Of a stretch of DNA of 64,000 bases, positions 1-64,000 are shown piece after piece (the first letter of the stretch is position 1; the number at the start of each line of letters is the position of its first letter). The stretch lies in NCBI GenBank assembly GCA_965649825.1, contig OZ287694.1, positions 2,492,902-2,556,901 on the forward strand, written 5' to 3'. The notes under the pieces were generated by a model. That model worked only from the letters and a program-made list of their open reading frames with translations, ran no database searches and was not told the DNA's origin. The position numbers were made by a program, and so were the translations under genes. Source of the DNA: Penicillus capitatus (lineage: Eukaryota; Plantae; Chlorophyta).

Positions 1-1338
1 CTGGACGAAGACTTTCGAATTTGGTCAGCGGGACTGGTGCGTCGCGTTCCTTGCCCTTTAGAGATCGCTTTCGCATGTGTGGATGCTGAAGGGGTCTGTG
101 GATGGTGGAACGTCAGGGAGCATGTCAGACGTTCTTTCTGCATCTTCCTTCAGAACTGGACAACACCTTCGTCGACTGTCGAGTCATTCTGTTCAATCGT
201 ACCTTTCCAGATAAAAGCGTCGCCGCTCGTAAGCATGTGTTCGATGCCGTGGACCGCCGAGAGGTGACGGAGTGGGAATGCTGTCTAGGAAAGCAAGGAA
301 GAGGATGGCTGCTCAAGATACCGACCGGCGATTTTCGTCTGAGCTTCTCTGACAGTCAGGAAGGGTTCTTACATGATGGTTGGTTACTGTTTGGACTGCG
401 GATTGCCATTTTAGACAAGCAATCAGCATGCTTCCCCCATCCTCGGGCATTTGAACGGGCGATGGTTTCCGTCGAAGTGATCACAGACAGGCGCATCCGT
501 GAGCATGTGGAGAACAGAGGGCTCTCCAGAGTCTTCCGCATTCCGCGAAGCAAAACGTACATCCTGCCGGTGCACGCACCGCTCGAGACTGTTCGAGAAA
601 AGGCACGCCGTCAAGTAATGTCTCTCTTTCAGACGGGGTGTGCTGGCACAGATCGAGCGAGATGCTGGGCCACATGCAGTGCCGTCGACGACATGGCTGT
701 GTCCTTCCCAGTCCAACGGCATCTTTGCCAGAGTCGTCTGTCTATGCGATCTCGAGGAATTGAAGCCATGTCTTGGCGAATTGGCGAGTCATGACGAGAA
801 TCGGGATGATCATCCAACGCTGACGTTCTTCTTCCGAGAGTGCATAAGCGTTACCCTGATGCGATGGCCTCGTCAATCAGTTCTCCTTTTTGCTATGCTC
901 CTGGATCCCATCGAGCAAAATGTCGAGTACCTTGGCAGTGTGTTCGCCCAGAGGAACACAAAACTCCACGTTCTGTGCTTTACGGATCTCTGTGGCCTTG
1001 ACCGTAAGCTAGAGAACATGGAGTGTACGTTCTTTATATGGGGCGAGACGGAGCAGCTCATGCCAATTCGGACATATCAGCAGACGGTGGAGAAAGTGCG
1101 TCGTCATGCCGTCGATGCTCATGCTGCATGGGCCGCGCCTTAGAGTGGGATGACGACCGGAAGTATCGTGATCGTCCGTCCGATGAACGATGGAGAAACG
1201 GTGACTTCGTCAAGCCTCGCTTTGGAACTCCAGAGCGTGTCTGGAGATCATCCCTTCCGTCATCGTATGACCGAGACGTCGAGCTCGACGCCAACAAATC
1301 AAACCGTACATTCATGTCTCGGCGATTCTCTCCGTTAA
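1..1338 (+). CDS. 5'-partial MATH-domain protein with USP7/UBP12-13-like Ubl2-3 region (3 introns inferred)
   Basis: Spliced translation gives a MATH-like pattern (WTKTFEFGQRDW..FFLHL..LFNRTFPDKS..HVF..GFLHDG). It continues into segments resembling the USP7 C-terminal Ubl domains (VSVEVITDRRIREH; TWLCPSQSNG; VLLFAMLLDPIEQNVEYLGSVF; SGMTTGSIVIV). Stop TAA at 1336-1338. Confidence 0.55.
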
Positions 1339-3013
1339 CATGTGGACGGTGCAGTTCGTTCGTATGGAGAATTCAGTCGTTGACGGACAAGGCAGTGGGA
1401 CATTATCGAGTATCTTCCATGAAGACGAGGAGTAATCTGTCGTCTACTGTTTGTTGCGAGAACTGTGGTGATGATGAGATGGGTCGATCGAAGCAATAAG
1501 AGAGATACGATCATTCAAGATGGCGCTCTCGCTGGCAGCGGAATGCATTTATTTTTCATTAGTTGGAGCCTCTGTTGGCTCTTCACATTCTCAAAGTTAT
1601 GAAGGTTCATACTTCGAAGGGCATTTGATGGGACGCTTCATTCATTCTAGAGGTATTGGGATCTCACAGATTTCTCTCACGATTGCATCTTCGATATAAG
1701 AACACACCGGGGGACGCATTGACACATCTGGTTGTCAACATTCGACATTGCGTGAAAGACGCGTTCTTTCCTTGTACAGAAGCAACACTTGTGTTGGTGG
1801 GTTCGTTTGACGTGCCTCTTGTTGTGCCAATGAACTCGCTTCGCACGGTCATCGTAGAATCCGTTAGTCTGTTTGCAACATCCGAAAGCCGTTCCATACA
1901 GTAATAATGACTCTATGGCAACAGCAACTCGATGCCTATGACTTATATGGCTCTCCAAACTCCTTCCAGCAGCTCGAGGCGCTGTAAAAACAATCTCTAA
2001 CTTCATCTTCGCGAGGTGTTTAAACGGAGAAGATGTTCAGAAAAAATGACACATCCTCGTTCCTTGCCGTGGATAGAGAGGTATTGAAAACTCCTACGTT
2101 TTCATGGACATGAACACTAGGAGCGATGCGCTATCTGCAACATCCTCAGTCCTCCATGTGCAACATGATACTTTATCCTCCTTCTTCTGGCGCGTGCTTA
2201 GCAATTCTGTTCAAGATTCTTCTCCGACACTCTATGCCCTTCTGCTTATTACTTGGTACTGGAAAAGAACGCCGCCGGTGGCATAGACTTTAAGTGCCCA
2301 AGAATGTCTGCAAGAATCGGGAACTTTTTCAGAGATCAGTCAGCTTCAAGATGGTAGCCGCCGTGGTAAAGAGATTCCGTGATAGGAAACTTCGTTAGAG
2401 CACCGGTGTCGGTGTTCTAATATCGAACACCGAGTGAACAACTAGCCGAGGGAAAAAGAACGGAGTGTCCTTTTCTCTGCGCCGAACGACAAAAATCCGT
2501 GGAAGAAAACCATTCATCAGCACGTCAATGAACAAGACTACCGACCACCTCCTACCTTACTGCGAGAAGTCTCTTGCATAGTTATCGTTTCGGCAAAAGG
2601 AGAACTCCATCTGCTCTCAAAAGATCTTTGCAACCACTCCAGTGCATGGCTCTGTGCAAATCGGGCATCAACGGTGCAATTGACGATAAACTACCCGAAC
2701 ACATGTCTCACAGACACATATATGAGCCCTAGATGCAAAATGATGCTGAACGAACACGATTGGTAGAGTTGACGTTTCTCCGTGACGGAAGCCAGATGAC
2801 TGTAATGCAGTGAATGGATCACGCTTGTGCTCGTCGAAGAAGCGCATTTGATCGACATTACACTACTAAACAATTGTGCTTGATAATCGCGCAAGTGCGG
2901 GAGATACAGATGTAACGTCGCTCCCTACAGCCATCGGGAACGGTTAAGTCGACGCGTAACTTTTGGGATCGATGTAACGACTTAAGAAACTAACAGTCGA
3001 ACAGGTACGCGAC

Positions 3014-3511
3014 AACGACGCAAACGAACGCTCGAACGATAGCACAGGAACTCGAGATTATTTACAACAGGAATGTCAACCTTAAGGACCCACGGTGGTT
3101 GTGCGTTTCCTAACCATACTATCTGACAGTCGAGAACTTCAGTGCTTGTTCGACAACCATCGCCCTATTGTTATGAGGAAGTTGGCTCGGAGGCTAGCAC
3201 CCGTCGCAGCTGATGGTCTGCGCGCCTAGGTGGTTACCATGACAGCGAACCACTTCCGACGGCCACGAACGACGGACGGGACGCTACATATCCAACAGTA
3301 ACCACCTAGGCGCGCTGACCATTGGTCGCGACGGGTGTCGGCCTTTGACCTGCCTTTCCAATAACGGTTGGACGATGGTTGCCGAGTGTGGGCTGAAGTT
3401 CCCAGCCGTTAGACGTAAGGTCAGGGAACCCACAACCATCCTAAGTATTTAATGGCGACAATTGCTGTAAGATAATCTCGAGTTCCTAGTGCTAAATCTG
3501 AGTGCGTCGTT
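3014..3511. repeat. Long imperfect inverted repeat / fold-back with a ~60-nt loop
   Basis: Nested reverse-complement matches: 3014-3022/3503-3511; ~3041-3070/~3465-3493; ~3094-3163/~3372-3441; 3198-3207/3328-3337; perfect 18 bp at 3220-3237/3298-3315. Confidence 0.85.
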
Positions 3512-3552
3512 ATCATCATCTTCGTTTCCCGTCTCGAAATGATGCTCTTCAG

Positions 3553-3875
3553 ACTCTCGACCAGTTTCTACAGGACGGCCGGTAGGGTTGATTCGGAGGT
3601 CTGTTCTGTGACAGGCAGCGTCTGCTGCACAATCTGGATAAACTTCTGCACTTCGTCATTGACGAGATCGAATCCAAACTGGTAAGCCAGAAGCTTTGGA
3701 AATGAAGTCCAAGTAAGAAAAGAGTTAGATGATATAATCTGAATGCAGTAGACGACGACATTGGTGGAAAAAGTTAGGGACACATCTGTTGGTTCTCAGA
3801 ACTGAGAGTCTGATGGTAGATCTCGACCCAGAAGAGAACCAGAAGCGTGTGCGCTATAAGGAAAAGCAGACCTAA
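3553..3875 (+). pseudogene. Orphan exon-like coding fragments of unknown identity
   Basis: GT-AG-bounded pieces translate to TLDQFLQDGRQRLLHNLDKLLHFVIDEIESKL and LLVLRTESLMVDLDPEENQKRVRYKEKQT*. I could not join them into an intact model. Confidence 0.25.
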
Positions 3876-3878
3876 GAA

Positions 3879-3901
3879 TCACCACCACCACCACCACCAC
3901 C
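3879..3901. repeat. (CAC/ACC)n microsatellite
   Basis: Direct read: tcaccaccaccaccaccaccacc. Confidence 0.85.
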
Positions 3902-4416
3902 TATCAAAGAGAAAAGTGTGAGAAAAAGTAAACGACGGCGTTAGGTAGATAGGAAATGAAGAGTTGCACTGTACAGGACCCGATGGCCCGTCAAATCGTC
4001 CATGTAAGAATACAGCCCAAACAAAAAGACACCTGGAACACACTTTCTGGGTCGTCCAACCGTCATCTGGAACACGCAATTCAATACGCGTCAGTAATCT
4101 GCATGGCCACGGGGCTCCATGATCATCATGGAAGCCGCCTTGCCCTTAAGCGATGCCGATTATGGCACAGACAGCAAGTGCAGAGGTAACACCAGTAACA
4201 CGTGTACCTGTCATCGCAGCCGTTATGTAGGACGTCGCGTCGGACCGCATACGTAGGAATGGGGAAGGGAAGGGAAGCGAGAATGTTCCAGTCGGGTATG
4301 TGCAGCATGAAGCGACGCAGGGCCATAGGGAGTGACGCCTGCACGTAAGCGCAAATAGATCCACGACGCGAGAAAAGAAAACGTTCGTGGTCGCGGTCAT
4401 TTTTCACCGTATGACG

Positions 4417-4620
4417 GTACCGACGGTGTAGCCATGTTGGACGTCCAGTTGCCATCCTTCAACCCACCCAAGGTGCTCTCCATGTCTACAAGCGAGGCCG
4501 GACACCGAGGCTTCCCTTACGGTGCGGTGGGTGTACTCACCTTGTTCCGGCAGCGACGCCGCGTTTGACGGCACGGTCCTCCTCATCGTAGGCATCCCAA
4601 AACGCATCGACGGCATCCAT
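4417..4620 (-). pseudogene. LTO1: Truncated 5' fragment of LTO1
   Basis: MDAVDAFWDAYDEEDRAVKRGVAAGT/HGEHLGWVEGWQLDVQHGYTV matches the intact copy at 15938 except G>D and R>Q. It ends at the breakpoint. Confidence 0.8.
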
Positions 4621-4964
4621 CTCAATCCGTTTAATGACGTTCCATTTCTGGCGCGTCGTCTTAGTTGGCTCCACTGCTTGGCGCTAAGCAACGCGGCCGG
4701 TCTCCGATGAAGAACGTCGACTGGGAGAAAGTGCGTTGCCTTCCCTGAGTTGACACGCACTCTGCTGACTCGGATCTCTGCTTCGGCGCAGAAACGGACA
4801 ACGGCGATGCACACGATTCGCCGAGACTCTCAAGGTGGGTGCCCTCTTTCGCGTGTCGAGGCCTTGACGAGATGTGGATCGTGGTCCAGGATTCGAGATC
4901 GTTCGTGACGACGAGTCGGGATTCGTCTTCCGTAGGAAGCGTCAGAAAGTGCCGAGCGTCCGGA
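4417..4964. repeat. Copy A of a ~550-bp inverted duplication (LTO1 5' fragment, divergent promoter, DSN1 5' end)
   Basis: Reverse complement of 15592-16141, with about 10 substitutions and one 2-nt indel by manual alignment. Confidence 0.95.
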
Positions 4965-5853
4965 AGGGCACCGTCTCGTTGCCGCCGAAGAACCATTCCC
5001 TCCTGCACTCTGCTCTGGCGAAATCGCTGACCGATGCCATTTCAGCTGCGCTTCAACGACATATCGACAAGACGCTGCTTGAGATGAGAGACAGCAGTCA
5101 AGAGGCGGTCATGCAGAAGCTACTCGACAGATTTGCGTCCAAAATACGCACACCAGATTTTATCCTCCGTTTGGCAAGGATCGTCGATGCCGATGTCCCT
5201 GAGATGAAAGGCATACCCACATCCGTTTCTCCATACCGAGGAACATCTCCTGTGCAGAGGAGGATCCCGTGAAGATACTGCAGGAGGTCTGTCCTCCTGG
5301 AGTGGCCGCCTTTGTCGAAGCGGAGCAGCGAAAGGAATCCGATCTCGAATCGACGTTGGTCAGACTGGCACCGAGAGCATTGCCCGTCTCGAATCCTCTC
5401 GAAGCGCTGCAGAAAGAGATTCGTGCACTTGTGGTTGAAGAGCAGCAATGGAAGGATATTCAGGAAAGCCGTCTCTTTGATGATATGCCATTGGAATGTG
5501 ATGATCGCGAAAAAGCGCCGACGTCGTTGATGAACGAATCTGATCACCTCAAGATCGTGGAGGACAAAGAGAGACTCCTGATTCAGGTCAGCTATCCTCA
5601 AGCACTCCTTGAGCGTTTCAGACGTGTGATGCTCCCTGCTGTCAGTCCATGGAGCTTCGGCAATGGATCACCGTGGCCGAGGAGACGACGGAGACAGCGG
5701 AGCGTCTTTTCAGAGATCTCCAAGTAGGCAGCTCCAGACACACACTCTATTCCTTTCTCTTTTCCTGCAGGCAATGTACAATCAGCACGAAATGGCGAAT
5801 GTGATCGTATCGAACGATCCTCGCATCCTCTTCAAGAATCTCCTGTCCCTCTA
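4807..5853 (+). CDS. DSN1: Probable kinetochore MIS12-complex subunit DSN1 (4 introns, one GC-AG)
   Basis: N-terminal FEIVRDDESGFVFRRKR, central LPVSNPLEALQKEIRALVVEEQQWKDI and C-terminal NDPRILFKNL resemble Dsn1/Mis13 motifs as I recall them. Confidence 0.6.
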
Positions 5854-5951
5854 AACAGGCCATCCTCTCAGTGACCGTCGGCGACGAACAGCAGAAGCTC
5901 ATGGCAACTTGGACAAAGACATTACAGAGAGATGACGATCGCTTTGTCCTT

Positions 5952-6374
5952 CTACTTTAATGGCTGCATCAAGGTGATGGTGTCTCCCTTTATCAGAATG
6001 CGACCTGGCACACATACTCGACGCCGAATGTCGGCAAAAGGAGCTCGATATACCCAAAGGCTTCCGGGTCTTCTTCTTCACGTAGATCTCTTGGGCATCA
6101 TCGAGCACCAAGTTCATATACTCGTCAAATCCCTTCAGACCAGACACGTCACATCAGATCCCCCTGTGACAGATGTTCCGCGTTCGTACAATGATGGTGC
6201 CTTCAATCTTCATGTCCTTCTGCTCGAATATCCAAATCTGAATCCGCTGCCGGTTCTGAAGAAACCGGAAGATCAGGTTCTGGAGAAGGGTTCCAACAGG
6301 TCAGGAATGAAAGGCATCTGCCATGAGATGTGTACGATGGGCTGGGTCATTATACGGTGGGCGCGTCCCGACAT
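5952..6374 (-). CDS. SNRPE: snRNP core protein SmE
   Basis: Spliced: [86 protein letters not shown]. Confidence 0.97.
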
Positions 6375-6616
6375 CTTGAAGGTGTGGATACCGCAGACGA
6401 CGTCGACTCGAAGAGGGGAAGAAGAAGAGAGACTCCAGAAACGAAGAGCCGGTGCGCGTCCCGTTCAATGCGGCATTCGGATTTCGTCGTCGACGACGTT
6501 CGCCGTCATCGATCGGGTCCACCACATTCTGGCCGCCGCCCTCTTCGCACCATTGGCTCCTCTTTTCGTCTCAGATTTTCGTTTGGGCATACAGCAGTCG
6601 AGCAAAGTCTTTGACA

Positions 6617-9241
6617 ATGTCGCGTGTCTTCTGCCTGTGCCGCTTTGGCAGACGGCTGACGAGGCTAAGAAGCTTTAGCCGTTCGATGACTGTCCCCGCC
6701 TATTACAGACTGGCACGGCGCTTCAGGTAGAGACACTCTCTTCTACCTTCTCTACGAGTCCTGAGATCTGGATCGCGATCCTGTTGACTGACGCCTTGCC
6801 ACATGTGTTATCGTGACAGTTCAAGTGTTTCCCCTCAAATGAGGGCCTCGTGTCTGAGGTCTTTTCATCCACATACGACCCCTATGACAACGCGTTTCCT
6901 AAGAGGCCTGTCTTCTTGTGCGATGCGACATCTTTACTTGAAGAGATCGACTTGTCCGATTTCTTTCAGTGCCGACGGATGGGACAGAGTTGGAAATGCC
7001 CGCTCTCTCGCCGACAATGGAAAAGGTCACACTTTCGAGGTGTGATGTGACCCTTGTTCACAGAAGGATGAAATGGGATAGGGAGGAATTGCATCGTGGC
7101 TGAAGAAGGAAGGCGACAAAGTCTCTCCAGGGGATGCCATCGCCGAGATCGAAACAGACAAAGCGACTCTGGAATGGGAACTGACAGACGGAGGGTAGAC
7201 ACCCCATGTCAAAGGCCAACACGTGTGTGGAGCTCAGTCTTATATGGCAGATACATTGCGAAGATCCTTTATCGGGCCGGGGAAAAAGACATCCCTGTCG
7301 GAACCTGTGTGGCGATTCTGGTAGACGAGGAGAAAGATGTGGCAGCCTACAAGGACTACACACACGATCCCGGCGCATCAGGTCCACTCCAAATATGTCA
7401 TAGAGGCGGTGGATGTGCTTACGGTGGAATGTTGTTGTTCAGTTGCCGCATCTGCCACGCCTGCTGCATCCGTTGCATCTGCTGCACAGCAAGCTCCTTC
7501 TACAGAGGCCACTCCTGTTACTCAGGCATCGCCTCTCAAAGACTATCCAGCCCATACAGTGGTGGATTTCCCGGCCCTGTCACCTACGATGGAGCGGGGC
7601 AGTATCGGCACCTGGGTGAAAAAAGCAGGCGATTATGTTTCATCCGGTACTCTCTCTGCTGTATGAAGGCGTACAATGTGCTCCGCTTGCGCAGGAGAGA
7701 CCATCTGCACCATCGTGACGGACAAGGCGACGAACGATTTTGAATGTCTAGATGAAGGATACATCGCAAAGATCCTTGTGCCGGATGGCGCGGAGGATCT
7801 CGTCGTGGGCGACCCAATCGCCATCTTAGTTGATGAAAAAGTGATCTTCTCCTTGCCATAACCATCTGTCTCTCAATCCTTACTCTCGCTGTTCCTATCA
7901 GGACTCTGTGGTAGACTTCCAAGACTTCACCGCAGCGGATGCTGCCAAAAAGCCAGCTGAAGCCGTCAAAGCAGAAGTTGCCGCTCCACCAGGTCAGCTG
8001 CTGAACAGTCAGTTGATGAGACTTACACACCTTCTTTGTTCAGCGGCTGCTCAGTCGTCACAGCCACCTGCACCGACGCCCGTTGCAACTTTAGCGCCGC
8101 CGATGGCGACAACGCCTTCATCCTCTGATGGCGACCGAGTCGCAGCGAGTCCTTTTGCCAAGAAGCTGGCAACAGAGGCCAACATCCAGCTGGTAGATCC
8201 ATAGAGCGACTGGCCAGATCAAGATGGCCTTGTGAACAATAGGAGGGCGTCACTGGATCTGGACCGGGAGGTCGCATCATTGCCGCAGATATTCACAATC
8301 TCATGAACCGTGGTGTGGCGGTCACACCTTCAAAACTAATCGAGCAAGCAGAAGGACCATACATCGATCTGCCTTTGTCGCAGATTCGACGAGTCGTTGC
8401 TGAGAGGCTAACAGAATCCAAGCAGACCATACCGCACTATTACTTGACAGTCGACTGCTATGTGGATGAACTCATCGGCCTCAGAAAGAAACTCAATGCC
8501 AAGCTCGAGAAGGAAGGCACAGGTGTCAAACTCTCCATCAACGATTTCATCATCAAGGCAGCAGCACTGGCAAGAGAAACACATCCTTATACACAGAGAC
8601 AGAGAATCTGTATTCGACAGGCTTTGAAGCGTGTGCCCGAAGTTAACAGTTCGTGGCAAGGGGACTTCATCCGGCAATACAATGCTGCTCATGTCACGGT
8701 GGCCGTGCAAACCGATGCGGGTCTCATGGTCCCAGTCGTGAAGAATGCCGATGTCATCGGCTTGCAGTCGATCTCCACCGAAGTGAAGTCGCTAGCAGAA
8801 AAGGTACTGAATGATCATAAGAAACCAACTGCAGACCCACCACCAACCATCCTAACCGGCATGAGCACTTTATGTTTTAGGCCAAGAATGGAAAACTGAG
8901 GCCCGAGGATTACACGGGTGGTACATTTACCATCTCGAATTTGGGAATGTTCGGCATCAAGCAGTTCTGTGCTATTGTGAATCCACCCCAGGCAGCAATC
9001 CTTGCCGTGGGCGGAACACAGCCACGGCTCATCAGAGATGCCACCGAGGGCGAAATTCAGCAAAAGTACATCCATTTATCTTTGCGTAAGAAGGAAGCCA
9101 TGTCCATGGAATCTGTAATGTAGGACAGTTATGAGCTGCACGCTTTCGTGTGATCATCGAGTGGTGGATGGAGCTGTCGGTGCCACGTGGATGAAAGCAT
9201 TCAGGAATTACTTGGAACAGCCACTAATGATGCTGCTCTAA
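6617..9241 (+). CDS. DLAT: Mitochondrial pyruvate dehydrogenase E2 with two lipoyl domains
   Basis: Arg-rich presequence; [16 protein letters not shown] and [16 protein letters not shown] lipoyl domains; [11 protein letters not shown] and [10 protein letters not shown]3-binding domain; [13 protein letters not shown] and DHRVVDGA catalytic motifs. Confidence 0.95.
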
Positions 9242-10246
9242 CCCTTCCTCCATCCCTCTTTCCCTCCATCCTGCATGAGATCTCCGTATTCACGAACATG
9301 GGACGATCAATATATCTCTACATTAACATCGCATCATCCCACTTTCCAACCTTCTTTTCTTCCAATAGCGACAGCAACCGAGCCAGCCAACCAACCAGCC
9401 ATTCGATCCGCTTGAGAAAAGAATGGATCTGCATCCATTTCGTAGGAGAGAGTGAGTGAGTGCATTCATCAAAGTTTCGCTTTAGAGTTCAGAATCCAAT
9501 CTACGTTTACACGCATTTGCCAACCGATACCACGAGGCAGAACAGGTGTGATCTCTTGGCAGCAGCCCCTTGAAACAAGGCTAGTCAAAGCACGCATTAA
9601 CAAAGGAACTGAGGAGAGTTACAAACACATGCAAATCCTTTGCCGGATGAGAAACCGCTTCGTTGTCCAAGAGAAGTCATGTTCATCATCCTGCATCTTG
9701 GTCTAGATACTGCCTTTCTCTGCCAAGCCAACAACCAATGAAACCCATGTCCTTCCAAGTACAGAAAGCACCATGCGTAACTTTGGTTTCCGTTTTTTAT
9801 TTTAAAGAGCAAAATGCCGTATGGACTTGGCAAAGCCACGAACAAACAGAACCCCAACACCATATAACTTGATGATGATGATCAGTGATTTTGTTTATTC
9901 GATGGCTTTGGTCAGACAGAAACGGTATGACTAGCAACAGTGTTCCAGAGACACACATGCACAAAGATCGTCGTCATAGGGATTTGGAATGAGCCTTGTG
10001 TTTATGTCGTCTGCATGCAGAATCATTCTGGCTCCAATACTCAAAGATGAACGAACGAACGAACGAACGTCTGTATTACAAAAATGAGAGACAGAAGCTT
10101 TCCCATCCAGTCGTTGATCGAATCGCCAGTCCAAATCCGATTCAACCCAACCAACCAGCCAACCCAGTCCAATCCGATCCATACTGAATGAAGCAAACAA
10201 GAACTACCCCGAGTGTGCATGCATGCAAAGTCACACTGCTCTCCAT

Positions 10247-12187
10247 TCATTGAGCTTTCTGGGAAGCAGCGCCTTCCAACAAAGCCCAGTTCTTTGATCT
10301 CTCACTCAGTTCGGTTTTCTGCCTTTCTTCTTCTTGGAGGTACAGATCGTAGTACTACACACCACAGGGAGTGTCATCATCATCGTCATCACCCGTAGAG
10401 GATGTCTCTCTCATGCCGTCGGTATGCATGGACGAGATGGGACGTACGTACCCTTTCGTACAGATCCTTGTCCATTTCTTGGATGAACTTTCGGACACTG
10501 ATCGTGAGCGTGTGAACGGATGGATTCCAATGTCTGTTGGCATTCTCTTCCAAAGCAGGAACCAGTATTGGAACCAGATCCACTCGGAACTGACTCAGTA
10601 ATCCCATGACACATTCATTGTTCATAAACAGCAACAAAGAACGTTCTGCCACCTGTCTCCAACAACACAGAGCGATCAGATCCCACTCCATCATAGCATG
10701 CATGACACGCAATGAATGATCATTTGGGAGACGGACGCACTTGGAAATGGGAGCTGTTTATGCACTTGGCTAATTGGCGAAAGAGCGGTTTCATCACTTT
10801 CTGAAATTCGCCTAACTGTGTCAACTCCAAGATGTCTTCCAGTTCTTCTAAGAATAAAACCTCCTTTGGACTGTTGGTCACTGGCCAATATTTCAACAAA
10901 GATCTCAGCACCGGATCAGCCAGAGTATAATCCTTTTCAACGAACTGGAAAGGCAAATCCATGCAATCAATATCAGACCGATCATCGCACACACGGATCG
11001 ACAGGCCAACGCACTTGAGTCACGCAGTATGATAGATGTGAGTGGTACATGGACAGACACTTTGGCTTATGCAATGGCATCAGTGCTTTCTGCAAGAATA
11101 TCTGCAAACAAGGACAACAGGATGCAGCTGTTAGTGATGCTGTGTCGCTGCACCTTGTGCTCTTCTTTCAGCGGCAAAGCGAATCCATTAATGATGCTCC
11201 CTAGAATCTCCAGCAACTCTGCAATTCCTGAGTGTCTCTCCGTTTCGAAGATAAATCGGTAGAACACATTGTTTATCGCTTTCCGTATGAACGACCTGTC
11301 ATTCGCAGGAGATCGATCTTCGATCTCTGTTGTCCCATTCAACGAGGCGAGATCACCTGTGCACCATGAACTTTCCATAGATCCTGTGAAGAATGGTCTT
11401 GAGGTAATCTCTCTCTCTTGGATCCTCAGAATCAAACAGCTCCAGGAGCTTCAGGATGAAGGAATGATCTATGTATTTCTTTGCTTGGCGCGCCTCGGTG
11501 TCGGCCGACACAACATATCTCAACAAGAACTCATAAACCAGCTGCCAATCACACATCGCTGTCGTCATCGAAAGAGGAAGAGCGGGAAGGATAGGGTATC
11601 ATCTTTACCTGCAGATGTGGCCAGGCTGGCTCGAGTGTGGGTTCCTCTTCCTCCGGGTCGAATGCTTCATCGTTGTGATTTCGTGAAGGCGGTAACGTTC
11701 TGAACAGATTGTTGCTCAACATGAAGATCACATCTTCGGAAACGGCCTCTGTGAACTTTCCCGGTCCTCCATTCACATAATCCACGAGTTCCAGTAAAGT
11801 GGTCCTCTTCATTTCTTTCTCGACCAGTTCTTTGGAAGGGTCGGAAAAATCGAACAGAAATGCACATTGGTGCAGTTTCTTGACAAACAGATTCTGTTTG
11901 GCCGTGTTTGGCACATCTCTGAAGGCTGGAAGCTTCTCGGCATACATAGCCTTTTTCGATGATTCGTTTAGAGCAGGTAGCGGTGGTTTTTCTCTGGGCA
12001 CTGACGCCGCCGCTGACCTTGGATTTCCTTGCTGATTCGCCTGTTGGCCACTCGTGCCAGTAGTCGTGCCCTTAACCTTTATGGTACCCTCTGCGAGAGG
12101 TCGACCGTTAGAACTTCCTTGAGTGGAGGACTCAGGCGAAGAAGAACGTTCGACTGGACGTCTAACGGCATTAATGCGTTTCCACAT
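10247..12187 (-). CDS. PPP2R5: PP2A regulatory subunit B' (B56)
   Basis: [73 protein letters not shown]. Confidence 0.96.
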
Positions 12188-12501
12188 GTCCACGAACAGA
12201 GGCGCAAAGATATGATAGCTATGCTGCTTGATAACACTCACTCTCCACGCGACGGCAGAGAACAGGCCGAGCCACAGGTAAGCAAAAAGTTATCCCGTTT
12301 ACACCGAACACAACTAACGGTGCGTCGCGATGAAAGAAATCTCGACAAAGGCAATAGTGGAGGCGCTCGACGGAGCGATACGGACAATGGAAACGAGAAA
12401 GTGCCGTATCTCCGTGTACGACGGTAGAGAAACGGTCTCTCCTTTCAAGACAAGAAACGTCCCATCAATGTTTTTCATGTGTGTATGCATGCATGCATGC
12501 A

Positions 12502-15472
12502 TCACATCATCTTATTGCCGGGTCTCTTCCAGTCACCACTCTTGTGCAGCAATGTCGCACAGAGGACAGACAGATCGGTGACAATGAGAAAGGCGAGTTC
12601 GAAAACGAATTTGGGAGCAAAGGTTCGATAGGTCCACAGATGACGTCTCATGATGTTGGCACTTGTCATAGAGAGAAAGAGAAGATAGCTACGAGCAGTC
12701 AGATAGGCAGAAAGGACATGCTGCGATGGCGCATAGGGAGGGCACAGACAGGAGAGGAGAAACGGCATGAGAATCCATCCACTAAATGTCTCTAGAGCCA
12801 GGAGCATGCCGGATGTGTAGTACTCAAAGTCAGGGAATCCGATGAAAGCGGCTGTGAAATGAAGGCCGGAGAATTCACAGTAGTGTTCGGTGTGGAAGAA
12901 GACGTGCATAGCTGCGTAATGTCCGACGAGTCCAAATCCGAAGCTCTTCATTTCGGTCGTGTCGGATTCTCTGTTGCTAAAAATGAGGCTGCGAAAGGAG
13001 AGCAGTTCCCAGAGAGTTGCCGTCCACACGAGACACCCGATCTTGCCAGAAACCAGCAGGATGGATGGCAGAAGGTCCATACAGATCAGCAGACATGTCG
13101 TGTCTCGCTGTGGCTGCGAAGTTAAGAGATGCAGAAGCAGATGGACAGTCATGCTGCACAGAGAGATGAGATATACCAACTGTGCGATGGAGTTGGGATC
13201 GACGACTGTCCAATCCACTTTCAGATCTCGCTGCATCCAGTTCCATCCCACCAGAAAGAGATTCGCTGCAAAGAGACAGAAGGACAGTGAATGTCGAATA
13301 CTGCTCTCCGTTTCTAGTGGACTCTGTCTTTTGCCTTGTTGGCGGTACAATCGGTGTAGTGTTGTTCCGAGCAGTGGTAGAAAGATATACCCGGCCACTG
13401 GAATCCATGAACTCTCTTTGTGCGACGAGTGGCTTGTGTTGCTGGAACTGTGTCTGACAGTTCCGACGAATCCCATCACTGTGCTCGAGAGAAAGATGGC
13501 GGAGAGGCAAAGCCAGAGCGAATGTTGGATGGGCATTTGTCGCCTCTTCTGCAGATGATCCCGTGCAAGTAGCAATGCCAAACAGGCCGTGAACATTCCT
13601 ACAGATCCACTGCCATTCACCGCTTGCACGATCATCACAAGGCACAAACGCACCGGCGATGTGACCCTCCTGCTCGATGAAACTGTTCGAGAAATAGGTA
13701 AAGCCATGGAGCAACAAGAGCGTGCCAAGGGTATGAGCTGATCTGGATGCTCTCCTCCACAACCGTCTAGACAGAATCTGCGTGTGAAAACAGAGACGGT
13801 AGTGCCCCACCTGATGTTTTTTGTCTGTACATAGAGTGCCGCAGCGAAGAGGGCAATTCCAAGTAGACTGGAAACGCTATCGAACTGTGTCCAATGCGTT
13901 CGAGCGAAGGCAACAGCAGCATCCAGATACTCCACATACAACCTGCAAGGATGGATCGAAGAGAGATCCGTCACTCTGAATTCCCATCGTACGTCGCGTT
14001 GTCCATCTGTCCGACAGCTCGTGCATAGAGATCGTTGAATTCTCGAACATGTTTCTGAAAGGACCCTTTGGCAGCCTTGGCGTATGCGTTGAAGTAGCGA
14101 TCCACCTGCCAAGCATTGATCTGAAGGAAGGACAGCAGATCACGGGGATCGTCTGCCCGCTGTCTTAGATTCAGGAGTTGGAGAGATGCTTTGCCAACGC
14201 TTCCGTACGGGACAGGAACGTCCAATAGAAAAGCCAGCGTTGGTGCCAGGTCGATCTGTTCCATCTCGTGAATCTGCAGATGCTCGAGACAGCTGGACGA
14301 CAGAGACGTCGTTCTTGCGGACAGCCTTTCATCTCTGAGTCGTGCAACGTCGACAGCCAGCAGCACTGACTCGATTTCTTCCCGACTTCCACTTCCATGT
14401 GTCCCATCCAATGTCATTCCATGATCACCAAACACAAGGAGAAGCGTCTTCTCGTGGCCGAGCTGTGGCTGATCGATGAGTTGGATCAGAAAGTCTGAGA
14501 TCTCGGCGTCCATTTGATCGAGTTTTTCTGCGACTCCTGGACTCTCGATCGTAAACATGTGCCCGGCGTGATCAAGTCCAACGTAATGTCCAGCCGCAAA
14601 ATCCCACAACTCTGATCGGTTCAGCACGAGTGGATAGAATTCCTGTCCACAGAAGCGTCTCAGACACAGATTCCCTGACCCCTTGCAGAACGCAAACCGT
14701 CCGGACAGCGTTGTCGACAGTGTGCAGATCTTCGATGTTGAAGGATTCGTAAGGTATTGAGACGTCCAGCACGTCATGAAAAAGTGCATCCCACGTGTCG
14801 TCCCCAACGAAAACCTAGAAAACGACCCGAGTGCGCCACAGACGGCCGAGATGGGTTTGTCACACAAGTCGCTTTCCGCGTTGCTTTAGCTGTTTCAAGA
14901 GATTGTCTTCCGTGACCTGCTTGCCAGAGAAACTCTCGCTCACATCCATCAATGTCGGAAGACTGCCCTAAAGCGGCAAAACGGTGAACGACGGATGGCC
15001 TGCAGTGGGAAACATGTGTGATTACGGTAAACATTGCTTTGAGCCGTTGCATGGTTCCCGTTGGCGTATCGGCGATGAACTTGAAAATCAACGAAGCTTT
15101 ACTCTACGTGCTCCGTGTGCTTCTCTCATACGTATGCTCACACTTTACCCCATTTGTTTGGAGAAGATCCAGAAGCTTCGGAAATCGGGCGACGTGAAGA
15201 GGGCGCTCTCCTGGTCGTTGACAGTCTTCGTCGACCACCGCATCAAAACGAAGCGCATCGACGACAATGACGACCACACGATCGTAGCTCGATTCCTTCC
15301 AACAAACCGACGACGCGCTTGACCGCGTTACTGGAATCGGGTCCCAACAATGGCTGTGCTGCGGCAACTCGATCCGCGTTAAGAGATAACCTCTGCAGAA
15401 AAGGAAGAGTGCGACGGCATGGAGACAGAGAACGCAACAGGCGACGCCGAGATGACGAAACGGGAATACCAT
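12502..15472 (-). CDS. PIGO: GPI ethanolamine phosphate transferase 3 (PIG-O); may be N-terminally extended (see findings)
   Basis: GYLLTRIEL, VVVIVVDALRFD, ADTPTGTMQRLKA, HYVGLDHAGH, GDHGMTLDGTHG, multi-TM C-terminus ending RRHLWTYRTFAPKFVFE. Confidence 0.93.
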
Positions 15473-15591
15473 TGACGGAAGTCGTGCTGCGTTCTCCTTG
15501 GGAGTCAGACACGTCACCTCCTGATGTGACGTCAATCCACCTGACTTGACTGGTATATTGTCAAACGCAGCGTATCACCTGGTGTGTGTAC

Positions 15592-15751
15592 TCCGGACGC
15601 TCGGCACTTTCTGACGCTTTCTGCGGAAGACGAATCCCGACTCGTCGTCACGAACGATCTCGAATCCTGGACCACGATCCACATCTCGTCGAGGCCTCGA
15701 CACGCGAAAGAGGGCACCCCCACCTTGAGAATCTCGGCGAATCGTGTGCAT
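15592..15751 (-). other. Duplicated DSN1 exons 1-2 (35 codons) directly upstream of PIG-O and spliceable in frame to it
   Basis: Encodes MHTIRRDSQGFEIVRDDESGFVFRRKRQKVPSVR. A GT..AG intron at 15591-15541 (51 nt) follows immediately. Confidence 0.6.
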
Positions 15752-16141
15752 CGCCGTCGTGCGTTTCTGCGCCGAAGCAGAGATCCGAGTCAGCAGAGTG
15801 CGTGTCAACTCAGGGAAGGCAACGCACTTTCTCCCAGTCGACGTTCTTCATCGGAGACCGGCCGCGTTGCTTAGCGCCAAGCAGTGGAGCCAACTAAGAC
15901 GACGTGCCAGAAATGGAACGTCATTAAACGGATTGAGATGGATGCCGTCGATGCGTTTTGGGATGCCTACGATGAGGAGGACCGTGCCGTCAAACGCGGC
16001 GTCGCTGCCGGAACAAGGTGAGTACACCCACCGCACCGTAAGGGAAGCCTCGGTGTCCGGCCTCGCTTGTAGACATGGAGAGCACCTTGGGTGGGTTGAA
16101 GGATGGCAACTGGGTGTCCGACATGGCTACACCGTCGGTAC
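15592..16141. repeat. Copy B of the inverted duplication (DSN1 5' fragment, promoter, LTO1 5' end)
   Basis: Reverse complement of 4417-4964. Confidence 0.95.
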
Positions 16142-16565
16142 TGGCAACTCCGTGAATCTCGCCTCACGCACATAAACACATCTCTTGTCTTTTACTAGGG
16201 GCTGAGATCGGGTTCTATGCCGGTACCTTGCACATGTTGAGAGAGTTCCAACGTGAATGCCCTGAGCAGTTCTCAGAGAAGGTCATAGATCCCACTCACT
16301 TTCTGGAAGAGAGTGAGCTTTGCCTTCGATGTTAGGTGGTCCGTTTGATGGGACGATTGGAATCGTTGATCGAGGCATTCCCACTTAGCAATGAGACAGT
16401 GCGCATAGGATCGTTTCTGTTCGCTGGGTTAAACGAACAGTATCTGTATAGGAGAGGGACTTGGAAGTCGAGAGGAACCGGATGACAGAAGTACACAAAC
16501 AGATCGTCGCAAACATGAACGTTGTTGTCACCGTTGCTTCCCCAACAGAAACCATGGATTTCTAG
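15938..16565 (+). CDS. LTO1: LTO1/ORAOV1 (Yae1-N family, Fe-S maturation adaptor)
   Basis: Spliced: ..GEHLGWVEGWQLGVRHGYTVGAEIGFYAGTL..LESLIEAFPLSNE..TMDF*, with the Gly-repeat pattern of the Lto1/Yae1 family. Confidence 0.85.
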
Positions 16566-16769
16566 TGTCGGCTTAAGCGGCATTTCACCTCTTCAAAAAC
16601 AAGAATGACTGTCTGTGAAAAGAAAGAGACTCTGGCATCGATTCCATCGACATGCGGATTGTCTCAAAAACAAAACTCCATGAATCAATCGTTTGGCTGG
16701 CTAAGTACAGAGAATCTTCATATGAAATGAACCATCTCTCGTCGATGTCGGCATTTGAATGGGATGCAC

Positions 16770-18275
<1,506 letters not shown>

Positions 18276-18440
18276 GCGATGGCAGAAGAGTGAGAGATGC
18301 ACTGTGCCATCATACACCGAGGGTGGTTTGAAGCGAGAAGTGCGTCTGTCTGTCTGGCCAAAGAGAACGTCGACGCAATCGTGCGACGAATTCGGATCAA
18401 ACGATGTATGCCCTAACCCAACATGCCGTCACATCACGAT

Positions 18441-19727
18441 TCATGTTTTTGCATATTTGGTCATGATCTGCTTTCGGAAACTCCTTAGATCCATGAGAAA
18501 GTCTCGAACGAAATGCGGACACAGACTGAGAATATTGTAAATGGGATCATCCTCATAGTAGATGTCCCTGGGATACTTGCGAATCAATACCCTCTGGATC
18601 ACCTTGGCGATGCGAACTGGAGGAGATGCTGAATCGTACAGATCTGAGAAAAATCGCTCGTAGGCTGTGAGAAACATTCGACCACCAAATCTCTGCATCA
18701 CATCGGATGGGCCATGCGAGAGCAATCGTGCAGCAGAGACCGGAATCTGACTGAGCGATCCTGTTCGGACAGGACCGGGTACAATTCGAATGACCTAGAC
18801 ACGAAGGCGCACATCAGAGTAAGCATCACTGTGCGGAGGGTATCGCACTTGGATGCCGAGTTCGATGAGTTCTTGCCTGAGGCCATCTGTGAAGGCAGCC
18901 ATGGCAGACTTGGATGCACAATAGGCTGTGTTGCCGGGTGAGCAGAGGAGTTCTGCCACACTGCTGATGTTGATGATCCTTCCGCCGTTGTATTTCTCGG
19001 CATCACCATGCATCAGCAATGGCAAAAATGCTTTGGTCACACGAATCACACCGAAAAAATTCACTTGCATCACACGAGTATAGACATCGATAGGCGTGAC
19101 TTCGACGAAAGATCCATCAAAGGCACCCGCATTGTTGATGATGGCGTAGAGCTTTCGATCAGCCAATCGTGATCGGACAACGTTGACGAAATCGCAGACA
19201 TCTGTGTCGGATGTGACATCTGCTTTCATAGAAATGAGATTGGATCTCTGTAGAGAATTCAGTTTCTGGACACCCCCCGCTGTAAGACATCCAGCAAAAA
19301 CGAGCACATCGGGAAACGCAGCAGAGATTATTGCCGCCGTTTCCACACCAATCCCCGAATCACACCCAGTGATAACAATCCCACAATTAGAAATCTCAGA
19401 GTCAAGTTTATCGAACGGTCTGCTCGATCGGAACAGGCGCCACAGATGGGCACAGATCAGAGGAGTCGACACCAAAAAGACAGAAGCACCCATAAGCGAG
19501 AAGAAGGATTTCATGAATCCCAGATAACGGTTGTCTGTGATGTTGGACAACGGCGACGATGGGGGTGTCTGTTTGCCGAGGACGCGAATCTCCATCTTCG
19601 ACGCTCCTCCTTTCTCTGAGAGCTTCTCGTTCACTCGGGGAAACATTTTGGAAAATGTATTCTGCAGAAACCCGATGGTGTCTCTGATGTAGAGCTTGGA
19701 CAGCCAATCATCGTCTTTGTCCGCCAT
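18441..19727 (-). CDS. Short-chain dehydrogenase/reductase (SDR9C / RDH-BDH1-like)
   Basis: VITGCDSGIG, NNAG, VNFFG, NISS, YCASK catalytic motif; N-terminal hydrophobic anchor. Confidence 0.9.
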
Positions 19728-19801
19728 TCTCGAAACGGCCTGCAACAAATCACCTTCGGATGATGATCAAATGATGATCCCATGATGCACAACGCCAGCT
19801 G

Positions 19802-20742
19802 ATGTCGGGTCAATCTGCTCTCCTAACCGAGCGATGGCTGCCCGGGAGGGCACGACCACATCTGAGCGAGACATGTATGCATCCTATGCACAAGGCGAAG
19901 AGGGGCCGTCTACGTCGACGAAGAACGACCTGTCAGTGTCACGGTCGCGAGATGTCGGTGAAGAGACTTGCTGTGTTTGTGTCTGGAACGGGATCGAATT
20001 TTCGAAAGATCCACGAATCCTGCAGGATGAAGAAGATCCAAGGAGATATCGTGCTATTGGTGACAAACAATCCAGACTGTCCGGCAGCTGTCTATGCCAC
20101 AGACAACGCCATTCCCACACACGTCTATCCATGTAGAGGCGCCGATGCTGCTCGCGATATTGCCTCTCTTGTCGAGACCGTCCGGGATCAGTACCAGACA
20201 GATCTGGTTATTCTTGCGGGTTACCTGAAGAAGATCCCTGCGGAGCTCATCCAGGAAAGCCTGCCTGTCGTCGTGAAATGTGATCTAATGATGATGTGAC
20301 TGACGTTCAGATGTATCCCAGGGCAATGCTGAACATTCATCCGGCACTGCTGCCTGCCTTTGGAGGCAAGGGGTTCTATGGAATGAAGGTGCATGAAGCT
20401 GTCCTTGCCTCCGGTGCCAAGTACTCGGGTATCCCTGCACACCTTGATCCTTGCTACCAACGAAACCATTCTCCAGGAGCAACGGTGCATTACGTGAACG
20501 AAGACTACGATCGAGGCGTGATCTTGGATCAGCGAGTGGTTCCTGTGCTGCAGAATGACACGGCAGCATCACTGGCTCAACGTGTTCTGAGACAAGTCTG
20601 CTCAGCCAGTACGAGAGGAAGGGTCATTGATGGTGTCTGTCCATGACAGGAACACGATCTGTACTGCAGTTGCATCTGTGCCTTGTGTGATGGCCGCGTT
20701 GTGTGGAATGATGACAACACGCCGTTTATTCAGAGCCGTTGA
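19802..20742 (+). CDS. purN: Phosphoribosylglycinamide formyltransferase
   Basis: LAVFVSGTGSNF, LAGYLK, LNIHPALLP, GATVHYVNEDYDRG, AQRVLRQEH. Start codon uncertain. Confidence 0.93.
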
Positions 20743-20815
20743 TGTTTGCCGTTGTCCTTTCGGAATTACGCACATCCGCCGCCATTCATCGCGGTCGCGT
20801 ATCAATGCCTCCTTC

Positions 20816-21990
20816 ATGAACCAAAGTGACACCAGAGAGTCGAAGCGCCCGCTGCGCTGGGGCATCATCGGCACCGGCTCTGTCGCGAAGAAATTCACAC
20901 AGGATGTCATACTCCACGCTTCGGCATTCGGCGAAATCGCATCCGTCCTGACACGGAATGTCGCACAGTCCAATAGTTTTCTAGAACAGTTCGGCCTGTC
21001 GAAGAATCGCGCCTTCTCCGATATGGATACATTTGCCGCGAGTGGAATCGATGTCTGCTATGTGGCGACACCGCACACGATGCATGTCGATATGACAATT
21101 CAGTGCCTGGAACGCAATCTCCACGTCTTGGTTGAGAAGCCCTTCTCCCTGACCCCCGAGGGACTGACCCGTGTCTTCGATGTACGACTCGAATTAGGGT
21201 TCAGCAGCAGATTTGAGGTGTGGTGGATGGCTGTGTGATGCAGATTGCTCGACGTAAGAATCGCTTTGTCATGGAGGCCGTGTGGACACGATTCATTCCT
21301 GCCTTCCAAAGAGTGGTCGATATTATTCAGAGTGGTGGAATTGGAGATGTGGTCTCCATTGATGTCGATTTCGGTTTTGATGGAAGTGACAGTCCATCCC
21401 GACTCACGGATCCATCTCTGGCAGGAGGGGCTCTGTACGACATTGGCACCTATGCTCTGCATCTCGGCACCCTCTTCGCGCAGCCTCCTTCCCAGACAGA
21501 TATGCCAGAGATCATCCATACGACATCCAATAGACGAGAGAATGGAGTGGATGAAACATTCACTGCCATTCTAAGATATCCCACCTCCGTATGCCTGCCC
21601 TCTCCATTGAACTGCTGAATGGCGGCGATCGTGCTCTGATTAGGGTCAGCGTCATGTGCCGTTACACATGACACTGTCTATTGTGGAAGCTACGACATGC
21701 GTCGCCTATATCCGAGGCAACAAAGGATACATACTCATCGAGCAACCTTTCCATTCACCAGATTCCTTCATCCACAACGGTATGCATTGCCGCAGAGAGG
21801 TCGTTGCCGAAATGTGTGCGCAGGGAAGAGAGAAGAGATCAAGAGAGAGGGTCATGGAATGCATTATGAGACGAGGGAAGTCCACCGTTGCATTCTGAAC
21901 GGGAAGACGGAATCCGAAATCGTTCCTTGGAATGATAGTCTACGCTGGGCCCAAACATTCAGCAGACTCGCCTATTATGATCAGAAATAA
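20816..21990 (+). CDS. Gfo/Idh/MocA-family oxidoreductase (dihydrodiol dehydrogenase-like)
   Basis: [43 protein letters not shown]. Confidence 0.9.
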
Positions 21991-22061
21991 TTCATTCCGC
22001 GTTATTATCCTCATTAAACACGCATACGTCTGTTTTTCAATACGCCTGTCTGTTCGCGACG

Positions 22062-25026
22062 ATGGCTGCTGCCATTGGTGTTCTGCGACGCCATCGCGTC
22101 TCGCGTCTGCCGACGCTCTTCTTCGCGGGATCCAGTCCGATTCCAAGTCCTCTGATCTCTGCTGCTGTGCCTCTGGTGTGGCAACGGCCATCAGTGGCAC
22201 CTTCGACGCTTCTTTCCGGATCCAGTCTTTTCTCGCGATGGCTCAGTGAATTGTCCATGAAGACGGGAGAGGCGTCGGAAGCGGCAGACGATCTGGAAAG
22301 AGTACGCAATATTGGCATCAGTGCCCACATTGATTCGGGGAAGACCACCCTGACCGAACGCGTCCTCTTTTATACGGGCCGAATTTCGAATATGCACGAA
22401 GTGAGAGCCACCTGCTGTTGGAAGAGTGAGAGAGTGAGAAGTCAATAAACAGGTGCGCGGAAAGGACGGCATCGGCGCCACCATGGACAGCATGGAACTT
22501 GAAAGAGAAAAGGGTATGGAACACATACATTTCTGTTGAAGGTCACATCACTCTCTCACACAATACTTTAGGAATCACGATTCAGTCGGCAGCGACCTTT
22601 TGCAAGTGGAAGGACGTGGATATCAATATTATCGATACGCCAGGGCATGTGGATTTCACGATCGAAGTGGAACGTGCGTTGCGTGTACTGGACGGTGCCA
22701 TCCTCGTCGTCTGCAGGTGCGTCTGCTGTCCAACGGCGTCGATGGACTGAGACGACAGATATGGTGTGTCAGTGTGGGCGGTGTGCAGAGTCAGACGATC
22801 ACGGTTGACCGACAGATGCGTCGTTACAGTGTCCCGCGACTATGTTTCATCAACAAACTTGATCGAGCCGGGGCAAAACCGTGGAGCGTCATCGATCAGA
22901 TGCGATCCAAACTGAAACTTAATTGCGCTGCCGTGCAGTTTCCTATTGGACTGGAAGGCAATCACGAAGGAGTCGTTGATGTGATCCGTCATCGGGCCTT
23001 CTACTTTGACGGCGTGAAAGGTCGCCGGTCACACACTGTCTTTCTCAAAATGGATGGCGGCTGTTGGAACAGGGTCTGCTGTCCGAGAGGATGGAGTGCC
23101 GGATGCCTTACTGGCTGATGTTGAGAAGAAGCGAAACGAATTGATCCATCTGATCGCGGATGTGGATGACGAAGTGGGCGATCTCTTTCTCTCAGAAGAG
23201 GCTATTCCTTCGGATGTGTTGGTGTCTGCTATCCGACGGGCAACTGTCGCTCGGAAATTCGTGCCGGTCTTCATGGGTAGCGCCTTTAAGAACAAAGGTC
23301 ACGCGTGCTCGCCTCATTGAGTGACCGTGGCCGAGTGTTTGTCGTATCCTGCTAGGTGTGCAAGTCTTGTTGGACGGTGTACAAGACTTTCTACCTTCGC
23401 CGAATGAGGTGAAGAACGTGGCATTGGATGTGGATAACGATGAACAGCCCATAGGTCACACTTTGTCGACGATACTGTGACGACTCAGAGTGTGACATGC
23501 ATTAGACTTGGAATGCTCGCCGGATGGTCCCCTTGTGGCACTGGCCTTCAAACTGGAGGAAGGCAGATTCGGACAGCTAACCTATATGCGTCTCTACTCT
23601 GGGTATGACCTCTCCTCGCTGAGGACATCCTTATCGTCTATCTGCAGGACGATGAAGAAAAGCAGTTACATTGTGAACACCACGACCAAGAAAAAGATAA
23701 AGGTGCTCTGATGGATCGCGCTATCATGTGTTCTGGCATGTTTTGTCTTTCCACAGGTGCCCAGAATTGTCAAGCTCCATGCAGATGAACTCTCAGACAT
23801 TCCCGTTGCCAGGGCTGGAGATATTGTGGCGATGTTTGGCGTGGACTGTGCATCTGGCGACACGTTCACAGATGGCAGTGTTCGTTATGCCATGTCTTCT
23901 ATTCGAGTACCGGATCCCGTCATGTCTCTGGCCATTGTGCCTAAATCCAATCAGCAATCAGCTGCCTTCTCCAAGGCCCTACAGCGATTTCAGAAGGAAG
24001 ACCCAACATTCAAAGTCGGGCTCAACACAGAGACAGGAGAGACGATCGTCAGCGGAATGGGGGAACTGCACTTGGATGTCTACATCGAACGCATGCGAAG
24101 AGAATACAAGTATCTCGTGAAAGATCTCAGGAGTCCTTCTCTGGAGGCGGCGGCCATGTTTGTGCATCAAGGGTCGAGTGCGATGTTGGAAAGCCAAAGG
24201 TGAACTTTCGTGAGACGATTTCTGTTCAGGCAGATTTTGACTATCTGCACAAGAAACAGTCTGGAGGTTCAGGACAGTACGGCCGCGTAATTGGGTACAT
24301 TGAAACGCTGCCAGAGGGATCAACAGAGAAGCTGAAATTCACGAACAATATTCTCGGGAATGCCATACCGCCACAGTTCATGCCTGCTGTGGAGAAGGGA
24401 TTCATCGAAGCTGCCAATTCAGGTGGCCTCACAGGACACCCCGTTCAGGTATCATGGCATACCATACAGGTGGGACGTGCCTCTAGCGAGCAGCATAGGG
24501 CGTGCATTTCGTTGTGACGGATGGCGTTGCGCATGCTGTGGACAGTAGTGAGCTCGCTTTCAAGCTTGCAGCCATCAATGCCTTCAGGGAGGCGTTTAAG
24601 AAAGCAAAGCCCGTCATTCTTGAACCCATCATGAGCGTGGAAATCACCATCCCCGTCGAATTCCAAGGTAGCATCGATCTCTGAGACGACGACGCTGATG
24701 ATATGCCGTTGCCTTTAGGTGCGGTTATGGGCGATCTCAATAGACGAAAGGGCATCGTTCAAGACAGCAGACAAGATGGCGACGACGCCATAGTTACCGC
24801 AAAGATACCCCTTAACGAAATGTTTGGTTACTCGACAGCTCTAAGGTCTATGACTCAAGGTGAGGAATTGCCCCATCATCCGCTGACAAAGATCATAGGG
24901 GTGACCATTCCCTCTCTTTGTTCAGGAAAAGGAGAGTATGCTATGGAATACACAGAACATTGCAGAGTGTCTCAAGAAATGCAAAATCAGCTATTGAACG
25001 AATTCAGTCAGAAGCCACAGAAATAA
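22062..25026 (+). CDS. GFM1: Mitochondrial elongation factor G1
   Basis: [65 protein letters not shown]. Confidence 0.97.
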
Positions 25027-25084
25027 AGTTGACGATCGTCTTCTCTAGTGGATGGGCGCGAGTGCATGCGTTCTTGGTAAATGG

Positions 25085-26546
25085 TCAGTATAGAATCTGT
25101 CGAGGTGGACCAGATGGTGCTCTGTCTTTGAACACATCGCGGACATCGCGTGTATCGGCCTCCTTTGATCTGGCACGTGTCACAAGGACATCTTCATCTG
25201 ATGTGACTGTTGGTTGGAGTGGAGGGAACCTAGGGGGTGGTGGTGGTTGGGGCTCTCTGGGTCGCTTGTCTCTCGGACCTCGACGATCGGGGGAACGTTG
25301 CTGCCGTTCGTATCGATGCCGATCCGCAAGACGAGCACGTTCGCGAGATCGACTTCGCTCTCTCTTCTTGGCAACATCATAGGCATCCGACCTTCTCACT
25401 CTTCTAATGGAAAAGAATGAGTGACCATGAAGAGGGCTGAGACGTCGAATGGTCTGACCTTTCTGGTGATCGAGATTCCGATCTTCTCTCTCGTCTCTCG
25501 CGCTTTTCACGTTCGTGGTTCTTGAGTTTTTGGTTGAAGCTGTCACGAACACGGCCATCTTCGCGGACATTGGATCTGGAAACGCACGTCCAAGACCACT
25601 CTTAACGTCAAGAGAGTGATGATCGACCTATTAGGGGCACGCTGTGAAAAGGCGACAGAGAGAGATGCCTTCACAGACGCAGGTCTTCTATTGGGTTCAT
25701 CCACGCCTCTTCGATCCGCACCGCCTGAAATCCAATACACCGTTGGCAGGTCACATCACAAAGGAGCAAGCAGTAGTGGCCCACCGCATCCACCGTTCCC
25801 CTTTGCCTCCGTCCGCAATCCTCTCGATTTGAGTTCGACAGACATGAAATCTAATGATTTCTTGGGCACTCTCGGAAAGATCGTCTCAAAGTAGTACTGC
25901 ATTCACAGATGCCTTCACCAACATAAGAGAACGAGGCAATGCCGTACATGGCTCAACATGATGTCGAGAACGAAAGAGCCCATCGTCAATGACATTCCCG
26001 TAGGACTTGGAGAGAACGCCTGTAAAGGACGGGCCACTCCGCGATCTTATGTCTCGAGAACGCGCGTTATTACGGTGTACCTGTTCATCTGGAAAGTATG
26101 GCTCGTACCAATCCCACAGCTCCTTCGGGTCTCCAACATAGCGTAGATACAGAAAGCCGATCTGCAGCAAAGCTCATTGCTTCGCCTATCATCGGACTGG
26201 GTATCTTACCGCACGGATGTAGGGAGAATCGCCGTGGTCGAGCAGTTCCTGTATCTGCTCGGAGTCCAGCTTGAACAGAAACAGTCTGCGGGACAGGCAG
26301 ACAGTTGAGCAGAGATGCATCATCCAGGTGCTCTTACCTGTATAGCAGACAGAACGCTGTTGATGCGCCTCTTGCGTTGCCACTCATCCAGGGCTCGACG
26401 TGTTTAACGTTCAGGTATATTTCGTCGACCACGTCTTCGAAGCTGGCTAGATTCATGCATGTCTCTTTGAAGTAATCCGAAGTGAGAATGTTCTGGCGCA
26501 GGACGTTCTCTAGATTGTATGTCGTCTTGCTTCCGTGGATTTCCAT
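25085..26546 (-). CDS. PRP38: Pre-mRNA splicing factor PRP38 family protein with R/D-rich tail
   Basis: NLENVLRQNIL, VEPWMSGNARGASTAFCLLYR, DSPYIRAIGFLYLRY; C-terminal RSRSRER low-complexity region. Confidence 0.9.
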
Positions 26547-27302
26547 AATTGCGGTCTTCGTTGCGGCACCAACGACGACAGCGAAATGGGTATGATGTCC
26601 ATTTAGTGAGCAGGATGGCTAACATCCTGCTGTCTGCCATGGGACAGGAGCTGTCTGTCTAAGAGGGTCGGAAGACACACGCATCGCCATGTGAACCGGG
26701 AGAGAGGCCGCAGATGCAGTGGACGTGCCGTTTTCGTCGGTTTCTTAGCTGCGTCCGACAACAGAGTGACGGCATTAGGGGAAAGGGGGTCCGACGGTGG
26801 TGCCTGAGTGGATAGATTCTGGGTTTGTGTGTTCGAAGGGCTGTTTGAAATGTCCGGATCGCTGCTCGAGGATAGAGTGATGACCAAAACAATCGTACCG
26901 CCTGAAGTTCATCGAGAACCCTTAAGCCAAACCTGCATTGTACATAACTTCTGTAACGCGCGGACAATCCGTTGCCGTATAAGTCCATTAAAAGCAGCGT
27001 TTCGAAAAGACCCAGTCCGTCTGAGAAGAACGCCGTTCACAGTCACCCAACGCCCGTCATTCGACGTAGGCTGAGGCCCTACCGAAACGCACACAAAGCT
27101 GTCGCTCGACACGTGGTGCACTCGCCTTGTGGGATAAGCCGTCGTGGAAATGCTCTTTTCTTTTGTGCCGTGCTCGTTTCATTGGCTCAACGAACTCTCT
27201 GCGCCTTATGCATGTGACCTTTTCCTCACATCTTTCAGAATTCTTTGGCAGGAGACTCGACATTACATGTGTGCTGTTAGGAAGATGATCCGTTCATGCT
27301 CC

Positions 27303-28002
27303 ATGCAATTTGCGATCGTCGTTTTCCTGTTAGTGGCCACTCCGTGGCATGTGGATGCGTTTCTCAACCACGAGAGGCTGGCAGAGTATTCTCTGACGAT
27401 GGACGAGATCTGTGAATTAGAATGCTTTCAAGATATTCTCGATGAGGACTGTGGTGATCTCATGTGTTCGGATATCGAGAGGATTGCCGAATACACAGAC
27501 GCGATCTGCACCCCCGAGTGCCGGAAATCTTTGATCGGGGAGTCGATGGAGAGGTGCTTGACAAACAGTCTACCACGAAGAACAGACTTCGCCGGACTGA
27601 TGGAATTCTTCGACATCGAATATGAATGTACGCCATGACACAGAGAGACTCTCACCCCATCACCTCTGCTCCGCAGATTTCTGCAGTTTGAATCTGGATG
27701 CCGAAGGAAGTCTCGTGAGCGCCTCAATTGATGAGTTTCTTGAGGATGGTTTCGACATTGCCGATCATAAAGATGAAGATGACAGAGAAGAGGAGGACGA
27801 AGACGAAGAAGATGACGACAGAGAAGAGGAACGCGAAGAAGAAGAGGATGAGGATGACAACGAAGAGGACGAGGAGGATGAAGACGACAACGAAGAGGAC
27901 GAGGAGGATGAAGACGATAACGAAGAGGACGAGGATGACAACGAGGAGGACGAGGATGAACCACTAGACGAAGATGACAAGGACGATAGAGAAGAGGACT
28001 GA
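27303..28002 (+). CDS. Secreted 8-Cys protein with hyperacidic Asp/Glu tail (216 aa)
   Basis: Signal peptide MQFAIVVFLLVATPWHVDA; one 49-nt GT-AG intron (27628-27676) joins the two ORFs in frame; 65 of the last 76 residues are D/E. Confidence 0.7.
27840..27960 (+). repeat. Coding minisatellite (30-nt units encoding EEDEDDNEED, plus truncated units)
   Basis: gaggaggatgaagacgacaacgaagaggac-type units repeated in tandem. Confidence 0.8.
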
Positions 28003-28288
28003 TCTGTGGCAATGTACTTTGAATTCCTCCGGCGCGTTGATTCCAGGAGAGACAGCATTTCATTAAGCACTGATCTCTTGTATGCTTTCAAAGATTCGAT
28101 TCTGTGGAATGCATTCACCGTTCAGTTGACGGGGACGTTTCTTTTTCCCTTAAACATCTACCTGATGCCTACGGTTCATCGTCTCAACATTGCTGCTAAT
28201 CTGTAAAATGCCTGTCTGGATAATAATAGGTGGGGTTGGGCAGACTTGGTGTTGAGCCGTCCACATACAAGCACGTTCCGACACACGT

Positions 28289-30429
28289 CTATGACCACGA
28301 TTCAACTTGATATCTTCCAGTTTGCTCCAGTTGTCCGAGAAACTGTTCTGCTCTCGAGATGGTCATCCCTCTTTGGGCAATGAGAGCTTGTATGAGGGAG
28401 TGACGTACATCGTTTGGCATTTTATTGGCCGACCCTGAGATATAGAGATAGCTTCCTTGGTGCGTCAATAGATCACAGACGAGGCGTTCATGCCGCTTGA
28501 TTTGATGCGTGACATAGAATTTCCTCTCTTGATCCCTCGAGAATGCCGTGATCAGTCCATCTTCTGGATGCAGAATCGATGCTTTCTTGAGTCCTTCCCA
28601 TTCAGATGCATAGTAGAAATCTCCAGATGCATTTCTGCAGCCGAAGAACAGGTAGGAAGGCGGCAGGTGAACAGCTGGATCTTTCAACGAAAGGGCATGA
28701 CGCTCATGGAGGACAGAGCGAAATGGAGCCACCCCTGTTCCGGGCCCTGAAACAGCTCAGCACACGAATGTCGACTGTGGAGCCATATGGACGGAATGTT
28801 ACCAATCAGAAGAAGAGGTGCGTTTGATGCTTTACTGAAATCGAAGGAGCCTTTTTCAATCCAACAAGGAACGATGCTGTTTTCATGACCGGGCTGCAGA
28901 CCTGACAGAAAGGATGTGCACAGTCCATTCTTGATGCGATGCGCTTTCGTGATGTATTGAACAATGGCAACTGTCAGGTGGATTTCTTCTGGATGTGCCT
29001 GTTCGACACACAATCCCTGTCACTTCTGTAAGGCTGGCTGACTGGCTGCTAAACTACCGTGGGCGATGATGCAATGGAGAATCTTCTTGGAAGTTTTCTG
29101 GGACAGGCTTCGAGCAGCCAGCCGAGTGGCGGCTGACTTGAAGGAAAATCGGAGAGGACTTCCAATACGGTTCTGCACAGAAAGCACTCGTGCATCCGAA
29201 TTCATGATCTGAGAAGGGCCAGAAGTACCTTCCTGATTTGCGGTTATAGAGTGACAGCTCTTCACTGCCTGCAGCAGATGCGAGATGGGCCAAACGTTCT
29301 TTCTCCTTTTTCTCCTCTGCAAAATGGCTCAGCACTTCAAACAGGAATCGACGAGGCGCGGCACCGGCAACATCCAGCACGCCTGTTCAACACAGAGATC
29401 GGATGGGTTGTATGTCGCTGAGGGGATGCATCATTGAAACCACCTTGCACCAATGATCGAGCAACGCATGTCATTCTCTTTCCCGATGCTGCACTGGCGA
29501 CGGAGAGACAGGAGAAGGGATGCAGTCCAAGCCTCTCCAACAACGCATCGACAGATTTCCATGGAGTCAGAGGATGCATTGCCAAGACATCGCCAGGAAC
29601 GAAGCTGAAAGGAGACGGTGCCGTATCCAGCACCACGTGCCGAGTGTCTTGGAAATGATCGACGGACGTCAGACGTCTGTTCTCTTTGACCTTCGCAAGG
29701 AACGGCCGGAAAACACTTGGTGCAGATGCATCCAACACCTCCGTCTCCGCCTCCTCTATCTGTTCACTTCAATCGAATAGAACACAGTATCCCACACGTG
29801 GCTGGCTCTGTGTGCACCTGGGTGAAGCGTCGCATCGCTTCTATCGAATCCTTAAACCAGTCGACGTCTTTCGTTGGCAATGGGCTCTGCCCTTCCCCGA
29901 TGACGTCAATGCAGAATGGGTGCTCGCCTAACCCGGCGTCTGAGGAGGGCGGATCCAAAGCCAGCTGTGTTGACAGTTTGTGCCACAGAGCAATGAGCCA
30001 TGGATCTAATGCGCCGTCATAGCCTTCGTCGTGCTGCTCGTCACCCAGACCACGATCGACGATCTTCTGCGCACCGAGACTGCAGAGTCGGTTGTGGAGC
30101 TTCTTGGCAACGACGTTGAACTTGACATAGGCTGAATCGCCCAGGCCGAAAACGGAGAACTGCACGTCCTTTAGCGACCCTGACTGAAGAGACTTACGAA
30201 ACAGGAATTTCCAGAATGCCTTCATTCTATCCGGGACGTCACCCTGACCCGTGGTGGCAACCACAAAGACGACAATACTCTCCGTCGGTAGATTGAGGAC
30301 GTCATAGCTGTGGAGGGATTGAACAGTCGAATGGAGTCCATAGCGCCGAGCTTCGCGGCCAATTCTCTTCGCCACGTCCTGACTATTTCCCGTCTGCGTC
30401 CCGTAGAGAACCAAAATCTTCTTCGACAT
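28289..30429 (-). CDS. NDOR1: NADPH-dependent diflavin oxidoreductase 1 (Tah18/ATR3)
   Basis: LVLYGTQTGNS, ATTGQGDVP, FGLGDSAY, GPGTG, FFGCRN, AFSRDQ, YISGSAN, terminal RYQVESWS. Confidence 0.95.
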
Positions 30430-30489
30430 CGCGTACGACACAGCGCGACGTGACGCGACAGATACCCCTGGCAGAACTGGCTGCGGCGG

Positions 30490-31181
30490 ATGGAGGAGAC
30501 GCACTGGGGGCCTGTCTCAAGGTTCTTGGCATCCAGTGCATTCGGAGACGCGCTGTATGAGTCTCCCTTGCTCTTGATTTTCGTTTTGCCTTGGACGTTG
30601 ACCTTTCTATTGGCGCTCTGCTACATCGATGGAGCTCTGATAGGCAGTATCTCTTATGCAGATGGCGTCATACCTCAGTTGACGACCATTGTTGGATTTC
30701 TGCTGTCTGTTCCCTGGCTGCTGTTGATTGGGAAATCTATGACTTCTTTTTCCAGAGCTCTCGGTAAAATGCTGCTCCGACGACACAGCTGGAGATCCTG
30801 TCTCTCAGAGAAGAAAGCAGAACTGGATGCATGGATTCCAAAAAAGAAACTTGATCTGTTCAAAACCATTGCAGCCATTGCAGTATGGAGCATTGCCTCC
30901 TTTCCCTTCACCGTGTTGGTCACGCAGATGTTGGAACAGCATCAGGCAGTTGCCTCTCTTTCTTGCTCCTAGCAGCATCACGAACCTGTTCTTGTTCCAT
31001 CCAGGTCATGATCGCCGTTTTCTTGTCACTGCTACTGCTCCCGTATTGGCTACTGGCATTGGCAGGCATCTATACCCTCATTGTCGGCTGTGTCAGAATC
31101 TATTCTGGACCATCGAGGCAATATGAAGAGTTGCCAAGAAGCAAAATGGACGAGCATTCAAATGACGAGTTGAACACTTGA
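30490..31181 (+). CDS. Hypothetical multi-pass membrane protein (one intron)
   Basis: Two ORFs join across an intron ending ..ccatccag at ~31005; about 4 hydrophobic segments; no family recognised. Confidence 0.5.
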
Positions 31182-31233
31182 TCCTTCCCTGCAATCGATT
31201 TTACAACAGTCGTTTTATGCATTGTACATCTTA

Positions 31234-32636
31234 TTATGTGTCTAGTTGCGCCCCTAGATGAATGCGATAGCCTTCAGGAACACACCATGGCGATAAATCA
31301 AATCCCTCATCCAACAGTTTCGCCGTTGCCGGTTCAATCGTTTTGAGCAGATCCTTGTGTATGAACCCATTGCTCGCGATCACAGACCTAGAGGTGTTGT
31401 TTGGAGCAACATATCGTTGCAAAAATCGAATCTGCTCACGGAATGGCACGCACCTGTCGAATGGAGAGTATGCAAGTCCATCCATTGTTGTCACCATCCC
31501 TCCTGCTTCTTCAACCACCAGCACCCCTCCTGCCGTGTCCCATGGCTTGAGACGATACTCCCAGTATGCTTCAGCAATGCCTAGTTGAGTGCAGTCTGCT
31601 CTGTATCGACCAGATGTCAAGTGACTTGTTCTACCGAGTGCAACATGGCAGAGATCGACCGAGGCTGCTCCGAGACGTCGGACACCCTGAGTGACATCCG
31701 TGAAGTGTTTGAAGAAGGCCATGTTTGTTGACCAGGCATCGTCATGTTCGTATCCAAATCCAGTAATCTGTGCACGGCATCCAACACATCCAATCCGCCG
31801 TTGCTGCATTTCGGATGCGAGATTTACCAAAAGTGATTTCTCCAGTTCTTTGACTCTGCTGATTTCGATGGGCACTCCGTTTGCTTGGGCACCTCCATTA
31901 CGATAGGCTGTGAAGGTCCGTGTATCCCACTGACCAGGACCACCTGAGAATACGACACAGGAAACACATGTCGTTGAGAAATGGCATATGACCTGTGAAT
32001 TCAATGACACAACTGGCCAAGACAATGGCATGTCTCAGCACTGCCACAGATACGCCGAAACTAGGATAGCGATGGGCAAAGTTTGTCGTGCCATCCAGCG
32101 GATCCACACACCATAGGTAATCCGAAGAGGTATTCCCTGTTGTCGGCATAGACACACATGACGCGTTCTGAACCATGCATGACTTTGATGATGTATGGAT
32201 ATGACCTGAAACACCGCCTTCCTCTCCAAGTATGGCATGATCTGGAAATTCCTGACGAAGAACTTTCAGAATCGACGCCTCGCTCTTCTCGTCTGTCGCC
32301 GTGATCAGATCTGTTAGCCCCTTGTAGTTGATTTCCTTCGGCTTGTCTGCAAAGTCCATGACCACCTGATCACAGGCACACGTCGCAGTGCTGCCCGCAG
32401 TCCATGTCTCTGTCTACCTCTGCTCCTGCCTCCGCTGCTGTTTTGGCCACTTTCAGCAAATCCGTCTTGGGAATGGTAACCGTGCTGGCTTGAACGGCAA
32501 AGCGGTGGCGCGCATCGACTGTCCGACCGCCGTTCGGCCGCAGCAGTCTATGTGCTCGTGATTTGAGCGATCCTGCGCATCCAGTGAACAGACCGGTCGA
32601 TCGATGGACGTGGAGAAGCGTCCGATAGCCAGACAT
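31234..32636 (-). CDS. IMPL1: Plastid inositol monophosphatase-like 1
   Basis: WCVDPLDGTTNFAH, TGFGYEHDDAW, GVRRLGAASVDLCHVALG, YWEYRLKPWD; closely follows the green-lineage IMPL1 sequence. Confidence 0.95.
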
Positions 32637-32740
32637 TTGGAAGATACGTTGGATAAGATGCCGTCACGACAGGTCGCCTTCATGTGCATACGGTGTATTC
32701 GTTTCACCGTTCACGACAGCTCTCCTCCTTACATCATTCG

Positions 32741-33257
32741 ATGCCAAAAACAACACGGCAGACTCAATCTCGCACAGCACCGAAAGCAGAGCGCCATCGA
32801 AAAAAGGTGAAGCATAGGGTCGTTAGGAGGGTGTCCGTCATCCGTAGACAATTCGCCAATGACTTAGATGTTCGATAACGACGCCCATTCATATGGTAGG
32901 GTCATGCATCGGGGACAGTCGCTGAGAGGAAGACATCGGTCATAAAATCCAAGTCTTGTCAGAAAATAGGGAAGAGGAAGAAAAGAAAGCAGCAGAAGCG
33001 TCGTCGTGACTGTGTGTCTTCTCCGAGCTGCATGGATCGACTCTCTGATGTGTGTTCTTGGTGGCATTCTAGATGATGAGTATTTTTACGAAGTGGAAAG
33101 AGTTTTGAAGTGTGAGGAGTGGCCGAATGGAGAGAAGAAAGTGCTTGTGAGGTGGAGAGATTTTGGTCCTCAAGCGGATTGCTGGATACCCGAAGCGAAT
33201 CTGTGTCTTCCCCTTTCCGCATACCAGATGGAGACAACAACATCCAAGAAGAAATAG
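32741..33257 (+). CDS. Small chromodomain protein (5' exon structure uncertain)
   Basis: Last exon DDEYFYEVERVLKCEEWPNGEKKVLVRWRDFGPQADCWIPEANL is a chromodomain. Upstream basic exons could not be resolved. Confidence 0.55.
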
Positions 33258-34173
33258 TGCAATAATAAGCGCCTAGCTTCGTGAGTGAGAAGCGACATCC
33301 GCTAACAGCGGTCACTCTACTATTGACATGCAATTAGAATGAGAACTTGGACGTTGACATTTTAGGTTTCGCCATCTTGTCTGACGGACTTCGTGCTTCA
33401 GATGTAAGACGACGAATTCATGCGACTCGACACGCACATCGACAGATGGATGGCTGGGCAGGGCAGAGGTGAAGTGACTGTCCTGCTCGGGGGATGCCGA
33501 TCGATCATCTCATCCTCAAAACCACTGAGGTCGATCGTGCGTCATCGGCATAGCACTTCAAAACCCGTAGTGTATACGGTACGGATGCTTGCGGCGATGC
33601 CCTCATCTCAGTCGAGCATCTATCTCCTTAGGAGGAGTAAGCGGCGGCGACTTTCTTAGCGCAAGCGTTACGGCATCTGGCGTACGATTTGTACTTGTCG
33701 TCCGCGTCGCAGAACAGAACCCTAGAATAGTCACGCATGACGCACTCTATGAACTTCACTGTCGACCCTCTAATGTGAAGGTCGGTCAAGGTGACATCTC
33801 GCGCGAAGATGTACCTTTGTGTAGCGACATGAATCTGTCATCACCTGGTTAAGGTGTGCCTAGGCAGACGCTGTTTAAGATAGACTAGGCGATTGTGGCA
33901 ACCAATTCCGTGTCTCTATTTGTATTAGAGCAGAGAATGTTCGTTGAAGTTCGTGACATTGCCTCGTTGAGATGAAATCCTCCCACTAGAATATGCCGCC
34001 TAAGCCACGGTCGTTCATCTCTTGCATCATAACTATGAGCCGTACATGTACGGTAAAAACCGCATATTGTGGTAGGCTTTCCCGTTTGATGTTTGAGGGA
34101 ATTTCGCCGTAGCTTTTCGTTTTTGACGTCGAGCTGTTTGTTCTGTTTCTTCTCTTTGTTCACCTTTTTGCGA

Positions 34174-35914
34174 ATGGCTGCACCGAGAAGCGCCTCAGTT
34201 GTTCCCCTTCCTGAACGCGTGCCTGTTACGTTGATTACGGGCTTTTTGGGTTCTGGAAAAACAACACTTGTGAACCGCATCCTCAGTGCAAAGGGAGACA
34301 AGCGCGTCGCTGTCGTGGAAAACGAGTTTGGGGAGATCAATATCGACAACAGCCTTGGTGAGATGCACATTCGCCGCGACCCGCGCATCCCTCACATGCG
34401 TTCCTGTATGCAGTGTCCGCGAATCTGATTGCTAGTGAAGATATTGTCTCTCTCGAAAACGGCTGCGCGTGCTGTTCTTTGCGAAAAGATGTTGTCCGCG
34501 CTCTGAAGCAACTCTTTGACAGGTCTGTCTTTCTTGCGAACGTAAATGATGTGACAGGTATTCACACGTCATCCATGTGCATTCAGGAGCAGGAGAGAAG
34601 GATACAAGTTTGATGCCATCCTTCTGGAAACAACGGGATTGGCAGATCCTGCCCCCATCGTCTTCACCCTTCTGTCACATCCGTGGATAGCGAGACACTT
34701 TAAACTTGATTCCATTTTGTAAGCAATCATATGCCTCATGGCTGAGATGATGCGATGGTGATGTGACGTGTCATTAGGTGTGTGGTGGATGCCAAGTATA
34801 TTGTAAGGAATGTGGTGGTAGATTCAAAGGGCTCAGCCAACGTGAATGAAGCAGCCCAGCAAATCGCTTTTGGCGATCTGATCTTAATAAACAAGATCGA
34901 TATGGTAGATGCAGAAGAGCTTGCGAAAGTGAAAAAGACCGTGCGCACGATTAACCGTAATGCATCATGGATAGACTGTCAACTGAACAAAGCAGATGGA
35001 ACGGGTCTTCCTGACGTGAGTCAGATTCTGAATGTGGATTCGTTCTCCCTGGAAAAACTTCGGCAGTTTGATCCTACCTTTATGGAGCCGGAGTCTGATG
35101 ATGAAGAAGCAGAAGAAGGCAAAGAAGCTGAGCAGCAAGGTGCATCGCAGAAGGATGAAGAACAACGCAGTGCTGTAACAGATGAAGACGACGGTGACGC
35201 CAATGATGAGAACGACGAGGAAGAGGAATTGAAAGAAACCCATCGTCCAAAGAGAAAGCGTCGCATTCATCATGACAATATGGGCATCTGTTCGGTTGGA
35301 GTTAGAGCCAGAGGACCTCTCCATCAATGGCGATTTAATATGTTTATGAAAGACTTCTTTGCTGAAAGAGCCGAAGATATCTTCCGCAGTAAAGGCATTC
35401 TTTGCATTAAGGTAATAGAGAGCCTATTCTTCGTTCCGCGATCTATTGCTGATGGCGGATGTGCGTCATGGTAGGGGCGAGAGAGCACAAAATTCGTATT
35501 TCAAGGTGTGCACGATACAATCACGTATGGACCATTGCCGGATCCGTGGGGTGAAGATGAAGAGAGAATCAATAAGATTGTTTTCATTGGAAGGAATTTG
35601 AACCGACGTGTACGATTTCATCTCCCTCAAGCATACATACCCACTGAACAACCCTTTCTGCTTGTAGGAGATTACAGAGGCTCTTCGAGACTGCATATGG
35701 ACCCCTCTTCCGGATGGCTGGGTAGAGAAGTTCGATCGTCAGACCCAACGACCCGTTTATGTAAATGAAAAGACAGGTACGTGATGCGTCTTTTCCTGCC
35801 TTCGCAGCTCATGGACTTGTTCTAGGACAGCGTCAGTTTGAGATGCCTCAGTTTGCTGTTGGCCATGTGGAAGCAACGTCGTCCATTCCGTATGGGAGAC
35901 GACCGTCTAGGTGA
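34174..35914 (+). CDS. CobW/COG0523 (ZNG1-like) GTPase metallochaperone with C-terminal WW-like domain
   Basis: [33 protein letters not shown], acidic insert, CobW_C (RSKGIL..FQGVH..FIGRNL), then [19 protein letters not shown]. Confidence 0.9.
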
Positions 35915-36257
35915 CAAACCATGTATCAAGAGTATGCATGAATGGAAGCTGACACACACATATGTCTATCACTACTGATCTGTATGTATGTGCGCCGCCG
36001 TGTGGACGTGCACGACAAATACATCTTTGTCTGGAGAACATCTATGGCTTAATGTGAAACATTTGTTGACGGCGAGATTACCACCACTCACCGCTTGTAA
36101 CGGATTGATGGCGACCATCTTCGCGACACGATGTGCTCGGTCCTTGCACGCACGCCGTACGAGATCGAGTTGCCGGCCGCCCTCTGCGACGAGAAGCCAA
36201 CAACAGTTAAGTGGCCGAAGGCTACCGGCTAGAGCGATTCGATCAACATTCGCAACG

Positions 36258-37236
36258 ATGTCGCTGCTGAAAGTGACGGAAAAATCAACTGGCGTCGAAT
36301 TTCCTCTTGTTCAACGTTTCTGGTGGAGGACACCGTCTCCAAGACGCTGTCAATAGGAGATGGCCTTCTTTCAGGGAAGGAGATGAGTACAGATGTCTTG
36401 GCGCCGCCCCTCGTCTCAAGAAGGTTCTATTCTTGAATGTCAAAGTACGGATGGATAGAGTATCGAGAATCGTCTGTGGGATCACCTACCTCTCTCGACA
36501 GGTCTATGCCATTGCTCTATACGTCGAAGCGGCCAAAGCAGCGAAGGAATTGAAGATCCGTGATCGGGGCGATTTCTTCAAAGATGCCGATCAGAGTTCG
36601 TTCTGTGATGCCATCATGGATGGAGCCTTTGACAAAGTCCTACAGGTATGACGGCAACACTGTGGACGATCTGGATGTTATGCAGCTGATCGATGCGATA
36701 GATTGCATTGGTCAGAGATGTCACGAGCGAGCAGTTTCGCGATGCCATCGAGGAGGCCATTGGAGCGAAGCTGAGGTTCATTGGTGCGTCCTGCCAGGAG
36801 ATGTCCTCATTCTCTGAAAGATAAATGCCAGACGGTCCTGTGTTCAGGGGCGAGTGAAGTGTTTGAGGACTTCAAGACATTCATAAGCGAGCAAGAACTG
36901 AAAAAAAGTATGCGGCCTATCCATTGGATCAGGATGAAGCGCATGGATGGACAGGCAGCACTTTCATTCTTCACTGGGGAGTTGGCGGTTATCTAGACGC
37001 AGGTGTTGCTCCTGAGGGCGTGTCTGACTTCTCTGTCGCGGTCAGGAGTTTGCGTGTGTGTTTGTTTGGCTAGATGGTCTTGACTGTTTTAGATTGCTGG
37101 AGCGAAACGATTCGAGAATGCTGGGTTCTGCCGAAGCATGTTCGAAGTGTACATGGGTCAGAATTCTTTTATTCCAGCCGCCAAGGAGACATGGGCGAAT
37201 GGGGCTCGTCTGCTGCTGGAAAGCGCAAACAACTAA
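36258..37236 (+). CDS. Chalcone-isomerase-fold protein (FAP/CHIL-like)
   Basis: EKSTGVEFP, CLGAAPRLKK..VKVYAIALYVE, HLVRDVTSEQFRDAIEE; typical CHI-fold motifs. Confidence 0.75.
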
Positions 37237-37294
37237 ACACTGCGTCTGATGTCAAGTATCATCGAAAATGAACATACAACCGTCAAGACGCATC

Positions 37295-40200
37295 TCACGA
37301 GGTTACAGGCGATCGTTCAACCGGCAGCGATCTCGAACGTGTCTTGTAATTGGCAATGAGGACACGATAGGCATCTGTGTTGAGCAGTCCTTTCACAGAA
37401 GTGAGGATGTTCTGCTCGTAGTGATAGGCGTTGATTAAACTGAGCAAAATGGATCGGAAGTCTCCAAATCTGTCTTGTCCATGCTCCGTAAGGATCAGTT
37501 CTGCCACGTCCATTAGAGGAACGAAATCTGCAAACAGACCAGGACACCATCTGCCACCATCCTCACGCAGTGTCTACTTACCAGCCATTGCTGTGATAAC
37601 TTCATCCATCAATGCGGCATAGATGTCTCGCAGAAATGCCAGTCGTGGATACTCATGGAACTGATCGTTCTTTTTGATGATGCCTTTGTGATAGAACCCC
37701 GACGGTACATGGATCGATTTCTTCTGTTTCTTGGCGAGATGAGGAAGATGCTTGAAGGCATCGATGAGCACCTAAGCATGCAAGACCACTACAATGAGCA
37801 TCGTTCCTAGCGGACAGAGCACGACTTCCTGAAGCGTGAACCACAGTCGTAGTGTTTCCTTTCTTCGTTTCTCATCTCCACCACCCTTCTTGTCACGTCG
37901 CAAAGAGTTTCGGCGACAGAGCGCCACGGTAGATGCCAGAGATGACTGCGCTTCTCCCACTTCTTTGGGCAGCTGGCCAAGACGCACGTCAGGAGTACTG
38001 GACACCCGTAGGATAGCGCTGAGAGACAGCTGCCGCGATAGAGAAGTGTCCAAATTGTCCAAAGATCTCGACAGAATTGCCCGTTCCATCATCCTATTGG
38101 CACTGGAAACAGAGAAAACATGGATCGGGATAGGGGCAGGCAGGGAGCTGGTACTTTTCCATTTTCTCAATGAGAACGCGTAATGCTCCAAACACGTCTC
38201 CTTCTCTCTCCAGTAAGTAAGCTGCGCCATCCTTCAGCCCAAACGACATGCAATCCTCTTTGCATTGTTGGACATCGATCAGGTGATCGTATGTTCGCAG
38301 AAAGGGAAGAACGTTGTCTGGGTCATACTCGCAGAGTAGATTCACATACAGTGTGCAGTGAGACTTCGTCAATAGCTGGTTGGTGTCGGCAGACAACGAA
38401 ACGTTCTCCTACATTCCACATCGAGTTCTTCACTCGTTCGCTGTCGCTGGAATGGGTGTTGTGTACATACATGGTTCAGTGCCGCATCCATAGAGCTCTG
38501 CAGATACTTGAACAGTAGCTGTCGACTGCCATGCAGTCCTTGGATAACCGCCTCTTGATCGTTTGGGAAATGGCGCATCACCATAGAGGCTGCACTCTGC
38601 GGATCCAAATTGGCCAACTCGCTCATGCAACAGAGCACAGCACCTGAAAGGCAGAGAGCTCTGTTTTCGATGAGGTGACCATAGTCAGAGATGACTTTTG
38701 AGCTTTTCGAGCTCAGTCGTGTTATTGTAATCCATAAAATAGCTGACGGCCGATTCGAAATAGGCAAAGCACCCTCCGACAGACGTCGTGCCAGCTTTGA
38801 TGTGGTAATCCAGGGCAGCCTTGTATTCTCGAAATAGGTGATGGAGTTGGGCAGCAGCAACCAGCATATTTGCATTGATGGCAAGACCTAGTGCTTTCTG
38901 CCCTTCCAGGTACGTCATTTTCATCGTCGATCTACACAACATAAGCAGACATGAATAACATCTATATCTGCTTAGACAAAGAACGAGCACACCTCTTTGA
39001 CGAATCGCATTCGAGGCCAACACTCCGAACAATTCCACAGAACTGGATTTCTTCCTCTGTTTCAACATATTTCTCCATCTCTCTTCCTGTACAGGATCGA
39101 AAATGTACATGGCAGACGTATGCGAGAAAGTGTTCTCGAACGTGCCTTTTGATCGGGAAGATAGATGCTCCAGTAACACCAACGCTATTGACGGATTGAC
39201 GACAGCTTGACCAGATGCCGTACACTGGCAGAGAAACGCCAACCAGCTCGAGCGATCTTGTGGAAAGTGCTCCATGAGATCGATTAACGTATCCACAATG
39301 ACCTACAGGTATACAGAGAGAGGTCGGCACAGCTGAAGCCATCTGCCAAACCTGTGTCACTGTGCGGACACTTGTCATCTCTTCAACGGCCCCACCGCTG
39401 AAGGCCTCCAGCAAATCTTTCTCCATACAGTCCCAATCTTCCAGTGCATTCTTAATCAGGCGAAGAACCAGTGGCGCATGAACTGAGAGTAGACACTGAA
39501 GGACAGGATAAGGTTCCGCAACTTCGATGAGGTCCACGTGGTGCTCTTCATCAGTGACCTCTGAGCATGCTCGCATCCTCTGGGTGGCTTTTCTGATCTC
39601 TTCTGCTTTAGTGAAGAGTATGAACCCCAGCATCTGTTTAGACCAATCGACTGCAGGCGCATTAATCAACATATGTGCAAACCTGCTGCTTTGTGTGCAA
39701 CGCATGCTGTTCGTCAATTTCTTCCTTTCCCGGTGGATAAGATTCCCCAAACAAACAGCAACGCAGATATAGCAGCAATTTCATGCCATAGTCATATGTC
39801 TATACATACACAGTGTGGCTGTTGCAAGAGTTTCGTTTGTCAGTGCTTGAAGGACTTTCTCTTTGTTCGGCGCTGCGTGGATGGCGCCAAGGAGATATCG
39901 CGCCGGTGTGATGCAGTCTTGCAGCATGGGATTGTTGAAGATCGTCAGCAATGCCGTAAAGAGGTGGTGTTCGATGCACAAGGGGATCACCTATGAACAG
40001 ATGGGTGTCCTCTCCTGAAATTCTATGCTGATCTACTCACTACCTGATTGAGATCGAGAGATGAGATATCCATACGCATGACACATCTTTCGACCTTCTC
40101 AGGTTCTCCAATCGCACAGCAATACTCCACCAGACTCTGCATGATCTCAGGTGGAAGCCTCGCCTTCAGCTCGTTTGACGTCAGTCTCTTTTCCAGCTTT

Positions 40201-42945
40201 TCCAAGAAAACATCCTTCACATCTGCGGCAACAAATCTGGAGAAGAACTCCGTGAACAGGACCTAGAGCAACATCTATGTGCTGTCTGGTCTAGAAGCCA
40301 GAGATGTACATCGATCTGTTCGTTCAAAATACAGATGTCCATCAGCAATCCTGCAATGTCTTGAAGCTCCATTGATTCCGTTTGTTTTGTCTTCAACGCC
40401 CAGTCAAGAAATCGGATGGCGACATCTGAAGTCGTCTTGGTGATGAGGTCGACATTTCTTCCTCCAAGATGCGCCTCGGCTAGTCTAGAAGAAACGGAAT
40501 CGTTGTTTCGACTAGAAAGGGTTCTCAGTTACCCTTCGCGGTAAGTTTGGTTGGTGGCCTGACAGTAGAAAGCCGTCAAGTAGTGCAATGCCATCATCCA
40601 TTTTTCTATGTCAACGAGAATGGATATCGAATCCATCCATTCCAAGAAGTGGCACGTTTTAGTGGCCATATTGCCAAGCACTGTCACAACAGGTCCTGCA
40701 CCACAAGGGACATTCATTCCCTTTTATCCACACGGATCAAAATACGACGGACCTGATGCAGAAACTGAAGGAATGGAGGTGTGCATCTCTGTTGGCTCTG
40801 TTCGGAGAGGATACGATATTGGATAGTCGTCAACCTCAACCTGGAGAATGTACAGTTGCCATGCATGGAGATCCAGGGCTGGAATCCTATGACACCTGAT
40901 CCAGAATACGGAGCTTGGTGTCGAACAGGAGGAACTGACAGAGGATGCCTCGGCTTCGAATCACCCCCAGTCTCTCATTGGGCAACCAGCATGCATAGAT
41001 AATGGCTCCATCCTCATCTACAGAACCACTTGACACAATCATCCACGTCTGTCCAGAATGACCAGTGCCTGAGGATTCCCATGTCGCGATGCTTGCAATG
41101 TGTATTTCATGGGCCAGTCTGAACCACCCGGATGTTTCTATGGTGCGCGGGAGATGCCTAAAGGGTCAGTCAGAGTGTCAATACAGGTTCAAATAATACA
41201 ATATTGAATACTTGATGTTGGGGATATCTGGAGATGGATCGCCCAACAGTGGAACCACCAGAAGCGATAATTGCTTTTCCCAACCGATGGCAAGCACACC
41301 GCAGGGAATACAGCCATCTGAAAGACACACTCTGGATGCAGTGTTGTGTTGGCCAAGGCGCAGGTGATCTCTGCATTCATATGCACATGTGCACCTATTT
41401 CTGGATTGGCATGTGGTGCATATCGAACATGTCTGTTGAGGGGAGCCCAGCATGCGACTGCCACGACATCCTTTTCGATGGTGGCCGGTTTTGGAATCTG
41501 ATAGAAAACTGCCAGACGTCCTTCAGTCGATAGTCGCCCAATGCTGCAGATGTTCGGGTGACAGAGACAGAGCATTCCCTCGCCGAAAGGAGGAATGGGA
41601 TCCTGAAGGGTAACATGTCAGAAAGAGAACCATCATCGATCTCACATCTACCTGCACTGCTGCATCTTCGACGTCTTCGGGGAGTCTCATGATGGGAAAG
41701 ACGCAGATCAATAGTGGTTGTCTGTTTCCCTCAGACAACATCTTTGTTGAAACGGACATGCGCACCACCCAACTGGTCAATGTGTGACAGTACACTGCGC
41801 CATTGCCATCTGCTGAGAGCAATGTTGTCTGAGATCTGCCTGGTAAGAAGATTAAACTGTGTACTGCTCCTGCATGTCCTGAGAAGGCCATTCAACGCGT
41901 TAGAGTGTCATCTTCAAGAGGACACTGAACACACCTCCGATGCTGACGACACACTTCCTGTTGCTGATGTCCCAAATGGAGACGATCCCTTCTGCACTGC
42001 CAACTGCTAATAATAGCCTGTCTTTATCGGTGAAAGAAGAGAACGCTAAGGACGAAATGGTTCCAACCCCCTTTGCATCCGTAAGATCGAATAGCTCATA
42101 GTTCGGAGCGCTTTGCATAGAACTCGATCGAATCTGAATAATGACGAGACCTCTTGAGGTGCCCACGGCAGTGGCAAGACTCATGCCACGCAGCTGACGT
42201 TCACTGATAACCTAAGATCACATAAATGCGTCTCATGGTACGACAGCCGCAGTACTCCGTACTAGTGGAGTCCCATATCTTGCTTGATTCTGCAGTGCCT
42301 TTGACAGCGGTGTCTCCATGGATGAGACTCTGAGGGCAACGGATCCACCAATCATTCCACCCTGTGCATCAGGACGACCTTCAGGATTCCAGTCATCCTC
42401 GGCGCTTGACAGCGCATTCTTGATCCTCTCAAGCACTGTCGATCCGCTTCTCTCATCGTCCTCTTTCCACACTTTACAGACAGCCACTTCGACACCATCC
42501 AGTTCCGGATACAGATTCGTTGACGACTGGTTCTGCCCTTGTGCTTCTTGAATCTCTCCGGAAGGAGGCACAGGAGGACTCTGTTCTGTCGTTCTGGTGC
42601 TCGGTGCAAAGGGGCTCAGAGTCGATGATTGTGTCGATGGGGGTCTGGGCAGTGATAAAAGGGAAACAGCAGAGGGCTCTGAACTCTCTGCAGGATTAGC
42701 TTCGGCTGACTGGGAGTCTTCTAAACTCGAAATTGCCGCCTCCAGTTCCTCTTCCTCGAACAACTGCGTCTCAGTAGAAAGATCGAATTCTTGGTTCTCC
42801 CCTAAGTAGTCTCCCTCAATGACACGCATCCCGTGCGACACTAAGAAGAGCGCAATGGGACCTGGGATGCGAGCACCTGTGATAGGGTTTCTTCATCGTC
42901 CGACAAAAGGTCGTTTAGCAGCGCGGCCAGTCGTTCGTCGCTCAT
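37295..42945 (-). CDS. VPS8: CORVET subunit VPS8 (start at 42945 or 42829)
   Basis: N-terminal beta-propeller (AVGTSRG, LLSADGNG), LEPYIL-type core, CHCR-like region (YVNLLCEYDPDNVLPFL, AAYLLEREGDV). Confidence 0.85.
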
Positions 42946-43043
42946 GTCTTTTCGAAAGGGACGAGTGAAGGACAAGACGAATCTGTTTAACGAGTCTATG
43001 ACATCATTAATTGTTAAGTTAGATGGGTGACATCTGTCGTCAT

Positions 43044-46000
43044 TCACACTCCCAGTGTCCATACATCAAGTAAGAATGGAGGAATGAACCTCTCGGCACG
43101 TCTGCGACTCCATCCACCCAGTTCACACATTTCACAGACAAAGGCTACTGTTCTCTGCACTTCCTGAGGCAGAACCATCTTCACTCCAGCGGCAGCTATC
43201 CCCTGAGCAGTTGCGCCGGTGGCTGTTTTCAGATAGGCACGGACACATTGTCCAACATGTTGTAAAAACTGTTCGGTAACGGAAGGAACGTACTGCAAGA
43301 AGACCATTCAATAAGGATGTAGACAGAGATATGGACAGACGTACTTGATAGAGAACGGTCACAAGTCCTGTGGCAAAGGATTTGGCATCTGGGATAGTCG
43401 ATCCCAGTGGACGCATCAATGAAGCGGAGTGCTTGTTGAATTCATATTTCTGCACGATGGATACAGTGGCGAGGAACAGTATGATTGGCACTTCTGGAGT
43501 CGGCGGGTGTTCTGAGGCGTATCTCGTTTCCATTGTATTTACAAAGCCAGTGCTCTGCAAGATGCGGAAAACGCCTGTAATCACCAAAGCAGGTGTGGAT
43601 CCTGTAAACCGGAAGCATTTGTCGTTTACCTTCTGCTCCAGTGCCATGAAGAACAGGTGCACTAGCATTCGAGGAGGGAGAGTTGAAGATATCACATGAG
43701 CTTTCTGCTCCAAGCATAGACAGGTCGACAGACGACAACAAGAAATGACGAGACGATGTTTCACTAGGAAGGGTCTGAAAGCCTACAACAGTCACAGCCT
43801 AAGTACCGTCTACGTGCATTAACATTGTTCAACCTGAGGCGTCACTGTTTGCATGTTTTGTTTTGCGTGGATGGGTGGGACACCAAAGCGGATCAGATCT
43901 GCAGGAGGATGCAGCCTCGGATTGTTGAGGAAAGTACCTCTTCTTGATACGAAACAGCGTATTCTCTGGATGCAAATTTCCTGATGTGCAACAACAGGGT
44001 GTTACTCAACGACATCCAGGAAGAAAAGGCAGATACTTTCAAAGAGTGGTGGTTTTTGTCTGCTCACAGGTTCTTTGTCAGAAACCTCGCAGATCCGCAG
44101 ACTGCTGCCAGATGGAACTGGGCTCACAGGGGCAGACGGTTCAATTCTGACCGATGGTGTCTCCATGCTCGGATCTCCTTCGTTGTTCGGTGACTGCTCT
44201 GTAATGGTTCCGAGATGCGCATTCGCGTCCATGCCAATGGGTTTCCCATACTGAGCAAATGCGGACTCTGGTACGACATTTGGAATCTGGGGAGTCGATC
44301 CTTCGGCAGATCTAGTCGCCTCATCGTCCGCCGATTCATCATAGGCTTCCTGTTCTGTTCTTGAGGATGCTGGATGGTCTTCGAATAGACGAGCCTGAGA
44401 TTCAGATATCAGGAGCGCAGGCGTTAAGACATAGAAACAGAATGACCGGTCTGGGATTGGATGCCATAGCTTCTTCCTCTAAGAAGTTGGCATGTCCTGC
44501 CAGAGTAGAGTCAGAGAGATCACTGGCAGTGTCTCTAGCCATCGATGCCGTTTGACGCGAAATCTGGTTGGGTGAAGCAGGACAGCTGCTGAAAATGGCA
44601 TCCTTGTCTTCGACGAAGTCCGACAGCAACTTCATCGCGCGATGGAAGGCGACTGGGGCTCCTAGCCTGGTGAACACACTCTGGCACACATGTGCCATGC
44701 AGAGGACAGAACCCACAGTGATGTATTTCGACACTCAAGAGCAATCAGTTTCCTGATCAGCTGCGATTGTCCAATGGCAGCGATGATCTCGACAATCGGC
44801 AGCCACACGCGTGTGCCAATGCTGTTGATGGCATCGACATACCACATGGCACCATCGATCGGCACAGACAGTCCAGTACACGACTGGAGCTCTCTGGCAT
44901 AGGTGGACACGAGTTTCTGGCCACTCGTTTGTAAGGTGCATGCATCAGCACATATCTCTGGAGAAGTCCGCTTGAGTGAAGGAATGGAGGTAAGGAGAAT
45001 CTGAACCGTGGAGTTTCTTCATCAATTTGACCACTCTTGTTGCGAACAATGTGTCCAAGGCAGCCAGCCCTTGGACGCCAATGCTCTGACGAATCATGGT
45101 CATGGATGAACAGCCAAAGACTTCCGTTCCACTTGCATCAAGCCAGCAACCCTGCACAGAGTAGTGTGTCGTGCCTGGAGAGGTCAGTCGGACGATTTCT
45201 CTGGCCAGCCGCCCCAAGAACGTGCATGCCGAATCCGGATCGGTGACGACCTACCCAAATGCATGCATCTGTGATGATCATTCCAAGAATCTGCAACCGG
45301 TAAACTTACTGGCCTCTTTGATCCAGACTTGTTCGACTTGCCGTGCACCATCCACTTGTACTCGCGCCGAAGATTGATTGCGATGATGTGTGCCAATTCA
45401 CCTAGTAGAGCGGGGATGAGCATCACAAACACTGAAGACTGCTTCTTTGATCGAACCATGGAACAATTTACTCCCTGGGAGATCCAAACAATCCTGGGTA
45501 CATTCCAATGAGTGCAATAGTCCATCAAAGTATTCCTTCAGTTCTGTAACTCTGTTCTCAAAGTCGGCCCTTCCAGCAACGACTCCTGTGGAGAGGGATA
45601 CCATAGTATAGAGACGTATCTGCTGAATTCAAGAATATCATACCGGAGAATGCCTGACCGATGGACATCGGCCGGGTTCCTTTCAGCGTCACATTCTCGA
45701 ATGTAAACGGCGGCGGAGCGTGTTCAAATTGTAATTTCTGGTTTGCCAGGGATGAAAGCCTCTTTGCTATGTGGTTCTTTATCTTCCCCTCCAAGTCCTC
45801 TCTCAACTTCAAAGGTATCACATCTCCAAGACAGGACTCCACCTTTGTTAAGCCCTGGTGCAACACGTGCTCTTTTTAGCGCAGATGAAACAGTAGATCT
45901 TTCTCAACGGTTGAAAAAAGGGCGATCTCTGATGCCAGAGCAGCCAGTTTTTCGTAATTCCTGCTCGACTCATCAGCTCTTCTATGCCTGTGCTGTGAGA

Positions 46001-48693
46001 TTGGCTTAGCAACGAGGCCAAATCTCAAAGAAGGCACTTTGGAGCTTCCATTTCGCCTATGCAAGATTTCTTAGACTGTCCGTCGGGAGAACTGAGTGCC
46101 TTAATTTTTCCGACTGTGTCCGGAGAATCGTCATTTGATCAAGTGCATTGCAGATGCACTCAGGCACGTGGTTAAACACTCTTTCGCCGAAGGATCTGAG
46201 AAGAGACTCACGGTAGTTGTCCAGCTGAGAGCTCACAGGGTCCTCCTCTAAACATCACAAGTCTTGCCCGGTGCCGAATTCAGAACGCGGAATGATTATA
46301 CGTGATTGCGGATCTTCATTGCTCTCGGGTGTACAACGAAGAACGGATCGCATCTTCATCAACAGACTTCCAATCTTCTCCAGATTGACAGGAGCCAATC
46401 GAACGATGTTTTGGATGATCCTCATGAAGTGTTCGTGCTTCCACAAATGGCAGGCATAGGAGAAGTCAGATGCCACACTCAGTGTGTCCAAGATTTCCTG
46501 CACGAATACCCTTGTCCCCTAAGAGTGCATGTACAATTGCCTGTGCCTACCTGACGGACACTCATGAGGTGCTGGATGACGACCAGATTACTTCTGACGT
46601 CGTTCACGAGTTTGCGGCTGTTGGCTGTGCAGTTGTCAAGCTGTCCAATATTGACAATCTCATCGAAGGTTCTCTGGACAGAACGTGCCTGAGAAAGGAA
46701 CTGAACACACAAGACTCCGTTGCTCTGAAGCGAACCTTTTCTCCAGCTTCGCTCCGAGAGATAGTTCCGAGAGCATCGACTTCAGCAGAGAGGCATTTCA
46801 GCCAATAGATCAGATGGGAATCTTGATTGGACGCTGTCGATTTCTTCTGCTGTGCGTCATTGGTCTCGATGAGAATTCTACTGAATGGCACAATGTGCAG
46901 AGTGTGCTTCGAGTGATTGGCTAGACGACCTGAGGTTGTTCTTTACAATACTGCAAGCACTCTCAATTCGATCTTGTCGCGTCTCGATGAGCTGTTGATA
47001 GATACGGAACATCTTGAACTCCAGTGTCGCTACATTAAGAAGAAGGCGTGCGATGCTTTCGCCATCCGTCTGATCTGGAACCTGGAAGATGCAACATGAC
47101 GGACAGAGGCAGACAGGCATGTGTCTGCTTCGTACCCAGTTTCCTGAGAAAGAATGAAGCAGCAACCAGCGCAGAGTGACATTTGCTTCTCTCACAAGAC
47201 TGAATGTATCTGAATTGTGTCGGAGGAACACTTCTATCTGCAGATTGGCAGTAGTCAGATTCCTGCACAGATGTGGACAATGCCAATGGATCGGGACAGT
47301 CCTGTGAACGACCTTTCAATTTCTCTGGCCAGTGCATTGACCTTATCCCAATGTTCATGACTGATTTTGCTCCGTTTCCCTCTTGTGAGTACATTCTTCA
47401 ATGCATTCTTGGCAGCACGATACCCATCCCACTCAAATCTCAGATTTGCCGTATATCCACTAAACCAACTGACGACCCACCGATCTGAAAACAGTCTAAA
47501 GACCACAAGACAAAGCGTCTGATACAGGGAAATGACGATTGAGTACAAACCTTTCCACCACTTGATTCATCATCTCCGCATCTCTGTTCAGGATGTCCGG
47601 CACAAAGTAAAGCAAGACAAAGGCATAGGCTGATTGACGGGACATGGCTGTTGTTCTGGACCACAAAGAACAGGCAGGCGTCATTGCGTCAGCGACTTCG
47701 CAGCAAAGTCTCGCTACCTATGTGCTGGATTAGGATAGTGTTTCAACATCCCACAGACATCCATCTGCAGCAGTAGTGCCAGTATAAATCGCACCGCCTT
47801 CTCTTGAATGGGAAAGTTCCTGAGGTAATTCTGAGGATAGCCTAAACAACGAATCAACGACGGTTTTGGAGTCCTGCATCCGTTAGTCACTCCATCTGAC
47901 CTTGAGGAAACTTCATTCCCGGTATATATCCAGTCCTCTGGCAGAGCTTCATGAGACGGTCATTTTCGAGAACCAAATCCACGATACCAGTGTACCGAGC
48001 ATGAGCCACGATCAATCGTTCTCTTGTTAGACCTTGGCCAAACGTCGCATCATCTCCTGCCATGCTTCAGTGTTGGACATTACCGGGCAAGCATGTATCG
48101 ACCAACAGAAGGAGGGCCCCAACATTGTAAAGCAGCTCTATCAACAGGGAAAGGCTTTCCGGGTCCTTCACACAGACAACCAACCATCGTCCTCGGTGAA
48201 TTGTCATCGACATCCAAGTGATCGGACTTGAGACACAGATTCCAGACTGTCTTGTGTATACTTCTGACGTTCAATGTCTTCGACAAGGTCATGCACTTGT
48301 TGGTAAAACGCAACCACTTGGTAAAGCACATCGAAAGCTTGGCGACATATGTCATGCAGTTCCTGGAAAACAGAGCCACATTTTCAGAGAGATTGGAGTG
48401 AAATCTGTTCATGCTTGTTGACTGCGCGTAAAGAGCCTGTTCAGAAAGCTGCTCTTGGAGAGCTTCACGGTTTCATTATCGACGTCTTTGAGGAATCTGA
48501 AATCGGCAAGGACAGGAGAGAACTCCGACTTCGTTTCTGTGAAGGCTGGCGGGAGGTCTGCGCTCAGCTGTTGCACTTGAGCGTGGAAGCCATAGCCCGA
48601 GTCCAGCAGACGTCGCAGCACAGGGACGACACTCGATGGGGGGTTCTCGGAAGCCGTTGTTGACGCCGCGCTTTCAGTGGCATCGCCATCCAT
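43044..48693 (-). CDS. WASHC5: WASH complex subunit strumpellin
   Basis: N-terminus follows the strumpellin pattern (RRLLDSGYGFHAQVQQLS..VLADFRF); VSDFSYA-like LSVASDFSYA; PPPFTFE; C-terminal FIPPFLLD. Confidence 0.8.
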
Positions 48694-48859
48694 CGCTGGG
48701 CAAATGCAATGCGGCGTCGAGATTGGAGACGTCGCGATTCGCCTTGAGAAACAAAAAGTCTGTTGATGTGACAGTTCTACATTGAGTCCGTCAATGCAAT
48801 GCTTTGAGAGATGAATGCAGAGAAGGGAAAAGCGACTATTACAGCGAAGCGCTTTATTC

Positions 48860-49404
48860 CGATGATGTTCTCTTTGTGATGACGTGTTGAAGCCTTGACT
48901 TCAGGTAGAGAAGGATCTCTTTCAATGTCACCATGTCACTACGCCGGAAACCGAACAAGAGGGGTCGCTTCGTACTTCTTCGAGCTCGACAGCGTTACCA
49001 GTGGCTGGGTCTGGGCAGAAAGAATGGAGAAGGCACCCGAAAAGTCGTCGTTTTGTCCGATCCTCGTGCTATCTTTTCACCTTTTCCATATGCAGCCGCT
49101 ATCAGACAAGAGGTTTGCGCTGTTCTTTTATGGTAGCGCTTGGCCAGTTCAGAACAAAAAAACCGATAAGTATCTTACGTACACGTCTGCCCTTTACGTC
49201 AAAGCAGACCTCTTTCCCGACTGGATCGAAGAGAAGTCGTCCAGGAGATGTGGTTGCTTGTTAATTCTTACCTGCATTAGTTTACAGCATACGCAGCATA
49301 GAAGCTCTTCGAAGCACAAAAAAGGCATTCGATCCAGGAAAGGTGTAGAAAGATGCCTGAAACAGAAGAAAACTCGTCGTGGATCTCTTAGGCATGTGAC
49401 TTAG
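48860..49404 (+). other. Possible exon fragments of an unidentified gene
   Basis: 169-aa ORF with internal intron-like segments; no family recognised. Confidence 0.15.
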
Positions 49405-50602
49405 CGCAGTTGGCTGCCTTCCAAGGAGGAAATGCCGCCTGTGATTTGTGTGGATGATGCATCTGATGTCAAGGGGTTTATCTGAAAGATTGTCTGGACA
49501 TCGATCCTGTCTACGCTGCTGATATCAGTACAAACTGAATCTCTTTGTCCTGGGACTCGATGCCGTTTGCACAACACATGCAGGCCACTCAATACTCTCT
49601 TAGCTGTCCGGGTTCAGTGAAGAACTTCTGCCGCAGAGGAAGAGAAGACAAACGTCGAGGTCTCAGCTGGTCAGTTCTCTCTTAACATCAAACGTATATG
49701 GCGTCGTCATTATCTCGCCCGTGTACCAAATCGGCAATTGTGGTTTCTCTTTGGAAAGCAATCGATTCCACAGTTGGAACTCATCAGTTCTGTTGCGTTT
49801 GTGGATTTCTGTGCAAGACTAGCACGAACCGATAGTGTGACCAGATTTGCAGGCAAAAGAATCAGTGAAGCAGAGACTTGGAAACAAGTGGAAGGAAACA
49901 AACAACCAGGTCAAGAAAAACCGTTGTATGTATTACAGATGGCTGAACACAAATAACGGTGAATCAATTCGTCAACTGTGAACCATCGTCTTACTTCCAT
50001 GGTCTAACATAAGGGCAGAGAATCGCAGTGCCGTGCAGCCCATTAAACAGGTACAGTGTTTTAACCAATGAAATATGTGTGTGCGGATGCACATTGTGTA
50101 TTTCTATAGGTGGAGACTACTGATGATCGGTTCTCTGAACTGATACCCAACAACATGCGCCACGGCGAAGTAAAGAGGAGCTAGTATATAGCCGCGGCAA
50201 GCCGAGCTCGGGTTTCAAAGAGATCTTTCTCGAAAGAAAGACAACCGAGGAAGACGGCGCAATGCAAGGTCTGGTTGCATCGTACATCTTTTTTGAAGGA
50301 TATCTGGGGCAGCATGACACATCATTTGTTCGGAATTCCATCCGTCTTCAGGGTAGGAAACGCATCCAAGTTCACTGAATCTACTCTCGCGTTATGTAGA
50401 TAGCTGCTCAACAGAAAGTTGAATATCAGAATGATAAAGAATGCGTTGAATCGACGATGATCAGCCACAATCGACGACGATGGGAACATCTGACTCGTCT
50501 TCTCCACTGAGAACTTTTCTGTGAACTTTCTGCGCGTAGTAGTTTTGTTCGTTGCGTTAATCGGCAAGCGACACTGCTCTATTGCGCTGTCTACAATCAA
50601 GC

Positions 50603-53600
50603 ATGCAATCCCTAGCTCCGGACGAAGGACCCAGTGGCATCGGGACACCGCCCGCCTTGGGAATTGACCGTCGAACTGTAACTGAATCCACATGTGTGGA
50701 AACCTCGAGAATTGACCGTCGACCTATTACTGAAGCCACAAGCACGGAAGAGCGTGACGACCCAAGACTGTTGCGCGCTGTAGCGAAGAAGTACAAAATC
50801 GACAGCATGAAGACATTGGTCGCGGCGTACAACTCGACGACGGATGAAAACGAAAGAGCTGTCTTACTCGGATGGTTACGCAAGTATAATGAACGAAGCG
50901 CCGAATGCCTTGTGTCGAAGGTTGTTTTTGAGTACTCGGAACTGTCCAAAGTCACATTCTGTTCCACAAACGACGACGGCATTTTAGGAAACGTATTCCG
51001 TACCCTTTGTTCCTGCATCTGCAAAGAAAAGGCTCTCGAACCGAATTTCGCCATCTCTCTCTGCAGCGCACTTGTGCACATCGATCCTGCCGCCTATGGT
51101 GGCGCTCCAGAGCTGGTGGCGCTAGCAATGAAGCTTCTGGCCAGTATTTCTCCGAGACCGAAGCTCGCGCGAAAGAACTTTGCGCGCCATGAAGCCACCT
51201 TTCTCGCGTTGCATCAAACTTTTTTTCTGCTTATGAACAGTAATCAAAACGAGATCAATGAAAAAGAAAAACAAGAGCTTCGTCGAACCATTGCGTCGAA
51301 GGAAGAAGAAATGGAGCTCTCGTGCGAATACTATCCTGTGAATTTTCATTTCACAGCACTTCGTCAGGCGGCAGAACACCTCAAACATAAAGACACTACT
51401 TCACGAGCTGCACAAATGAAACAATATCTTATTTGTGGGTTATGCGGATTCGTGTACGTTTTTCATTTCCTAAGAAATCTGGCAAAGTGTGACATCGACC
51501 CTGAGGCTATTCAAGATGCATACAGAAGAGGTCGAGTTGCCATTGACAATATGGGAGTGGCGAAGAGACCATGGTTTGATTTGTTTCGAAGCCTGATGGG
51601 GAAAAGATTAGAATTGTCGAAGGACGAAACGAAGCTCGGGCTTTTCTTATCCGAGTTTGATGCTGCAATGGAATTGCAACAGAAGATGATAAAAGAAAAA
51701 AACTTGAAGGCTCTAAGATTCAGTATCATTCAAGAGATGAGGCTGGCGGCAAAGCAGAGTGCTAACGAAACTGTGCGTAAAGAGATCACGACAAAGCTAT
51801 TGATGCTTTCGGCAAGACGTGCAATCTTTGAAGAGTGGTTTGAAGATGCAGATATCTTTACAGCTTTCTTGGATACTTTACACGAAATCCACAGAATAAG
51901 TGATGATAATCAAGAAACAACCGAAGCGTTCTTGCAAATGCGACAGTCTTGCGAGGGGCGTGCTGGAAGCACGTTGACAGCGTGGCTAGATGGTGACGCC
52001 ATGGAAAACAAGCTTCAAATGCGACATCAACAAGAAGCATACGCAGAGCGCCATAAGGTCTTTGTCAAGATTGCTCGGGATGTTGGATACATCCCCTTAA
52101 ACAAGATTCGGTCTAACGTCAAAGATCTGAAAGACAAATACAAGCATGACATCTTCGCTAATGTGAGTATAATCTTCATAATGTATCAATTGAATTAAGA
52201 TCATGTCCGTTTCGAAGGTGCCTTCATTGTTCGGAACGGAAGTCGGACATCACGTAAAAGAAATGGAGCATTATGTTGTCGTGTACGAAGAGGTTGAACG
52301 GACGATGATTAAAAGAAGAGAAGACCAAGCAGAGAAGGGGGAAGTAGAGGATTCGTCAACTCGAATGAAGGATCACCCAAGAGAACACTACGAAAAGAAA
52401 AAAAAGGTCGCAAAGCCCGTTTCTCTAGAGGATCTGTTTAAAACAAGATCTTTGAAACCCGGCGATCCGGAAAGGGAAGTTAAGAGGGTTCTTCTCTACG
52501 GAGATCCTGGCTCCGGAAAAACGTGTATCAGCAAGGCCATTGCACATAAGTGGGCACTAGGGGAAACGATGCAAGAGTTCGAAGTCATCTACGTCGTTCC
52601 GATCAGACGTGTTAACGTCGCAAAGTTCGAAGGACCGCAAGGCTTGACATTAAAGGGCGTGATTGCACAAGTGTGCTTCCGCGAGAGAGACGACGTCGAA
52701 TACGAAGATCTCTTGCGTCAAGTCGAAGGCGACCTCGATTCTCCCACCACTCTGCTGATGTTTGACGGATTAGATGAAGCTGGAGAAGACGTCAGAGAGC
52801 TCGTTCGGTCGGCGGAGGATCGTTTGTGCAAGCTGCTAGTACTGACGCGCCCGTACAATCTCCAACAGATACGAGCAAGAGTAGATTGCCAGTTCGAGTG
52901 CCTCGGATTCAGCGACCAGCAACTAACAAACTACGTATACAGAGAACTCCAGAAAGACGAAGCATCGAGACTCCTCCATTCTTTGCAACAGGATCGAAGC
53001 ATGTGGGAGATCGCACACACTCCGGTAACGGCGCATATTCTTTGCTCTTTGTCGAGAGAACATGGCATCACCGTTAAAGATCAAGGAAAGAGGGCGAGCA
53101 CGTTTCAGATATACAACAACATGACAAATTTTATGTGGGAGAGATTTAAGGAAAAGCCCGAAGCGAGAACGGTGAACAAGGATACTGTTTTCAGCGATCT
53201 AGAGAAGATAGCTTTCGAAGCACTTCGGAGTGGACAAATACTAGTCGAAGGACGGACTGTCAAAAGCCATGCAACGTCCACAAACACCACTGCAATCTTT
53301 AAGGAGAGTGGATTCCTTCTATTCGTTCTGGAGGGACAACAATATCAGTTTCCTCATCTCACCTTTCAAGAGTACTTTGCGGGGCGATTTATTGCTCGAA
53401 GCTTGAAAAACAAAGGTTCGGATGAGGAGAGACGAGTACTTAAGTTCATTCAAGAAGGAAAGTATAATCAAAAGAATGCTTTGACAATGTCCTTAGCAAT
53501 GCACGCTTTAGCACAAAGGCGATGCACGTTTGCATTGCAAGAGTTGCTTTCGATTTTCGACGAAAACCCCGTCGAGGTTCTTGGAATACAGCACTTTTTC

Positions 53601-55829
53601 TTAAGAATGCGAGTTCTCGAAGCGACCCTAGAAGCAGCAGACGAAGACGAATTGAAAGACCTCCTCAACGACAAACATGCAATCAAGATCGCTGTTAGTG
53701 CGCGTCAACTCCTCGTGCAGACTGTCGACGACGTTCTAATTCGTAGTATCGTGATCGAGGAGTTCCGACAACTGTCATGCGTTTTGGAGAGATTTCCTGA
53801 AATTCTCTATGACACAATTAATGAAGTGAAGATAATGCTGGCATGCAAGCATAAACTATCACGGGAAAAAATGGCGAAAACTGAAGATGCTTTGATCCTC
53901 ACAAGCTGCTCTATGAAGCAAAGTTACAACATAATGCAATTTGTCTTGACACTGGCAGAAAACGCCGATGATTGGTGCAGTTCAAAGGAATACGTGAAGA
54001 GATTTCGCTCTATCGCAGTACTAATGCCGCAGCACGCACGAGAGCTTCTGCCGATTCTGGCGAAAGGGTGTGTCGACAAAAACGCGACGGTTCGTGAGAG
54101 TGCGATGGAAGCCATAGGTTGCGTCATCACGGTGGCGCCGCAGCTCACAGGAGAGCTTCTGCCGATTCTGGAGAAAGGGTGCGTCGACAAAGACTATCAT
54201 GTGTGTCGGGAAGCGTTTAGGATCATCCATCGTGTCGTCACGGCAGCGCCCCAGCACGCTGGCGAGATTCTACCGATGCTAGAAAAATGGTGTGTCGACG
54301 AAAACTCAGAGGTGCGTTGGAATGCGATGGTGGCCATCAGTCGAATTGTTGGGGCAGCGCCGCAGCATGCTAGCGAGATACTATCGACGCTAGAAAAATG
54401 GTGCGTCGACAAAGACTTGAGCGTGCGTGTGAGTGCGATGGAAGCCATTGGTCATGTCGTGGCGGCGACGCCGTTGTACGCCGGCGAGCTTTTGCTGACG
54501 CTAGCTAAGGGATGCGTCGATGTTTCACCAGACGTGCGCGAGAAAGCGTTTGAGGCCATTGGCCACGTTGCCGCGGTTGCACCGCAGCCTGCTGGCGAAC
54601 TCCTGCCGACGTTCGTGGAGAAGTGCGTCAATGAAGACTCAAACGTGCGTCGGAATGCTATGATAGCCATCGGTCGTATCGTCACGGCAGCGCCGCAGCA
54701 CGCCGGCGAGGTTCTGCCGACGTTGGAAAAGTTGTGCGCCGACGAAGACATGAGCGTGCGTCGGAATGCAATGGAGGCCACCGGCCGCGTCGTTGCGGCG
54801 GCGCCCCAGAACGCCGGCGAAGTTTTGCCGACGCTAGCGGCGGCGTGCGTCGACGAAGACGTGTACGTGTGTCAGAGAGCGTTTGAGGCCATCGGCCGCG
54901 TCGTCGCTGCGGCTCCCCAGTACGCCGGCGAGGTTCTGCCGACGCTGGCGAAGGGATGTGTTCACAAAAAATGGAACCCGCGTTGGGCGGCAATAAAAGC
55001 AATCGAAAGCGTTGTCTTGGCGGCGCCCCAGCATGCCGGCGAGATTCTGCCAACGTTGGAAAAGGCTTGCATCGACAGAGTACTGTTCGTGCGTTCTTCG
55101 GCAGTGAGAGCCATCGAAAGCGTCCTCGTGGCGGCTCCCCGGCACGCCAGCGAATTTTTGCCGACGCTGGTGCAGTTCTTCGTCGGCAAAGACGATGATT
55201 TGCGTCGGTCGGCGATGCGAGCTATTGGCAGCGTCGTCGCGGCGGCTCCCCAGTACGCCGGCGAGCTTCTGCCGACGCTAGTCAAGGGATGCGTCAGTGT
55301 TTCATCAGACGTGCGTGAGAAAGCATTTGAAGCCATCGGCCGCGTCGTCGCGGCGGCGCCCCAGTACGCCGGCGAGCTTCTGCCGACGGTAGCCAAGGGA
55401 TGCGTCAGTGTTTCATCAGACGTGCGTGAGAAAGCGTTTGAGGCCCTCGCCCGCGTCGTCGCGGCGGCGCCCCAGTACGCCGGCGAGCTTCTGCCGACGG
55501 TAGCCAAGGGATGCGTCGCCCAATTTGAGCACGAGTTTTGTTCTGCGATGGCGGCATTGAATAGTCTCAGTCCCGAGAATATTATCATTTCGGCAATGAC
55601 AACTTTTCCTAAGTGTGGAACCAGCCTTTACTTCTTTTTTGTGCAGCACCCATTCACGTTGGACTCTCTTATAAAGCAAAAAGCGGTTTCTTTTGTTTTA
55701 CACAAATTGTCTTCACAAAAAATTGGAACGTGGAGTAAGCATGGTGTTGATTCTTTTGTTTCGTTTGTGAGACGAGAATTTGAAGCGAGGTTTCCGGGGT
55801 TGCTGAAGCATCTAAATACGAAAGAGTAG
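50603..55829 (+). CDS. NLR-like STAND protein (~1723 aa): helical N-terminal domain, NACHT NTPase, HEAT repeats
   Basis: The two long ORFs join in frame across a 55-nt GT-AG intron (52163-52217). Walker A GDPGSGKT, Walker B LLMFDGLDE, sensor LVLTRP, TP motif, winged-helix FPHLTFQEYFAG. Confidence 0.9.
54042..55520 (+). repeat. Coding tandem array: 13 full plus 1 partial 111-bp (37-aa) HEAT repeats
   Basis: Unit starts at 54042, 54153, ... 55485 (exact 111-bp period); consensus E(L/V/I)LPTLxKxCVDxxxxVRxxAxxAIGxVVxAAPQxAG. Confidence 0.95.
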
Positions 55830-56296
55830 TTTGAAAAGCTCAAGTTTGTTTCTTCATTCGCGGAAGACGATGTGAGACTACGATATGACGTTGTTTACAT
55901 CGAATATGTTAAAAGCCGTTTCAAACAAACACCATACTTTTGATTCTCTTCAAGTCTAATTGTTGGAAAACATAGAGTTTTTTGTTGTCACTTTTTCCAC
56001 CAATCAAGCCAAAGTGAACTGTGTGAAGACCTTCTTAACCAAGAAGAAACAGAAGTCGAGGAGCACAGAAGAGAGAGTCTTGCACGACTGTTTAAACGAC
56101 GCTTTATAAAGTAATGATCGCCTATCAATTCGTCATTATGCGTCATTCTTCAAAACGGTTCACTTAGCGTGTGTCTTGTCATCGGAGTGCTGTACTCGAT
56201 GAAACGGATTTATCAATTTAAAGAAACGTTTATTTGTGTCTATGGCGAAAGTTCTTAAAAGCTACACAAGAATTCTCTATCAAGGTTGTGCTGTTA

Positions 56297-56464
56297 TGTC
56301 AGACTAAATGAGCACAATGAAGGCATCCCAACGGTATAAGGGAAGTCACATCAGAACCTACTACATGTCATCAGAACCTCTAACACTATAAAAGGGGGAT
56401 AATTGCGTTGTTTACGTCATTCTGTTTAAAGTCTTCCGCTAATGCGTATGTTTGTTCACCGACA
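56297..56464. mobile_element. Possible LTR remnant
   Basis: Begins TGTCAG and ends CCGACA, like the LTRs of the adjacent element, and contains TATAAAAGGGG. No target-site duplication seen. Confidence 0.3.
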
Positions 56465-56627
56465 ACGCGACATGTTAAGAATCAAAGTTTAATCTACTTT
56501 CGACAAGTAGTTCGTCATGACGGCCGCGACTACTATATGGTTTACGTCGGTGTTCGATCTTTAGGGTCGTATCGGAATCTCACGTGCTTTCTCAAAGAGT
56601 CTTCTCAAAAGTCCCTAAGGTAGATAT

Positions 56628-56761
56628 TGTCAGAATTCGCTATGAAATAACCTCGAGAAGGAAAGTTTATTAAAAGGCAAAATGTACAAACAAACAGTTT
56701 CATGGTCCTTTTCACAGTAGTTGTCACATCAATTCGTGGACCATCAAACCATTTTCCGACA
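56628..56761 (-). repeat. 3' LTR of element 1
   Basis: Matches 61710-61844. Confidence 0.95.
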
Positions 56762-56797
56762 TGGGCACAACACCTTCCGCTGTGAATACTCCGAAAG

Positions 56798-59700
56798 TCA
56801 GAGATGGTAACGCGTCAGCTGAGAGGAGTGGGCCAATATCGGCGGTTTGCCGAGTCCAGGTCGTCGAATTATCCGCGTCGAATCTGATCTTTGCTCTTCA
56901 ACAGTGAACGGACCAATACGTTTAGGTCCGAGCTTCTTCAATGGATGATATTGCCGGCCGTGGCTGATCATGAGAACACGGTCGCCGAGACGAAGTCCCT
57001 TGGATCGTCGCTTGTGTTTCCACTCGAAACGATTCCTTTCATAGGCTTTCGAACCGAGTTGCTTCGTCCGCGCCAGTTCCCAGGCCTGCCTGACCTCATC
57101 TTCTTGCGCAATCACGCCATTCCTGTCTAATCCTCGCATGAGCATGGACGGAGTCGTGCCGATCGCTGAACTCCATGAATTATTGATGGCATGCACAGCT
57201 CCGTCGACGACGCCGGGCCATCCTTCAGTCGAACCATTCAGCATCCGCCGCATTCGTTCGCAGAGCGTGCCGATCATGCGCTCAGCAAGGCCTGCTCCGC
57301 GATGATGCTTGGTCGGCGTTCTTCGTGTGTCGATGCCATGTCGGGCTGCCCATCTTCTGAAGGCATCTGAGTTCCAGCTGCGAAGGGTCACTGGTTCTGC
57401 CTCGAGTCATCTGGCGAGGAGTCGCTGCTGGCGCGCCAACCGTCCCTGTGGCGCCACGCCAGCAGAACATCATTGGAGCGCAGGACGAGAGGTGTGACAG
57501 AGGTGTGACGATATGCCTTACGTAATGATGTGACCCTCCTAATCCGGGGTATTTAAACGGAGCTGCCGTGCTGTATCTGTCTAGCTATGTAAATAGCCAT
57601 TGCCGACAGAGTTTCCCTGCGCGGCTCGCCATCCGGTCCGGACTCGGCCATCGGGTCGACGTTCACACCAGCACGAGACGTTGTCTGTGCACAGCAAGTG
57701 GATTCGTCCTCATCGAGACATCCAGGCATCGAGAGCCTTTATTGCGTGTTGGGAGCCAGTACCGGGAGTTCTCATGACTTCAACGTACTTCGTCGCATCG
57801 TCGACTATCACCAGAAGATGCGATCCATCGAAAAAGGGTACGGCATGGTCGGCGACGACCCGTTCTCCGGCGTGCTGGGCAGGCTCTGTGCTCGGGAGGT
57901 CTCTCGTTTGTGAATAAGCGTTGAAAGCACAATTCGGGCATTCGTCGATGTAATTCCGAACGTCCTTCTCCATTCCTTCCCAGCGTTCGTGATCGAGGAG
58001 AAGATTCTGAATAGTCACGCGTGGTCCCCAATGGCCAAAATGGGCGTCTCGAATCCTTTGTTCGATCACGTCAAAAGACGGTCGATCGACGGCGTGCACC
58101 TTAGCATTTGATACACGGGGCTTCTTGTCTTCCGGAGGGTTCATCCTTGACAACTGGTCTGCGACTTGATTTGCATTTCCCGGCAAATAGTCGAACGTGC
58201 ACCAGTTTTCATTTGAGCATAGGTAGTCGAAGACTCGTGCTGCCCTTTTGTCCGAGCAGAACGCTTCAATGCCCTTGTTCAGAGCATCCACGACTCCTTT
58301 GTTGTCAATGATGACTCTCGTGGGAGTCTCTCCGCGAAAGATCCGTGTGTTCTCCAGTGCCCATTTGACGGTTTTCAGTTCGCCGAGGTATGAGCTTTGA
58401 TTCGGGCATGGGTCTTTGGCGGATCCAACTGCAACTGTCACCGGATCCTCTTTGTCCTTGAACGAACGCAAGTGGTATCCGCGGTGCAGACCGCTTCAAT
58501 CGACGTACAACTCGTACTCGTCGGCTTCTCTACTAAGGCTCAACCGAACGCCTTGTTCGATGAGCCGCGTCCATACCTTCTTCACCTCTTCGTTCACTCA
58601 ACTCCACCACGCTTCTGAGCACAACGCAGAATTTTTCTGCGCACGTATCTTCGCCTCGTTAAGCGGAATTATGAGTTGGCTTAGGCCCACGACATGAGAA
58701 CGACAGAAATTCATTGCCCCCAGAACCCTCTCTAACTGCTTGTAGTGCGAAAAGACAGGCAAGATCGCGGCTTTTGAAGCACAATACCGCTCTAAGTCAA
58801 ACATACCACCACCGATGTGAAAACCAAGAAAATCTACTTCGGGAACGGAGACGATGATTTTGTCTTTGTTCAACTTGAGGCCAAACTTAGACAAACGCTT
58901 GAGTGTAAGATGGAGCAGCCTGTCGTGTTCCTCCTGATCCTTTCCCCCGATTAGCAGGTCATCAGCGTAGACGATCACGTCGAGTCCCATGAGAATATCC
59001 TTCATTCGCTCGACGAACCATATCGGGCTCCAGTCGATGAGGTACCACTTTCCAGACGTACGTCTCATTAAAAATATTGAACCCAAAAAGCAGAAACGTT
59101 TCATGCTTCAGTCCCACAGAGAAGAAGGCGTCTGTAATATCGAGTTTGCTGAATACACGCCATGAGGAAGGAATCGAACGAATCGTTCTAAGAGTATCGA
59201 CGAAGGTGGCTCCAGTAAAGTTGCACATCGCGTTGAGGAGACGGTAGTCATTGAGCGTGCGAATCTTTTTCCCGTCTTTCTTGGGCAGGAAAAAGATCGG
59301 CGACAGGAAGACGCCGTCACTTGCCTTGACTCGCTCAATGAAACCCTTTCTCAAGAAGGATTCTAATTCCTCTCGGATACGGCGTTCGGGGACAAGATTA
59401 TCAATGCGAGGCACTGTGCGTTGCCCACCGAAGAAGGGGTCACACTTCAGCCGGCATTCCCTAATGTCCACCCTAAGCGCCTTCATAGCCGGCGTCATCG
59501 AGGATCGATCTCCGGAAAACACAGATGCAAACTCACTATAGATGTCGCCTTTTACGGGAAACACCGACTTCACGGCTACGTCCTTATGTTCAGACGGCTC
59601 TACTGGTAAAAAAACAGCAAGTCAAACGTCCCGACAACCATAAGTTGCAAACGAAAGAGCGGCCAGGGAGTACCTGTGGTTGTTCGGTCGAGCTAAAAAC

Positions 59701-60360
59701 TTGAACCCTGATCTGCCCACAGTCAGTTATGGAAATTGTATCCAAAATGCCCTTCTTGTCGAGAGAACATAAAAGAGAAACGCACGACAAGTTTCCTTCG
59801 ACCACCCAGGGGAGATATAAACAGACCCACTCACGACTTGGTAGAAAAACTGTTTTCCCGACAGGTAATTTCGCTAGATTTCTACGGCAAACTGGGCGTA
59901 CATTCCGCTCCGTTTCCCAGAGCTGTCGAATGTTTATCCCTTCGGAGTCGCCCCCCTCCGAGGGTTTCCTCAAAAAGACGCGGAGCAGATCATCGCCCGA
60001 TCCTTCAAGCGGATCGTAGCTCCAAATACTTCCAACGCAGGTATCCCAATGATAAGTTTATGCGCTGAATCGGGAACGACGAGGAAGGACACCTGACGCG
60101 TCTTCTTGCCAAGCTGAGTCCCAAGCTGGAGTACACCCAGCGTCTTTGTCACAGACCCATTGAAACCGGCCAATCTCTTCGGTTCTCCGACGTCATGCCA
60201 CAAATCACTCTCCTTGAAGCCAAGGTCGATTGCTGTCTTCAGGGACATTATGTTTACCGAACTGCCAGTATCTATCAGTCCTTTGAACTTGAGGGACTTC
60301 CCATGTTTCGACGCGAAATTGAACGATACATGCAGGCGGCGTCCAATCAGTGGGGACTCC
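56798..60360 (-). pseudogene. Disrupted pol of element 1: protease, dUTPase-like domain, RT, RNase H, integrase
   Basis: LIDTGSSVNI (PR); KLDITDAF and VYADDLL (RT); LYVD..SSYLGEL..IIDN (RH); HFGH..CPNC, ADH..TDN..AERM, GPF (IN). Three frameshifts, three TGA stops and one solo-LTR insertion. Confidence 0.92.
57379..57667. mobile_element. 289-bp solo LTR of another family inserted in the integrase
   Basis: TGCGAA..TTCACA termini; TSD CCAGC at 57374-57378 and 57668-57672. Removing it restores TDNVSCWNSDAFRRW. Confidence 0.9.
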
Positions 60361-61683
60361 TCTTTCCCGATAGAGCAAACAGTCTTTCGTTCGACGGGGT
60401 AATCTCCTCCTCGGTTGATCCTTCGTTCTCGAAAACCTCTTCCTCTTCTTCATTGGCCCTGGACGCCGCTGACGTCGATATCTTCTTTTGCGTTTCCACA
60501 TCTTTTTCGGATCGACTCAGTTCGGTCGTCTCCGTGAGACTCTCCACCAGTTCCGAGGCAAGCTCCTCTTTCCCATCGTCGTCTCCGTCGAGGAACGTTT
60601 CTAGGGCATCAATACGCGCCCTTCGACGAGCCACCAGTTGCCGGCGGTGGGCACAAAATCCTTTCTCATTGCATGTCTTGCACGGATGTTGCTGAAAGCA
60701 TTCTGAATCATCGTGCTTGTCCGTCTGGCAGACCTTGCAGTATCGGTTTCGCAGCAGTGGTCGATAGGGCTGTCTTAACACTAGCGCCTTTTCATTTGAC
60801 CCCTCTCTGTTCCTGATGTCTTTCTTAATGTCTCCAAGAATGGCCTTCATTCCCGTGAGGTCTTCATCCACTTTGGCTTCGAGTCTTGCAACACGATCCT
60901 CAATTTTTCTCTCCGTCTTCTTTATCTGTTTACCTGCATCCTCTCTTCTCTCCACCTTCTGCTGGATTTTGGCTTTTTCGACGAACGCCATAAGGAATGC
61001 AAAGAACGCTTTGGTGACAGCTATCGGGAGCACAATTCCGGGTGTACCCAGAACCCAACACGATCCAGACTTCAGCAATGATAACACTTTGTGAATGTAC
61101 AAGACGAGTGCGCATAGGAGCGTCCATCCCAGAACACCTTTTCCTATACCAAGGATGGAGGAGAGCGTCCGGATGACATGATGCCGTTGGCCTGATTGTC
61201 TGTCTTGTCTCCAACGCCAAGCGGGTCTGTGACAATCGTTTTAACGAACTCCCACGCGTGCCTTATCGTCCTCGCAGAAATTCCACCGGTGAGTTTTAAA
61301 CAGCACCAGAGGGTGCCACATCCCTCGACCACGAAAATTTCTTCGTTTCGATCGGCTTCGGGCCAGGAGCCTGTCATCCATTGCCACCATGATCGACTGT
61401 TCTTCTTATCAGAGCTCTTCATTGTCTCTTGCTGCATTTGATGAAGTTGTCTTTGCAATTCATCAATTTGCTCTTCATATCGTTTGTTCTTCTCGGAGAG
61501 TCTAGTTATCTCGCTTCGCAGGTTCTTGTTGTCACGCAACACATCCGTGACCGGAACTCCTGACTCCTCGAACCGCTTCTGCACGTCTTGGTCTTCGTCA
61601 GGGTTTTCTTTCTGCGTAACTGCCGCTTCCGCAGGTAACAATGCCAAGCAGAAAAGTAGCAGCGTCACGCCCATATTTCGCAT
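60347..61683 (-). CDS. ORF1 of element 1: signal peptide, coiled coils, two TM helices, CCHC knuckle (one internal frameshift)
   Basis: MRNMGVTLLLFCLALLPAEA; frame change near 61170-61230; GVLGWTLLCALVLYIHKVLSLL; WVLGTPGIVLPIAVTKAFFAFLMAFV; CKVCQTDKHDDSEC. Confidence 0.75.
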
Positions 61684-61693
61684 CCGAGTGTAG

Positions 61694-61709
61694 CCTCGCT
61701 CCGAAACCA
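61694..61709 (-). promoter_or_regulatory. Primer-binding site of element 1 (TGGTTTCGGAGCGAGG)
   Basis: Directly abuts the 5' LTR and starts with TGG, the complement of tRNA CCA. Confidence 0.85.
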
Positions 61710-61844
61710 TGTCAGAATTCGCGATGAAATAACCTCGAGAAGGAAAGTTTATTAAAAGGCAAAATGTACAAACAAACAGTTTCATGGTCCTTTTCACAGT
61801 AGTTGTCACATCAATTCGTGGACCATCAAACCCATTTTCCGACA
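61710..61844 (-). repeat. 5' LTR of element 1
   Basis: Matches 56628-56761; AATAAA present on the element strand. Confidence 0.95.
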
Positions 61845-61981
61845 GATATGCCCTAGCATTAGATCCATCCACTTCCTGCAATGCACTGTCACCACAAAGT
61901 CGAAGAGAGAAGATGATATCATGACATAAAGCATGACGCAATTATAACGTCATGCTAGAAAACCATATAAGATGGGGTGTT

Positions 61982-64000
61982 TGATACAATCGATATCTTT
62001 TTGAAAACAAACGTCTGCCGAATTTAACCTCTTCGATATTTTCGCGTATCAAAATGGTTTCGGAGCTGCGAACCTCGAAAATCGACCTCGAAACGTTTAC
62101 CTCTATACTCGGTTCCGCGGCACTCGTCGAAGACGATTACCGCCCACGCATCAAACATGTTGTCCAGAAGCTAGAGCCGAGGTCGCCGGCCTTTGAGCTC
62201 TTCAGACAGGCGCTTGAGCGCGTCGAGCCCCATTTCCGCTCGCACGCTACTTTCCAGACGGCATTCGTAGGTGACGACGCAACTGTCCAACAATTCTTCG
62301 CCGCCCAGGCGGCACCCACGACGGAGAACAAATGGACCATCGTGCGGGGAATAATACTCGCAGCGTGCCTAGTATCCTCGCTGTCAGCTGAAGAACAGCT
62401 AGCGAGATGCACAAAGGGAAAAGGAGTGACATTGTCAGACTTCGTGGACAAGTACCTTGCCGCCTGTACCGTGTCCACCGCGTCCAGGGAGAATCAGGTC
62501 AAGACATTGTACCGGAAGCTGCCGGCCAATCTCAAGAAGCTGATGCTTCACCTACCTCCGACGGCAACACCGGCCGATATGCGCATGGTGATGCGCAACA
62601 TGAGCTTCTGGGAATCAGGGGCAACAGGAAGGGCTGAACCCGATGAGGATGCCATGGACATTGATCTGAGCATAATTCAAGCGAATGCCGCCACGACGGA
62701 TGGAAGGGTGATCATGAATGACGGGACGATCAATTTTTCCGCTATCACGAACGCAGGCAGAGTCATGGTTGGGGCCGGCGAGATCTGCAAGACATCAAGA
62801 CGCGAAGCACAGAACATGCTAAGGTTCCTTCAGCGAATATGCAACAACCAAGACGGACCAACAAATCAGAGGAGGCCAATGAACCAACTAAGAAGATGGG
62901 GAGGACGCCGCGCATTTGTGGCAGCAGAGGAGATCGCACCCGAAGGAAGCGGGGAACCAGTATGCGAGACGCTGAGTCAGGGAGGAGAAGAAGACACCGA
63001 GCAAGACATGTCGCGAACCTATGCGGCACAAACGACGGGGAAAGGAAAAGAACAGAAAAAAGTGATGAAGCTTGGACTGGTCTCACAGAGCCACCTTGGT
63101 TACCCAAGAAAGATCGACACTTTAGTCGATACAGGGGCAGAGTCCTCAATCATGTCCCTTGCGCTAGCCAAGGAACTAGGGGCTAAAATCGTACCGGACG
63201 GGACGAGACTGCTTCTCGCCCACGGGAAGACGGCATAAGTCACCGGGAAATGCGAAATAGACGTGTCCATCGAGAAGACCACACATCCGACCTTCCGTCT
63301 GGATTGTCTGGTGCTACCGAACCCAGGGTATGATTTGCTCTTGGGGATAGACGCGATGACCAAGAACCAGATCTCGGCGCACCCACACAACAGATCGGTA
63401 AGCATCAAAGGGCGAAACATCAAATGCCTCTTTGCGGGACCAAGAATGGACAAGGAAGTGAAGAATGGGGTCATCAGACAGGGGGACATTGGGCAATTAA
63501 CAGAACGAGTTGAACATCTCCCAGCGATTAAGGGAGATAGGATTCAGGTGCCCTTGAACAAATCAGTAGTCTTGGGACCAAAAGAAAGCCGCATGGTGAA
63601 GACACCGATCGTCATTCCGAGAACAATGGTGCACCAACGAACGCCATCGTTGCACCTCACTTCTCTGTACACCTGGGTGTACAATACGAGACCTTCTCGA
63701 CCCTAACCTTGACTAACCATCGCGAGGAGCCCATTCGTATCACGGGGAAGACGACGATTTTTGAAATCCCCGCACAAACAGGAGAAGCCCAGATGATCCG
63801 CGATTGCAATGGACAGCGACACCAGCTGCGCGGGACCAGGCAATCTTTTCCCAAGCGGCAGTAGACCAGCAGTCAGGCCTACTGTCGAGAAATCCGAAAA
63901 CTGACTGCTGCGGTATGGAACAGCTGCTGATTGAATTCCCAGACGTCATCCGTGAAGGAATTGGGCGTTTTTCGGGTCGGGAGGTCGGCATCGACGACGC
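61982..64000 (+). mobile_element. Second Ty3/gypsy element, 3'-partial (gag, protease, dUTPase-like, start of RT); LTR start uncertain
   Basis: ..GTATCA then AAA then PBS TGGTTTCGGAGC (62055-62066); gag with DAMDID; LVDTGAESSI protease; in-frame TAA at 63236-63238; frameshifts downstream. Confidence 0.85.

What the first reader, a model, noticed from the sequence alone, without database searches (positions are those of the whole stretch)
15472..15751. Candidate new chimeric gene: DSN1 N-terminus spliced in frame onto PIG-O
The duplicated DSN1 segment ends exactly at a GT donor (15591). A typical 51-nt intron to AG (15541) joins it in frame to an open PIG-O leader: MHTIRRDSQGFEIVRDDESGFVFRRKRQKVPSVR-SGLTSHQEVTCLTPKENAARLPS-MVFPF.. 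(seen). All 3 coding differences from DSN1 are synonymous (GAC/GAT, CGT/CGC, AGG/AGA). In contrast, 2 of 3 differences in the LTO1 stump are nonsynonymous, including loss of a conserved Gly. The numbers are small and only suggestive. Inference: PIG-O adopted the duplicated promoter and gained a ~57-aa, probably cytosolic, extension with a basic RRKRQK motif.
Basis: partly seen in the sequence, partly recalled or inferred. Interest (0 to 1): 0.7.

Follow-up and report, generated by a model that had tools for sequence, protein, structure and literature searches.

The report
Inversion breakpoint upstream of PIG-O
The proposed DSN1/PIG-O fusion site is the edge of a recent ~11-kb inversion that copied a two-way promoter plus gene starts next to the GPI-anchor gene PIG-O; a fusion protein is possible on paper, but the evidence for it is no better than chance.

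Summary
The sequence facts are real. A 553-nt inverted duplication exists (4412-4964 and 15592-16146). It ends at 15592. A 51-nt GT-AG excision would join the copied 34 codons in frame to PIG-O.

Four related genomes change the interpretation. In them the segment is single-copy, sitting as GGPPS - LTO1 <promoter> DSN1-like. PIG-O lies head-to-head with BCD1, with only 29-52 nt between the two ATGs. The window species therefore carries a derived ~11-kb inversion with a breakpoint duplication.
- Copy B holds the intact LTO1, not a stump.
- Copy A holds the intact DSN1-like gene plus the true LTO1 stump.
- PIG-O lost BCD1 and its ancestral upstream DNA.

So taking over the duplicated promoter is plausible. 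The fusion-protein evidence is weak:
- 58-73% of shuffled junctions also give an in-frame GT-AG path.
- The splice sites rank in the lower third of 24 real introns.
- All three synonymous differences arose in copy A, the working gene, so they say nothing about copy B.
- PIG-O starts at the same ATG in the sister species, and all relatives have only a short N-terminus.

Most likely PIG-O protein is unchanged and the stump is a 39-codon upstream ORF or leader. No RNA data exist. This is an ordinary kind of event.

The parts
4412..4964 (+). Copy A of the duplicated segment D. It holds the LTO1 stump (- strand, ATG 4620, stop 4406-4404, 53 codons, Gly>Asp and Arg>Gln), the 186-nt two-way promoter, DSN1-like exon 1 (4807-4834), intron 1 (4835-4889) and the first 75 nt of exon 2. 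Only the DSN1-like side continues into an ancestral flank.
4807..5854 (+). Intact DSN1-like gene (279 aa, helical, conserved N-terminal motif GFVFRRKRQKVP). This is the parent of the stump. The DSN1 name is unverified.
15592..16146 (-). Copy B of D. It is identical in two haplotype contigs. Its LTO1 side is continuous with the rest of LTO1, which is the ancestral adjacency. Its DSN1-like side is cut after 103 coding nt.
15938..16565 (+). Intact LTO1/Yae1-family gene. Five exons: 15938-16017, 16073-16137, 16199-16281, 16336-16398, 16452-16565. It encodes 134 aa ending in MDF. It starts inside copy B and runs beyond it.
15592..15751 (-). DSN1-like stump: exon 1 copy (15751-15724), intron 1 copy (15723-15667) and exon 2 fragment (15666-15592). 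Together these are 34 codons plus 1 nt.
15473..15591 (-). 119-nt junction of unresolved origin, with no significant similarity to the sister species' PIG-O upstream region. Without that splice, the stump ORF stops at TGA 15577-15575 (39 codons), 102 nt before the PIG-O ATG.
12502..15472 (-). PIG-O (GPI ethanolamine phosphate transferase 3), 895 aa. Exons: 15472-15149, 15079-15026, 14967-14866, 14814-14698, 14642-13993, 13942-12502. The start ATG at 15472 matches the sister species.
4965..15471 (.). Inverted segment between the two copies: the rest of DSN1-like, an unknown gene, 2-oxoacid dehydrogenase E2, B56 and PIG-O. It is collinear with the relatives but flipped relative to LTO1-GGPPS.
15810..15851 (-). 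13-codon upstream ORF (MKNVDWEKVRCLP*) with a 21-nt invariant block in the DSN1-like leader. Also present in copy A at 4707-4748 (+). It is conserved in the sister species.
16770..18047 (-). Geranylgeranyl/polyprenyl diphosphate synthase (3' part shown). It is tail-to-tail with LTO1, and this neighbourhood is ancestral.

Best explanation
The 15472-15751 stretch is one junction of a recent, derived ~11-kb inversion in an uncultured eukaryote.

ANCESTRAL LAYOUT. The order was BCD1 <> PIG-O ... DSN1-like <promoter> LTO1 - GGPPS.

THE EVENT. One break was staggered across 553 nt. That stretch covers LTO1 exons 1-2, the 186-nt two-way promoter, DSN1-like exon 1, intron 1 and 75 nt of exon 2. Fill-in left an inverted copy at each end of the inverted block. 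The other break fell within about 120 nt upstream of the PIG-O ATG and separated PIG-O from BCD1.

CONSEQUENCES
- Copy A keeps the DSN1-like gene whole and carries a decaying LTO1 stump.
- Copy B keeps LTO1 whole and leaves a 34-codon DSN1-like stump aimed at PIG-O.

INFERRED STEPS
- PIG-O lost its native upstream region, and copy B's promoter must be active for LTO1. So PIG-O is most likely now transcribed from, or with the help of, the duplicated promoter.
- Its protein most likely still starts at the conserved ATG 15472. The stump would then act as 5' leader or a 39-codon upstream ORF, passed by reinitiation or leaky scanning, or avoided by a downstream start site.
- The in-frame 51-nt splice is possible but has no support beyond chance.

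SHOWN VERSUS INFERRED. Shown: the duplication, its polarity, the inversion, the loss of the BCD1 adjacency, and the intact genes. Inferred: promoter use and the translation route.
For: - Duplication and boundaries.
- Sister species L003 (81-86% identical). One alignment runs from the PIG-O ATG (window 15472) to the end of copy A (4412). A second runs from 15592 through copy B into 16147-18047. So D is single-copy there and each window copy keeps one ancestral flank.
- More distant relatives agree. L006 has adh-GGPPS-(LTO1)-DSN1-like-next gene in one line. L004 joins LTO1 exon 3 to D and to the rest of DSN1-like.
- BCD1<>PIG-O is head-to-head in L003, L007, L008 and L009, with 29-52 nt between the ATGs.
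- There is no BCD1 homology in the window or in the 10 kb further left.
- LTO1 is complete only with copy B's flank. Yae1_N scores E=1.4e-4 and the match spans the boundary. The D-only part scores 0.071 and the copy A stump gives no hit. Exons are conserved with L003.
- The nonsynonymous LTO1 changes are private to window copy A.
- Both junctions are present in a second haplotype contig.
- The PIG-O start is the same as in L003, and the N-terminus is short in all five species.
- In 117 homologues the DALRFD motif sits at a median of residue 81. It sits near residue 70 here.
- Inverted duplications from staggered breaks at inversion breakpoints are documented in Drosophila, in 17 of 29 inversions (PMC1885836).
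Against: - The reciprocal junction is not what a simple two-break inversion predicts. DNA left of copy A (window 1-4411 and 10 kb beyond) is not the BCD1 side and has no recognisable genes. So there was a further event or a more complex rearrangement.
- No BCD1 more than 70% identical was found for this species.
- No RNA evidence exists for any transcription start or splice.
- A 39-codon upstream ORF, plus the conserved 13-codon one, would hinder PIG-O translation from a promoter-B transcript. That would favour either the fusion or a downstream start site.
- The candidate intron lies within the range of real introns: 4-8 of 24 score lower, and GTAC donors are used elsewhere.
Confidence: 0.6

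Rival explanations
1. Transcripts from the copy B promoter splice out 15591-15541. PIG-O is then made as a fusion protein with a 57-aa cytosolic extension (34 aa DSN1-like N-terminus plus 23 aa of former leader) ahead of its signal-anchor helix.
For: - The ORF is continuous after the 51-nt excision.
- The length fits the tight intron range of 47-69 nt, and the site scores overlap the lower third of real introns.
- PIG-O lost its native upstream DNA, so copy B transcripts probably run into it.
- The fusion would avoid two upstream ORFs.
- An extra 57 aa keeps the catalytic motif within the family range: 22 of 117 homologues have it at or beyond residue 120.
Against: - An in-frame GT-AG path occurs in 58-73% of shuffled junctions. 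The real sequence has 11 such paths.
- The acceptor pyrimidine tract is below average (0.54 versus a median of 0.69), and the site scores are matched by about a third of all GT or AG dinucleotides.
- The three synonymous differences arose in copy A, so there is no selection signal on copy B.
- There are no polymorphisms in copy B or the junction to test.
- The leader residues are not conserved with L003.
- No relative has an N-terminal extension.
- No transcript was found.
Confidence: 0.15
2. PIG-O keeps or gained its own start site inside the 119-nt junction or the exon 2 fragment. The DSN1-like stump is an inert relic, or gives only a short unstable transcript. Copy B at most acts as an upstream activating region.
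For: - Promoters in this genome are tiny. There are 29-52 nt between the divergent ATGs of BCD1 and PIG-O in relatives, and about 260 nt between the PIG-O stop and the B56 start.
- There is weak, non-significant similarity of 15540-15500 (TGACGTCAC...GGAG...ACGT) to the L003 spacer, p about 0.07.
- The PIG-O ATG has a strong context, A at -3 and G at +4.
Against: - With only 29-52 nt between the ATGs, the upstream part of the native promoter must have lain in the BCD1 5' region, which is absent here.
- The TGACGTCA motif is not enriched in the window: 3 found versus 1.7 expected.
- A two-way promoter that must fire for LTO1 lies 280 nt upstream with its DSN1-side sequence unchanged.
Confidence: 0.23
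3. Assembly artefact: a chimeric or mis-joined metagenome contig creates a false duplicate.
For: The data come from a metagenome assembly at 23-26x coverage.
Against: - Two contigs that differ by 2-5% near copy A share both junctions.
- The copies differ at 10-16 sites.
- Each copy's flanks are collinear with real genes in relatives.
Confidence: 0.02

Closest known systems
Inversion-associated inverted duplications from staggered breaks (Ranz et al. 2007, PLoS Biol, PMC1885836)
   Same: - An ancestrally single-copy, non-repetitive segment lies in inverted orientation at both ends of an inverted block.
- Each copy keeps one ancestral flank.
- The size (553 nt) is within the reported range of 46 bp to 1.9 kb (median 321 bp).
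- One partial gene copy is decaying.
   Different: - This is in an uncultured protist with ~55-nt introns.
- The duplicated piece is a whole two-way promoter with both genes' first exons.
- The outer flank of copy A is not the expected partner (the BCD1 side), so the event is not a clean two-break inversion, or it was followed by another event.
Promoter replacement or gene alteration at inversion breakpoints (Guillen and Ruiz 2012, BMC Genomics, PMC3355041)
   Same: A breakpoint lies about 120 bp from a start codon. The gene is left to recruit a new promoter from sequence brought in by the rearrangement.
   Different: There the new sequence was a transposon footprint and expression data existed. 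Here the donor is a duplicated host promoter and no expression data exist.
Chimeric genes formed by partial duplication plus exon capture (for example the Drosophila jingwei or Sdic type; recalled from memory, not tested here)
   Same: A duplicated 5' exon and promoter of one gene sit upstream of another gene in the same orientation, with an in-frame path.
   Different: Those cases have transcripts, proteins and selection signatures. Here the in-frame path is at chance level and nothing shows that it is used.

Membership tests
Inversion with breakpoint inverted duplication (staggered-break model) | Two copies in inverted orientation bracket the rearranged block. | tested here: met
   Copies at 4412-4964 and 15592-16146, 10.6 kb apart.
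Inversion with breakpoint inverted duplication (staggered-break model) | The segment is single-copy in relatives that have the ancestral order. | tested here: met
   There is one D in L003, and L004 and L006 are collinear.
Inversion with breakpoint inverted duplication (staggered-break model) | Each copy retains exactly one ancestral flank, and the block between them is flipped relative to outgroups. | tested here: met
   L003 8446-19498 aligns to window 15472-4412. L003 18949-21400 aligns to window 15592-18047.
Inversion with breakpoint inverted duplication (staggered-break model) | The reciprocal junction joins the other copy to the ancestral neighbour of the second breakpoint (the BCD1 side). 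| tested here: not met
   There is no BCD1 or L003 upstream homology in window 1-4411 or in the 10 kb beyond. A simple two-break event is therefore not sufficient.
Chimeric (fusion) protein-coding gene | A continuous ORF runs across the two parental parts. | tested here: met
   It is in frame after removing 15591-15541.
Chimeric (fusion) protein-coding gene | The join is more than chance and uses splice sites like the genome's own. | tested here: not met
   58-73% of shuffled junctions give a path. The sites are matched by 30-38% of all GT or AG dinucleotides and rank below most real introns.
Chimeric (fusion) protein-coding gene | A transcript or peptide spans the junction. | not testable with these tools
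   No RNA-derived sequence of this species is held. The protein search and two JGI scans found nothing.
Chimeric (fusion) protein-coding gene | There is purifying selection on the recruited part. | tested here: inconclusive
   The stump has no substitutions private to copy B. The three synonymous differences are on the copy A lineage. The two haplotypes are identical there.
PIG-O / Gpi13 (GPI ethanolamine phosphate transferase 3) | An alkaline-phosphatase-type catalytic domain and full-length similarity to named PIG-O/GPI13 proteins. | tested here: met
   PF01663 E=4e-9. The top hit is 39% identical over 91% of the query, and many hits are named PIG-O or GPI13.
DSN1 / MIS13 kinetochore protein | A match to Pfam MIS13 (PF08202) or to solved DSN1 chains. 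| tested here: not met
   The window protein gives no hit. One homologue fragment scores E=0.031, below threshold. A PDB profile search and a fold search of a low-confidence model (pLDDT 62) gave nothing relevant.
LTO1 / Yae1 family | The Yae1_N glycine-repeat (GX3) domain. | tested here: inconclusive
   PF09811 scores E=1.4e-4 at 21.9 bits, below the 27.5 cut-off. The G-x3-G run is visible. From memory, the C-terminal MDF fits the known targeting tripeptide.

The most novel reading that the evidence does not exclude
The DSN1-like(1-34)-leader-PIG-O fusion is really made and is the working PIG-O of this species. In that case an inversion would have grafted the most conserved motif of a putative kinetochore protein (GFVFRRKRQKVP) onto the cytosolic end of an ER GPI-anchor enzyme. 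It would also have swapped the enzyme's promoter in a single step.
Probability: 0.13. Interest if true: 0.5.

Novelty: new member of a known kind. Interest (0 to 1): 0.3.

Why it matters
This is a clean, datable example, from an uncultured microbial eukaryote, of how one rearrangement can hit two compact two-way promoters and still keep the three affected genes in this window working. The staggered-break duplication preserves both LTO1 and the DSN1-like gene, and it hands a ready-made promoter to PIG-O, which had lost its own.

If the promoter hand-over or the fusion were shown with RNA, it would illustrate promoter capture or gene fusion by inversion outside animals. As it stands it is an ordinary, well-understood class of event, and the fusion-gene claim is not established.

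Tried and rejected
- An unsupervised ORF-joining search for introns converged on codon-bias noise and was dropped. It was replaced by 12 and then 24 introns curated by ORF continuity and cross-species GT/AG conservation.
- TGACGTCA as a promoter motif: not enriched.
- Exact look-up of the PIG-O exon 1 ORF: not on record.
- Full-length chimeric query against 5.8 billion proteins: nothing closer than 39%, so no assembled transcript.
- JGI metagenome scans for the spliced junction and for the unspliced leader: both gave 0 hits, so the species is absent there and the result is uninformative.
- Homology of the 119-nt junction to the L003 upstream or BCD1 5' region: not significant, p 0.07-0.16.
- DSN1 identity by Pfam, PDB profile, AlphaFold and Foldseek: no support.
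- Rfam on the whole window: no hits.
I rejected this.
- A simple two-break inversion was rejected as a complete account, because the outer flank of copy A is not the BCD1 side.
Full report
WHAT IS IN THE SEQUENCE

The window is compact eukaryotic DNA, about 50% G+C with introns of 47-69 nt. On the minus strand, PIG-O starts at 15472. It has six exons and encodes 895 aa. It matches Pfam PF01663, and its best database hits are GPI ethanolamine phosphate transferase 3 / GPI13.

A 553-nt segment, called D here, occurs twice in inverted orientation. Copy A is at 4412-4964 and copy B at 15592-16146. They differ by 10 substitutions and one 2-nt indel.

D contains these parts:
- the first two exons of an LTO1/Yae1-like gene;
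- a 186-nt divergent promoter;

Copy B's homology stops after ...GTCCGGA (15592) and the next bases are GT. Without that splice, the stump ORF ends after 39 codons at TGA 15577-15575. That is 102 nt before the PIG-O ATG.

WHERE THE WINDOW COMES FROM, AND ITS RELATIVES

Exact-protein look-ups place the window in ENA metagenome assembly ERZ25074695.
- Contig ctg339926 (214 kb) is identical to window 1919-10793.
- A second contig, ctg337633 (68 kb), is identical over 15000-23935 and 50203-57829 but 2-5% divergent over 3113-8000.
- These are two haplotypes or strains, and both carry both junctions.

A sister species is on a 1.36-Mb contig (L003, ERZ26696514), at 81-86% nucleotide identity. More distant relatives are L004/L005, L006, L007, L008 and L009.

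THE DECISIVE COMPARISON

L003 aligns to the window in two pieces.
- L003 8446-19498 matches window 15472 down to 4412. This runs from the PIG-O ATG to the outer end of copy A.
- L003 18949-21400 matches window 15592 up to 18047. This runs through copy B into LTO1 and GGPPS.

So in the sister species D is single-copy, with the rest of DSN1-like on one side and the rest of LTO1 plus GGPPS on the other. In the window each copy keeps only one of these flanks, and the 10.6 kb between the copies is flipped.

Two more distant relatives agree. L006 has adh - GGPPS - (LTO1) - DSN1-like - next gene in one line. L004 joins LTO1 exon 3 (window 16192-16284) to D and to the rest of DSN1-like. The window arrangement is therefore derived.

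This is the signature described for Drosophila inversions that arise from staggered breaks followed by fill-in (PMC1885836).

CONSEQUENCES FOR THE GENES

Copy B carries the intact LTO1 (15938-16565, five exons, 134 aa).
- Its exons beyond D are conserved with L003.
- The Yae1_N match (E=1.4e-4, below Pfam's cut-off) spans the D boundary. It weakens to E=0.071 for the D-only part and vanishes for the copy A version.

Copy A carries the intact DSN1-like gene and the true LTO1 stump. In the window haplotype that stump has lost a repeat glycine (Gly to Asp) and changed Arg to Gln. These changes are private to that copy.

PIG-O LOST ITS ANCESTRAL UPSTREAM REGION

In L003, L007, L008 and L009, PIG-O is head-to-head with the zinc-finger snoRNP factor BCD1. 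Only 29-52 nt separate the two ATGs.

In the window, homology to L003 stops at the PIG-O ATG. The 119 nt between it and copy B show no significant similarity to the L003 spacer or to the BCD1 5' coding region, with p between 0.07 and 0.16. No BCD1 sequence is present in the 64-kb window or in the 10 kb to its left.

With so little room between the ATGs, at least the upstream part of the native promoter must have been left behind. Copy B's promoter has to be active, because it drives the only intact LTO1. Its DSN1-side sequence is unchanged. Transcription from copy B into PIG-O is therefore likely. This is an inference, not shown.

IS THERE EVIDENCE FOR A FUSION PROTEIN?

1. Chance. The real sequence offers 11 different in-frame GT-AG paths of 30-100 nt. 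Among shuffled 119-nt junctions, 55-73% offer at least one, and 32-52% offer one with sites at least as good as the candidate.
2. Splice sites. A first matrix from 12 introns ranked the acceptor below all 12. A better set of 24 introns, chosen by ORF continuity and GT/AG conservation with L003, places the donor above 8 of 24, the acceptor above 6 of 24 and the sum above 4 of 24. In the window, 30% of all GT and 38% of all AG dinucleotides score as well. The candidate is a possible intron but a weak one, typical only in length.
3. Selection. Using L003 as outgroup, all three synonymous differences (window 4827, 4933, 4936) arose in copy A, the working DSN1-like gene. Copy B still has the ancestral bases. 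They show constraint on the parent, not on the stump. The stump has no substitution private to copy B. The two haplotypes are identical from 15000 to 23935, so there is no power to test further.
4. Comparative start. L003 begins PIG-O at the same ATG (MVFVF... versus MVFPF...). All five species have only a few residues before the first membrane helix. The leader translation is not conserved. The catalytic DALRFD motif sits near residue 70 here, at residue 71 in the closest homologue, and at a median of 81 in 117 homologues. It would sit at about residue 127 in the fusion, which is still within the family range.
5. Transcripts. None could be found.

The fusion is thus unsupported but not excluded.

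WHAT REMAINS UNEXPLAINED

A simple two-break inversion predicts BCD1 next to copy A. Instead, the 14 kb there have no recognisable genes. They contain a 460-nt inverted repeat and are the most divergent part between the two haplotypes. A second event, or a three-break rearrangement, is needed.

No BCD1 above 70% identity was found for this species.

The DSN1 label is also unverified. Only one homologue fragment gives a faint MIS13 match (E=0.031). The PDB profile search found nothing, and the fold search of a low-confidence model is meaningless. The N-terminal motif GFVFRRKRQKVP is nonetheless the best-conserved part of the protein family.

VERDICT

PIG-O did come to lie behind a duplicated promoter, through an inversion rather than a simple patch duplication. 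The chimeric-protein claim, however, rests on coincidences that random sequence reproduces about half the time, and on a selection argument that points to the wrong copy.

Most likely PIG-O protein is unchanged and the stump is leader or an upstream ORF. This is a new instance of a known kind of event, of modest interest.

Noticed in passing
window 15851-15810 (-) and 4707-4748 (+); L003 about 19160-19200: A 13-codon upstream ORF (MKNVDWEKVRCLP*; L003 has MKKLDWEKVRCLS*) lies in the DSN1-like 5' leader, with a 21-nt invariant core TGGGAGAAAGTGCGTTGCCTT. L004 also matches by tblastx. It could be a conserved peptide uORF or a promoter element. If it is a uORF, it places the start site more than 100 nt upstream of the DSN1-like ATG.
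   Followed up: partly
L003 8392-8448; L007, L008, L009 (PIG-O / BCD1 starts): BCD1 (zf-HIT, PF25790) and PIG-O are divergent neighbours with only 29-52 nt between their ATGs in four relatives spanning wide divergence. This is an unusually tight, conserved gene pair, and it is broken only in the window species.
   Followed up: yes
window 1-4411 and L010 1-9898: The 14 kb left of copy A have no Pfam-recognisable genes. They contain a 460-nt inverted repeat (3040-3494) and a (CCA)n run (about 3880). The two haplotype contigs stop aligning at 3113. This may be mobile or fast-evolving DNA at the unexplained junction.
   Followed up: partly
protein database: No BCD1 orthologue above 70% identity was found for the window species, although the sister species and several others have one. 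Either it was not assembled or it was affected by the rearrangement.
   Followed up: partly
window 3113-8000 versus 15000-23935: The two contigs from the same sample differ by 2-5% near copy A but are identical across copy B, LTO1 and GGPPS. At nine sites within D, the other haplotype's copy A keeps the L003 state while window copy A matches copy B. This pattern is compatible with gene conversion between the copies.
   Followed up: partly
window 16551-16565: LTO1 ends in ...ETMDF. From memory, this fits the [LIM]-[DES]-[WF] C-terminal tripeptide used to dock on the cytosolic iron-sulfur targeting complex.
   Followed up: no
window 53980-55611: Thirteen tandem 111-nt (37-codon) repeats, 60-74% identical, lie inside a 1208-aa ORF with NACHT and HEAT-type Pfam hits (52203-55829).
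   Followed up: no
window 13992-13943: PIG-O intron 5 is better modelled as 50 nt (donor GAC|GTACGA) than as the 32-nt version I first used. GTAC donors recur in this genome, for example in LTO1 intron 2 and at 7647 and 8804.
   Followed up: yes

What the first reader, a model, noticed from the sequence alone, without database searches (positions are those of the whole stretch)
60347..61683. LTR retrotransposon whose 'Gag' looks like a membrane protein with no recognisable capsid
ORF1 starts 26 nt after the LTR with a classical signal peptide (MGVTLLLFCLALLPAEA/A). It continues with a coiled coil, a Trp/Cys-rich stretch, two TM helices (after one frameshift), a ~60-aa coiled coil, a perfect CCHC knuckle plus a degenerate one, and an acidic spacer before the protease (seen). 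Only ~80 aa separate TM2 from the knuckle, too few for the two-domain CA fold that Ty3/gypsy Gag normally has (established). Inference: the RNA-binding and Pol modules are tethered to a secretory membrane, so the genome may be packaged in vesicles or membrane compartments rather than a capsid, possibly allowing env-independent spread. The LTRs are very short (134 bp) and nearly identical, so insertion was recent. This is the best candidate for an undescribed system in the window.
Basis: partly seen in the sequence, partly recalled or inferred. Interest (0 to 1): 0.8.

Follow-up and report, generated by a model that had tools for sequence, protein, structure and literature searches.

The report
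Capsid-less, membrane-anchored algal LTR retrotransposons
This is a broken copy of a jumping gene, likely from a green seaweed, whose intact relatives keep every copying enzyme but show no capsid protein and carry a predicted membrane anchor instead, so they likely assemble on cell membranes rather than in the usual virus-like shell.

Summary
The window holds a decayed 5.2-kb Ty3/gypsy-like element (LTRs 134/135 bp, 5-bp target duplication, several frameshifts, an insertion in integrase). Intact relatives settle the anatomy. L024 and L025 have identical LTRs, open Pol genes and a -1 slip site after the protease. Their ORF1 matches the window's on both sides of its break: leader, coiled coil, Trp/Cys zone, one strong TM helix, coiled coil, double zinc module, protease. 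They have no room for a capsid (CA) and no CA profile hit. Sister element L002 has the same membrane module plus a CA C-terminal domain (top structural hits are capsids); other elements have CA only. So the membrane module is part of ORF1, and CA is the part that comes and goes. Corrections: ORF1 likely starts at the LTR/PBS junction (MVSE), one TM is strong, and the second knuckle is conserved. Capsid-free replication on membranes is inferred (about 0.5); borrowing a helper's capsid is the main rival (0.3). Nine paper searches found no description; the scan's only similar note concerns a diatom copia element.

The parts
61845..61849 (.). Target-site duplication (GATAT), right copy; left copy 56623-56627
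   Evidence: contigs joining the two flanks without the element exist in runs X1 and X2
61710..61844 (-). 5' LTR, 135 bp, TG..CA
61698..61709 (-). Primer-binding site TGGTTTCGGAGC; with the last LTR base it forms the likely start codon and MVSE
   Evidence: likeness to initiator-Met primer sites is recalled, no tRNA was matched (one search found none in 9 loci)
61621..61710 (-). ORF1 leader with hydrophobic core and AEA/A site, predicted signal peptide
   Evidence: hydrophobic leader also in L024, L025, L002; no signal-peptide program available
61210..61620 (-). Predicted luminal module: coiled coil, WWQW motif, C-X4-CC motif, amphipathic helix
   Evidence: shared with the CA-bearing family by profile comparison, 96.9%, E 1.3e-10
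61160..61210 (-). Zone of the first ORF1 frameshift
61082..61144 (-). Predicted transmembrane helix; weaker hydrophobic segment at 60971-61033
60800..60980 (-). Predicted cytosolic coiled coil where CA lies in L002
60647..60739 (-). Double zinc module: CCHC knuckle plus C-X2-C-X5-C-X-H
   Evidence: conserved in L024 and L025
60390..60613 (-). Acidic spacer, followed by a second frameshift zone near 60400
59970..60400 (-). Aspartic protease (DTGS); in ORF1 frame in intact relatives; ends at a T-run and hairpin, with Pol in the -1 frame
56807..59910 (-). Pol: beta-rich linker domain, RT, RNase H, integrase; broken by frameshifts, stops and an insertion
   Evidence: breaks between 57751 and 61133 are in read contigs with no differences
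57380..57667 (.). High-depth repeat inserted into the integrase
56628..56761 (-). 3' LTR, 134 bp, preceded by a short purine tract shared with L002

Best explanation
This is a decayed copy of a Ty3/gypsy-like retrotransposon lineage whose first gene shows no capsid domain and encodes a predicted single-pass membrane protein that likely gathers the element's RNA and enzymes on a secretory membrane in place of a capsid. Shown: one open frame runs leader - coiled coil - Trp/Cys zone - TM - coiled coil - double zinc module - protease in intact, recently moved relatives, followed by a -1 slip site and an intact Pol. Inferred: the leader sends the protein into the ER; the N-terminal module sits in the lumen; the zinc module, protease and frameshifted Pol face the cytosol; the two coiled coils oligomerise many ORF1 copies, which would cluster or wrap the membrane round the RNA; the protease would then free RT and integrase. 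The window copy joins an L025-type ORF1 to an L002-type protease and Pol, likely by recombination.
For: L024 and L025: LTR pairs 100% identical, 5-bp target duplications, Pol open for about 1020 codons with RT, RNase H and integrase motifs, A_AAA_AAC plus a hairpin at the ORF1 stop, and no space for another forward gene. A kept -1 site implies ORF1 is made in excess over Pol, as structural proteins are (established for gag/pol; inferred here). TM-to-knuckle gaps are 114 (window), 157 and 159 residues, modelled in L025 as one long helix and a low-confidence Pro-rich stretch. A CA profile scored at most -1.8 bits in 8 of 8 CA-negative candidates, and found held-out L002 at 27.5 bits, E 5.5e-9. 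The same fold pipeline found CA in L002 (19 top rows all capsid-type, best Z 9.1, rmsd 3.3, 87 aligned). The TM zone of L024 against L025 is under purifying selection (pN 0.28, pS 0.70) and as conserved as RT-RH (58% against 61%). CA-less L024 and L025 are only 61% identical in RT-RH, so the state is old.
Against: No expression, localisation or particle data. CA-bearing elements with the same primer site live in the same genomes (L002, L026, L028-L031; window neighbour 72% identical to L028), so help in trans is possible. The CA profile missed L028 (-1.3 bits) and barely found L026 (E 0.018) when both were held out. The L025 model is weak (mean pLDDT 59, pTM 0.21, 4 rows). The DNA-level case rests on two intact elements from one assembly plus the broken window copy; the Caulerpa cases are gene models whose DNA was not seen, and a predicted intron could hide a CA.
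Confidence: 0.5

Rival explanations
1. Helper-dependent parasite: the CA-less elements borrow the capsid of a CA-bearing relative. Their membrane module would bring ORF1, Pol and RNA to the membrane site where L002-type Gag assembles.
For: CA-bearing families share the genome and primer site. The luminal module is homologous between CA-less and CA-bearing families, which could allow mixed oligomers. BARE2 cannot make Gag and is packaged in BARE1 particles (PMC3735527, abstract).
Against: ORF1, protease, slip site and all of Pol are kept under selection across deep divergence. Without CA, a Gag-Pol fusion lacks the usual way to co-assemble into a shell (established; inferred here).
Confidence: 0.3
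2. The membrane module is a spread factor (Env-like or sORF2/FAST-like) fused in front of Gag; it would move element RNA between cells or compartments, and loss of CA is a separate matter.
For: Leader, heptads, Trp-rich and Cys motifs and a TM recall fusion proteins (recalled likeness). sORF2 is a short TM protein that carries env-less retrotransposons between cells (PMC11952523, abstract); Tor Env is a TM glycoprotein (PMC4402516, abstract and passages).
Against: Those proteins are separate ORFs and move capsids. The Cys motif is not conserved in spacing across families, and the predicted ectodomain is only about 140-170 residues.
Confidence: 0.1
3. A much diverged capsid fold hides in ORF1, so the element is an ordinary Gag with an ER-targeting leader, like mouse IAP.
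For: IAP gained an ER signal in frame with Gag (10.1101/2022.06.22.497016, passages); Ty1 Gag passes through the ER (PMC3945221, abstract). Pfam missed even the real CA of L002, L026 and L028.
Against: Between TM and knuckle there is only a heptad helix and a Pro/Gly-rich linker; the part before the TM would be luminal and is mostly one long helix. L002 shows where CA lies in this family, and that segment is absent.
Confidence: 0.07
4. The CA-less ORF1 is only a deletion product of this dead copy, or a captured host fragment.
For: The window copy has many lesions, and its nearest Pol relatives have CA.
Against: Intact L024 and L025 share the whole layout, including the double zinc module that the L002 family lacks.
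Confidence: 0.03

Closest known systems
Ty3/gypsy LTR retrotransposons (Metaviridae), e.g. yeast Ty3
   Same: LTRs, primer site, PR-RT-RH-IN order, CCHC knuckle; best PDB hit of the Pol profile is Ty3 Gag-Pol, E 7e-46, foamy virus Pol next
   Different: No CA detected; ORF1 has a leader and TM; protease is in the ORF1 frame; RNase H has DWS/DWSG at the first acidic site; extra beta-rich domain before RT
Mouse IAP elements
   Same: ER-targeting signal at the N-terminus of Gag, no env (10.1101/2022.06.22.497016, passages)
   Different: IAP is a retrovirus derivative that forms capsid particles (recalled); here there is a luminal module and TM, and CA is missing
Yeast Ty1
   Same: Gag enters the ER through SRP and this nucleates assembly sites (PMC3945221, abstract)
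   Different: Ty1 is copia-type and builds virus-like particles from Gag; no TM anchor is described in the abstract
BARE2 of barley
   Same: Element that moves without its own capsid protein (PMC3735527, abstract)
   Different: BARE2 cannot make Gag; here ORF1 is open, conserved and replaced in content
sORF2 of Drosophila MDG1-group elements; Tor Env of Oikopleura
   Same: Retrotransposon-encoded TM proteins (PMC11952523 abstract; PMC4402516 abstract and passages)
   Different: Separate genes beside a normal gag; here the TM module is in frame with knuckle and protease

Membership tests
Ty3/gypsy LTR retrotransposon | Two LTRs with TG..CA ends and a short target duplication | tested here: met
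Ty3/gypsy LTR retrotransposon | tRNA primer-binding site after the 5' LTR | tested here: inconclusive
   TGG-led motif conserved in the family; no tRNA gene was matched
Ty3/gypsy LTR retrotransposon | Domain order PR-RT-RNase H-IN | tested here: met
Ty3/gypsy LTR retrotransposon | RT groups with a named Metaviridae clade | not testable with these tools
   no named reference rows could be fetched; best solved-structure hit is Ty3
Ty3/gypsy LTR retrotransposon | Gag capsid domain before the knuckle, by family profile and available length | tested here: not met
   window, L024, L025: no profile hit in six frames, 114-159 residues mostly coiled coil; met in L002
Ty3/gypsy LTR retrotransposon | Capsid fold by structure search of the CA-less ORF1 model | tested here: inconclusive
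   weak model, coiled coil fills the list
Ty3/gypsy LTR retrotransposon | Nucleocapsid zinc knuckle | tested here: met
   C-X2-C-X4-H-X4-C in the window
IAP-like ER-targeted Gag | N-terminal signal that targets Gag to the ER | tested here: inconclusive
   hydrophobic leader seen; targeting not testable
BARE2-like Gag-less parasite | Cannot make its first-gene product | tested here: not met
   ORF1 open and under selection in L024 and L025
BARE2-like Gag-less parasite | RNA packaged in a helper's particles | not testable with these tools
   needs particle data
Env- or sORF2-bearing retrotransposon | TM protein in a separate ORF beside a CA-bearing gag | tested here: not met
   TM module in frame with knuckle and protease

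The most novel reading that the evidence does not exclude
An autonomous LTR retrotransposon lineage that has given up the capsid altogether and reverse-transcribes inside a membrane compartment or vesicle shaped by its own single-pass membrane ORF1, with natural intermediates (CA only; membrane module plus CA; membrane module alone) still active side by side in one algal genome.
Probability: 0.4. Interest if true: 0.92.

Novelty: new variant of a known kind. Interest (0 to 1): 0.78.

Why it matters
A Gag capsid is held to be essential for LTR retroelements and retroviruses (established knowledge). Young, enzyme-complete elements with a membrane anchor and no detectable CA would show that the shell can be replaced, or that a new kind of capsid parasitism exists. 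The family offers CA-only, membrane-plus-CA and membrane-only members in one genome, which makes the question directly comparable and testable, and bears on how membrane association and envelopes arose in retroelements.

Tried and rejected
No own genome is held. Searches with the window's ORF1 3' piece found no informative homologue: none among longer proteins; 3 hits among representatives, being the window's own protein and two weak coiled-coil or low-complexity matches; ESM Atlas blank for it and for L025 ORF1. Viral contigs and metagenome contigs gave no locus. Direct BLASTP of the window ORF1 pieces against Caulerpa P0037 was not significant (E 0.14 and 0.19); the link runs through L024 (E 5e-05) and Pol. 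Fold searches with the L025 ORF1 model listed no capsid: 5 weak PDB rows, no viral row under E 0.1, only generic coiled coils at Z 7.1 or lower; this absence is weak. Pfam detects CA in none of the family's ORF1 proteins, CA-bearing ones included. Variants in read contigs gave 10 synonymous of 21 scored (11 of 11 in one contig, 10 of 16 in another), too few to use. No RNA holder listed. The beta-rich linker domain gave only weak hits (galectin E 0.01, dCTP deaminase E 0.39). No complex prediction was run. Rows dropped: the second tree left out 7 of 22 rows (L027, L032, L028, L029, P0004, P0011, P0012). L027, L032 and L060 were not classed for ORF1 type. Not in print rests on 9 searches of an open-access library, listings only; Repbase and subscription journals were not searched, and no supplements were read.

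Full report
The element. The window holds a 5217-bp LTR element on the minus strand, with LTRs at 61710-61844 and 56628-56761 (one substitution, one indel), TG..CA ends and a GATAT target duplication. Contigs of runs X1 and X2 join the two flanks without the element, so the insertion is not fixed. The order is ORF1, protease, RT, RNase H, integrase. A profile of related Pol proteins hits Ty3 Gag-Pol best among solved structures (E 7e-46), then foamy virus Pol. The copy is dead: ORF1 has a frameshift between about 61160 and 61210, another lies before the protease, Pol has two more plus stops, and a repeat is inserted in integrase. Read contigs match 57751-61133 without a difference, so those lesions are real. 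Across the first ORF1 break the only contigs listed come from a slightly different copy and show a small gap there; an assembly slip at that one place is not excluded. The host is an intron-rich eukaryote; the only named relatives are Caulerpa lentillifera proteins, so a green seaweed is inferred.

ORF1 as seen. The frame is open from an ATG made by the last LTR base and the primer site (MVSE), a start shared across the family. In L024 and L025 that is the only Met before or at the start of the hydrophobic leader's core, so it is the likely start. On a recalled membrane-insertion scale the leader and the first internal segment score as membrane helices, the second is marginal. One TM after a cleaved leader would put the zinc module, protease and Pol in the cytosol; two would not. 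The second zinc motif is conserved in L024 and L025.

Intact relatives. Direct ORF1 searches were blank. An RT query gave 11 proteins, 59-79% identical, and a scan of genome contigs gave L001 and L002, in an assembly (G001) that holds 20 matches to the Pol. Three ORF1 types occur there. (a) CA only: L026 and L028-L031. (b) Membrane module plus CA: L002 (L001 is a near-identical copy with a broken ORF1), with 8 further hits. Its model is confident mainly at residues 380-466; the 19 best VIA rows are capsid-type domains (best Copia capsid, Z 9.1, rmsd 3.3, 87 aligned), and Foldseek lists mostly capsids and retropepsins, none under E 0.001. (c) Membrane module without CA: L024 and L025, and by profile alone L023. 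The window's two ORF1 pieces match L025 collinearly. The coiled coil/Trp/Cys module is homologous between types b and c (96.9%, E 1.3e-10). Four Caulerpa gene models show leader, coiled coil, TM and knuckle; the TM-to-knuckle gap is 119 residues in the two measured. Their DNA was not seen.

Is CA really absent? A profile of 7 CA segments of this family scored at most -1.8 bits over six frames of the window, L024, L025 and L023 elements and over 4 Caulerpa proteins. With the L002 rows held out it found L002 at E 5.5e-9. With the CA-only rows held out it found L026 weakly (E 0.018) and missed L028. L024 and L025 leave no space for another forward gene. In the L025 model the TM is followed by one long helix and a Pro-rich stretch (mean pLDDT 59). 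Fold searches on it are inconclusive by themselves.

Are the CA-less elements alive? L024 and L025 have identical LTR pairs, target duplications, open Pol frames with catalytic motifs, and a canonical A_AAA_AAC slip site with a hairpin of -22 to -27 kcal/mol at the ORF1 stop. Between them the TM zone has pN 0.28 against pS 0.70 and 58% identity, close to RT-RH (61%); the first coiled coil and acidic spacer drift faster (30-33%).

History. In an RT-RH tree of 22 rows the window groups with the L002 clade (88/89, not starred) inside a starred clade that includes Caulerpa, far from L024 and L025. A 15-row tree rejects window plus L024 plus L025 as one clade (p-AU 0.009; long branches are in play). 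The window's protease is also nearer the CA-bearing type (41-45%) than L024/L025 (29-31%). Its ORF1 and Pol therefore likely have different histories, most simply an ORF1 swap; retention of an old CA-less ORF1 is the alternative. By matching contig lengths only, the Pol proteins P0005, P0006 and P0010 likely pair with CA-bearing ORF1s P0046, P0044 and P0050.

Mechanism. I favour a membrane-anchored ORF1 that stands in for the capsid (0.5): it is kept, likely made in excess, and carries the RNA-binding module and protease on the predicted cytosolic side. Borrowing a helper's capsid (0.3) cannot be excluded, because CA-bearing elements share the genomes and primer site. A spread factor (0.1), a hidden CA (0.07) and simple decay (0.03) are less likely. 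Caulerpa is a giant multinucleate cell (recalled), where membrane traffic could carry element complexes between nuclei; this is speculation.

Known systems. IAP gained an ER signal on Gag (10.1101/2022.06.22.497016, passages); Ty1 Gag passes through the ER (PMC3945221, abstract); BARE2 uses BARE1 particles (PMC3735527, abstract); sORF2 and Tor Env are separate TM genes (PMC11952523, abstract; PMC4402516, abstract and passages). None of the text seen describes a TM module fused to knuckle and protease in place of CA. Nine searches listed no paper on this family. The scan's notes held one loosely similar case, a TM helix inside a diatom copia polyprotein that keeps its capsid (e1-7504827; not checked); some searches were blank.

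Verdict. Observation confirmed; new variant of a known kind, with a real chance (0.4) of a capsid-free mode of LTR retrotransposition. Interest 0.78.

Noticed in passing
window 61930-64000 (+): A second LTR element of the same wider family starts about 90 bp from the first; its ORF1 begins MVSE, has a CA-like segment, no TM and no knuckle, and is 72% identical to L028. A possible helper type.
   Followed up: partly
window 59593-59960 (-); L002, L023-L026, L028: All family members aligned carry a beta-rich domain of about 110 residues between protease and RT with no Pfam hit; weak dCTP deaminase hits (E 0.39, 1.9) hint at a dUTPase-type fold.
   Followed up: partly
L061 739-9401 (-): 8.7-kb element with identical 654-bp LTRs whose ORF1 frame of over 1000 codons has four hydrophobic segments, a knuckle and protease, and no CA profile hit; not clearly homologous to the window's membrane module.
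   Followed up: partly
P0049, P0047: P0049 keeps only the CA C-terminal part; P0047 joins an L002-type ORF1 to an unlike protease (37% identity), another sign of module swapping.
   Followed up: partly
window 57380-57667: Short high-depth repeat inserted in the integrase.
   Followed up: no
window 50561-55829 (+): NACHT NTPase followed by about 13 HEAT repeats of 37 residues, an NLR-like gene, just beside the element.
   Followed up: no
window 4412-4964 and 15592-16146: Inverted repeat of about 550 bp, 96-98% alike, 10.6 kb apart, around ordinary-looking genes.
   Followed up: no
G001 contigs C3-C13: A bacterial genome assembly (record title Botrimarina MAG) holds contigs full of LTR retrotransposons, likely algal contamination.
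   Followed up: partly
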